Shown here: positions 1 through 64,000 of the stretch, in pieces
How the letters are laid out: each line of letters starts with the position of its first letter
Position numbering within the stretch: the stretch's first letter is position 1
Origin: Squalus acanthias
Lineage: Eukaryota
Direction: 5' to 3'
NCBI GenBank assembly: GCA_030390025.1
Contig: JASTWF010000335.1
Location: 124,001 to 188,000 of the forward strand
DNA: 64,000 nt
The notes under the pieces: model-generated
Database searches by the model: none
Seen by the model: the letters and a program-made list of their open reading frames with translations, nothing else
What the model was told of the DNA's origin: nothing
Made by a program: the position numbers and the translations under genes

Positions 1-437
1 AGAGATTGGGTCAATTAGGCTTATATTGGCTAGAGTTCAGAAGAATGAGAGGGGATCACATTGAAATTTATAAAATTCTAACAGGACTAGACAGACTAGA
101 TGCAGGAAGGATGTTCCCGATGGCGGGGTGTCCAGAACCAGAGGTCACAGTCTAAGGATAAGGGGTAAGCCATTTAGGACTGAGATAAGGAGGAATTTCT
201 TCACCCAAAGAGTGGTGAACCTATGGAATTCCTACCACAGAAGGTAGTTGAGGCCAATTCATTAAATAGATTCAAGAAGGAGTTGGATATATTTCTTAAA
301 GCTAAAGGAATCAAGGGATATGCGGAGAAGGCGGGACAGGGTACTGAATTTGGATGATCAGCCATGATCGCGTTAAATGGCGGAACAGGCTCGAAGGGCC
401 GAATGGCCTACTCCTGCTCCTATCTTCTATGTTTCTA
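1..437 (+). mobile_element. 3' end of CR1-clade LINE (HER1-like): ORF2 C-terminus plus 3' UTR, cut by the window edge
   Basis: Encodes ...LEFRRMRGD...FFTQRVVNLWN-type C-terminus. Has the typical 3' UTR (gatcagccatgatc...ggccgaatggcctactcctgctcc) and ends in a ttctatgtttcta tail. Closely similar to 55363-55815 and 57840-58283. Confidence 0.92.
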
Positions 438-3400
438 TTAGATCAGTATCTCTCTATGGTGTGTCTCTCTCTAGATTAGATCAGTATCTCTCTATGGTGT
501 GTCTCTCTCTAGATTAGATCAGTATCTCTAAGGTGTGTCTCTCTCTAGATTAGATCAGTATCTCTCTATGGTGTGTCTCTCTCTAGATTAGATCAGTATC
601 TCTACGGTGTGTCTCTCTCCAGATTAGATCAGTGTCACTCTATGGTGTTTCACTCTCTAGATTAGATCAGTATCTCTCTATGGTGTGTCACTCTCCAGAT
701 GAGATCAGTATCTCTCTATGGTGTTTCACTCTCTAGATTAGATCAGTATCTCTATGGTGTGTCTCTCTCTAGATTAGATCAGTATCTCTCTATGGTGTGT
801 CACTCTCTAGATTAGATCAGAATCTCTCTATGGTGTGTCACTCTCTAGATTAGATCAGTATCTCTCTATGGTGTGTCACTCTCTAGATTAGATCAGTATC
901 TCTCTATGGTGTTTCACTCTCTAGATTAGATCAGTATCTCTCTATGGTGTGTCACTCTCTAGATTAGATCAGTATCTCTCTATGGTGTTTCACTCTCTAG
1001 ATTAGATCAGTATCTCTCTATGGTGTGTCACTCTCTAGATTAGATCAGTATCTCTATGATGTGTCACTCTCTAGATTAGATAGTTTCTCTCTATGGTGTG
1101 TCACTCTCTAGATTAGATCAGTATCTCTCTATGGTGTGTCACTCTCTAGATTAGATCAGTATCTCTCTATGGTGTGTCTCTCTCTAGATTAGATCAGTAT
1201 CTCTCTATGGTGTGTCACTCTCTAGATTAGATCAGTATCTCTCTATGGTGTGTCTCTCTCCAGATTAGATCAGAATCTCTCTATGATGTGTCACTCTCTA
1301 GATTAGATCAGTATCTCTCTATGGTGTGTCTCTCTCTAGATTAGATCAGTATCTCTCTATGGTGTGTCACTCTCTAGATTAGATCAGTATCTCTCTATGG
1401 TGTTTCTCTCTCTAGATTAGATCAGTATCTCTCTATGGTGTGTCACTCTCTAGATTAGATCAGTATCTCTCTATGGTGTTTCACTCTCTAGATTAGATCA
1501 GTAACTCTCTATGGTGTGTCTCTCTCTAGATTAGATCAGTATCTCTCTATGGTGTTTCACTCTCTAGATTAGATCAGTATCTCTCTATGGTGTTTCACTC
1601 TCTAGATTAGATCAGTATCTCTCTATGGTGTGTCACTCTCTAGATTAGATCAGTATCTCTATGGTGTGTCTCTCTCTAGATTAGATCAGTATCTCTCTAT
1701 GGTGTGTCACTCTCTAGATTAGATCAGTATCTCTCTATGGTGTGTCACTCTCTAGATTAGATCAGTATCTCTCTATGATGTTTCACTCTCTAGATTAGAT
1801 CAGCGTCTCTCTATGGTGTGTCACTCTCTAGATCAGATCAGTATCTCTCTATGGTGTGTCACTCTCTAGATTAGATCAGTATCTCTCTATGGTGTGTCAC
1901 TCTCTAGATTAGATCAGTATCTCTCTATGGTGTGTCACTCTCTAGATTAGATCAGTATCTCTCTATGGTGTGTCACTCTCTAGATTAGATCAGTGTCTCT
2001 ATGGTGTGTCACTCTCTAGATTAGATCAGTATCCCGCTGGTGTTTCACACTCTAGATTAGATCAGTATCTCTCTATGGTGTGTCTCTCTCTAGATTAGAT
2101 CAGTATCTCTCTATGGTGTGTCACTCTCTAGATTAGATCAGTATCTCTATGGTGTGTCTCTCTCTAGATTAGATCAGTATCTCTCTATGGTGTTTCACTT
2201 TCTAGATTAGATCAGTAACTCTCTATGGTGTGTCACTCTCTAGATTAGATCAGTATCTCTCTATGGTGTGTCACTCTCTATATTAGATCAGTATCTCTAT
2301 GATGTCTCACTCTCTATATTAGATCAGTATCTCTCTATGGTGTGTCACTCTCTAGATTAGATCAGTATCTCTCTATGGTGTGTCACTCGCTCGATTAGAT
2401 CAGTATCTCTCTATGGTGTGTCACTCTCTCGATTAGATCAGTGTCTCTCTATGGTGTGTCACTCTCTAGATTAGATCAGAATCTCTCTATGGTGTGTCAC
2501 TCTCTAGATTAGATCAGTATCTCTCTATGGTGTGTCACTCGCTCGATTAGATCAGTATCTCTCTATGGTGTGTCACTCTCTCGATTAGATCAGTGTCTCT
2601 CTATGGTGTGTCACTCTCTAGATTAGATCAGTATCTCTCTATGGTGTGTCACTCTCTAGATTAGATCAGTATCTCTATGGTGTGTCACTCTCTAGATTAG
2701 ATCAGTATCTCTCTATGGTGTGTCACTCTCTAGATTAGATCAGTATCTCTCTATGGTGTGTCACTCTCTAGATTAGATCAGGATCTCTCTATGATGTTTC
2801 ACTCTCTAGATTAGATCAGTATCTCTCTATGATGTTTCACTCTCTAGATTAGATCAGTATCTCTATGGTGTGTCTCTCTCTAGATTAGATCAGTATCTCT
2901 CTATGGTGTTTCACTCTCTAGATTAGATCAGTATCTCTCTATGGTGTGTCACTCTCTAGATTAGATCAGAATCTCTCTATGGTCTGTCACTCTCTAGATT
3001 AGATCAGTATCTCTCTATGGTGTGTCACTCTCTAGATTAGATCAGTATCTCTCTATGGTGTTTCACTCTCTAGATTAGATCAGTATCTCTCTATGGTGTG
3101 TCACTCTCTAGATTAGATCAGTATCTCTCTATGGTGTTTCACTCTCTAGATTAGATCAGTATCTCTCTATGGTGTGTCACTCTCTAGATTAGATCAGTAT
3201 CTCTATGATGTGTCACTCTCTAGATTAGATCAGTATCTCTCTATGGTGTTTCACTCTCTAGATTAGATAGTTTCTCTCTATGGTGTGTCACTCTCTAGAT
3301 TAGATCAGTATCTCTCTATGGTGTGTCACTGTCTAGATTAGAACAATATCTCTCTATGATGTTTCACTCTCTAGATTAGATCAGTATCTCTATGGTGTTT

Positions 3401-6400
3401 CACTCTCTAGATTAGATCAGTATCTCTCTATGGTGTGTATCTCTAGATTAGATCAGTATCTCTCTATGGTGTGTCTCTCTCTAGATTAGATCAGTATCTC
3501 TCTATGGTGTGTCACTCTCTAGATTAGATCAGTATCTCTCTATGGTGTGTCTCTCTCTAGATTAGATCAGTATCTCTCTATGATGTGTCACTCTCTAGAT
3601 TAGATCAGTATCTCTCTATGGTGTGTCTCTCTAGATTAGATCAGTATCTCTCTATGGTGTGTCACTCTCTAGATTAGATCAGTATCTCTCTATGGTGTGT
3701 CTCTCTCTAGATTAGATCAGTATCTCTCTATGGTGTGTCACTCTCTAGATTAGATCAGTATCTCTCTATGGTGTGTCACTCTCTAGATTAGATCAGTATC
3801 TCTCTATGGTGTGTCACTCTCTAGATTAGATCAGTATCTCTCTATGGTGTGTCACTCTCTAGATTAGATCAGTATCTCTCTATGGTGTTTCACTCTCTAG
3901 ATTAGATCAGTATCTCTCTATGGTGTGTCACTCTCTAGATTAGATCAGTATCTCTCTATGGTGTGTCTCTCTCTAGATTAGATCAGTATCTCTCTATGGT
4001 GTGTCACTCTCTAGATTAGATCAGTATCTCTCTATGGTGTGTCACTCTCTAGATTAGATCAGTATCTCTCTATGATGTTTCACTCTCTAGATTAGATCAG
4101 CGTCTCTCTATGGTGTGTCACTCTCTAGATTAGATCAGTATCTCTCTATGGTGTGTCACTCTCTAGATTAGATCAGTATCTCTCTATGGTGTGTCACTCT
4201 CTAGATTAGATCAGTATCTCTCTATGGTGTGTCACTCTCTAGATTAGATCAGTATCTCTCTATGGTGTGTCACTCTCTAGATTAGATCAGTATCTCTATG
4301 GTGTGTCACTCTCTAGATTAGATCAGTATCTCCGCTGGTGTGTCACACTCTAGATTAGATCAGTATCTCTCTATGGTGTGTCTCTCTCTAGATTAGATCA
4401 GTATCTCTCTATGGTGTGTCACTCTCTAGATTAGATCAGTATCTCTATGGTGTGTCTCTCTCTAGATTAGATCAGTATCTCTCTATGGTGTTTCACTTCT
4501 AGATTAGATCAGTATCTCTCTATGGTGTGTCACTCTCTAGATTAGATCAGTATCTCTCTATGGTGTGTCACTCTCTATATTAGATCAGTATCTCTATGAT
4601 GTCTCACTCTCTATATTAGATCAGTATCTCTCTATGGTGTGTCACTCTCTAGATTAGATCAGTATCTCTCTATGGTGTGTCACTCTCTAGATTAGATCAG
4701 TATCTCTCTATGGTGTGTCACTCTCTCGATTAGATCAGTGTCTCTCTATGGTGTGTCACTCTCTAGATTAGATCAGAATCTCTCTATGGTGTGTCACTCT
4801 CTAGATTAGATCAGTATCTCTCTATGGTGTGTCACTCGCTCGATTAGATCAGTATCTCTCTATGGTGTGTCACTCTCTCGATTAGATCAGTGTCTCTCTA
4901 TGGTGTGTCACTCTCTAGATTAGATCAGTATCTCTCTATGGTGTGTCACTCTCTAGATTAGATCAGTATCTCTATGGTGTGTCACTCTCTAGATTAGATC
5001 AGTATCTCTCTATGGTGTGTCACTCTCTAGATTAGATCAGTATCTCTCTATGGTGTGTCACTCTCTAGATTAGATCAGTATCTCTCTATGATGTTTCACT
5101 CTCTAGATTAGATCAGTATCTCTCTATGATGTTTCACTCTCTAGATTAGATCAGTATCTCTATGGTGTGTCTCTCTCTAGATTAGATCAGTATCTCTCTA
5201 TGGTGTGTCACTCTCTAGATTAGATCAGTATCTCTCTATGGTGTGTCACTCTCTAGATTAGATCAGTATCTCTCTATGGTGTGTCACTCTCTAGATTAGA
5301 TCAGAATCTCTCTATGGTGTGTCACTCTCTAGATTAGATCAGTATCTCTCTATGGTGTGTCACTCTCTAGATTAGATCAGTATCTCTCTATGGTGTGTCA
5401 CTCTCTAGATTAGATCAGTATCTCTCTATGGTGTGTCACTCTCTAGATTAGATCAGTATCTCTCTATGGTGTGTCACTCTCTAGATTAGATCAGTATCTC
5501 TCTATGGTGTGTCACTCTCTAGATTAGATCAGTATCTCTTATGGTGTGTCACTCCTCTAGATTAGATCCGTATCTCTCTATGGTGTGTCACTCTCTAGAT
5601 TAGATTCAGTGTCTCTTATGGTGTGTCACTCTCTCTAGATTAGATCAGTATTCCCGCTGGTGTTTCACACTCTAGATTAGATCAGTATCTCTCTATGGTG
5701 TGTCTCTCTCTAGATTAGATCAGTATCTCTCTATGGTGTGTTCACTCTTGATAGATTAGATCAGTATCTCTATGGTGTGTCTCTTCTCGATTAGATCAGT
5801 ATCTCTCTATGGTGTTTCACTTTCTTGATTAGATCAGTAACTCTCTATGGTTAGTGGTCCTTCTCTAGATTAGATCAGTATAGTCTCTATGGTCTTGTGT
5901 CACTCTCTATATTAGATCAGTTCTCTATGATGTCTCACTCTCTATATTTGTCAGTATCTCTCTTGGTGTGTCACTATCTAGATAGATCAGTATTCTCTAT
6001 GGTGTGTCACTCGCTCGCTGAGATCAGTATCTCTCTAGGGTTGTGTCACTCCTCTCGATTAGATCAGTGTCTCTATATGGGTGTGTCACTCTCTAGAATA
6101 GATCAGAATCTCTCTATGGTGTGTCACTCTCGAGTTTAGATCCAGTATCTCTCTATGGTGTGTCACTCGCTCGATTAGATCAGTATCTCTCTATGGTGTG
6201 TCACTCTTCGTATTAGATCAGTGTCTCTCTATGGTGTGTCACTCTCTAATAGTTCAGTATCTCTCTATGGTGTGTCACTCTCTAGATTAGATCAGTATCT
6301 CTATGTGTGTCACTCTCTAGATTAGATCAGTATCTCTCTATGGTGTTTCACTCTCTAGACTTAGATCAGTATCTCTCTATGGTGTGTCACTCTCTAGTTT

Positions 6401-9400
6401 AGATCAGTATCTCTCTATGGTGTGTCACTGCTCTAGATTAGAACAGTATCTCTCTATGTGTTTCACTCTCTAGATTAGATCAGTATCTCTATGGTGTTTC
6501 ACTCTCTAGATTAGATCAGTATCTCTCTATGGTGTGTATCTCTAGATTAGATCAGTATCTCTCTATGGTGTGTCTCTCTCTAGATTAGATCAGTATCTCT
6601 CTATGGTGTGTCACTCTCTAGATTAGATCAGTATCTCTCTATGGTGTGTCTCTCTCTAGATTAGATCAGAATCTCTCTATGTGTGTCACTCTCTAGATTA
6701 GATCAGTATCTCTCTATGGTGTGTCACTCTCTAGATTAGATCAGTATCTCTATGGTGTGTCACTCTCTAGATTAGATCAGTATCTCTCTATGGTGTTTCT
6801 CTCTCTAGATTAGATCAGTATCTCTCTATGGTGTGTCACTCTCTAGATTAGATCAGTATCTCTCTATGGTGTGTCACTCTCTAGGATTAGATCAGTATCT
6901 CTCTATGGTGTGTCTCTCTCTAGATTAGATCAGTATCTCTCTATGGTGTTTCACTCTCTAGATTAGATCAGTATCTCTCTATGGTGTTTCACTCTCTAGA
7001 TTAGATCAGTATCTCTCTATGGTGTGTCACTCTCTAGATTAGATCAGTATCTCTATGGTGTGTCACTCTCTAGATTAGATCAGTATCTCTCTATGGTGTG
7101 TCACTCTCTAGATTAGATCAGTATCTCTCTATGGTGTGTCACTCTCTAGATTAGATCAGTATCTCTCTATGGTGTGTCACTCTCTAGATTAGATCAGAGT
7201 CTCTCTATGGTGTGTCACTCTCTAGATTAGATCAGTATCTCTCTATGGTGTGTCACTCTCTAGATTAGATCAGTATCTCTCTATGGTGTGTCACTCTCTA
7301 GATTAGATCAGTATCTCTCTATGGTGTGTCACTCTCTAGATTAGATCAGTATCTCTCTATGGTGTGTCACTCTCTAGATTAGATCAGTATCTCTCTATGG
7401 TGTGTCACTCTCTAGATTAGATCAGTATCTCTCTATGGTGTGTCACTCTCTAGATTAGATCAGTATCTCTCTATGGTGTGTCACTCTCTAGATTAGATCA
7501 GTATCTCTCTATGGTGTGTCACTCTCTAGATTAGATCAGTATCTCTCTATGGTGTGTCACTCTCTAGATTAGATCAGTATCTCTCTATGGTGTTTCACTC
7601 TCTAGATTAGATCAGTATCTCTCTATGGTGTGTCACTCTCTAGATTAGATCAGTATCTCTCTATGGTGTGTCACTCTCTAGATTAGATCAGTATCTCTCT
7701 ATGGTGTGTCACTCTCTAGATTAGATCAGTATCTCTCTATGGTGTGTCACTCTCTAGATTAGATCAGTATCTCTCTATGGTGTGTCACTCTCTAGATTAG
7801 ATCAGTATCTCTCTATGGTGTGTCACTCTCTAGATTAGATCAGTATCTCTCTATGGTGTGTCACTCTCTAGATTAGATCAGAATCTCTCTATGGTGTGTC
7901 ACTCTCTAGATTAGATCAGTATCTCTCTATGGTGTGTCACTCTCTAGATTAGATCAGTATCTCTCTATGGTGTGTCACTCTCTAGATTAGATCAGTATCT
8001 CTCTATGGTGTGTCACTCTCTAGATTAGATCAGTATCTCTCTATGGTGTGTCACTCTCTAGATTAGATCAGTATCTCTATGGTGTGTCACTCTCTAGATT
8101 AGATCAGTATCTCTCTATGGTGTGTCACTCTCTAGATTAGATCAGTATCTCTCTATGGTGTGTCACTCTCTAGATTAGATCAGTATCTCTCTATGGTGTG
8201 TCACTCTCTAGATTAGATCAGTATCTCTCTATGGTGTTTCACTCTCTAGATTAGATCAGTATCTCTCTATGGTGTGTCACTCTCTAGATTAGATCAGTAT
8301 CTCTCTATGGTGTGTCACTCTCTAGATTAGATCAGTATCTCTCTATGGTGTGTCACTCTCTAGATTAGATCAGTATCTCTCTATGGTGTGTCACTCTCTA
8401 GATTAGATCAGTATCTCTCTATGGTGTGTCACTCTCTAGATTAGATCAGTATCTCTCTATGGTGTGTCACTCTCTAGATTAGATCAGTATCTCTCTATGG
8501 TGTGTCACTCTCTAGATTAGATCAGTATCTCTCTATGGTGTGTCACTCTCTAGATTAGATCAGTATCTCTCTATGGTGTGTCACTCTCTAGATTAGATCA
8601 GTATCTCTCTATGGTGTGTCACTCTCTAGATTAGATCAGTATCTCTCTATGGTGTGTCACTCTCTAGATTAGATCAGTATCTCTCTATGGTGTGTCACTC
8701 TCTAGATTAGATCAGTATCTCTCTATGGTGTGTCACTCTCTAGATTAGATCAGTATCTCTCTATGGTGTGTCACTCTCTAGATTAGATCAGTATCTCTAT
8801 GGTGTGTCACTCTCTAGATTAGATCAGTATCTCTCTATGGTGTGTCACTCTCTAGATTAGATCAGTATCTCTCTATGGTGTGTCACTCTCTAGATTAGAT
8901 CAGTATCTCTCTATGGTGTGTCACTCTCTAGATTAGATCAGTATCTCTCTATGGTGTGTCTCTCTCTAGATTAGATCAGAATCTCTCTATGATGTGTCAC
9001 TCTCTAGATTAGATCAGTATCTCTCTATGGTGTGTCACTCTCTAGATTAGATCAGTATCTCTCTATGGTGTGTCACTCTCTAGATTAGATCAGTATCTCT
9101 CTATGGTGTTTCACTCTCTAGATTAGATCAGTATCTCTCTATGGTGTGTCACTCTCTAGATTAGATCAGTATCTCTCTATGGTGTTCACTCTCTAGATTA
9201 GATCAGTAACTCTCTATGGTGTGTCTCTCTCTAGATTAGATCAGTATCTCTCTATGGTGTTTCACTCTCTAGATTAGATCAGTATCTCTCTATGGTGTTT
9301 CACTCTCTAGATTAGATCAGTATCTCTCTATGGTGTGTCACTCTCTAGATTAGATCAGTATCTCTATGGTGTGTCACTCTCTAGATTAGATCAGTATCTC

Positions 9401-12400
9401 TCTATGGTGTGTCACTCTCTAGATTAGATCAGTATCTCTCTATGGTGTGTCACTCTCTAGATTAGATCAGTATCTCTCTATGGTGTGTCACTCTCTAGAT
9501 TAGATCAGTATCTCTATGGTGTGTCACTCTCTAGATTAGATCAGTATCTCTCTATGGTGTGTCACTCTCTAGATTAGATCAGTATCTCTCTATGGTGTGT
9601 CACTCTCTAGATTAGATCAGTATCTCTCTATGGTGTGTCACTCTCTAGATTAGATCAGTATCTCTCTATGGTGTGTCACTCTCTAGATTAGATCAGTATC
9701 TCTCTATGGTGTGTCACTCTCTAGATTAGATCAGTATCTCTCTATGGTGTGTCACTCTCTAGATTAGATCAGTATCTCTCTATGGTGTGTCACTCTCTAG
9801 ATTAGATCAGTATCTCTCTATGGTGTGTCACTCTCTAGATTAGATCAGTATCTCTCTATGGTGTGTCACTCTCTAGATTAGATCAGTATCTCTCTATGGT
9901 GTGTCACTCTCTAGATTAGATCAGTATCTCTCTATGGTGTGTCACTCTCTAGATTAGATCAGTATCTCTCTATGGTGTGTCACTCTCTAGATTAGATCAG
10001 TATCTCTCTATGATGTGTCACTCTCTAGATTAGATCAGTATCTCTCTATGGTGTGTCACTCTCTAGATTAGATCAGTATCTCTCTATGGTGTGTCACTCT
10101 CTAGATTAGATCAGTATCTCTCTATGGTGTGTCACTCTCTAGATTAGATCAGTATCTCTCTATGTTGTGTCACTCTCTAGATTAGATCAGTATCTCTCTA
10201 TGTGTGTCACTCTCTAGATTAGATCAGTATCTCTCTATGGTGTGTCACTCTCTAGATTAGATCAGTATCTCTCTATGGTGTGTCACTCTCTAGATTAGAT
10301 CAGTATCTCTCTATGGTGTGTCACTCTCTAGATTAGATCAGTATCTCTCTATGGTGTGTCACTCTCTAGATTAGATCAGTATCTCTCTATGGTGTGTCAC
10401 TCTCTAGATTAGATCAGTATCTCTCTATGGTGTGTCACTCTCTAGATTAGATCAGTATCTCTCTATGGTGTGTCACTCTCTAGATTAGATCAGTATCTCT
10501 CTATGGTGTGTCACTCTCTAGATTAGATCAGTATCTCTCTATGGTGTTTCACTCTCTAGATTAGATCAGTATCTCTCTATGGTGTGTCACTCTCTAGATT
10601 AGATCAGTATCTCTCTATGGTGTGTCACTCTCTAGATTAGATCAGTATCTCTCTATGGTGTGTCACTCTCTAGATTAGATCAGTATCTCTCTATGGTGTG
10701 TCACTCTCTAGATTAGATCAGTATCTCTCTATGGTGTGTCACTCTCTAGATTAGATCAGTATCTCTCTATGGTGTGTCACTCTCTAGATTAGATCAGTAT
10801 CTCTATGGTGTGTCACTCTCTAGATTAGATCAGTATCTCTCTATGGTGTGTCACTCTCTAGATTAGATCAGTATCTCTCTATGGTGTGTCACTCTCTAGA
10901 TTAGATCAGTATCTCTATGGTGTGTCACTCTCTAGATTAGATCAGTATCTCTCTATGGTGTGTCTCTCTCTAGATTAGATCAGTATCTCTCTGTGGTGTG
11001 TCACTCTCTAGATTAGATCAGTATCTCTCTATGGTGTGTCACTCTCTAGATTAGATCAGTATCTCTCTATGGTGTGTCACTCACTAGATTAGATCAGTAT
11101 CTCTATGGTGTTTCACTCTCTAGATTAGATCAGTATCTCTCTGATGTTTCACTCTCTAGATTAGATCAGTATCTCTCTATGATGTTTCACTCTCTAGATT
11201 AGATCAGTATCTCTCTATGGTGTGTCTCTCTCTAGATTAGATCAGTATCTCTCTATGGTGTGTCACTCTCTAGATTAGATCAGTATCTCTCTATGGTGTG
11301 TCACTCTCTAGATTAGATCAGTATCTCTCTATGGTGTGTCACTCTCTAGATTAGATCAGTATCTCTCTATGGTGTGTCACTCTCTAGATTAGATCAGTAT
11401 CTCTCTATGGTGTGTCACTCTCTAGATTAGATCAGTATCTCTCTATGGTGTGTCACTCTCTAGATTAGATCAGTATCTCTCTATGGTGTGTCACTCTCTA
11501 GATTAGATCAGTATCTCTCTATGGTGTGTCACTCTCTAGATTAGATCAGTATCTCTCTATGGTGTGTCACTCTCTAGATTAGATCAGTATCTCTCTATGG
11601 TGTGTCACTCTCTAGATTAGATCAGTATCTCTCTATGGTGTGTCACTCTCTAGATTAGATCAGTATCTCTCTATGGTGTGTCACTCTCTAGATTAGATCA
11701 GTATCTCTCTATGGTGTGTCACTCTCTAGATTAGATCAGTATCTCTCTATGGTGTGTCACTCTCTAGATTAGATCAGTATCTCTCTATGGTGTGTCACTC
11801 TCTAGATTAGATCAGTATCTCTCTATGGTGTGTCACTCTCTAGATTAGATCAGTATCTCTCTATGGTGTGTCACTCTCTAGATTAGATCAGTATCTCTCT
11901 ATGGTGTGTCACTCTCTAGATTAGATCAGTATCTCTCTATGGTGTGTCTATCTCTAGATTAGATCAGTATCTCTCTATGGTGTGTCACTCTCTAGATTAG
12001 ATCAGTATCTCTCTATGGTGTGTCACTCTCTAGATTAGATCAGTATCTCTCTATGGTGTGTCACTCTCTAGATTAGATCAGTATCTCTCTATGGTGTTTC
12101 ACTCTCTAGATTAGATCAGTATCTCTCTATGGTGTGTCACTCTCTAGATTAGATCAGTATCTCTCTATGGTGTGTCACTCTCTAGATTAGATCAGTATCT
12201 CTCTATGGTGTGTCACTCTCTAGATTAGATCAGTATCTCTATGGTGTGTCACTCTCTAGATTAGATCAGTATCTCTATGGTGTGTCACTCTCTAGATTAG
12301 ATCAGTATCTCTCTATGGTGTGTCACTCTCTAGATTAGATCAGTATCTCTCTATGGTGTGTCACTCTCTAGATTAGATCAGTATCTCTCTATGGTGTGTC

Positions 12401-15400
12401 ACTCTCTAGATTAGATCAGTATCTCTCTATGATGTTTCACTCTCTAGATTAGATCAGTATCTCTTATGGTGTGTCACTCTCTAGATTAGATCAGTATCTC
12501 TCTATGGTGTGTCACTCTCTAGATAGATCAGACATCTCTCTATGGTGTGTCACTCTCTAGATAGATCAGTATCTCTCTATGGTGTGTCACTCTCTAGATT
12601 AGATCAGTATCTCTCTATGGTGTGTCACTCTCTAGATTAGATCAGTATCCTCTCTATGGTGTGTCACTCTCTAGATTAGATCAGTATCTCTCTATGGTGT
12701 GTCACTCTCTAGATTAGATCCAGTATCTCTCTATGGTGTGTCACTCTCTAGATTAGATCAGTACTCTCTATGGTGTGTCACTCTCTAGATTAGATCAGTA
12801 TCTCTCTATGGTGTGTCACTCTCTAGATTAGTACAGTATCTCTCTATGGTGTGTCACTCTCTAGATTAGATCAGTATCTCTCTATGGTGTGTCACTCTCT
12901 AGATTAGATCAGTATCTCTCTATGGTGTGTCCACTCTCTAGATTAGATCAGTATCTCTCTATGGTGTGTCACTCTTAGATTAGATCAGTATCTCCTCTAT
13001 GGTGTGTCACTCTCTAGATTAGATCAGTATCTCTCTATGGTGTGTCACTCTCTAGATTAGATCAGTATCTCTCTATGGTGTGTCACTCTCTAGATTAGAT
13101 CAGTATCTCTCTATGGTGTGTCACTCTCTAGATTAGATCAGTATCTCTCTATGGTGTGTCACTCTCTAGATTAGATCAGTATCTCTCTATGGTGTGTCAC
13201 TCTCTAGATTAGATCAGTATCTCTATGGTGTGTCACTCTCTAGATTAGATCAGTATCTCTCTATGGTGTGTCACTCTCTAGATTAGATCAGTATCTCTCT
13301 ATGGTGTTTCACTCTCTAGATTAGATCAGTATCTCTCTATGGTGTGTCACTCTCTAGATTAGATCAGTATCTCTCTATGGTGTGTCACTCTCTAGATTAG
13401 ATCAGTATCTCTCTATGGTGTGTCACTCTCTAGATTAGATCAGTATCTCTCTATGGTGTGTCACTCTCTAGATTAGATCAGTATCTCTCTATGGTGTGTC
13501 ACTCTCTAGATTAGATCAGTATCTCTCTATGGTGTGTCACTCTCTAGATTAGATCAGTATCTCTATGGTGTGTCACTCTCTAGATTAGATCAGTATCTCT
13601 CTATGGTGTGTCACTCTCTAGATTAGATCAGTATCTCTATGGTGTGTCACTCTCTAGATTAGATCAGTATCTCTCTATGGTGTGTCACTCTCTAGATTAG
13701 ATCAGTATCTCTCTATGGTGTGTCACTCTCTAGATTAGATCAGTATCTCTCTATGGTGTGTCACTCTCTAGATTAGATCAGTATCTCTCTATGGTGTGTC
13801 ACTCTCTAGATTAGATCAGTATCTCTCTATGGTGTGTCACTCTCTAGATTAGATCAGTATCTCTCTATGGTGTGTCACTCTCTAGATTAGATCAGTATCT
13901 CTCTATGGTGTGTCACTCTCTAGATTAGATCAGTATCTCTCTATGGTGTGTCACTCTCTAGATTAGATCAGTATCTCTCTATGGTGTGTCACTCTCTAGA
14001 TTAGATCAGTATCTCTCTATGGTGTGTCACTCTCTGATTAGATCAGTATCTCTATGGTGTGTCACTCTTCTAGATTAGATCAGTATCTCTCTATGGTGTG
14101 TCACTCTCTAGATTAGACAGTATCTCTCTATGGTGTGTCACTCTCTAGATAGATCAGTATCTCTCTATGGTGTGTCACTCTCTAGATTAGAATCAGTTTC
14201 TCTCTATGGTGTGTCACTCTCTAGATTAGATCAGTATTCTCTATGGTGTGTCCACTCTCTAGATAGATCAGTATCTCTCTATGGTGTGTCACTCTCTAGA
14301 TTAGATCAGTATCTCTCTATGGTGTGTCACTCTCTAGATTAGATCAGTATCTCTATGGTGTGTCACTCTCTAGATTAGATCAGTATCTCTATGTGTTGTC
14401 ACTCTCTAGATTAGCTCAGGTTCTCTCTGTGGTGGGTCACTCTCTAGATTAGATCAGTATCTCTCCTGGTGTGTCTCTCTCTAGATTAGACAGTATCTCT
14501 CTATGGTGTGTCACTCTCTAGATTAGATCAGTATCTCTCTATGGTGTGTCACTCTCTAGATTAGATCAGTATCTCTCTATGGTGTGTCTCTCTCTAGATT
14601 AGATCAGTATCTCTCTATGGTGTGTCACTCTCTAGATTAGATCAGTATCTCTCTATGGTGTGTCACTCTCTAGATTAGATCAGTATCTCTCTATGGTGTG
14701 TCACTCTCTAGATTAGATCAGTATCTCTCTATGGTGTGTCACTCTCTAGATTAGATCAGTATCTCTCTATGGTGTGTCACTCTCTAGATTAGATCAGTAT
14801 CTTCTCTATGGTGTGTCACTCTCTAGATTAGATCAGTATCTCTCTATGGTGTGTCACTCTCTAGATTAGATCAGTATCTCTCTATGGTGTGTCACTCTCT
14901 AGATTAGATCAGTATCTCTATGTGTGTCACTCTCTAGATTAGATCAGTATCTCTCTATGTGTGTCACTCTCTAGATTAGATCAGTATCTCTCTATGGTGT
15001 GTCACTCTCTAGATTAGATCAGTATCTCTCTATGGGTGTGTCACTCTCTAGATTAGATCAGTATCCTCTATGGTGTGTCACTCTCTTAGATTAGATCAGT
15101 ATCTCTCTATGGTGTGTCACTCTCTAGATTAGATCAGTATCTCTCTATGGTGTGTCACTCTCTAGATTAGATCAGTAACTCTCTATGGTGGTGTCACTCT
15201 CTAGATTAGATCAGTATCTCTCTATGGTGTGTCACTCTCTAGATTAGATCAGTATCTCTCTATGATGTTTCACTCTCTAGATTAGATCAGTATCTCTCTA
15301 TGGTGTGTCACTCTCTAGATTAGATCAGTATCTCTCTATGGTGTGTCACTCTCTAGATTAGATCAGTATCTCTCTATGGTGTGTCACTCTCTAGATTAGA

Positions 15401-18400
15401 TCAGTATCTCTCTATGGTGTGTCACTCTCTAGATTAGATCAGTATCTCTCTATGGTGTGTCACTCTCTAGATTAGATCAGTATCTCTCTATGGTGTGTCA
15501 CTCTCTAGATTAGATCAGTATCTCTATGGTGTGTCACTCTCTAGATTAGATCAGTATCTCTCTATGGTGTGTCACTCTCTAGATTAGATCAGTATCTCTC
15601 TATGGTGTGTCACTCTCTAGATTAGATCAGTATCTCTATGGTGTGTCACTCTCTAGATTAGATCAGTATCTCTCTATGGTGTGTCACTCTCTAGATTAGA
15701 TCAGTATCTCTCTATGGTGTGTCACTCTCTAGATTAGATCAGTATCTCTCTATGGTGTGTCACTCTCTAGATTAGATCAGTATCTCTATGGTGTGTCACT
15801 CTCTAGATTAGATCAGTATCTCTATGGTGTGTCACTCTCTAGATTAGATCAGTATCTCTCTATGGTGTGTCACTCTCTAGATTAGATCAGTATCTCTCTA
15901 TGGTGTGTCACTCTCTAGATTAGATCAGAATCTCTATGGTGTGTCACTCTCTAGATTAGATCAGTATCTCTCTATGGTGTGTCTCTCTCTAGATTAGATC
16001 AGTATCTCTCTATGGTGTGTCACTCTCTAGATTAGATCAGTATCTCTCTATGGTGTGTCACTCTCTAGATTAGATCAGTGTCTCTCCTTGGTGTGTCACT
16101 CTACTAGATTGATCAGATCTCTCTATGGTGTGTCAGTCACTAGACTAGATCAGTATCTCTCTATGGTGTGTCACTCTCTAGATTAGATCAGTATCTCTAT
16201 GGTGTGTCACTCTCTAGATTGATCAGTATCTCTCTATGGTGTGTCCACTCTCTAGATTAGATCAGTATCTCTCTGGTGTGTCACTCTCTCAGATTAGATC
16301 TGTATCTCTCTCTGGTGTGTGTCACTCTCTAGATTAGATCGTATCTCTCTATGGTGTGTCACTCTCTAGATTAGCTCAGTATCTCTCTATGATGTGTCAC
16401 TCTCTAGATTAGATCAGTATCTCCTGGTGTGCCTCTCTAGATTAGAACAGTTTCTCTCATGTGTGGTTTCACTCTCTAGATTAGATCAGTATCTCTCTTG
16501 GTGTGTCACTCTCTAGATTAGATCAGTATCTCTCTATGGTGTGTCACTCTCTAGATTAGATCAGTATCTCTCTATGGTGTGTCACTCTCTAGATTAGATC
16601 AGTATCTCTCTATGGTGTTTCACTCTCTAGATTAGATCAGTATCTCTCTATGGTGTGTCACTCTCTAGATTAGATCAGTATCTCTCTATGGTGTGTCACT
16701 CTCTAGATTAGATCAGTATCTCTCTATGGTGTGTCACTCTCTAGATTAGATCAGTATCTCTCTATGGTGTGTCACTCTCTAGATTAGATCAGTATCTCTC
16801 TATGGTGTGTCACTCTCTAGATTAGATCAGTATCTCTCTATGGTGTGTCACTCTCTAGATTAGATCAGTATCTCTCTATGGTGTGTCACTCTCTAGATTA
16901 GATCAGTATCTCTCTATGGTGTTTCACTCTCTAGATTAGATCAGTATCTCTCTATGGTGTGTCACTCTCTAGATTAGATCAGTATCTCTCTATGGTGTGT
17001 CACTCTCTAGATTAGATCAGTATCTCTCTATGGTGTGTCACTCTCTAGATTAGATCAGTATCTCTCTATGGTGTGTCACTCTCTAGATTAGATCAGTATC
17101 TCTCTATGGTGTGTCACTCTCTAGATTAGATCAGTATCTCTCTATGGTGTGTCACTCTCTAGATTAGATCAGTATCTCTATGGTGTGTCACTCTCTAGAT
17201 TAGATCAGTATCTCTCTATGGTGTGTCACTCTCTAGATTAGATCAGTATCTCTCTATGGTGTGTCACTCTCTAGATTAGATCAGTATCTCTCTATGGTGT
17301 TTCACTCTCTAGATTAGATCAGTATCTCTATGGTGTGTCACTCTCTAGATTAGATCAGTATCTCTCTATGGTGTGTCACTCTCTAGATTAGATCAGTATC
17401 TCTCTATGGTGTGTCACTCTCTAGATTAGATCAGTATCTCTCTATGGTGTGTCACTCTCTAGATTAGATCAGTATCTCTCTATGGTGTGTCACTCTCTAG
17501 ATTAGATCAGTATCTCTCTATGGTGTGTCACTCTCTAGATTAGATCAGTATCTCTCTATGGTGTGTCACTCTCTAGATTAGATCAGTATCTCTCTATGGT
17601 GTGTCACTCTCTAGATTAGATCAGTATCTCTCTATGGTGTGTCACTCTCTAGATTAGATCAGTATCTCTCTATGGTGTGTCACTCTCTAGATTAGATCAG
17701 TATCTCTCTATGGTGTGTCACTCTCTAGATTAGATCAGTATCTCTCTATGGTGTGTCACTCTCTAGATTAGATCAGTATCTCTATGGTGTGTCACTCTCT
17801 AGATTAGATCAGTATCTCTCTATGGTGTGTCACTCTCTAGATTAGATCAGTATCTCTCTATGGTGTGTCACTCTCTAGATTAGATCAGTATCTCTATGGT
17901 GTGTCACTCTCTAGATTAGATCAGTATCTCTCTATGGTGTGTCACTCTCTAGATTAGATCAGTATCTCTCTATGGTGTGTCACTCTCTAGATTAGATCAG
18001 TATCTCTCTATGGTGTGTCACTCTCTAGATTAGATCAGTATCTCTCTATGGTGTGTCACTCTCTAGATTAGATCAGTATCTCTCTATGGTGTGTCACTCT
18101 CTAGATTAGATCAGTATCTCTCTATGGTGTGTCACTCTCTAGATTAGATCAGTATCTCTCCATGGTGTGTCTCTCTAGATTAGAACAGTTTCTCTCTATG
18201 GTGTTTCACTCTCTAGATTAGATCAGTATCTCTCTATGGTGTGTCACTCTCTAGATTAGATCAGTATCTCTCTATGGTGTGTCACTCTCTAGATTAGATC
18301 AGTATCTCTCTATGGTGTGTCACTCTCTAGATTAGATCAGTATCTCTCTATGGTGTGTCACTCTCTAGATTAGATCAGTATCTCTCTATGGTGTGTCACT

Positions 18401-21400
18401 CTCTAGATTAGATCAGTATCTCTATGGTGTGTCACTCTCTAGATTAGATCAGTATCTCTCTATGGTGTGTCACTCTCTAGATTAGATCAGTATCTCTCTA
18501 TGGTGTTTCACTCTCTAGATTAGATCAGTATCTCTCTATGGTGTGTCACTCTCTTAGATTAGATCAGTATCTCTCTATGGTGTGTCACTCTCTTAGATTA
18601 GATCAGTATCTCTCTATGGTGTGTCACTCTCTAGATTAGATCAGTATCTCTATGGTGTGTCACTCTCTAGATTAGATCAGTATCTCTCTATGGTGTGTCA
18701 CTCTCTAGATTAGATCAGTATCTCTCTATGGTGTGTCACTCTCTAGATTAGATCAGTATCTCTCTATGGTGTGTCACTCTCTAGATTAGATCAGTATCTC
18801 TCTATGGTGTGTCACTCTCTAGATTAGATCAGTATCTCTCTATGTGTGTCACCTCTAGATTAGATCAGTATCTCTCTATGGTGTTTCACTCTCTAGATTA
18901 GATCAGTATCTCTCTATGGTGTGTCACTCTCTAGATTAGATCAGTATCTCTCTATGGTGTGTCACTCTCTAGATTAGATCAGTATCTCTCTATGGTGTGT
19001 CACTCTCTAGATTAGATCAGTATCTCTCTATGGTGTGTCACTCTCTAGATTAGATCAGTATCTCTCTATGGTGTGTCACTCTCTAGATTAGATCAGTATC
19101 TCTATGGTGTGTCACTCTCTAGATTAGATCAGTATCTCTCTATGGTGTGTCACTCTCTAGATTAGATCAGTATCTCTCTATGGTGTGTCACTCTCTAGAT
19201 TAGATCAGTATCTCTATGGTGTGTCACTCTCTAGATTAGATCAGTATCTCTCTATGGTGTGTCACTCTCTAGATTAGATCAGTATCTCTCTATGGTGTGT
19301 CACTCTCTAGATTAGATCAGTATCTCTCTATGGTGTGTCACTCTCTAGATTAGATCAGTATCTCTCTATGAGTGTGTCACTCTCTAGATTAGATCAGTAT
19401 CTCTCTATGGTGTGTCACTCTCTAGATTAGATCAGTATCTCTCTATGGTGTGTCACTCTCTAGATTAGATCAGTAACTCTCTATGGTGTGTCACTCTCTA
19501 GATTAGATCAGTATCTCTCTATGGTGTGTCACTCTCTAGATTAGATCAGTATCTCTCTATGGTGTGTCACTCTCTAGATTAGATCAGTATCTCTATGGTG
19601 TGTCACTCTCTAGATTAGATCAGTATCTCTCTATGGTGTGTCACTCTCTAGATTAGATCAGTATCTCTCTATGGTGTTTCACTCTCTAGATTAGATCAGT
19701 ATCTCTCTATGGTGTGTCACTCTCTAGATTAGATCAGTATCTCTCTATGGTGTGTCACTCTCTAGATTAGATCAGTATCTCTCTATGGTGTGTCACTCTC
19801 TAGATTAGATCAGTATCTCTCTATGGTGTGTCACTCTCTAGATTAGATCAGAATCTCTCTATGGTGTGTCACTCTCTAGATTAGATCAGTATCTCTCTAT
19901 GGTGTGTCACTCTCTAGATTAGATCAGTATCTCTATGGTGTGTCACTCTCTAGATTAGATCAGTATCTCTCTATGGTGTGTCACTCTCTAGATTAGATCA
20001 GTATCTCTCTATAGATCAGTATCTCTATGGAGTGTCACTCTCTAGATTAGATCAGTATCTCTCTATGGTGTGTCACTCTCTAGTTAGATCAGCGTCTCTC
20101 TATGGTGTGTCACTCTCTAGATTTGATCAGTATCTCTCTATGGTGTGTCCACTCTTCTAGATTAGATCAGTATCTCTCTATGGTTGTGTCACTCTCTAGA
20201 TTAGATCAGAATCTCTCTATGGTGTGTCACTCTCTAGATTTAGATCAGTATCTCTCTATGGTGTGTCACTCTCTAGATTAGATCAGTATCTCTCTATGGT
20301 GTGTCACTCTCTAGATTAGATCAGTCTCTCTATGGTGTGTCACTCTCTAGATTTAGATCAGTATCTCTCTATGATGTTTCACTCTCTAGATAGATCAGTA
20401 TTCTCTTATGGGGTGTCACTCTCTAGATTAGTCAGTAGTCTCTATGGTGTGTCACTCTCTAGATTAGATCAGTATCTCTCTATGGTGTGTCACTCTCTAG
20501 ATTAGATCAGTATCTCTCTATGGTGTGTCACTCTCTAGATTAGATCAGTATCTCTCTATGGTGTGTCACTCTCTAGATTAGATCAGTATCTCTCTATGGT
20601 GTGTCACTCTCTAGATTAGATCAGAATCTCTCTATGGTGTGTCACTCTCTAGATTAGATCAGTATCTCTCTATGGTGTGTCACTCTCTAGATTAGATCAG
20701 TATCTCTCTATGGTGTGTCACTCTCTAGATTAGATCAGTATCTCTATGGTGTGTCACTCTAGATTAGATCAGTATCTCTCTATGGTGTGTCACTCTCTAG
20801 ATTAGATCAGTATCTCTCTATGGTGTGTCACTCTCTTGAATAGATCAGTATCTCTCTATGGTGTGTCACTCTCTAGATTAGATCAGTATCTCTCTATGGT
20901 GTGTCACTCTCTAGATTAGATCAGTATCTCTCTATGGTGTGTCACTCTCTAGATTAGATCAGTATCTCTCTATGGTGTGTCACTCTCTAGATTAGATCAG
21001 TATCTCTCTATGGTGTGTCACTCTCTAGATTAGATCAGTATCTCTCTATGGTGTGTCACTCTCTAGATTAGATCAGTATCTCTCTATGGTGTGTCACTCT
21101 CTAGATTAGATCAGTATATCTCTATGGTGTGTCACTCTCTAGATTAGATCAGTATCTCTCTATGGGTGTGTCACTCTCTAGATTAGATCAGTATCTCTCT
21201 ATGGTGTGTCACTCTCTAGATTAGATCAGTATCTCTCTATGGTGTGTCACTCTCTAGATTAGATCAGTATCTCTCTATGGTGTGTTCACTCTCTAGATTA
21301 GATCAGTATCTCTATGGTGTGTCACTCTCTAGATTAGATCAGTAACTCTCTATGGTGTGTCACTCTCTAGATTAGATCAGTACTCTCTATGGTGTGTCAC

Positions 21401-24400
21401 TCTCTAGATTAGATCAGTATCTCTCTATGGTGTGTCACTCTCTAGATTAGATCAGTATCTCTCTATGGTGTGTCACTCTCTAGATTAGATCAGTATCTCT
21501 CTATGGTGTGTCACTCTCTAGATTAGATCAGTATCTCTCTATGGTGTGGTCACTCTCTAGATTAGATCAGTATCTCTATGGTGTGTCACTCTCTAGATTA
21601 GATCAGTATCTCTCTATGGTGTGTCACTCTCTAGATTAGATCAGTATCTCTCTATGGTGTGTCACTCTCTAGATTAGATCAGTATCTCTCTATGGTGTGT
21701 CACTCTCTAGATTAGATCAGTATCTCTCCATGGTGTGTCTCTCTAGATTAGAACAGTTTCTCTCTATGGTGTTTCACTCTCTAGATTAGATCAGTATCTC
21801 TCTATGGTGTGTCACTCTCTAGATTAGATCAGTATCTCTCTATGGTGTGTCACTCTCTAGATTAGATCAGTATCTCTCTATGGTGTGTCACTCTCTAGAT
21901 TAGATCAGTATCTCTCTATGGTGTGTCACTCTCTAGATTAGATCAGTATCTCTCTATGGTGTGTCACTCTCTAGATTAGATCAGTATCTCTATGGTGTGT
22001 CACTCTCTAGATTAGATCAGTATCTCTCTATGGTGTGTCACTCTCTAGATTAGATCAGTATCTCTCTATGGTGTGTCACTCTCTAGATTAGATCAGTATC
22101 TCTATGGTGTGTCACTCTCTAGATTAGATCAGTATCTCTCTATGGTGTGTCACTCTCTAGATTAGATCAGTATCTCTCTATGGTGTGTCACTCTCTAGAT
22201 TAGATCAGTATCTCTCTATGGTGTGTCACTCTCTAGATTAGATCAGTATCTCTATGGTGTGTCACTCTCTAGATTAGATCAGTATCTCTCTATGGTGTGT
22301 CACTCTCTAGATTAGATCAGTATCTCTCTATGGTGTGTCACTCTCTAGATTAGATCAGTATCTCTCTATGGTGTGTCACTCTCTAGATTAGATCAGTATC
22401 TCTCTATGGTGTGTCACTCTCTAGATTAGATCAGTATCTCTCTATGGTGTGTCACTCTCTAGATTAGATCAGTATCTCTCTATGGTGTGTCACTCTCTAG
22501 ATTAGATCAGTATCTCTCTATGGTGTGTCACTCTCTAGATTAGATCAGTATCTCTCTATGGTGTGTCACTCTCTAGATTAGATCAGTATCTCTCTATGGT
22601 GTGTCACTCTCTAGATTAGATCAGTATCTCTCTATGGTGTGTCACTCTCTAGATTAGATCAGTATCTCTCTATGGTGTGTCACTCTCTAGATTAGATCAG
22701 TATCTCTCTATGGTGTGTCACTCTCTAGATTAGATCAGTATCTCTCTATGGTGTGTCACTCTCTAGATTAGATCAGTATCTCTCTATGGTGTGTCACTCT
22801 CTAGATTAGATCAGTATCTCTCTATGGTGTGTCACTCTCTAGATTAGATCAGTATCTCTCTATGGTGTGTCACTCTCTAGATTAGATCAGTATCTCTCTA
22901 TGGTGTGTCACTCTCTAGATTAGATCAGTATCTCTATGGTGTGTCACTCTCTAGATTAGATCAGTATCTCTCTATGGTGTGTCACTCTCTAGATTAGATC
23001 AGTATCTCTCTATGGTGTGTCACTCTCTAGATTAGATCAGTATCTCTCTATGGTGTGTCACTCTCTAGATTAGATCAGTATCTCTATGGTGTGTCACTCT
23101 CTAGATTAGATCAGTATCTCTCTATGGTGTGTCACTCTCTAGATTAGATCAGTATCTCTATGGTTGTGTCACTCTTAGATTAGATCAGTATCTCTCTATG
23201 GATGTGTCTCTCTCTAGATTAGATCAGTATCTCTATGGTTTGTCACTCTCTAGATAGATCAGTAACTCTCTATGGTTTGTCACTCCTTAGATTAGATCAG
23301 TATCTCTCTATGGTGTGTCACTCTCTAGATTAGATCAGAATCTCTATGGTGTGTCACTCTCTAGATTAGATCAGTATCTCTCTTTGGTGTGTCACTCTCT
23401 AGATTAGATCAGTATCTCTCTTTGGTGTGTCACTCTCTAGATTGATCAGAATCTCTCTATGGTGTGTCACTCTCTAGATTAGATCAGTATCTCTCTATGG
23501 ATGTGTCACTTCTAGATTAGATCAGTATCTCTCTATGGTGTGTCACTTCTAGATTAGAACAGTATCTCTATGGTGTGTCTCTCTCTAGATTAGATCAGTA
23601 TCTCTCTATGGTGTGTCACTCTCTAGATTAGATCAGTATCTCTATGGTGTGTCACTCTCTAGATTAGATCAGTATCTCTCTATGGTGTTTCACTCTCTAG
23701 ATTAGATCAGTCTCTCTCTAGGGTGTGTCCACTCTCTAGATTAAGTCAGTACTCTCTCTATGGTGTGTCACTCTCTAGATTAGATCAGTATCTCTCTATG
23801 GTGTGTCACTCTCTAGATTAGATCAGAATCTCTCTATGGTGTGTCACTCTCTAGATTAGATCAGTATCTCTCTATGGTGTGTCACTCTCTAGATTAGATC
23901 AGTATCTCTCTATGGTGTGTCACTCTCTAGATTAGATCAGTATCTCTCTATGGTGTGTCACTCTCTAGATTAGATCAGTATCTCTCTATGGTGTGTCACT
24001 CTCTAGATTAGATCAGTATCTCTCTATGGTGTGTCACTCTCTAGATTAGATCAGTAATCTCTCTATGGTGTGTCACTCTCTAGATTAGATCAGTATCTCT
24101 CTATGGTGTGTCACTCTCTAGATTAGATCAGTATCTCTCTATGGTGTGTCTCTCTCTAGATTAGATCAGTTTCTCTCTATGGTGTGTCACTCTCTAGATT
24201 AGATCAGTATCTCTCTATGGTTGCACTCTCTAGATTAGATCAGTATCTCTCTATGGTGTGTCACTCTCTAGATTAGATCAGTATCTCTCTATGGTGTGTC
24301 ACTCTCTAGATTAGATCAGTATCTCTCTATGTGTGTCACTCTCTAGATTAGATCAGTATCTCTCTATGGTGTGTCACTCTCTAGATTAGATCAGTATCTC

Positions 24401-27400
24401 CTATGGTGTGTCACTCTCTAGATTAGATCAGTATCTCTCTATGGTGTGTCACTCTCTAGATTAGATCAGTATCTCTCTATGGTGTGTCACTCTCTAGATT
24501 AGATCAGTATCTCTCTATGGTGTGTCACTCTCTAGATTAGATCAGTATCTCTCTATGGTGTGTCACTCTCTAGATTAGATCAGTATCTCTCTTGGTGTGT
24601 CACTCTCTAGATTAGATCAGTATCTCTATGGTGTGTCACTCTCTAGATTAGATCAGTATCTCTCTATGGTGTGTCACTCTCTAGATTAGATCAGTATCTC
24701 TCTATGGTGTGTCACTCTCTAGATTAGATCAGTATCTCTCTATGGTGTGTCACTCTCTAGATTAGATCAGTATCTCTCTATGGTGTGTCACTCTCTAGAT
24801 TAGATCAGTATCCTCTATGGTGTGTCACTCTCTAGATTAGATCAGTATCTCTATGGTGTGTCACTCTCTAGATTAGATCAGTATCTCTCTATGGTGTGTC
24901 ACTCTCTAGATTAGATCAGTATCTCTCTATGGTGTGTCACTCTCTAGATTAGATCAGTATCTCTCTATGGTGTGTCACTCTCTAGATTAGATCAGTATCT
25001 CTATGGTGTGTCACTCTCTAGATTAGATCAGTATCTCTCTATGGTGTGTCACTCTCTAGATTAGATCAGTATCTCTCTATGGTGTGTCACTCTCTAGATT
25101 AGATCAGTATCTCTCTGGTGTGTCACTCTCTAGATTAGATCAGTATCTCTCTATGGTGTGTCACTCTCTAGATTAGATCAGTATCTCTCTATGGTGTGTC
25201 ACTCTCTAGATTAGATCAGTATCTCTCTATGGTGTGTCACTCTCTAGATTAGATCAGTATCTCTATGGTGTGTCACTCTCTAGATTAGATCAGTATCTCT
25301 CTATGGTGTGTCACTCTCTAGATTAGATCAGTATCTCTCTATGGTGTGTCACTCTCTAGATTAGATCAGTATCTCTCTATGGTGTGTCACTCTCTAGATT
25401 AGATCAGTATCTCTATGGTGTGTCACTCTCTAGATTAGATCAGTATCTCTCTATGGTGTGTCACTCTCTAGATTAGATCAGTATCTCTCTATGGTGTGTC
25501 ACTCTCTAGATTAGATCAGTATCTCTCTATGGTGTGTCACTCTCTAGATTAGATCAGTATCTCTCTATGGTGTGTCACTCTCTAGATTAGATCAGTATCT
25601 CTCTATGGTGTGTCACTCTCTAGATTAGATCAGTATCTCTCTATGGTGTGTCACTCTCTAGATTAGATCAGTATCTCTCTATGGTGTGTCACTCTCTAGA
25701 TTAGATCAGTATCTCTCTATGGTGTGTCACTCTCTAGATTAGATCAGTATCTCTCTATGGTGTGTCACTCTCTAGATTAGATCAGTATCTCTCTATGGTG
25801 TGTCACTCTCTAGATTAGATCAGTATCTCTCTATGGTGTGTCACTCTCCTAGATTAGATCAGTATCTCTCTATGGTGTGTCACTCTCTAGATTAGATCAG
25901 TACTCTCTATGGTGTGTCACTCTCTAGATTAGATCAGAATCTCTCTATGGTGTGTCACTCTCTAGATTAGATCAGTATCTCTCTATGGTGTGTCACTCTC
26001 TAGATTAGATCAGTATCTCTCTATGGGTGTCACTCTCTAGATTAGATCAGATCTCTCTATGGTGTGTCACTCTCTAGATTAGATCAGTATCTCTCTATGG
26101 TGTGTCACTCTCTAGATTAGATCCAGTATTCTCTATGGTGTGTCACTCTCTAGATTAGATCAGTATCTCTCTATGGTGTGTCATCTCTAGATTAGATCAG
26201 TATCTCTCTATGGTGTGTCACTCTCTAGATTAGATCAGTAAACTCTCTATGGTGTGTCACTCTCCCTAGATTAGATCAGTATCTCTCTATGGTGTGTCAC
26301 TCTCTAGATTAGTTCAGTATCTCTCTATGGTGTGGTCACTCTCTAGATTAGATCAGTATCTCTCTATGGGTGTGTCTCTCTCTAGATTAGATCAGTATCT
26401 GCTCTCTATGGTGTGTCTCTCTCTAGATTAGATCAGTTATCTCTCTATGGTGTGTCTCTCTCTAGATTAGATCAGTATCTCTCTATGGTGTGTCACTCTC
26501 TAGATTAGATCAGATCTCTCTATGGGTGTTCACTCTCTGGATTAGATCAGTATCTCTCTATGGTGTGGTCTCTTCTCTAGATTAGATCAGTATCTCTCTA
26601 TGGTGTGTCACTCTCTAGATTAGATCAGTATTCTCGTCTATGGTGTGTCACTTCTCTAGGATTAGATCAGTATCTCATTATGGTGTTTTCACGCCTCTAG
26701 ATTAGATCAGTATCTCTATGGTGTGTCGCTCTCTAGATTAGATTAGTATCTCTCTATGGTGTGTCACTCTCTAGATTAGATCAGTATCTCTCTATGGTGT
26801 GTCAGTCTCTCTCTAGATTGGGGGGGGGGAGATCAGTATCTCTCTAGGTCTTTCACTCGCTAGATTAGATCAATGTCTCTCTATGGTGTGTCACTCTCTA
26901 GATTAGATCAGTATCTCTCTATGGTGTGGTCACTTCTCTAGATTAGATCAGTATCTCTCTATGGTGTGTCACTCTCTAGATTAGATCAGTATCTCTCTAT
27001 GGTGTGTCCTCTCTAGATTAGATCTGTTCTCTCAATGGTGTGTCACTCTCTAGATATAGATCCAGTATCTCTCTATGGTGTGTCACTCTCTAGGATTAGA
27101 TCAGTATCTCTCTATGGTGTGTCACTCTCTAGATAGATCAGTATCTCTCTATGGGTGTCAACTCTCTAGATTAGATCAGTATCTCTCTATGGTGTGTCCA
27201 CTCTCTAGATTAGATCAGTATCTCTCATGGATGTTTCACTCTCTAGATTAGATCAGTATCTCTCTATGTGTGTCACTCTCTAGATTAGATCAGTATCTCT
27301 CTATGGTGTGTCACTCTCTAGATTAGATCAGTATCTCTCTATGTGTGTCCTCATCTAGATTAGATCAGTATCTCTCTATGATGTTTCACTCTCGAGATTA

Positions 27401-30400
27401 GATCAGTATCTCTCTATGGTTGTGTCACTCTCTAGATTAGATCAGTATCTCTCTATGGTGTTTCACTCTCTAGATTAGATCAGTATCTCTCTATGGTGTG
27501 TCACTCTCTAGATTAGATCAGAATCTCTCTATGGTGTGTCACTCTCTAGATTAGATCAGTATCTCTCTATGGTGTGTCACTCTCTAGATTAGATCAGTAT
27601 CTCTATGGTGTGTCACTCTCTAGATTAGATCAGTATCTCTCTATGGTGTGTCACTCTCTAGATTAGATCAGTATCTCTCTATGGTGTGTCACTCTCTAGA
27701 TTAGATCAGTATCTCTCTATGGTGTGTCTCTCTAGATTAGATCAGTATCTCTCTATGGTGTGTCACTCTCTAGATTAGATCAGTATCTCTCTATGGTGTG
27801 TCACTCTCTAGATTAGATCAGTATCTCTCTATGGTGTGTCACTCTCTAGATTAGATCAGTATCTCTCTATGGTGTGTCACTCTCTAGATTAGATCAGTAT
27901 CTCTCTATGGTGTGTCACTCTCTAGATTAGATCAGTATCTCTCTATGGTGTGTCACTCTCTAGATTAGATCAGTATCTCTCTATGGTGTGTCACTCTCTA
28001 GATTAGATCAGTATCTCTCTATGGTGTGTCACTCTCTAGATTAGATCAGTATCTCTCTATGGTGTGTCACTCTCTAGATTAGATCAGTATCTCTCTATGG
28101 TGTGTCACTCTCTAGATTAGATCAGTATCTCTCTATGGTGTGTCACTCTCTAGATTAGATCAGTATCTCTCTATGGTGTGTCACTCTCTAGATTAGATCA
28201 GTATCTCTATGGTGTGTCTCTCTCTAGATTAGATCAGTATCTCTCTATGGTGTGTCACTCTCTAGATTAGATCAGTATCTCTCTATGGTGTGTCACTCTC
28301 TAGATTAGATCAGTATCTCTCTATGGTGTGTCACTCTCTAGATTAGATCAGATCTCTCTATGGTGTGTCACTCTCTAGATTAGATCAGTATCTCTCTATG
28401 GTGTGTCACTCTCTAGATTAGATCAGTATCTCTCTATGGTGTGTCACTCTCTAGATTAGATCAGTATCTCTCTATGGTGTGTCACTCTCTAGATTAGATC
28501 AGTATCTCTCTATGGTGTGTCACTCTCTAGATTAGATCAGTATCTCTCTATGGTGTGTCACTCTCTAGATTAGATCAGTATCTCTCTATGGTGTGTCACT
28601 CTCTAGATTAGATCAGTATCTCTCTATGGTGTGTCACTCTCTAGATTAGATCAGTATCTCTCTATGGTGTGTCACTCTCTAGATTAGATCAGTATCTCTC
28701 TATGGTGTGTCACTCTCTAGATTAGATCAGTATCTCTTATGGTGTGTCACTCTCTAGATTAGATCAGTATCTCTCTATGGTGTGTCACTCTCTAGATTAG
28801 ATCAGTATCTCTCTATGGTGTGTCACTCTCTAGATTAGATCAGTATCTCTCTATGGTGTGTCACTCTCTAGATTAGATCAGTATCTCTCTATGGTGTGTC
28901 ACTCTCTAGATTAGATCAGTATCTCTCTATGGTGTGTCACTCTCTAGATTAGATCAGTATCTCTCTATGGTGTGTCACTCTCTAGATTAGATCAGTATCT
29001 CTCTATGGTGTGTCACTCTCTAGATTAGATCAGTATCTCTATGGTGTGTCACTCTCTAGATTAGATCAGTATCTCTCTATGGTGTGTCACTCTCTAGATT
29101 AGATCAGTATCTCTCTATGGTGTGTCACTCTCTAGATTAGATCAGTATCTCTCTATGGTGTGTCACTCTCTAGATTAGATCAGTATCTCTCTATGGTGTG
29201 TCACTCTCTAGATTAGATCAGTATCTCTCTATGGTGTGTCACTCTCTAGATTAGATCAGTATCTCTCTATGGTGTGTCACTCTCTAGATTAGATCAGTAT
29301 CTCTATGGTGTGTCACTCTCTAGATTAGATCAGTATCTCTATGGTGTGTCACTCTCTAGATTAGATCAGTATCTCTCTATGGTGTGTCACTCTCTAGATT
29401 AGATCAGTATCTCTCTATGGTGTGTCTCTCTCTAGATTAGATCAGTATCTCTCTATGGTGTGTCACTCTCTAGATTAGATCAGTATCTCTATGGTGTGTC
29501 ACTCTCTAGATTAGATCAGTATCTCTCTATGGTGTGTCACTCTCTAGATTAGATCAGTATCTCTCTATGGTGTGTCACTCTCTAGATTAGATCAGTATCT
29601 CTCTATGGTGTGTCACTCTCTAGATTAGATCAGTATCTCTCTATGGTGTGTCACTCTCTAGATTAGATCAGTATCTCTCTATGGTGTGTCACTCTCTAGA
29701 TTAGATCAGTATCTCTCTATGGTGTGTCACTCTCTAGATTAGATCAGTATCTCTCTATGGTGTGTCACTCTCTAGATTAGATCAGTATCTCTCTATGGTG
29801 TGTCACTCTCTAGATTAGATCAGTATCTCTCTATGGTGTGTCACTCTCTAGATTAGATCAGTATCTCTCTATGGTGTTTCACTCTCTAGATTAGATCAGT
29901 ATCTCTCTATGGTGTGTCACTCTCTAGATTAGATCAGTATCTCTCTATGGTGTGTCACTCTCTAGATTAGATCAGTATCTCTCTATGGTGTGTCACTCTC
30001 TAGATTAGATCAGTATCTCTATGGTGTGTCACTCTCTAGATTAGATCAGTATCTCTCTATGGTGTGTCACTCTCTAGATTAGATCAGTATCTCTCTATGG
30101 TGTGTCACTCTCTAGATTAGATCAGTATCTCTCTATGGTGTGTCTCTCTAGATTAGATCAGTATCTCTCTATGGTGTGTCACTCTCTAGATTAGATCAGT
30201 ATCTCTCTATGGTGTTGCACTCTCTAGATTAGATCAGTATCTCTCTATGGTGTGTCACTCTCTAGATTAGATCAGTATCTCTCTATGGTGTGTCACTCTC
30301 TAGATTAGATCAGTATCTCTCTATGGTGTGTCACTCTCTAGATTAGATCAGTATCTCTCTATGGTGTGTCACTCTCTAGATTAGATCAGTATCTCTCTAT

Positions 30401-33400
30401 GGTGTGTCACTCTCTAGATTAGATCAGTATCTCTCTATGGTGTGTCACTCTCTAGATTAGATCAGTATCTCTATGGTGTGTCACTCTCTAGATTAGATCA
30501 GTATCTCTCTATGGTGTGTCACTCTCTAGATTAGATCAGTATCTCTCTATGGTGTGTCACTCTCTAGATTAGATCAGTATCTCTCTATGGTGTGTCACTC
30601 TCTAGATTAGATCAGTATCTCTATGGTGTGTCACTCTCTAGATTAGATCAGTATCTCTCTATGTGTGTCACTCTCTAGATTAGATCAGTATCTCTCTATG
30701 GTGTGTCACTCTCTAGATTAGATCAGTATCTCTCTATGGTGTGTCACTCTCTAGATTAGATCAGTATCTCTCTATGGTGTGTCACTCTCTAGATTAGATC
30801 AGTATCTCTCTATGGTGTGTCACTCTCTAGATTAGATCAGTATCTCTATGGTGTGTCACTCTCTAGATTAGATCAGTATCTCTCTATGGTGTGTCACTCT
30901 CTAGATTAGATCAGTATCTCTCTATGGTGTGTCACTCTCTAGATTAGATCAGTATCTCTCTATGGTGTGTCACTCTCTAGATTAGATCAGTATCTCTCTA
31001 TGGTGTGTCACTCTCTAGATTAGATCAGTATCTCTATGGTGTGTCACTCTCTAGATTAGATCAGTATCTCTCTATGGTGTGTCACTCTCTAGATTAGATC
31101 AGTATCTCTCTATGGTGTGTCACTCTCTAGATTAGATCAGTATCTCTATGGTGTGTCACTCTCTAGATTAGATCAGTATCTCTCTATGGTGTGTCACTCT
31201 CTAGATTAGATCAGTATCTCTCTATGGTGTGTCACTCTCTAGATTAGATCAGTATCTCTCTATGGTGTGTCACTCTCTAGATTAGATCAGTATCTCTCTA
31301 TGGTGTGTCACTCTCTAGATTAGATCAGTATCTCTCTATGGTGTGTCACTCTCTAGATTAGATCAGTATCTCTCTATGGTGTGTCACTCTCTAGATTAGA
31401 TCAGTATCTCTATGGTGTGTCACTCTCTAGATTAGATCAGTATCTCTCTATGGTGTGTCACTCTCTAGATTAGATCAGTATCTCTCTATGGTGTGTCACT
31501 CTCTAGATTAGATCAGTATCTCTATGGTGTGTCACTCTCTAGATTAGATCAGTATCTCTCTATGGTGTTTCACTCTCTAGATTAGATCAGTATCTCTCTA
31601 TGATGTGTCACTCTCTAGATTAGATCAGTATCTCTCCATGGTGTGTCTCTCTAGATTAGAACAGTTTCTCTCTATGGTGTGTCACTCTCTAGATTAGATC
31701 AGTATCTCTCTATGGTGTGTCACTCTCTAGATTAGATCAGTATCTCTCTATGGTGTGTCACTCTCTAGATTAGATCAGTATCTCTCTATGGTGTGTCACT
31801 CTCTAGATTAGATCAGTATCTCTCTATGGTGTGTCACTCTCTAGATTAGATCAGTATCTCTCTATGGTGTGTCACTCTCTAGATTAGATCAGTATCTCTA
31901 TGGTGTGTCACTCTCTAGATTAGATCAGTATCTCTCTATGGTGTGTCACTCTCTAGATTAGATCAGTATCTCTCTATGGTGTGTCACTCTCTAGATTAGA
32001 TCAGTATCTCTCTATGGTGTGTCACTCTCTAGATTAGATCAGTATCTCTCTATGGTGTGTCACTCTCTAGATTAGATCAGTATCTCTCTATGGTGTGTCA
32101 CTCTCTAGATTAGATCAGTATCTCTCTATGGTGTGTCACTCTCTAGATTAGATCAGTATCTCTCTATGGTGTGTCACTCTCTAGATTAGATCAGTATCTC
32201 TCTATGGTGTGTCACTCTCTAGATTAGATCAGTATCTCTCTATGGTGTGTCACTCTCTAGATTAGATCAGTATCTCTCTATGGTGTGTCACTCTCTAGAT
32301 TAGATCAGTATCTCTCTATGGTGTGTCACTCTCTAGATTAGATCAGTATCTCTATGGTGTGTCACTCTCTAGATTAGATCAGTATCTCTCTATGGTGTGT
32401 CACTCTCTAGATTAGATCAGTATCTCTATGGTGTGTCACTCTCTAGATTAGATCAGTATCTCTCTATGGTGTGTCACTCTCTAGATTAGATCAGTATCTC
32501 TCTATGGTGTGTCACTCTCTAGATTAGATCAGTATCTCTCTATGGGTGTCACTCTCTAGATTAGATCAGTATCTCTCTATGGTGTGTCACTCTCTAGATT
32601 AGATCAGTATCTCTCTAGGTGTGTCACTCTCTAGATTAGATCAGTATCTCTCTATGGTGTGTCACTCTCTAGATTAGATCAGTATCTCTATGGTGTGTCA
32701 CTCTCTAGAGTAGATCAGAAGTCTCTCTATGGTGTGTCACTCTCTAGATTAGGATCAGTATCTCTTATGGTGTGTCATCTCTATTAGATCAGTTCTCTAT
32801 GGTGTGTCACTCTCTGATTAGATCAGTATCTCTATGGTGTTGTCTCTCTCTAGATTAGATCAGGTTCTCTCTATGTGTGTCACTCTCTAGATTAGATCAG
32901 TATCTCTCTATGGTGTGGTCACTCTCTAGATTAGATCAGTATCTCTCTATGGTGTGTCCTCTCTAGATTAGATCAGTATCTCTCTATGGTGTGTTCACTC
33001 TCTAGATTAGATCAGTATCTCTCTATGTGTGTCACTCTCTAGATTAGATCAGTATCTCTCTATGGTGTGTCACTCTCTAGATTAGATCAGTATCTCTCTA
33101 TGGTGTGTCACTCTCTAGATTAGATCAGTGTCTCTCTATGGTGTGTCACTCTCTAGATAGATGGTGTGTCACTCTCTAGATTAGATCAGTATCTCTCTAT
33201 GGTGTGTCACTCTCTAGATTAGATCAGTATCTCTCTATGGTGTGTCACTCTCTAGATTAGATCAGTATCTCTCTATGGTGTGTCACTCTCTAGATTAGAT
33301 CAGTATCTCTCTATGGTGTGTCACTCTCTAGATTAGATCAGTATCTCTCTATGGTGTGTCACTCTCTAGATTAGATCAGTATCTCTCTATGGTGTGTCAC

Positions 33401-36400
33401 TCTCTAGATTAGATCAGTATCTCTATGGTGTGTCACTCTCTAGATTAGATCAGTATCTCTCTATGGTGTGTCACTCTCTAGATTAGATCAGTATCTCTCT
33501 ATGGTGTGTCACTCTCTAGATTAGATCAGTATCTCTCTATGGTGTGTCACTCTCTAGATTAGATCAGTATCTCTCTATGGTGTGTCACTCTCTAGATTAG
33601 ATCAGTATCTCTCTATGGTGTGTCACTCTCTAGATTAGATCAGTATCTCTCTATGGTGTGTCACTCTCTAGATTAGATCAGTATCTCTCTATGGTGTGTC
33701 ACTCTCTAGATTAGATCAGTATCTCTCTATGGTGTGTCACTCTCTAGATTAGATCAGTATCTCTCTATGGTGTGTCACTCTCTAGATTAGATCAGTATCT
33801 CTCTATGGTGTGTCACTCTCTAGATTAGATCAGTATCTCTCTATGGTGTGTCACTCTCTAGATTAGATCAGTATCTCTATGGTGTGTCACTCTCTAGATT
33901 AGATCAGTATCTCTCTATGGTGTGTCACTCTCTAGATTAGATCAGTATCTCTCTATGGTGTGTCACTCTCTAGATTAGATCAGTATCTCTCTATGGTGTT
34001 TCACTCTCTAGATTAGATCAGTATCTCTCTATGGTGTTTCACTCTCTAGATTAGATCAGTATCTCTATGGTGTGTCTCTCTCTAGATTAGATCAGTATCT
34101 CTCTATGGTGTTTCACTCTCTAGATTAGATCAGTATCTCTCTATGGTGTGTCACTCTCTAGATTAGATCAGAATCTCTCTATGGTGTGTCACTCTCTAGA
34201 TTAGATCAGAATCTCTCTATGGTGTGTCACTCTCTAGATTAGATCAGTATCTCTCTATGGTGTGTCACTCTCTAGATTAGATCAGTATCTCTCTATGGTG
34301 TGTCACTCTCTAGATTAGATCAGTATCTCTCTATGGTGTGTCACTCTCTAGATTAGATCAGTATCTCTATGGTTTGTCACTCTCTAGATTAGATCAGTAA
34401 CTCTCTATGTTGTGTCACTCTCTAGATTAGATCAGTATCTCTCTATGGTGTGTCACTCTCTAGATTAGATCAGTATCTCTATGGTGTGTCACTCTCTAGA
34501 TTAGATCAGTATCTCTCTATGGTGTGTCACTCTCTAGATTAGATCAGTATCTCTCTATGGTGTGTCACTCTCTAGATTAGATCAGTATCTCTCTATGGTG
34601 TGTCACTCTCTAGATTAGATCAGTATCTCTCTATGGTGTGTCACTCTCTAGATTAGATCAGTATCTCTCTATGGTGTGTCACTCTCTAGATTAGATCAGT
34701 ATCTCTCTCTGGTGTGTCACTCTCTAGATTCGATCAGTATCTCTCTATGGTGTGTCACTCTCTAGATTAATCAGGTATCTCTATGTGTGGTCACTCTCTA
34801 GATTAGATCAGTATCTCTGCTATGGTGTGTCACTCTCTAGATTAGATCAGTATCTCTCTATGGTGTGTCACTCTCTAGATTAGATCAGTATCTCTCTATG
34901 GTGAGTCACTCTCTAGATTAGATCAGTATCTCTCTATGGTGTGTCACTCTCTAGATTAGATCAGTATCTCTCTATGGTGTGTCACTCTCTAGATTAGATC
35001 AGATCTCTCTATGGTGTGTCTCCTCTCTAGATTAGATCAGTATCTCTCTATGGTGTGTCACTCTCTAGATTAGATCAGTATCTCTCTATGGTGTGTCACT
35101 CTCTAGATAGATCATGATCTCTCGAATGGTTGTTTTTGTGTCACTCTCTAGATTAGATCAGTATCTCTCTATGGTGTTCACTCTCTAGATTAGATCAGTA
35201 TCTCTCTATGTGTGTCTCTCTCTAGATTAGATCAGTATCTCTCTATGGTGTGTCACTCTCTAGATTAGATCAGGTACTCTCTATGGTGTGGTCACTCTCT
35301 AGATTAGATCTGTATCTCTCTATGGTGTGTCACTCTCTAGATTAGATCAGTATCTCTCATGGTGTGTCACTCTCTAGATTAGATCAGGTTCTCTCTATGG
35401 GTGTGTCTCTCTCTAGAATAGATCAGTATCTCTCTATGGTGTGTCACTCTCTAGATTAGATCAGTATCTCTCTATGGTGTGTCACTCTCTAGATTAGATC
35501 AGTATCTCTCCATGGTGTGTCACTCTCTAGATTAGAGCAGTATCTCTCTATGGTGTTGTCACTCTCTAGATAGATCAGGTATCTCCTATGGTGTGTCACT
35601 CTCTTAGATTAGATCAGTATCTCTCTATGGTGTGTCACTCTCTAGATTAGATCAGTATCTCTCTATGGTGTGTCACTCTCTAGATTAGATCAGTAGTCTC
35701 TCTATGGTGTGTCACTCTCTAGATTAGATCAGTATCTCTCTATGGTGTGTCACTCTCTAGATTAGATCAGTATCTCTCTATGGTGTTTCACTTTCTAGAT
35801 TAGATCAGTATCTCTCTATGGTGTGTCACTCTCTAGATTAGATCAGATCTCTCTTGTTGTGTCACTCTCTAGATTAGATCAGTATCTCTCTATGGTGTGT
35901 CACTCTCTAGATTAGATCAGTATCTCTCTATGGTGTGTCACTCTCTAGATTAGATCAGTATCTCTCTATGGTGTGTCACTCTCTAGATTAGATCAGTATC
36001 TCTCTATGGTGTGTCACTCTCTAGATTAGATCAGTATCTCTCTATGGTGTGTCACTCTCTAGATTAGATCAGTATCTCTCTATGGTGTGTCACTCTCTAG
36101 ATTAGATCAGTATCTCTCTATGGTGTGTCACTCTCTAGATTAGATCAGTATCTCTCTATGGTGTGTCACTCTCTAGATTAGATCAGTATCTCTCTATGGT
36201 GTGTCACTCTCTAGATTAGATCAGTATCTCTCTATGGGTGTCACTCTCTAGATTAGATCAGTATCTCTCTATGGTGTGTCACTCTCTAGATTAGATCAGT
36301 ATCTCTCTATGGTGTGTCACTCTCTAGATTAGATCAGTATCTCTATGGTGTGTCACTCTCTAGATTAGATCAGTATCTCTCTATGGTGTGTCACTCTCTA

Positions 36401-39400
36401 GATTAGATCAGTATCTCTCTATGGTGTGTCACTCTCTAGATTAGATCAGTATCTCTCTATGGTGTGTCACTCTCTAGATTAGATCAGTATCTCTCTATGG
36501 TGTGTCACTCTCTAGATTAGATCAGTATCTCTCTATGGTGTGTCACTCTCTAGATTAGATCAGTATCTCTCTATGGTGTGTCACTCTCTAGATTAGATCA
36601 GTATCTCTCTATGGTGTGTCACTCTCTAGATTAGATCAGTATCTCTCTATGGTGTGTCACTCTCTAGATTAGATCAGTATCTCTCTATGGTGTGTCACTC
36701 TCTAGATTAGATCAGTATCTCTCTATGGTGTGTCACTCTCTAGATTAGATCAGTATCTCTCTATGGTTGTGTCACTCTCTAGATTAGATCAGTATCTCTC
36801 TATGGTGTGTCACTCTCTAGAATAGATCAGTATCTCTCTATGGTGTGTCACTCTCTAGATTAGATCAGTATCTCTATGGTATGTCACTCTTTAGATTAGA
36901 TCAGTATCTCTCTATGGTGTGTCACTCTCTAGATTAGATCAGTATCTCTCTATGGTTGTCACTCTCTAGATTTGATCAGTACTCTCTATGGTGTGTCACT
37001 CTCTAGATTAGATCAGTATCTCTCTATGGTGTGTCACTCTCTAGATTAGATCAGTATCTCTATGAGGTGTTCACTCTCTAGATTAGATCAGTATCTCTCT
37101 ATGGTGTGTCACTCTCTAGATTAGATCAGTATCTCTCTATGGTGTGTCACTCTCTAGATTAGATCAGTATCTCTCTATGGTGTGTCACCTCCTTGATTAG
37201 ATCAGTATCTCTATGGTGTGTCACTCTCTAGATTAGATCGGTATCTCTCTATGGTGTGTCCTCTCTAGATTAGATCAGTTTCTCTCTATGGTGTGTCACT
37301 CCTAGATTAGATCAGTTCTCTCTTGTTGTGTCACTCTCTAGATTAGTCAGTATCTCTCTATGGTGTGTCACTCTCTAGATTAGATCAGTATCTCTCTATG
37401 ATGTGTCACTCTCTAGATTAGATCAGTATCTCTATGGTGTCCTCCTAGATGATCAGGATCTCTCATGGGTGTGTCTCCTCTAGATTGAACAGTTTCTCTC
37501 TATGGTGTGTCACTCTCTAGATTAGATCAGTATCTCTCTATGGTGTGTCATCTCTATGGTCACACTAGATAGATCAGTATCTCTCTATGGTGTGTCACTC
37601 TCTAGATTAGATCAGTATCTCTCTATGGTGTGTCACTCTCTAGATTAGATCAGTATCTCTCTATGGTGTGTCACTCTCTAGATTAGATCAGTATCTCTCT
37701 ATGTGTTTCACTCTCTAGATTAGATCAGTATCTCTCTATGATGTTTCACTCTCTAGATTAGATCAGTATCTCTCTATGGTGTGTCCTCTCTCTAGATTAG
37801 ATCAGTATCTCTCTATGGTGTGTCACTCTCTAGATTAGATCAGTATCTCTCTATGGTGTGTCACTTCTCTAGATTAGATCAGTATCTCTCTATGGTGTGT
37901 CACTCTCTAGATTAGATCAGTATCTCTCTATGGTGTGTCACTCTCTAGATTAGATCAGTATCTCTATGGTGTGTCACTCTCTAGATTAGATCAGTATCTC
38001 TCTATGGTGTGTCACTCTCTAGATTAGCTCAGTATCTCTCTATGGTGTGTCACTCTCTAGATTAGATCAGTATCTCTATGGTGTGTCACTCTCTAGATTA
38101 GATCAGTATCTCTCTATGGTGTGTCACTCTCTAGATTAGATCAGTATCTCTCTATGGTGTGTCACTCTCTAGATTAGATCAGTATCTCTCTATGGTGTGT
38201 CACTCTCTAGATTAGATCAGTATCTCTCTATGGTGTGTCACTCTCTAGATTAGATCAGTATCTCTCTATGGTGTGTCACTCTCTAGATTAGATCAGTATC
38301 TCTCTATGGTGTGTCACTCTCTAGATTAGATCAGTATCTCTCTATGGTGTGTCACTCTCTAGATTAGATCAGTATCTCTCTATGGTGTTTCACTCTCTAG
38401 ATTAGATCAGTATCTCTCTATGGTGTGTCACTCTCTAGATTAGATCAGTATCTCTCTATGGTGTGTCACTCTCTAGATTAGATCAGTATCTCTCTATGGT
38501 GTGTCACTCTCTAGATTAGATCAGTATCTCTCTATGGTGTGTCACTCTCTAGATTAGATCAGTACTCTCTATGGTGTGTCACTCTCTAGATTAGATCAGT
38601 ATCTCTCTATGGTGTGTCACTCTCTAGATTAGATCAGTATCTCTCTATGGTGTGTCACTCTCTAGATTAGATCAGTATCTCTCTATGGTGTGTCACTCTC
38701 TAGATTAGATCAGTATCTCTCTATGGTGTGTCACTCTCTAGATTAGATCAGTATCTCTCTATGGTGTGTCACTCTCTAGATTAGATCAGTATCTCTCTAT
38801 GGTGTGTCACTCTCTAGATTAGATCAGTATCTCTCTATGGTGTGTCACTCTCTAGATTAGATCAGTATCTCTCTATGGTGTGTCACTCTCTAGATTAGAT
38901 CTAGATTAGATCAGTATCTCTATGGTGTGTCACTCTCTAGATTAGATCAGTATCTCTCTATGTTGTGTCACTCTCTAGATTAGATCAGTATCTCTCTATG
39001 GTGTGTCACCTCTAGATTAGATCAGTATCTCTATGGTGTGTCACTCTCTAGATTAGATCAGTATCTCTCTATGGTGTGTCTCTCTCTAGATTAGATCAGT
39101 ATCTCTCTATGGTGTGTCACTCTCTAGATTAGATCAGTATCTCCTATGGTGTGTCACTCTCTAGATTAGATCAGTATCTCTCTATGGTGTGTCACTCTCT
39201 AGATTAGATCAGTATCTCTCTATGGTGTGTCACTCTCTAGATTAGATCAGTATCTCTCTATGGTGTGTCACTCTCTAGATTAGATCAGTATCCCGCTGGT
39301 GTTTCACTCTCTAGATTAGATCAGTATCTCTCTAGGGTGTGTCACTCTCTAGATTAGATCAGTATCTCTCTATGGTGTGTCACTCTCTAGATTAGATCAG

Positions 39401-42400
39401 TATCTCTCTATGGTGTGTCACTCTCTAGATTAGATCAGTATCTCTATGGTGTGTCACTCTCTAGATTAGATCAGTATCTCTCTTGGTGTGTCACTCTCTA
39501 GATTAGATCAGTATCTCTCTATGGTGTGTCACTCTCTAGATTAGATCAGTATCTCTATGGTGTGTCACTCTCTAGATTAGATCAGTATCTCTCTATGGTG
39601 TGTCACTCTCTAGATTAGATCAGTATCTCTCTATGGTGTGTCACTCTCTAGATTAGATCAGTATCTCTCTATGGTGTGTCACTCTCTAGATTAGATCAGT
39701 ATCTCTATGGTTTGTCACTCTCTAGATTAGATCAGTAACTCTCTATGGTGTGTCACTCTCTAGATTAGATCAGTATCTCTCTATGGTGTGTCACTCTCTA
39801 GATTAGATCAGTATCTCTATGGTGTGTCACTCTCTAGATTAGATCAGTATCTCTCTATGGTGTGTCACTCTCTAGATTAGATCAGTATCTCTCTATGGTG
39901 TGTCACTCTCTAGATTAGATCAGTATCTCTCTATGGTGTGTCACTCTCTAGATTAGATCAGTATCTCTCTATGGTGTTTCACTCTCTAGATTAGATCAGT
40001 ATCTCTATGGTGTGTCACTCTCTAGATTAGATCAGTATCTCTCTATGGGCTGTGTTCACTCTCTAGATTAGATCAGTATCTCTATGGTGTGTGTCTCTCT
40101 CTAGATAGATCAGTATCTCTCTATGGTTGTGTCACTCTCTAGATTAGATCAGTATCTCTCTATGGTGTGTCACTCTCTCGATTAGATCAGTAGCTCCTAA
40201 TGTTGTTTCACTCTCTAGATTAGATCAGTATCTCTCTATGGTTGTTCACTCTCTAGATTAGATCAGTAATCTCTATGGTTTGTCACTCTCTAGATTAGAT
40301 CTAGTATCTCTCTATGGTCGGGTTCCCACTCTCTATGGTGTTTCACTCTCTAGATTAGATCAGTATCTCTCTATGATGTGTCACTCTCTAGATTAGATCA
40401 GTCTCCTCTCTATGGTGTGTCTCTCTCTAGATTAGACAGTTCTCTCTATGGTGTGTACTCTCTAGAATAGATCCAGTTTCTCTCTACTGGTGTGTCTCTC
40501 TTCTAGATTAGATCAGTATCTCTCTATGGTGTGTCTCTCTCTAGATTAGATCAGTATCTCTATGGTGTCTCACTCTCTATATTAGATCAGTATCTCTATA
40601 TGGTGTGTCCACTCTCTAGATTAGATCAGTATCTCTATGGTGTGTCACTCTCTAGATTAGATCAGTATCTCTCTATGGTGTGTCACTCTCTAGATTAGAC
40701 TCAGTATCTCTATGGTGTGTCACTCTCCTGGATTAGATCAGTATTCTCTATGGTGGTCACTCTCTTGATTAGATCAGTATCTCTCTATGGTGTGTCTCTC
40801 TAGATTAGATCAGTATCTCTCTATGGTGTGTCTCTCTAGATTAGATCAGTATCTCTCTATGGTGTGTCACTCTCTAGATTAGATCAGTATCTCTCTATGG
40901 TGTGTCTTCTAGATTAGATCAGTTTCTCTCTATGGTGTGTCACTCTCTAGATTAGATCAGTATCTCTCTATGGTGTGTCACTCTCTAGATTAGATCAGTA
41001 CTCTCTATGGTGTGTCTCTTAGATGATCAGCTTTCTCTCTATGGTGTGTCACTCTCTAGATTAGATCAGTATCTCTCTATGGTGTGTCACTCTCTAGATT
41101 AGATCAGTATCTCTCTATGGTGTGTCACTCTCTAGATTAGATCAGTATCTCTCTATGTGTGTCACTCTCTAGATTAGATCAGTATCTCTCTATGGTGTTT
41201 CACTCTCTAGATTAGATCAGATCTCTATGGTGTGTCTCTCTCTAGATTAGATCAGTATCTCTCTATGGTGTGTCACTTCTAGATTAGATTCAGTATCTCT
41301 CTATGGTGTGTCACTCTCTAGATTAGATCAGTATCTCTCTATGTGTGTCACTCTCTAGATTAGATCAGTGTCTCTCTATGGTGTGTCATCTCTAGATAGA
41401 TCCGTATCTCTATGGTGTGTCACTCTCTAGATTAGATGAGTAACTCTCTATGGTGTGTCACTCTCTAGATTAGATCAGTATCTCTCTATGGTGTGTCACT
41501 CTCTAGATTAGATCAGTATCTCTATGGTGTGTCACTCTCTAGATTAGATGAGTAACTCTCTATGGTGTGTCACTCTCTAGATTAGATCAGTATCTCTCTA
41601 TGGTGTGTATCTCTAGATTAGATCAGTGTCTCTCTATGGTGTGTCAATCTCTAGATTAGATCAGTATCTCTCTATGGTGTTTCACTCTCTAGATTAGATC
41701 GGTATCTCTATGGTGTGTCACTCTCTTGAATAGATTAGTATCTCTCTATGGTGTGGCTCTCTCTTGATTAGATCAGTATGTCTATGGTGTGTCACTTTCT
41801 AGATTAGATCAGTATCTCTCTATGTGAGTCACTCTCTAGTTAGATCAATGTCCTCTCTAGTAGAAGTATGTGGTCACTCTAGATTAGATCAGTATCTCTC
41901 TATGGTGTTTCACTCTCTAGATTAGATCAGTATCTCTCTATGGTGTGTCACTCTCTAGATTAGATCAGTATCTCTCTATGGTGTGTCACTCTCTAGATTA
42001 GATCAGTATCTCTCTATGGTGTGTCACTCTCTAGATTAGATCAGTATCTCTCTATGGTGTGTCACTCTCTAGATTAGATCAGAATCTCTCTATGGTGTGT
42101 CACTCTCTAGATTAGATCAGTATCTCTCTATGGTGTGTCACTCTCTAGATTAGATCAGTATCTCTCTATGGTGTGTCACTCTCTAGATTAGATCAGTATC
42201 TCTCTATGGTTTGTCACTCTCTAGATTAGATCAGTATCTCTCTATGTGTGTCACTCTCTAGATTAGATCAGTATCTCTATGGTGTGTCACTCTCTAGATT
42301 AGATCAGTATCTCTCTATGGATGTTTCACTCTCTAGATTAGATCAGTATCTCTCTATCGTGTGTCACTCTCTAGATTAGATCAGTATCTCTCTATGGTGT

Positions 42401-45400
42401 TTCACTCTCTAGATTAGATCAGTATCCTCTATGGTGTGTCACTCTCTAGATTAGATCAGTATCTCTCTATGGTGTGTCACTCTCTAGATTAGATCAGTAT
42501 CTCTCATGGTGTGTCACTCTCTAGATTAGATCAGTATCTCTCTATGGTGTGTCACTCTCTAGTACTCTATGGTGTGTCACTCTCTAGATTAGATCAGAAT
42601 CTCTCTATGGTGTGTCACTCTCTAGATTAGATCAGTATCTCTCTATGGTGTGTCACTCTCTAGATTAGATCAGTATCTCTCTATGGATGTGTCACTCTCT
42701 AGATTAGATCAGTATCTCTCTATGGTGTGTCACTCTCTAGATTAGATCAGTATCTCTCTATGGTGTGTCACTCTCTAGATTAGATCAGTATCTCTCTATG
42801 GTGTGTCACTCTCTAGATTAGATCAGTATCTCTATGGTGTGTCTCTCTAGATTAGATCAGTTCTCTCTATGGTGTGTCACTCTCTAGATTAGATCAGTAT
42901 CTCTCTATGGTGTGTCACTCTCTAGATTAGATCAGTATCTCTCTATGTGTGTCTCTCTCTAGATTAGATCAGTATCTCTCTATGGTGTGTCACTCTCTAG
43001 ATTAGATCAGAATCTCTCTATGGTGTGTCACTCTCTAGATTAGATCAGTATCTCTCTATGGTGTGTCACTCTCTAGATTAGATCAGTATCTCTCTATGGT
43101 GTGTCACTCTCTAGATTAGATCAGTATCTCTCTATGGTGTGTCACTCTCTAGATTAGATCAGTATCTCTCTATGGTGTGTCACTCTCTAGATTAGATCAG
43201 AATCTCTCTATGGTGTGTCACTCTCTAGATTAGATCAGTATCTCTTGTGTGTCACTCTCTAATTAGATCAGTATCTCTTTATGGTGTCACTCTCTAGATT
43301 AGATCAGTATCTCTATGGTGTGTCACTCTCTAGATTAGATGAGTAACTCTCTATGGTGTGTCACTCTCTAGATTAGATCAGTATCTCTCTATGGTGTGTC
43401 ACTCTCTAGATTAGATCAGTGTCTCTCTATGGTGTGTCACTCTCTAGATTAGATCAATGTCTCTCTATGGTGTGTCACTCTCTAGATTAGATCAGTATCT
43501 CTCTATGGTGTGTCACTCTCTAGATTAGATCTGTATCTCTCTATGGTGTGTCACTCTTTAGATTAGATCAGTAACTCTCTATGGTGTGTCACTCTCTAGA
43601 TTAGATCTGTATCTCTCTATGGTGTGTCACTCTTTAGATTAGATCAGTAACTCTCTATGGTGTGTCACTCTCTAGATTAGATCAGAATCTCTCTATGGTG
43701 TGTCACTCTCTAGATTAGATCAGAATCTCTCTATGGTGTGTCACTCTCTAGATTAGATCAGAATCTCTCTATGGTGTGTCACTCTCTAGATTAGATCAGT
43801 ATCTCTCTATGGTGTGTCACTCTCTAGATTAGATCAGTATCTCTCTATGGTGTGTCACTCTCTAGATTAGATCAGTCTCTCTATGGTGTGTCACTCTCTA
43901 GATTAGATCAGTAACTCTCTATGGTGTGTCACTCTCTAGATTAGATCAGTATCTCTCTATGGTGTGTCACTCTCTAGATTAGATCAGTATCTCTCTATGG
44001 TGTGTCACTCTCTAGATTAGATCAGTATCTCTCTATGGTGTGTCACTCTCTAGATTAGATCAGAATCTCTCTATGGTGTGTCACTCTCTAGATTAGATCA
44101 GTATCTCTCTATGGTGTGTCACTCTCTAGATTAGATCAGATCTCTCTATGGTGTGTCACTCTCTAGATTAGATCAGTATCTCTCTATGGTGTGTCACTCT
44201 CTAGATTAGATCAGTATCTCTCTATGGTGTGTCACTCTCTAGATTAGATCAGTATCTCTCTATGGTGTGTCACTCTCTAGATTAGATCAGTATCCTCTCT
44301 ATGGTGTGTCACTCTCTAGATTAGATCAGTATCTCTCTATGGTGTGTCACTCTCTAGATTAGATCAGTATCTCTCTATGGTGTGTCACTCTCTAGATTAG
44401 ATCAGTATCTCTCTATGGTGTGTCACTCTCTAGATTAGATCAGACTCTATGGTGTGTCACTCTCTAGATTAGATCAGTATCTCTATGGTGTCACTCTCTA
44501 GATTAGATCAGTATCTCTCTATGGTGTGTCACTCTCTAGATTAGATCAGTATCTCTCTATGGTGTGTCACTCTCTAGATTAGATCAGTATCTCTCATGGT
44601 GTGTCACTCTCTAGATTAGATCAGTATCTCTCTATGGTGTGTCACTCTCTAGATTAGATCAGTATCTCTCTATGGTGTGTCACTCTCTAGATTAGATCAG
44701 TATCTCTCTATGGGTGTCACTCTCTAGATTAGATCAGTATCTCTCTATGGTGTGTCACTCTCTAGATTAGATCAGAATCTCTCTATGGTGTGTCACTCTC
44801 TAGATTAGATCAGTATCTCTCTATGGTGTGTCACTCTCTAGATTAGATCAGTATCTCTCTATGGTGTGTCACCTCTGATTAGATCAGTATCTCTCCATGG
44901 TGTGTCTCACTAGACAGATCAGTATCTCTCTATGGTGTGTCACTCTCTAGATTAGATCAGTATCTCTCTATGGTGTGTCACTCTCTAGATTAGATCAGTA
45001 TCTCTCTATGGTGTGTCACTCTTTAGATTAGATCAGTATCTCTCTATGGTGTTTCACTCTCTAGATTAGATCAGTATCTCTCTATGGTGTGTCACTCTCT
45101 AGATTAGATCAGTATCTCTCTATGGTGTGTCACTCTCTAGATTAGATCAGTACCTCTGTGGTGTGTCAGTCTCTCGATTAGATCAGTATCTCTATGGTGT
45201 TTCACTCTCTAGATTAGATCAGTATCTCTCTGTGGTGTGTCTTTCTCTAGATTAGATCAGTATTTCTCTATGGTGTGTCTTTCTCTAGATTAGATCAGTA
45301 TCTCTATGGTGTGTCTTTCTGTAGATTAGATCAGTATCTCTCTATGGTGTGTCTCTCTCTAGATTAGATCAGTATCTCTCTATGGTGTGTCTTTCTCTAG

Positions 45401-45431
45401 ATTAGATCAGTATCTCTCTATGGTGTGTCAC
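438..45431. repeat. ~45 kb tandem satellite, 38-bp unit TAGATTAGATCAGTATCTCTCTATGGTGTGTCACTCTC (~1,180 copies), with a frequent 36-bp variant lacking one CT
   Basis: Unit read directly and repeated without interruption from ~438 to ~45431. One XbaI site (TCTAGA) and one GATC per unit, no CpG in the consensus. Edge units are more diverged. Confidence 0.99.
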
Positions 45432-45458
45432 ATAACAGGTATTTGTCTCATTTTGCAG

Positions 45459-45515
45459 TACATGATATCAGGATCCGTGACCATTCATCTAATATATTCC
45501 AGAGCTACCCTTCAT
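45459..45515 (+). CDS. MS4A/CD20-like gene A, 57-bp exon (end of TM2 plus intracellular loop): YMISGSVTIHLIYSRATLH
   Basis: Acceptor tctcattttgcAG and donor GTAAGT, phase 0/0. The peptide matches the MS4A [YF]IISGS motif, and 57 bp matches the recalled size of this exon (CD20 YIISGSLLAATEKNSRKCL). Confidence 0.8.
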
Positions 45516-45637
45516 GTAAGTATTTAACGTCGTGAGCATGGTCTCAGCTAAATGGATTGTAGAGGCTGAAGGGAAACATGGCATTGTACCTTGCTACCAA
45601 AACAGGGGTCGATGAATACCTCCAGCTTCCAGGAGTC

Positions 45638-47421
45638 AGCCATGGCTCAGTCAGAAACACACTCGCGTCTGAGTCAGAAGGTTGTGGGTTCAGGTTCCAC
45701 TCCAGAGACTTGAGCACAAAATATAGGCTGACACTCCCAGTACAGTACTGAGGAGACGCTGCACTGTCAGAGGGGCAGTACTGCGGGAGTGCCGCACTGT
45801 CGGAGGGTCAGTACTGAGGGAGCGCTGCACTGTCGGAGGGGCAGTACTGAGGGAGTGCCGCACTGTCGGAGGGGCAGTACTGAGGGAGCACTGCACTGTT
45901 GGAGGGGCAGTACTGAGGGAGAGCTGCACTGTCAGAGGGGCAGTACTGAGGGAGCGCTGTACTGTCGGAGGGGCAGTACTGAGGGAGTGCGGCACTGTCG
46001 GAGGGGCAGTACTGAGGGAGCACTGCACTGTTGGAGGGGCAGTACTGAGGGAGTGCAGCACTGTCGGAGGGTCTGTACTGAGGGGGCGCTGTACTGTCGG
46101 ATGCATGGGGTAGTCATGAGGGAGCGCTGCAACTGTCGAGGGCAGTACTGAGGGAGTGCCGCACTGTCGAGGGGGAGTACTGATGGAGCTCTGCACTGTG
46201 GAGGGGGCAGTACTGAGGGAGAGCTGCTCTCTGTCAGAGGGGCAGTACTGAGGGAGCGCTGTACTGTCGGAGGGGCAGTACTGAGGGAGTGCGGCACTGT
46301 CGGAGGGGCAGTACTGAGGGAGCACTGCACTGTTGGAGGGCAGTACTGGAGGGAGTGCAGCACTGTCGGAGGGTCTGTACTGAGGGGGCAGCTGTAACTG
46401 GTTTCGGATGGGCAGTACTGAGGAGCGCTGCACTGTCGACGGGCAGTACTGAGGGAGTGCTGCACTGTCGGAGGGGCAGTACTGAGGGAGTGCTGCACTG
46501 TCGGAGGGGCAGTGCTGAGGGAGTGCCGCACTGTCGGAGGGGCAGTACTGAGGGAGTGCTGCACTGTCGGAGGGCCAGTACTGAGTGAGCGCTGCACTGT
46601 CGGAGGGGCAGTACTGAGGGAGTGCTGCACTGTCGGAGGGGGCAGTACTGAGGGAGCACTGCACTGTTGGAGGGGCAGTACTGAGAGACCACTGCACTGT
46701 CAGAGGGGCAGTACTGAGGGAGCGCTGCACTGTCGGAGGGGCAGTACTGAGGGAGGGCTGCACTGTCGGAGGGGCAGTACTGAGGGAGCGCTGCAGTGTC
46801 GGAGGTGCAGTACTGAGGGAGGGCTGCACTGTCAGAGGGGCAGTACTGAGGGAGCGCTGCACTGTCGGAGGGACAGTACTGAGGGAGCGCCGCACTGTCG
46901 GAGGGACAGTACTGAGGGAGCGCCGCACTGTCGGAGGGACAATACTGAGGGAGCGCCGCACTGTCGGAGGGGCAGTACTGAGGGAGCTCTGCACTGTCGG
47001 AGGGGCAGTACTGAGGGAGCGCCGCACTGTCGGAGGGACAGTACTGAGGGAGCGCCGCACAGTCGGAGGGGCAGTACTGAGGGAGCGCCGCACTGTCGGA
47101 GGTGCCGTCTTTTGGATGAGTCTTTAAACCTCTCAGGTGGACGTAAAAGATCCCACGGCCACTATTTCGAAGAATAGCAGGGGGAGTGCTCCTCGGTGTC
47201 CTGGCCAATATTTATCCCTGAACCAACATCGCTTATAAAAAACCTTATTTGGTCATCTTCACAGTGCTGTTTGTGGGATCTTGCTGTCTGTAAATTTTCT
47301 GCTGCCTTTCCTACATTACAACAGTGAGCACATTTCAAAAGTACTTGTTTGGCTGTAAAGCGCTTTGGGACATCCTGAGGTTGTGAAAGGCGCTGTGCAG
47401 GTGCAAGTCTGTCTTTCTTTA
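45638..47421 (+). mobile_element. DeuSINE (SacSINE1-like, tRNA-derived head, L2-type tail) with an internally expanded minisatellite
   Basis: Head tggctcagtc...ggttcaggttcc (A/B-box-like). Deu-domain ggaggtgccgtcttttggatgag...aaagatccc...ggtgtcctggccaa. L2-type tail gtaaagcgctttggga...gaaaggcgct ending in (cttt)n. Confidence 0.85.
45743..47102 (+). repeat. 33-bp minisatellite CAGTACTGAGGGAGCGCTGCACTGTCGGAGGGG, ~41 copies, inside the SINE
   Basis: Unit read directly. It accounts for the 11-aa periodic ORFs (PQYCPSDSAAL and others) in the ORF track. Confidence 0.97.
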
Positions 47422-47878
47422 ATGTGGAGATGCCGGTGTTGGACTGGGGTGGACAAATGTGAGAAGTCGCACAACACCAGGTTATAGTCCAACAGCTTTA
47501 TTTGAAATCACAAGCTTTCGGAGCGCTGCTCCTTCGCTGGTTGAAGTGAAGAGATGCATATAGGCACAGCATATATAGTCAGAGAACACTGCCAGGTGAC
47601 TACAGTTAATCTTTCCAACTGCCCTTTATCACACCTCGGCAGAGAGATAATCACGGCAATCAAAGGTGTGGATGGTGTCCAAACAGGTCAGTCAGGAAAA
47701 CATTACATCAAAGACAAGAAAGATTAACTGTAGTCACCTGGCAGTGTTCTCTGACTATATATGCTGTGCCTATATGCATCTCGTCACTTCACCAGACGAA
47801 GGAGCAGCGCTCCGAAAGCTTGTGATTTCAAATAAAGCTGTTGGACTATAACCTGGTGTTGAGCGACTTCTCACATTT
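47422..47878. mobile_element. Non-autonomous Penelope-like (pLTR-derived) inverted-repeat element with degenerate hammerhead ribozyme cores
   Basis: ~160-bp inverted arms (47455-47615 and 47718-47878) around a ~100-bp spacer, with an unpaired left extension. Contains motif CAGACGA-A-GGAGC-AGC-GCTCC-GAAA. Flanked by the direct repeat ctttcttta (47413-47421 and 47879-47887). Confidence 0.75.
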
Positions 47879-48227
47879 CTTTCTTTAGGAAGCCTTCCAC
47901 CCAGGAGGTAAGGGAGACTTTTCAAACTTCAGTGTGTTATAAGCAATCCCCTCTCTCTCGCACTGAAAGTGAATTACTGTAAAGTTCTCTCCGCAGCTTG
48001 GGTTGATTCCCTTGCCTAAGAGTAGATAAGATGTTATCAGTGAAGAGAGGATATCTTTTCGTTCTGCCGCCTTCCCTGTTGTGCAGGAATGGGCCCAGTC
48101 CATCAGGAGTGAGAAAAGGCACAGGAGATGCTGTCCCATTAAAGGTCCTGATTGGGGGTTAGTTGCCCACCTTTAAACAGGATGTGTTGATATTAACTTT
48201 GCTGTGGATGCCACACACTCCTTGCCT

Positions 48228-48386
48228 CTGGAGTTTCGAAGAATGAGAGGTGATCTCATTGAAACATATAACATTCTTAAGGGTAGATGCTGGGGTGATG
48301 TTTCCCTTGGCTGGAGAGTCTCGAACTCGGGGTCACTGTCTCTGATCATTCAGGGTTCGGCCATTTAGGACTGATATGAGGAGACA
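48228..48386 (+). mobile_element. Short degraded CR1 LINE ORF2 3' fragment
   Basis: tggagtttcgaagaatgagaggtgatctcattgaaac...ccatttaggactga, the LEFRRMRGDLIETY motif. Confidence 0.85.
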
Positions 48387-48477
48387 TTTAAGAACAAAAA
48401 TCGACTTCCTCCTCCAGGCTGGATTGTAAAACATTGGCGTCCTGTTTGCTGAGTAATCCTTCTTGTGCTGTTTTCAG

Positions 48478-48591
48478 AGACAGATCATACTCAGCCTGCA
48501 CGTCCTCAGTGCGTTTTTTGCAGCAGTGGGCTGTGTGTTGTTTAACCTCTCGCTCTTCGTCTTGCCAACAACTCCGTTCAACTTTTTTATG
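48478..48591 (+). CDS. MS4A-like gene A, TM3 exon: RQIILSLHVLSAFFAAVGCVLFNLSLFVLPTTPFNFFM
   Basis: Acceptor ttcttgtgctgttttcAG and donor ATG|GTAAGT. 114 bp, phase 0/0, open. Hydrophobic helix resembling the MS4A TM3 pattern L-x-[IV]-x-S-A-x-x-A-x-x-G. Confidence 0.8.
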
Positions 48592-48692
48592 GTAAGTTCT
48601 TCCTGTACTGTTGCAGGTTTGACAGACTAACAGTGGCAAACTTCTCAACGAATATATTCCATTGAGAAATAAAAAATCCACGGGGAAAGTGA

Positions 48693-50990
48693 TCCATCCG
48701 TGTCTAACTAAAGAAATTAAGGATATTAGATTAAAAAGAGAGGCTTATAATGTTGGGAAGAAGTAAGCCTGAGGATTGGGAGAGCTTTAGAAACCGGCAA
48801 AGGATGACCAAAAAATTGATAAAGAGGGAGAAAATACAATGAGAGTAAATTTGCAAGAAATATAAAAACAGATTGTAAGAGCTTCTACAAGTATGTAAAA
48901 AGGAAGAGTAGCAGCAAAAGTAAGCGTTGGTCCCTTAGAGGCTGAGACAGGTGAAATTATAATGGGGAATAAGGAAATGGTAGAGACTTTAAACAAATAT
49001 TTTGTATCTGTCTTCACAGAAGAAGACACAAAAAGCATACCAAAAATAACGGGGAACTAAGGGGCTATTAAGAGTGAGGAACTTGCGAAATTAATGGGAC
49101 TAAAAGCCGACAAATCCCCTGGACCTGATGGCCTACATCCTAGGGTTCTAAAAGAGGTGGCTGCAGAGATAGTGGATGCATTGGTTGTGATCTTCCAAAA
49201 TTCCCTAGATTCTGGAATGGTCCCAGCGGATTGGAAGGTACCAAATGTAACCCCACTATTCAAAAAAGGAGGGAGAGAGAAAACGGGGAATTACAGGCCA
49301 GTTCGCCTGACATCAGTCATCAGGGAAATGCTGGAATCCATTATTAAGGAAGTGGTAACAGGGCACTTAGAAAATCATACTATGATTAGGCAGAGTCAAC
49401 ATGGTTTTATGAAAGGGAAATGGTGTTTGACAAATTTATTGTTATGCAAGATTAGGGCTCATGGGATTGGGGGTAATATATTAGCATGGATAGAGGATTA
49501 GTTAAAGGACAGAAAACAGAGAGTAGGGATAAACAGGTCATTTTCAGGTTGGCAGGCTGTAATTAGTGGGGTGCCACAAGGATCAGTGTTGGGGCCTCTG
49601 CTATTTACAATCTATATTAATGACCGAGATGAAGGGGCCGAGTGTAATGTATCCAAGTTCGCAGACGAAGATAGGTGGGAAAGTAAGCTATGAGGAGAAC
49701 ACAAAGAGTCTGCAAAGGGATATAGACAGGTTAAGTGAGTGGGCAATAAGGTGGCAGATGGAGTATAATAGAAACATAGAATCTAGGAGCAGGAGTAGGC
49801 CATTCGGCCCGTCGAGCCTGCTCCACCATTCAATACGATCATGGCTGATCATTCAAATCCAGTATCCTGTCCCTGCTTTAATCCCCACAGTACACATATC
49901 CCACCCTACCCCCTGTAACCCCACGTATTTAATTCCCCCTAACATATCCCATCCTATCCCCATAACCCCACATATTTAATCCCCCCCTAACACTAAGGGT
50001 CAATTTATCATAGCCAAATCAACCTAACCCGTACATTTTTGGACTGTGGGAGGAAACCGGAGCACCCGGAGGAAACCCACGCAGACACTGGGAGAATGTG
50101 CAAACTCCACACAGACAGTCACCCGAGGTCAGATTCGAACCCGGGTCCCTGGCGCTGTGAGGCACCAGTGCTAACCACTATGCCACTGTGGGAAATGTGA
50201 AGTTATTCACTTTGGTAGAGAATAGGAAAACAGAATATTTTTTACATGTTGAGAAACTATTCAATGTTGGTGTTCAGAGAGATTTGGGTGTCCCAGTACA
50301 AGAAACACAGAGTTAGCATGCAGGTACAGCAAGCAATTAGGAAGGCAAATGGCATGTTGGCCTTTATTGCAAGGGGGTTGGAGTATAAGAGTAAGGAAGT
50401 TTTGCTACAATTGTACAGGGCCTTGGTGAGACTACACCTGGAGTATTGTGCACAGTTTTGGTCTCCTTATCTAAGGAAGGATATACTTGCCTTAGAGGTG
50501 GTGCAACGAAGGTTCACCAGATTGATTCCTGGGATGAGAGGTTTGTCCTATGAGGAGAGTTTGAGTAGATTGGGTCTATACTCTCTGGAGTTTAGAAGAA
50601 TGAGAGGTGATCTCATTGAAACATACAAGATTCTGAGGGGGATTGACAGGGTAGATGCTGAGAGGATGTTTCCCCTAGTGGGGGTACCTAGAACTAGGGG
50701 GCATAGTCTCAGATAAGGGGCTCGGCCATTTAGGACTGAGATGAGGAGGAATTTCTTCACTCAGAGGGTGGTGAATCTTTGGAATTCTCTGCCCCAGAGG
50801 GCTGTGGAGGCTCAGTCGTTGAGTATATCCAAGGCTGAGATCGATAGATTTTTGGACTCTAAGAGAATCAAGGGATATGGAGATCGGGCGGGAAAGTGGA
50901 GTTGAGGTAGAAGATCAGCCATGATCTTATTGAATGATGGAGCAGGCTCGAGGGGCCGAATGGCCGACTCCTGCTGTTAATTCTTATGTA
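48693..50990 (+). mobile_element. 5'-truncated, internally deleted CR1 LINE (ORF2 RT region plus 3' UTR), interrupted by a SINE at 49769-50190
   Basis: Motifs KSPGPDGLHPRVLKE, NYRPV, QHGF, GVPQGSVLGP, KFAD (frameshifted) and LEYCAQFWSP. Multiple stops and frameshifts. 3' UTR ends ttcttatg. Confidence 0.95.
49769..50190 (-). mobile_element. HE1-like V-SINE with an internal ~45-bp duplication and a CR1-LINE-type 3' tail
   Basis: Minus strand shows tRNA head tggcatagtggttagcac...ggttcgaatc and V-domain gtgtggagtttgcacattctccc...gggtttcctccgggtgctccgg. Tail matches the LINE 3' UTR at 58175-58283. The insertion splits LINE codons QMEYN|VG. Confidence 0.88.
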
Positions 50991-51219
50991 CTAACGGTGA
51001 AGATCACTTGCTGTATTGGTGTGTGTGTTTGGAAGAAAAGCTTTAATTTGGTAAGACCATCGATCCAGTGAAGATTAAAATACTGAAAATGCTGCAAAGT
51101 TTGGTGGGTCTGCCCTGGATGATGTGGACTGAACCTTTCTGGCCAGGTCTGTTAAAGAACGCTGAGCTCCAGTCTACCTGGAGTAGAAGTTGAACCATGT
51201 CATCTCTTGTCCCACGCAG

Positions 51220-51333
51220 GCATCACCACTGATCACGTCAGCATTCCTGATGATCTTCTCTGCGTTGGAGTTCGTCATCGCACTTTTAATTTGTTATCTT
51301 TACATGAAGCTCTTACGATCAAAGAAATGGTAA
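51220..51333 (+). CDS. MS4A-like gene A, TM4 exon: ASPLITSAFLMIFSALEFVIALLICYLYMKLLRSKKW*
   Basis: Acceptor tctcttgtcccacgcAG, phase 0, in frame with the previous exon. Contains the MS4A TM4 LEF.IA motif followed by a basic stop-transfer segment. Ends at in-frame TAA (51331-51333), which overlaps a donor TG|GTAAGA at 51329/51330. Confidence 0.8.
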   Translation, partial: ASPLITSAFLMIFSALEFVIALLICYLYMKLLRSKKW

Positions 51334-51361
51334 GAACACAAAAGGGGCACCACGCTTTAGG

Positions 51362-51565
51362 AGGGATGTCAAGTCCTCGGAGAGGGTGCAGAGGAGCTTG
51401 ACCAGAATGGTACCAGGGGATGAGTGACTTCAGTTACATAGAGAGACTTAGAGAAACTGGGATTGTTCTCCTTAGAGCAGAGAAGATTAAGGGGAGATTG
51501 ACCAGAACGGTACCAGGGATGAGGGACTTCAGTTATGTGGAGAAGCTGGGATTGTTCTCCTTAGA
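51362..51565 (+). mobile_element. CR1 LINE fragment with a tandemly duplicated ~70-bp segment
   Basis: ttgaccagaa...ggtaccaggg...gacttcagtta...gggattgttctccttaga occurs twice. Confidence 0.8.
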
Positions 51566-51639
51566 AACTCCCAAACCCCCCTCCCTCCCTTCGCCCCAGT
51601 ATTGGAAACTTAAACGTTTAGCCGCCTCAGTCCCACTGT

Positions 51640-51815
51640 GTGCAACGCCCTCCCCTAAACCCCTCCACTTCACTCTCCCTTTAAAAAAAACTCTCAAAAC
51701 CCACCTTTTCAATCCAGCATTCGGCCACTCCTCCCCCAGACTCAGCGCCCATTCTCCTCACTCCTCTCTGCTTGTAAAGTGCCGAGAGATTTCTTTTGGA
51801 CATGAAAGGTGCTTT
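51640..51815 (+). mobile_element. Degraded L2-type LINE 3' end
   Basis: ctcccctaaacccctcc...ctcaaaacccaccttttc (LKTHLF motif), followed by gtaaagtgcc...tgaaaggtgct tail. Confidence 0.6.
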
Positions 51816-52124
51816 CTCCGCGCGCTCCAGACTGCCTCCCGTGTGTAAGACAGTGTCCCAGCCCGCCGAGGCTCCAGCTCTTGCCCTGGGTGTGTGCTGA
51901 GCCCGCTGGGTGGCAGGAGTGGGCGGCTGCTGCAATCGGCTCTCGCCAGTCCCCAGGCTTCGTGGCTCCTGTCAAAACTGGACGTGGGCTGAGGGCAGCG
52001 GCCAGCCAAGTCTGGAGGCTCGCCTTCCAACTGTGGGCAGCAGAGTATGACTACACACACCGTGGAATTATGTCCCAGCCTGGATTCAGCAGCCGCCAGG
52101 AGAAGGAAGGGGGAGAATTGCATA

Positions 52125-52430
52125 CACGGTGGCATAGTGGTTAGCACTGTTGCCTCACAGCGCCAGGGACCCGGGTCGAATCCGGCCTCGGGTGACTGTC
52201 TGTGTGGAGTTTGCACATTCTCCTCGTGTCTGCGTGGGTTTCCTCCGGGTGCTCCGGTTTCCTCCCACAGTCCAAAGATATGCGGGTTAGGTTGATTTGG
52301 CTATGATAAATTGACCCTTAGAGTTAGGGGGGATTAAATACGTGGGGTTACGGGGATAGGGTGAGATATGTGTCGGTGCAGGCTCGATGGGCCGAAATGG
52401 CCTCTATCTGCACTGTGGGGATTCTGTGTG
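52125..52430 (+). mobile_element. HE1-like V-SINE, full length
   Basis: A box tggcatagtgg, B box gggtcgaatcc, V-domain, and CR1-derived tail ggctcgatgggccgaaatggcc...attctgtg. Confidence 0.9.
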
Positions 52431-52431
52431 A

Positions 52432-53795
52432 TAAAGAGGACATATTGAGAGAGTGGTTAACAAAGAATATGAGATCTTGGGCTTCATAGAGGTATCGGGC
52501 TGGATTTTCAATGACCCGTGGAGTCGGGTTTGGAGGCGTGTGGGGGATTAAAGTTGCAGGTTCGGGGGTCCCGACCCCATCCCGCCTCCACGCAATTTTG
52601 ATAAAATCGTGTGCGGTGTTCCCGACTCCAAGAGGCGGGAGAGGCCATTAAAGCCCTTAACGAGCCCTAAATTGGCTCTGTAATGCCATTTTGAAACGTT
52701 TTAGCTAGTTTAACCCTTTTCCCACGTGAAGCACGCCTGATGTGAAACCTGGCGGGAGCACAAGTGGATAGCTGACTATCAGCTGCAGGTCCACTATTAC
52801 AACGGAGATGTGATGAAGGTAGTAGTAGTATTAGGTCTGAAAGTCGCCTCTGATGCTGCTGCATTGAAGTTCTTCAGAGACTGCCTGGCCTTTGCTGTGA
52901 GAGGACCTGGAAGCAAAAAAAAAATTTCTCTCTCTCTCTCTCTCTATGAGATGCTGCTCATTTTGCATCCAGGTCCTCTCACAGCAAAGGCCAGGCAATC
53001 TCTGAGACCAGGCAGTCTCTGACCTGCAATGATGACATCATCAGAGGTGACTTTCAGACCGAAACCACTAATTGGGTCATGGGTTCCCACATGCTGGAAC
53101 TCAATTGCCCAATTAGGTGAAATTTGCATCAATCTCCCACATCCAATTGCAGGCGGGTGGATAACACGACCCCAACCCGCCCCAGTATCAAAATCCAGCC
53201 CATTGAGTACAAAAGTAGAGAAGTTATGCTGAACCTTTATAAAGCACTGGTTAGCTAACAACTGGAGTATTGAGTTCAGTTCTGTTCACCACACTTTAGG
53301 AAGGATGTGAAGGCCCTTGAGAGGGTGGAGAGGAGATTTACCAGAATGGTTCCGGGGATGGGGGATCTTAGCCACAAGGACAGGTTGGAGAAGCTGGATT
53401 TGTTTTCATTGGAGCAAAGGAGGTTGAGGGGTGATTTGATAGAGGTGTACAAGATTATGACGGGTTTGGATAGGCTAGACGGGGAAAGGCTGTTCCCACT
53501 AGTTGACGGTACAAGGACTAGGGGGACACAGATTGAAGGTTTTGGGCAAGAGATACAGGGGGGAAAGTGAGGAAAAACTTTTTTACGCAGCGAGTGGTGA
53601 GGACCTGGAACTCGCTGCCGACGGAAGTGGTGGAAGCGGAGACACTCAATGTTTTCAAGGGGAGACAGGATGGGCACTTGAGGGAAATAAACTTGCAGGG
53701 CTACGGGGATAGAGCGGGGGGATGGGACTGACTGGATTGCTCTACAGAGAGCCGGCATGGACTCGATGGGCCGAATGGCCTCCTTCTCTGACTCT
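52432..53795 (+). mobile_element. Older CR1 LINE 3' fragment interrupted by a MITE at 52497-53201
   Basis: LGFI.RG|IEYKSREVMLNLYKALV reads across the insertion. Continues ALERVERRFTRMVPG and ends with 3' UTR ggactcgatgggccgaatggcctcc. Confidence 0.85.
52497..53201. mobile_element. Non-autonomous DNA transposon (MITE, PIF/Harbinger-like termini)
   Basis: Terminal inverted repeats GGGCTGGATTTT...AAAATCCAGCCC. Flanks atc/att are a possible decayed 3-bp TSD. Cleanly interrupts a LINE. Confidence 0.75.
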
Positions 53796-54352
53796 AAACC
53801 ATTTGTATTTTCAATGCTTCCACAGAAGGTGCTTTCCAAGCAAAGGCCGCGCTTCGAAGATCAGACCCGGAGAAGCCGTTTCTCGCACGGTTAATGGAGC
53901 ACGGCACACGCAACAGAACCTGACCCAAAAAGAAAGCGCCACCACTTTGATGATTTGAGCTGGAGCGCGACAGCAGCGCCTGTCTCTCTGCAAGATCCTC
54001 CTTACTGGCAGTTTGCCTGCAGCAGCAGACTGAGACCCCCTTTGGCCAGAGTTCCGTGTTTGAGCCGAGCCTGTTGAATGGGTGAGAGGCGCAGGCTCGG
54101 GGCTGGCAGCACTCGGTCAGGGAGCTCCTCCTGCACTCCCAGAAGGCAAGGACGCTCGCTCTTTCCCAACTGGACGGGGCAGAGAAAATAACAACTCCCA
54201 CTCGCACAAACGCAGACTGTTTCTGGAGAATCGGTAATGACAGCGCTTTCCTTTTTGTGAACAACTTTGTTTTAATTGAATTAAACAAAAGAACAAACAT
54301 TGTTTCGGTTACAAACACCAGGAGTGCAGCCTCCTCCTGATCAGAAGAAATT

Positions 54353-54384
54353 TCAGCAAATCCAGCGTAACATCAGTTTTATAG
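54353..54384 (-). CDS. Candidate terminal exon of gene B, option 2 (phase 1: AIKLMLRWIC*)
   Basis: Strong minus-strand acceptor (gtgtgtcctg, T-run, aaAG), with an ATTAAA polyA signal ~80 nt past the stop (~54271-54276). No homology support. Confidence 0.3.
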
Positions 54385-54544
54385 CTTTAAAAAAAAACAG
54401 GACACACCAACCGATTCTCATCGATACAAAGCAAGGGGATAGTCCCTTCTGCACCAGCACACCCGGTCTCCACTTGTTCCCTTCAACCCTCCTGACTCCT
54501 CAGTAACCTTCGCTATCCCTCCGCGGGGCCTCTAATACCCAATA

Positions 54545-55050
54545 AATACCCCTTCATCTGGAGTTCTGGACACCACACTGTAGGAAGGATGTCCAGGCCT
54601 TGGAGAGGGTGCAGAGGAGATTGACCAGAATGGTACCAGGGGATGAGGGACTTCAGTTATGTGGAGAGACTGGAGAAGCTGGGATTGTTCTCCTTAGAGC
54701 AGAGAAGGTTGAGGGGAGATTTAATAACGGTGTTCAAAATCATGAGGGGTTCTAATAGATTAGATAGGGGGAAACCAGAGGACACAGATTTAAGACAATT
54801 GGCAAAAGAACATGGGGGAGATGAGGAGAAATGTTTTTACGGGGCGAGTTGTTGTGATCTGGAACGCGCTGCCTGAAAGGGTGGTGGAAGCAGATTCAAC
54901 AGTAATTTTCAAAAGGGAAATTGGATAAATACTTGAAGGGGAAAAATTAACAGCGCTATGGGGAAAGGGACTAATTGGGGCGCTCTTTCAAAGAGCCGGC
55001 ACAGGCACGATGGGCCGAATGGGCTGATTCTGTGCTGTATCGTTCTACGA
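54545..55050 (+). mobile_element. Degraded CR1 LINE 3' fragment
   Basis: MRDFSYVERLEKLGLFSLEQRRLRGDL followed by a CR1 3' UTR. Confidence 0.85.
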
Positions 55051-55244
55051 TCACAGAGGGTGATGTCAGCCTGCGGAACCACAACAGGATCACACAGTCG
55101 CTTCCAGGCTCAGTCTGACAGCAGGGGAGTGTTTGGAAATAATTCGAGGCAGTGCAGAATGACACGAAACCACCCTCCGAATCAGCCACGGGTCACTCGC
55201 AGTAACTCCCGATTCCTCCTGACCAGATTTACAACGGGCGCCCA

Positions 55245-55815
55245 TCTTAAGGGAATCAAGAGATCGGATGGGAAAGTGGAGTCGAGGTGGATGATCAGCC
55301 ATGATCTTATTGAATGGCGGAGCAGGCTCGAGGGGATGTATGGCCTACTCCTGCTCCTATTTCTGACATATGAGGAGAGATTGGGTCGATTGGGCTTATA
55401 CTCGCTGGAGTATAGAAGAATGAGAGGGGATCTCATCGAAACATATAAAATTCTGACAGGACTGGACAGACTACATGCAGGAAGAATGTTCCCGATGGTT
55501 GGAGAGTCCAGAACCAGGGGTCACAGTCTAAGGATAAGGGGTAAGCCATTTAGGACTGAGATGAGGAAGAATTTCTTCACCCAGAGAGTGGTGAACCTGT
55601 GGAATTCTCTACCACAGAAGGCAGTTGAGGCCAAGTCATTAAATATATTCAAGAATGAGTTGGATATATTTCTTAAAGCTAAAGGGATCAAGGGATATGG
55701 GGAGAAGGCAGGGACAGGGTACTGAGTTTGGATGATCAGCCATGATCTCATCGAATGGCGGAGCAGGCTCGAGGGGCCGAATGGCCTACTCCTGCTCCTA
55801 TCTTCTATGTTTCTA
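55245..55815 (+). mobile_element. Two abutting CR1 3' ends: an older UTR fragment (55245-55362) and a young HER1-like copy (55363-55815)
   Basis: The first part resembles 50865-50990. The second is near-identical to 57832-58280 (YEERLGRLGLYSLEYRRMRGDL...GYGEKAGTGY*). Confidence 0.9.
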
Positions 55816-56041
55816 AGGTTCTTCTTCCCCTGCTCAATGCTCCCAAGTTGTCTAATCCCAGGTTTACCGTTTCACACGCTGGAGAACCTTTTAACTTAAA
55901 TGAACATTTAAGGCAGGCGACAGTTACTGAAGAGAACGAATTATTTGTCTGTCCCACCACCCCCCGCCCGCGTCTTCTGCAGATTGCACGTTAACCGCTC
56001 AAGGTCAAGCGAGTCCGATCGGGCTCTTGCGGCGCCCAGCT

Positions 56042-56079
56042 TCAGTGCTGACTGATCGAATGCCTCTGGGAACTCTTCA
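56042..56079 (-). CDS. Candidate terminal coding exon of gene B, option 1 (phase 1: VKSSQRHSISQH*)
   Basis: Acceptor ttaatccttttAG in non-repeat DNA, with a short open phase-1 frame. No homology support. Confidence 0.25.
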
Positions 56080-56282
56080 CTAAAAGGATTAACACGGAGA
56101 TTGCTTACAGTTATATTTAACAAGTGCGCCTCAGCACAGTTACCCTCCCTCCCCCAACCCGTCACGAGAGGCCCTCGCCACACTTGCTGCTCTACGGACC
56201 TCTGGTTCACAGCTGGGCCTGTGGGCCATGCTAACCATTCAACAACCAAGTGCATTTATTCAGCGCCTTTAAGCATATCTCC

Positions 56283-57095
56283 TCATGGCTGGAGAAGAAT
56301 TGGGAGGGGGAGGATCCAGTTGTCGTGGTCCACGTAGGAACCAACGACATAGGTAGAACTAGGAATGAGGTTCTGCTGAGGGAGTTTGAGGAGCTCGGGT
56401 CCAAATTAGAATGCAGAACCTTTGTTTTATTCGTTTTTATGGGATGTTGGCGTCGCTGGCAAGGCCAGCATTTATTGCCCGTCCCTAGTTGCCCTTGAGA
56501 AGGTGGTGGTGAGGCGCCTTCTTGAACTGCTGCAGTCCGTGTGGTGAAGGTACTCCCACAGTGCTGTTAGGGAGGGAGTTCCAGGATTTTGACCCAGCGA
56601 CGATGAAGGATCGGCGATATACTTCTAAGTCAGGATGGTGTGTGACTTGGACGGGAACTTGGAGGTGGTGGTGTTCCCATGCGCCTGCTGCCCTTGTCCT
56701 TCTAGGTGGAAGAGGTCGCGGGTTTGGGAGGTGCTGCCGAAGAAGCCTTGGCGAGTTGCTGCAGTGCATCTTGTAGATGGTACACACTGCAGCCACGGTG
56801 CGCCGGTGGTGGAGGGAGTGAATGTTTAAGGTGGTGGATGGGGTGCCAATCAACCTCAAAGGTAATAATCTCTGGATTGATACCTGAGCCACGCACAAAT
56901 TGGCATCGGGACAAACAGGTTAGATGCACGGCTGAAAGAGTGGTGTGGGAGGAAGGGGTTTTGCTTCTTGGGCCACTGGCACCAGTACTGGGGAAAGAGG
57001 GAGCTGTTCTGTTGCGACGGGCTCCACTTAAACCGGGCTGGGACCACTGTCCTGGCGAATCGAATAACTAGGGCTGTAGATAGGGCTTTAAACTA
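56283..57095 (+). mobile_element. CR1 LINE ORF1 fragment with an SGNH/esterase domain, split by a nested insertion
   Basis: VVVVHVGTNDIG (GxND block), SKVIISGLIP, and DGLHLNRAG (DxxH block) ending ALN*. Confidence 0.8.
56422..56851 (-). mobile_element. 3' end of a different non-LTR retrotransposon (CR1/L2 group) nested in the ORF1 fragment
   Basis: Minus-strand IHSLHHRRTVAAVCTIYKMH. Tail gggcaataaatgctggccttgccagcgacg plus A-rich end. 5-bp direct repeat aacct at 56417-56421 and 56852-56856. Confidence 0.85.
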
Positions 57096-57159
57096 AAAGG
57101 GGTGGGGGGGGGCGGGGGGGTCAGATGAGGGGAAATTTAGAAATCTAAAGTGAAAAGTC

Positions 57160-57265
57160 AAGGCGATGGAGGGATTTGAACACGAGAATTGGAGAATTTT
57201 CGAAGCGAGGTGTTGCCGGACCGGGAGCGAGCACAGTGATGCGGGGCGGGGGGATGATGGGTGAT
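57160..57265 (-). mobile_element. Small L2 LINE ORF2 fragment
   Basis: Minus-strand remnants of the PITPVL..LHWLPV..RI.FKILILVFKSLH motif. Confidence 0.55.
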
Positions 57266-57327
57266 TCCAACGGGGCAAAGGCTGGGGGCAACCTCCACAC
57301 TGCAGGGGAGGCCTCAGCTTTGTGACT

Positions 57328-58283
57328 GGGAACTAAATGTAATATCTCCAAGTTTGCAGATGACACAAAGCTGGGTGGGCGTGTGTGCTGTGAGGAGGAT
57401 ACCGAGGAACTCCAGGATGATTTGGACAGGTTGGGTGATTGGGCAGAAGCGTGGCAGATGCAATATAACGTGGATAAATGCGAGGTTATCCACTTTGGTG
57501 TCAAAAACAGAAAGGCAGTCTATTATCTGAATGGCAATAGATTGGGAGAAGGGGAAGTGCCATGAGACCTGGGTGTCCTTGTGCACCAGTCGCTGAAGGT
57601 AAGCATGCAGGTGCAGCAGGCGGTTAAGAAGGCAAATGGTATGTTGGCCTTCATAGCGAAAGGGTTTGAGTGCAGGAACAGGGATGTCCTGCTGCAGTTG
57701 TACAGGGCCTTGGTGAGACCACACCTTGAGTACTGTGTGCAGTTTTGGTCGCCTTATCTGAGGAAGGATGTTCTTGCCATGGAGGGAGTGCAGCGAAGAT
57801 TCACAAGGCTGATACCTGGGATGGCAGGAATGACATATGAGGAGAGATTGGGTCGATTGGGCTTATACTCGCTGGAGTATAGAAGAATGAGAGGGGATCT
57901 CATCGAAACATATAAAATTCTGACAGGTCTGGACAAACTAGATGCAGGAAGAATGTTCCCGATGGTCGGAGAGTCCAGAACCAGGGGTCATAATCTAAGG
58001 ATAAGGGGTAAGCCATTTAGGACTGAGATGAGGAAGAATTTCTTCACCCAGAGAGTGGTGAACCTGTGGAATTCTCTACCACAGAAGGTAGTTGAGGCCA
58101 AGTCATTAAATATATTCAAGAAGGATTTAGATATATTTCTTAAAGCTAAAGGTATCAAGGGATATGGGGAGAAAGCAGGGACAGGGTACTGAGTTTGGAT
58201 GATCAGCCATGATCTCATCGAATAACGGAGCAGGCTAGAGGGGTCGAATGGCCTACTCCTGCTCCTATCTTCTATGTTTCTAT
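57328..58283 (+). mobile_element. Young 5'-truncated HER1/CR1 LINE (RT C-terminus plus 3' UTR)
   Basis: KFADDTKLGG, WQMQYNVDKCEVIHFG and a 203-aa open C-terminus, with one premature stop at ~57563. Tail ttctatgtttctatg. Confidence 0.95.
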
Positions 58284-58416
58284 GACTGCTCATTTAGACG
58301 TAACCTCGAGCTTGCCGAGCGAGGGCAGGGGGGTTGCGTAAAACAGGACTTCTGGTGACAAAACAGTTTGGAGGTGAAAGCCCCCGGCAGCGCCGGTGTC
58401 CCTGGCTCTATCTTAC

Positions 58417-58528
58417 CGTGAAACTCGTGCATGAGGAGCATACAGTGAAGGAACAAAACCAAAGCGGCGATGACAAACTCCAGTCCGCACAGCAGCATGA
58501 GGAAGAAGAGCAAGAGCATGGGCGCCAT
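58417..58528 (-). CDS. MS4A-like gene B (convergent paralog), TM4 exon: MAPMLLLFFLMLLCGLEFVIAALVLFLHCMLLMHEFH
   Basis: Minus-strand acceptor cttttgttttgcAG and donor CG|GTAAGA. 112 bp, phase 0/1. Aligns without gaps to the gene A TM4 exon (P, FLM, LEFVIA, L, LL shared). Confidence 0.75.
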
Positions 58529-58904
58529 CTGCAAAACAAAAGGTGGGACAGCGCCCCCCCCGCGGGCCCCTCGTCAGTCTGGGACCTCTGCTCGTCCCTT
58601 GTCTGGCCAGTGATCCCACCCCAGCCACATCTCGTTCAACAGCTGGCGGGGGCCAGTTGGTTATATTTGCCACCTTCTTCTCCGCCTCTCGCTGGGAGGA
58701 CGGATTCCAGCCTCGAACGTGGAGGGGGGACTGAGCCAGTCTCCGACCTCGCACGCTAGCACATTGCACGTTTCAGACAGCGATCGGAAGCAGGAATCCT
58801 GGCTGCTTTTACACCTTCCGAATGGAATGGATGCTGAGTGCCGATGCAGCTACTCGACTGACCCCCCTGCCCCCAAACCCAGCCCCATGGCTCCAGGCCT
58901 CTCC

Positions 58905-59031
58905 CTGTGGATGCATTGGTTGTCATCTTCCAAAATTGAATAGATTATGGAACCGTTCCTGCAGATTGGAGGATGGCAAATATAACCCCACTATTTAAAA
59001 ATGGAGGGAGAGAGAAAACGGGGAACTACAG
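58905..59031 (+). mobile_element. CR1 ORF2 internal fragment
   Basis: VDALVVIFQN..VPADWRMANITPLFKNGGREKTGNY, homologous to 49170-49295. Confidence 0.85.
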
Positions 59032-59343
59032 CCTCTCTCCCCCAGTCTCTCTCTCTCTCAACCCAGCACTGTCTCTCTCTCCCCCAGCACTGTCTCTCTC
59101 TCTCCCCCAGCACTGTCTGTCTCTCTCTCTCCCCCAGCACTGTCTCTCTCTCTCCCCCAGCACTGTCTCTCTCTCTCTCTCCCCAGCACTGTCTCTCTCT
59201 CTCCCCCAGCACTGTCTCTCTCTCTCTCCCCCAGCACTGTCTCTCTCTCTCTCTCCCCCAGCTCTCTCTCTCTCTCTCTCCCCCAGCACTGTCTCTCTCT
59301 CTCTCTCCCCCAGCACTGTCTCTCTCTCTCCCCCAGCACTGTC
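59032..59343. repeat. Minisatellite CCCCCAGCACTGT(CT)n, variable unit length, running into the gap
   Basis: Read directly. Confidence 0.95.
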
Positions 59344-59543
59344 NNNNNNNNNNNNNNNNNNNNNNNNNNNNNNNNNNNNNNNNNNNNNNNNNNNNNNNNN
59401 NNNNNNNNNNNNNNNNNNNNNNNNNNNNNNNNNNNNNNNNNNNNNNNNNNNNNNNNNNNNNNNNNNNNNNNNNNNNNNNNNNNNNNNNNNNNNNNNNNNN
59501 NNNNNNNNNNNNNNNNNNNNNNNNNNNNNNNNNNNNNNNNNNN
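59344..59543. other. Assembly gap (200 N)
   Basis: Run of N with a round placeholder length. Confidence 1.
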
Positions 59544-59766
59544 GGTGGTAGAAGTTTGGAACTCTCTTCCACAAACAGCAATTGATGCTGGGTCAGTTGT
59601 TAATTTTAAGTCTGAGATTGGTAGATCTTTGTTAAGCCAAAGGTATTAAGGGATATGGGGGCAATGGCGGGTATAAGGAGTTAGGTCACAGATCATCCAT
59701 GATCTCATTGAATAGCGGAACAGGCTCGAGGGGCTAAATGGCCTCCTCCTGTTCCGATGTTCCTAT
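59544..59766 (+). mobile_element. CR1 LINE 3' end
   Basis: tggaactctcttccacaaa...aagggatatgggg...catgatctcattgaa...aggctcgagggg tail. Confidence 0.85.
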
Positions 59767-60129
59767 TGTCAGTACTTATGCTTATGTAAACATGTCACAC
59801 TGCAATTACACTCTCCCACCAGTGGTGGCGCTGTAGCACGTCTCTCTCCCTTGGAGTAACCCCTGTGCTCAAACTAACTCTCAATTTGCTGTCGGTTATG
59901 GCAATTTATCATGGGGCTACTCATAGAATCTGACAGGAACAGAGGAGGCCATTCGATCCATCTTGCCTGTGCCTTTCGAAGAGCTATCCGGTTAGCCCGC
60001 TCCCTACTCCAAGCACCAGATCCCCCTGGTTCCTAACTGGAGAGAAGGTGGCAGGATGGGGGGGGGGGGGGAGGGGCAGGGAGGGAGGGAGGGGGCGTGG
60101 GGTCATCCTATACGTTACGTGATATAAAG

Positions 60130-60865
60130 AATGAATGACTGAATCACAATCACAGAACCATTGAATAACTGACTGAATGAACGCAAGATTCACTGGATCA
60201 CTGATACATTGTATCACTGAATGAATGACTGAATGAATAAATGAAAGATCAGTGAATTACTGAACCAGTGACTCACTGAATGAATGAATGATTCACTGAA
60301 TGAATGAGTGATTCACTGACTGAATGAATGATTCACTGAATGAATGAATGAATGATTCACTGAATCACTGAATGAATGAATGAATGAATGAATGAGTGAT
60401 TCACTGAATGAATGAGTGATTCACTGACTGAATGAATGATTCACTGAATGAATGAATGAATGATTCACTGAATCACTGAATGAATGAATGAATGAGTGAT
60501 TCACTGAATGAATGAATGATTCACTGAATCACTGAATGAATGAATGAATGAGTGATTCACTGACTGAATGAATGATTCACTGAATCACTGAATGAATGAA
60601 TGAGTGATTCACTGACTGAATGAATGATTCACTGAATCACTGAATGAATGAATGAGTCACTGAATGAATGAATGAGTGATTCACTGAATGAATGAATGAT
60701 TCACTGAATCACTGAATGAATGAATGAGTCACTGAATGAATGAATGAGTGATTCACTGAATTAACCAGTGATTCACTGAATCACATTACTGAATGAATCA
60801 AAGAATGAATGACTGAATCAATTAATCAGTTGAATCACTGAACGGCAGAATGAATGAATGACCGA
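60130..60865. repeat. Compound (TGAA)n microsatellite interspersed with TGATTCAC motifs
   Basis: Read directly. Confidence 0.95.
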
Positions 60866-60887
60866 ATCACTTGAAAAACAACAAAAT

Positions 60888-61075
60888 ATGGTGGAGCCAG
60901 ATTCAATCGTAGCTTTCAAAAGGGAATTGGCTAAGTAGCTGAAGGAAAATAATTTGCAGGGCTACGGGGAAAGGGCGGGGGAGTGGGACTAGCTGAAGTG
61001 GTCTTGCAGAGAGCCGGTACGGGCTCGACGGGCCGAATGGCCTCCTTCTGTGCTGTAACCATTCTATGATTCTAT
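60888..61075 (+). mobile_element. CR1 LINE 3' end
   Basis: gagccggtacgggctcgacgggccgaatggcctccttctgtgctgtaacc followed by (attctatg)2. Confidence 0.85.
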
Positions 61076-61254
61076 GCTATTGAGTATGTAAACATGCTGT
61101 GACAAAAAAAACGCATATTATGTCCATGGTTTAGCATTTTCTTTTGTTTCCGAGTCAAAATGTGTTTTTTTTTTTAAGCGGCTGTACTCAAAATGGAGGC
61201 CACCTTGTTTATAACTGTTTGAACGAAACAAAATATTTTGACACACTAACAAAT

Positions 61255-63318
61255 AATTATACAGCATCTTTCACGACCTCAGGACGTCCCAAAGCGCTTA
61301 ACAACAAATCAACTAATGTAGGAAACGCGGAGGCCAATTTGCGCACAATGAACTCCCACAAACAGCAATGTGATAAATGAGCACATCAACGGTTTTAGTG
61401 AAGTTGGTTAGGGGATAAACTTTTGCCCCAGGACATCGGGGAGAACGCACCTGCTCTTCTTACAATCGTGGCTGTGGGATCATTTACACCCACCTGAGAG
61501 GGTAGAATGGGGCCTCGGTATAACGTCTCAACCTGAAAGACGGCACTTCCGAAGGTGCAGCGCTCCCTCAGTACTGTCCCTCTGACAGTGCAGCACTCCC
61601 TCAGTACTGTCCCTCCGACAGTGCAGCACTCCCTCAGTACTGTCCCTCCGACAGTGCAGCACTCCCTCAGTACTGCACCTCCGACAGTGCAGCATTCCCT
61701 CAGTACTGCCCCCTCCGACAGTGCAGCACTCCCTCAGTACTGCCCCTCCGACAGTGCAGCACCCCCTCAGCACTGCCCCTCCGACAGTGCAGCACTCCCT
61801 CAGTACTGCCCCTCCGACAATGCAGCGCTCCCTCAGTACTGCCCCTCCAACAGTGCAGCACTCCCTCAGTACTGCCCCTCCGACAATGCAGCGCTCCCTC
61901 AGTACTGCCCCTCCGACAGTGCAGCACTCCCTCAGTACTGCCCCTCCGACAATGCAGCGCTCCCTCTGTATTGCCCCTCCGACAGTGCGGTGCTCCATCA
62001 GTACTGCCCCTCCGACACTGCAGTGCTCCCTCAGTACTGCCCTTTCGACAGTGCGGCGCTCCCTCAGTACTGCCCCTCCGACATTGCGGTGCTCCCTCAG
62101 TACTGCCCCTCTGACATTGCAGCACTCCCTCAGTACTGCCCCTCCGACAGTGCAGCACTCCCTCAGTACTGCCCCTCCGACAGTGCAGCGCTCCCTCAGT
62201 ACTGACCCTCCGACAGTGCAGCGCTCCCTCAGTACTGGCCCTCCGACAGTGCAGCGCTCCCTCAGTACTGCCCCTCTGACAGTGCAGCGCTCCCTCAGTA
62301 CTGAACCTCCGACAATGCAGCGCTCCCTCAGTACTGCCCCTCCGACAGTGCAGCGCTCCCTCAGTACTGCCCCTCCGACAGTGTAGCACACCCTCAGTAC
62401 TGCACCTCCGACAGTGCAGCATTCCTTCAGTACTGCCCCCTCCGACAGTGCAGCACTCCCTCAGTACTGCCCCTCCGACAGTGCAGCACTCCCTCAGTAC
62501 TGCCCCTCCGACAGTGCAGCACTCCCTCAGTACTGCCCCTCCGACAATGCAGCGCTCCCTCAGTACTGCCCCTCCAATAGTGCAGCGCTCCCTCAGTACT
62601 GACCCTCCGACAGTGCAGCGCTCCCTCAGTATTGCCCCTCCGACAGTGCGGTGCTCCATCAGTACTGCCCCTCCGACACTGCAGCGCTCCCTCAGTACTG
62701 CCCTTTCGACAGTGCGGCGCTCCCTCAGTACTGCCCCTCCGACAGTGCGGTGCTCCCTCAGTACTGCCCCTCTGACATTGCAGCACTCCCTCAGTACTGC
62801 CCCTCCGACAGTGCAGCACTCCCTCAGTACTGCCCCTCCGACAGTGCAGCTCTCCCTCAGTACTGCCCCTCCGACAGTGCAGCGCTCCCTCAGTATTGCC
62901 CCTCCGACAGTGCAGCGCTCCCTCAGTATTGCCCCTCCGACAGTGCGGTGCTCCATCAGTACTGCCCCTCCGACACAGCAGCGCTCCCTCAGTACTGCCC
63001 TTTCGACAGTGCGGCGCTCCCTCAGTACTGCCCCTCCGACAGTGCGGCGCTACTCAGTACTGCCCCTCCGACAGTGCAGCACTCCCTCAGTACTGCCCCT
63101 CCGACAGTGCGGTGCTCCCTCAGTACTGCCCCTCCGACAGTGCAGCGCTCCCTCAGTACTGCCCCTCCGACAGTGCAGCGCACCATCAGTACTGTTCCTC
63201 TGACAGTGCAGCGCTCCATCTGGAGTGTCAGCCTTGAATTTGTGCTCAACTCTCTGGAGTTGGGGGTCAAACCCATGATCCTCGATCTCAGAGGCGAGAG
63301 AGAGTGCTGCCACTGACA
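61255..63318 (-). mobile_element. Second DeuSINE (SacSINE1-like), reverse orientation, with an expanded internal minisatellite
   Basis: Reverse-complement head ...ccagagagttgagcacaaattcaaggctgacactcc, Deu-domain gtgccgtctttcaggttgagacgtt, and tail aagcgctttgggacgtcctgaggtcgtgaaag. Confidence 0.85.
61555..63218 (-). repeat. 33-bp minisatellite, same unit as 45743-47102, ~50 copies
   Basis: Reads CCCTCAGTACTGCCCCTCCGACAGTGCAGCACT on the + strand. Confidence 0.97.
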
Positions 63319-63589
63319 CTGAACTCTGGAACGGGCCGCTGGCTTGTGCGGTGAACCCCGATTCGCTGAATCCCTTCTGGCGCGAGCTGGACCTGCTTCT
63401 GGCTTGTGCCTGAGACCACCTCGGACAAGAGGGAGGTTACTGGTGACGTTAATCAGTGCCAGGGTGATCTCCTAGGCTAAGTTTGCATGGGGTACCGACG
63501 GATATAAAAGGTATTTCTATTCTTGTAATATTCACAGTGAATCAGGGACCATTGGGAGGGAAGGGGATGTGGGGGAGGTAACCCTTCAT

Positions 63590-63861
63590 ACAAATCTTTG
63601 ACGGTGGCTGGGATAATTGATAAGGCGGTTAAGACAATGTGCGGGTTACCTTGCTTTGTAAATAGTGGCATTGAATGCAAAAATAAGGAAGTCATTGCAA
63701 AACCTTTACAAATCTCTGGTTAGGCCTCAGCTGGAGTATTGTGTCCAATTCTTGGCATCGCACTTTCGAAAGGATGTCAAGGCCTTGGAGAGGGTGCAGA
63801 GGAGGTTTACCAGGATGACACCAGAGAAGGCCGAGGGGTGACCCAATAGAGGTTTTAAGAT
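63590..63861 (+). mobile_element. Degraded CR1 LINE fragment
   Basis: LYKSLVRPQLEYCVQF...KDVKALERVQRRFTRM. Confidence 0.85.
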
Positions 63862-64000
63862 TCTTTTTTTTTAATTCGCTTATGGGATGTGGGCAACGCT
63901 GGCAAGGCCGGCATATATTGCCCATCCCTAGTTGCCCTTGAGAAGGTGGTGGTGAGTCGCCTTCTTGAACCGCTGCAGTCCGTGTGGTGAAGGTACTCCC
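63862..64000 (-). mobile_element. 3' end of the same retrotransposon family as 56422-56851, running off the window
   Basis: Poly-T followed by atgggatgtggg...ctggcaaggcc...gcccttgagaaggtggtggtgag, near-identical to 56440-56560. Confidence 0.88.

What the first reader, a model, noticed from the sequence alone, without database searches (positions are those of the whole stretch)
45459..51333. Hidden divergent MS4A/CD20-like tetraspan gene reconstructed from three small exons
Seen: three exons (57, 114 and 110-114 bp) with canonical AG/GT sites join in phase 0 into one open, hydrophobic 94-aa peptide. None is shown in this frame in the ORF track. Established: MS4A-family (CD20-like) genes have a 57-bp YIISGS exon, then a TM3 exon, then a TM4 exon with LEF.IA. 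Inference: this is the 3' half of an intact, divergent chondrichthyan MS4A-like gene whose TM1/TM2 exons lie upstream of the window. MS4As act in immune signalling and as non-GPCR chemoreceptors, so a shark-lineage member is of interest.
Basis: partly seen in the sequence, partly recalled or inferred. Interest (0 to 1): 0.72.

Follow-up and report, generated by a model that had tools for sequence, protein, structure and literature searches.

The report
Tail-less shark CD20-family gene half
These three small exons are the back half of a real shark-or-ray gene of the CD20/MS4A four-pass membrane family, already predicted in several other sharks and rays; its protein is predicted to end right after the last membrane helix, so it likely works as a helper subunit without a signalling tail, an ordinary family member sitting behind an unusually large (45-kb) block of repeats.

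Summary
Observation confirmed. The three exons (57, 114, 110 nt; AG/GT; phase 0) give an open 94-aa peptide that maps without gaps onto residues 110-202 of Stegostoma XP_048381379 ('MS4A18-like') and onto orthologues in Rhincodon, Chiloscyllium, Narcine and Mobula (49-61 identities in 92-93). It keeps 33 of 35 invariant residues. The orthologues hit Pfam CD20 only, and a model of one is closest to FcεRIβ and CD20. So this is a divergent MS4A-like gene, but one already predicted in RefSeq.

New details: (1) a likely 3'-UTR exon at 53,826 completes a split stop codon (TG|A), so the protein is predicted tail-less, like its orthologues; (2) the TM3-TM4 loop is short, conserved and has no cysteines; (3) about 1,180 copies of a 38-bp repeat fill the presumed upstream intron (over 45 kb); (4) a second, convergent MS4A-like TM4 exon lies at 58,417-58,528.

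The 5' exons and expression are unverified: no genome is held and no junction was tested with reads. Best mechanism (inferred): an intramembrane accessory subunit. The scan has already noted several similar shark MS4A genes elsewhere in this genome, including a tail-less one 83 kb downstream. Low interest.

The parts
1..438 (+). 3' end of a CR1-type LINE fragment, on whose tail the array starts
   Evidence: Same tail word as the LINE ends at 55785 and 58252; the CR1 label is recalled, not from a call
437..45431 (.). 38-bp minisatellite, about 1,180 copies, filling the presumed intron between the TM1/TM2 exon and exon A; ends 27 nt before exon A
   Evidence: 636 of 983 single units identical; longest run of rare 9-mers is 29, so no exon is hidden inside
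45459..45515 (+). Exon A, 57 nt, phase 0/0: end of TM2 and the inner loop
   Evidence: Residues 110-128 of P0002; 9-13 of 19 identical in 7 of 7 orthologue sequences compared
48478..48591 (+). Exon B, 114 nt, phase 0/0: TM3 and the short outer loop
   Evidence: Residues 129-166; 19-26 of 38 identical; open, with unchanged splice sites, in genomic contigs of a relative
51220..51329 (+). Exon C, 110 nt, phase 0/2: TM4; ends in TG (TAA at 51331-51333 if the intron is read through)
   Evidence: Residues 167-202; 19-25 of 35-37 identical in the 6 orthologue sequences that have it; found P0002 at E 1.3e-5 among 1.84 billion proteins
53826..54560 (+). Predicted terminal exon D (3' UTR); its first base completes the TGA stop; AATAAA at 54541; 3' end approximate
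   Evidence: Most T-rich of the 10 best-ranked acceptors listed. The Stegostoma X1 alternative tail aligns at 53882-54042 with frameshifts, 38.3 bits; reached by 0 of 100 region-wide and 0 of 500 local shuffles. The shorter Rhincodon tail lands at the same place but is not significant region-wide (17 and 39 of 100).
58417..58528 (-). Neighbour, not this gene: TM4-type exon of a second, convergent MS4A-like gene (112 nt, phase 0/1)
   Evidence: Aligns from its first residue to P0002 residue 167; score 70 against exon C, best of 2,000 shuffles 52; hhalign probability 93.4%

Best explanation
The three exons encode the TM2-end, TM3 and TM4 part of a conserved shark-and-ray MS4A/CD20-like four-pass protein that is predicted to end within a few residues of TM4 and likely acts as an intramembrane accessory subunit, helping a partner membrane protein assemble, traffic or cluster, without signalling through a tail of its own. 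Shown: exons, frame, orthology, family resemblance, short conserved cysteine-free TM3-TM4 loop, and tail-less ends in orthologue models (about 0.95). Inferred: the 5' exons lie more than 45 kb upstream and the gene is expressed (about 0.8); splicing to exon D forms the stop (about 0.8; read-through gives the same tail-less end plus one residue); the accessory role, on the model of FcεRIβ minus its ITAM, with any regulation through the conserved N-terminal Ser-rich juxtamembrane segment seen in orthologues (about 0.45).
For: Gapless mapping of all three exons to orthologues, with 33 of 35 invariant columns kept. RefSeq isoforms break at the same boundaries: P0012/P0013 skip exon B; P0003, P0008, P0010, P0014 and P0005 diverge after exon B. 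All 6 full-length orthologue models end at or within one residue of the same position. PF04103 is the only Pfam family in 8 of 8 orthologue proteins scanned (E 2.6e-8 to 6.6e-5). The AlphaFold model of P0002 has four long helices. Its top structural match is FcεRIβ 8k7t_B (Z 17.1, rmsd 3.0, 143 aligned), and the top 5 Foldseek rows are FcεRIβ and CD20. No Tyr-based signalling motif falls in a cytoplasmic tail because there is no tail. A partner/chaperone role is the common documented MS4A mode (PMC11663944 section 3.2).
Against: No transcript, partner, localisation or expression evidence for this gene. The TM1/TM2 exon was not seen. Only 3 of 8 orthologue proteins pass Pfam's gathering score, and the window's single exons hit nothing. 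Structural matches are not unique: a designed four-helix maquette, sarcospan and uroplakin score Z 14.7-16.1, and no Foldseek row reaches E<=0.001. The model is of the Stegostoma orthologue (mean pLDDT 64.9), not the window's protein. Constraint against the close relative is weak (2 of 114 exon differences versus 8 of 138 in unique flanks, p=0.12).
Confidence: 0.5

Rival explanations
1. Same gene, but the protein acts as a homo-oligomeric ion or Ca2+ entry component, as proposed for CD20, MS4A12 and TMEM176.
For: Such roles are reported for family members (PMC11663944 section 3.1). Polar residues are conserved in or beside the helices: an invariant His after TM2, an invariant Asn at the end of TM3, and His in place of the usual TM3 Asn in 4 of 6 orthologues and in the window.
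Against: No pore evidence here; conserved polar residues fit helix packing or partner binding equally well.
Confidence: 0.2
2. A non-GPCR chemoreceptor like mouse olfactory MS4As.
For: MS4As act as odorant receptors in mice (PMC11026480 passages). The gene lies in a cluster of divergent paralogues (earlier notes, unchecked).
Against: Shown only in rodents (PMC7776563 passage). The outer loop is very short and nearly invariant across sharks and rays, unlike the fast-changing loops recalled for mouse olfactory MS4As. No olfactory expression data.
Confidence: 0.1
3. In this species the gene is a recent pseudogene or an orphan 3' half, cut off from or mis-spliced across the 45-kb array; or the array is inflated by assembly.
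For: The 5' exons were not seen. The array holds about 3 AG per unit and ends 27 nt before the acceptor. Its scattered indel variants (84 unit types seen once) look like long-read noise.
Against: Frame and splice sites are intact, 33 of 35 invariant residues are kept, and the end branch is not long (0.15). The acceptor's own pyrimidine tract is preserved.
Confidence: 0.12
4. The gene belongs to the TMEM176-like or another CD20-like branch rather than to MS4A proper.
For: Low Pfam scores. The nearest Atlas cluster is the fish gene si:ch211-269k10.4 (0.95, 215 of 256 features, CD20 on 50% of 78 members). Sarcospan-like chains score close behind in the fold search.
Against: The TM1 motif in orthologues (LGAIEI) and the SGS of TM2 match the MS4A motifs better than the TMEM176 rows of Zuccolo Fig. 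S1 do (by eye). The next Atlas clusters are MS4A12-like and MS4A4D-like.
Confidence: 0.08

Closest known systems
RefSeq models XP_048381379 (Stegostoma tigrinum) and XP_048476816 (Rhincodon typus), both 'MS4A18-like X2'; XP_043539087 and XP_072420645 (Chiloscyllium); XP_069763864 (Narcine); XP_072106752 and XP_062895908 (Mobula)
   Same: Orthologues: same three blocks, same boundaries, same tail-less end; 49-61 identities in 92-93 residues
   Different: The window's species is none of these; Y156 is V and A168 is S here; the upstream array is seen only here (orthologue introns were not examined)
FcεRIβ / MS4A2 (PDB 8k7t_B, 8y81_B)
   Same: Best structural match and best, though weak, PDB sequence match (E 0.049); accessory four-pass subunit
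   Different: Has a C-terminal ITAM tail; this lineage has no tail; about 16% identity
CD20 / MS4A1 (PDB 6y90, 6y92, 6vja)
   Same: Fold and Pfam family; a 57-nt exon after TM2 (human exon layout recalled, not from a call)
   Different: CD20 has a long disulfide-bonded outer loop and a long cytoplasmic tail (recalled); both are absent here
Spiny dogfish MS4Ax1-x3 (Zuccolo et al. 2010, PMC2826416)
   Same: Shark MS4A-family genes, so the family is known in cartilaginous fish
   Different: The MS4Ax1 row of Fig. S1 (identified by row order) has the canonical TM2-end and TM3 Asn motifs and is a different paralogue; x2 and x3 are not in that alignment and could not be compared

Membership tests
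MS4A / CD20-like (PF04103) | Pfam CD20 profile match | tested here: met
   Only family in 8 of 8 orthologue proteins (E<=6.6e-5); 3 of 8 above the 27.9-bit cut-off. The window's single exons give no hit; the spliced peptide was not scanned against Pfam.
MS4A / CD20-like (PF04103) | Four membrane helices with the MS4A fold | tested here: met
   On the orthologue P0002: four long helices over residues 59-201; best match FcεRIβ, Z 17.1. The window itself shows the TM2 end, TM3 and TM4 only.
MS4A | TM2 motif FIISGSLS | tested here: met
   Exon A begins YMISGSVT: 4 identical, 4 conservative (motif)
MS4A | TM3 motif SX3AX2G | tested here: met
   Present in exon B
MS4A | TM3 motif SLX2N (common, not universal) | tested here: not met
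   The Asn position holds His in the window and in 4 of 6 orthologues, Gln in the two Mobula sequences. Several bona fide rows of Fig. S1 also lack it.
MS4A | TM1 motif LGAXQI and GYPFWG before TM2 | tested here: inconclusive
   These exons are outside the window; orthologues have LGAIEI and GxPWxxG
MS4A | Two cysteines in the second outer loop (most members; not MS4A8B or MS4A12) | tested here: not met
   No Cys between residues 148 and 187 in the window or in 6 of 6 orthologues; the feature has known exceptions
MS4A | Cytoplasmic N- and C-termini; surface expression | not testable with these tools
   Topology inferred from homology; the C-terminus is only a few basic residues
MS4A | Clustered genes | tested here: met
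   A second MS4A-like TM4 exon 7 kb downstream; two more genes noted 38 and 83 kb beyond the window (unchecked notes)
Mammalian MS4A18 (orthology) | Groups with MS4A18 in a family tree | not tested
   No mammalian sequences were fetched. Zuccolo et al. found orthologues of human MS4A genes only in mammals, so the RefSeq label is probably a best-hit name.
TMEM176 / TMEM176-like | Groups with TMEM176 and lies at its locus | not tested
   Only a by-eye motif comparison and an Atlas lead
FcεRIβ-type signalling subunit | C-terminal ITAM | tested here: not met
   No tail, and no YxxL/I/V/M/F motif outside TM4 or the outer loops in 6 of 6 orthologues

The most novel reading that the evidence does not exclude
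An ancient, unstudied tail-less MS4A subfamily, conserved across sharks and rays and perhaps matched by a bony-fish gene, whose topology is switched by splicing: skipping the TM3 or TM4 exon, or shifting three bases at a tandem acceptor, toggles between four-pass tail-less, three-pass and tailed forms. In this species a 45-kb repeat array with about 3,500 AG decoys, ending 27 nt from an acceptor, would act as a length-variable dial on that splicing.
Probability: 0.08. Interest if true: 0.55.

Novelty: new member of a known kind. Interest (0 to 1): 0.2.

Why it matters
Modestly. It completes the 3' structure of a gene in a shark MS4A cluster and defines a conserved elasmobranch lineage stripped to the membrane core (no tail, minimal outer loop). 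That makes it a natural test of what the MS4A core does without a signalling tail. If the gene is expressed across the 45-kb array, it is also an extreme example of splicing through a near-homogeneous repeat intron. The family is already known in sharks and the orthologues are already predicted, so it changes no current view.

Tried and rejected
Own genome: none is held, so the 5' exons could not be sought.

Pfam on single exons: 0 hits in 2 of 2 and in 2 of 2 window exons; too short. Word-indexed search with exon C plus flank: 0 of 14 candidates. Atlas on exon C alone: only unnamed short clusters, low recognition. Profile search with A2: the same 5 clusters among 7,998 scored, no further relatives.

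Sequencing runs: no RNA holder listed among 7 rows. The two guessed-RNA runs laid (X5, X6) covered only the repeat part of the stretch, and no joints were listed; this is no evidence on expression. Neither junction was tested with reads.

First, crude test of the exon D homology: the best hit was at the predicted place but not above shuffles (26 and 53 of 100). The log-odds version with the full 69-aa Stegostoma tail was significant; the 38-aa Rhincodon tail was not region-wide. The model was changed after the first result, so the test is partly post hoc.

Homodimer prediction: no answer, score 0.00, alignment not used.

TM1/TM2 exon hidden in the array or elsewhere in the window: rejected. 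TM3 or 57-nt exon of the minus-strand paralogue within 58,529-64,000: not found; a 200-N gap lies there.

Literature: no paper on this subfamily listed (0 hits) or 60 (0 hits); none for the 57-nt exon layout (0 hits); none on such arrays in sharks among 8 listed; two searches gave nothing used. Motif search of Zuccolo's supplements: 0 hits, but the alignment file was cut on reading.
Full report
Observation. A (57 nt) and B (114 nt) are phase 0 at both ends. C is 110 nt to a strong donor, or 114 nt if read to TAA. Together they give 94 residues with no stop. Single exons are too short for Pfam (0 hits). A phmmer search of exon C against 1.84 billion proteins returned one hit, P0002 (E 1.3e-5, 66% identity), which is Stegostoma tigrinum XP_048381379, 'MS4A18-like isoform X2'.

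Orthologues. P0002 retrieved 5 clusters among 41 candidates, covering Stegostoma, Rhincodon, two Chiloscyllium species, Narcine and two Mobula species. Each exon, aligned separately, lands without gaps at consecutive positions 110-128, 129-166 and 167-202 in all 6 full-length models; the seventh sequence compared, P0005, lacks exon C. Alternative RefSeq isoforms break at exactly these boundaries: P0012 and P0013 lack block B, and five models diverge after B. This independently supports the exon layout. The window keeps 33 of 35 invariant columns and is 49-61 of 92-93 identical to the six. In a 7-row tree it falls between the carpet sharks and the rays with a normal branch; the root is a midpoint only, so I name no species. 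An unbiased enumeration of 5,895 candidate exon-frames found only these three loci and one minus-strand exon at E<1e-3. Genomic contigs of a relative (runs X1 and X3, one study) span exon B with two differences, one synonymous and one Phe to Leu, and none listed at the splice sites. The contrast with the flanks is weak: p=0.12 against unique flanks, p=0.04 against all non-exon bases.

Family. PF04103 is the only Pfam family in 8 of 8 orthologue proteins, 3 of them above the curated cut-off. An AlphaFold model of P0002 (6-sequence alignment, mean pLDDT 64.9, residues 1-56 unreliable) has four long helices. Foldseek ranks FcεRIβ and CD20 first, though none at E<=0.001. The full structural scan ranks FcεRIβ first (Z 17.1, rmsd 3.0, 143 aligned), with a dystrophin-complex tetraspan chain, a designed bundle and uroplakin close behind. 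The Atlas gives CD20-family clusters, the best being the fish gene si:ch211-269k10.4. Of the motifs listed in PMC11663944, the TM2 SGS motif and SX3AX2G are met; the TM3 Asn and the loop cysteines are not. I file it as a divergent MS4A-like gene. Orthology to mammalian MS4A18 is untested and unlikely.

The 3' end. All six full-length orthologue models stop at or within one residue of the same position after TM4. Mobula hypostoma ends with one extra Trp where M. birostris stops. That is what a TG|GTAA junction would give if read through in one model and spliced to an A in the other (inference). In the window, a T-rich acceptor at 53,826 supplies that A, giving TGA, and AATAAA follows at 54,541. 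The Stegostoma isoform that skips exon C has a 69-aa tail that aligns, with frameshifts, to 53,882-54,042 at 38.3 bits, beyond all shuffles (0 of 100 region-wide, 0 of 500 local). The shorter Rhincodon tail lands at the same spot but is reached by 17-39 of 100 region-wide shuffles, and a first cruder test was not significant for either tail. So exon D is likely the homologous, non-coding last exon. Spliced or read through, the protein is tail-less. The acceptor is a tandem CAG/AAG; the distal site would add a 43-residue tail, but that frame is not conserved in Stegostoma.

The 5' side. No TM1/TM2 exon is in the window. Positions 437-45,431 are about 1,180 copies of a 38-bp unit that begins on a LINE tail and ends 27 nt before exon A; 636 of 983 single units are identical and nothing unique is hidden inside. 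If the gene is intact, this intron exceeds 45 kb. No genome is held, so this is inferred, and the array's length could be inflated by assembly. Earlier notes describe similar giant arrays in shark DNA (unchecked).

Mechanism. Shown: a conserved four-pass core, a short and nearly invariant TM3-TM4 loop with an invariant Asn-Leu-Ser site, no loop cysteines, no tail, and in orthologues a conserved Ser-rich segment before TM1. Inferred: with no tail to carry an ITAM or ITIM and little outer surface, the protein most plausibly works through its helices as an accessory subunit of another membrane protein, the mode documented for MS4A1, MS4A2, MS4A4A and MS4A6D. I put this at about 0.45, and an earlier scan note on a neighbouring gene offered the same reading. 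Rivals are an ion-entry role (0.2), a pseudogene or orphan half (0.12), a chemoreceptor (0.1) and a TMEM176-like branch (0.08). No expression or partner data were obtained.

Neighbourhood. A second TM4-type exon lies on the minus strand at 58,417-58,528, with the same phase-0 start and the LEFVIA motif; its other exons are not in the window. Earlier notes place two further MS4A-like genes 38 and 83 kb beyond the window and many more elsewhere in this genome (not checked here).

Novelty. MS4A genes are known from dogfish, where expression was not restricted to blood cells (PMC2826416), and this gene's orthologues are RefSeq predictions. I found no paper on this subfamily; subscription journals are largely not covered. 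Papers seen: PMC2826416, main text parts 1-3 of 5, Table S2 whole, Fig. S1 parts 1 and 4 of 9 (file cut on reading); PMC11663944, sections 1 and 3 plus passages; PMC7776563 and PMC11026480, passages only; the others as search listings. The human 57-nt exon layout, the CR1 label and the fast-evolving loops of mouse olfactory MS4As are recalled, not from calls. Verdict: real, ordinary, a new member of a known kind; interest 0.2.

Noticed in passing
window 58417-58528, minus strand: TM4-type exon of a second MS4A-like gene, convergent with the studied one and 41% identical to the orthologue profile; its remaining exons are not in the window (beyond 64,000 or in the gap).
   Followed up: partly
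window 437-45431: 45-kb array of a 38-bp unit starting on a LINE 3' tail and ending 27 nt before an acceptor. Each unit has 3 AG and a donor-like word; no higher-order period was found; the unit core is absent elsewhere in the window.
   Followed up: partly
window 53823-53828: Tandem CAG/AAG acceptor: the proximal site completes the stop, the distal site would give a 43-residue tail.
   Followed up: partly
window 45743-47102 and 61548-63217: Two arrays (41 and 51 copies) of what looks like the same 33-bp minisatellite family, in opposite orientation.
   Followed up: no
window 59344-59543: 200-N assembly gap flanked by a 23-27-bp CT-rich repeat, inside the presumed intron of the minus-strand paralogue.
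   Followed up: no
orthologue proteins P0003, P0005, P0008, P0010, P0012-P0014: RefSeq isoforms lacking the TM3 or the TM4 exon recur in five shark and ray species; whether they make proteins is unknown.
   Followed up: partly
P0002 residues 43-74 (outside the window): A Ser-rich segment and a helix before TM1 are conserved between sharks and rays while the rest of the N-terminus is not; a possible phosphorylation or partner site.
   Followed up: no
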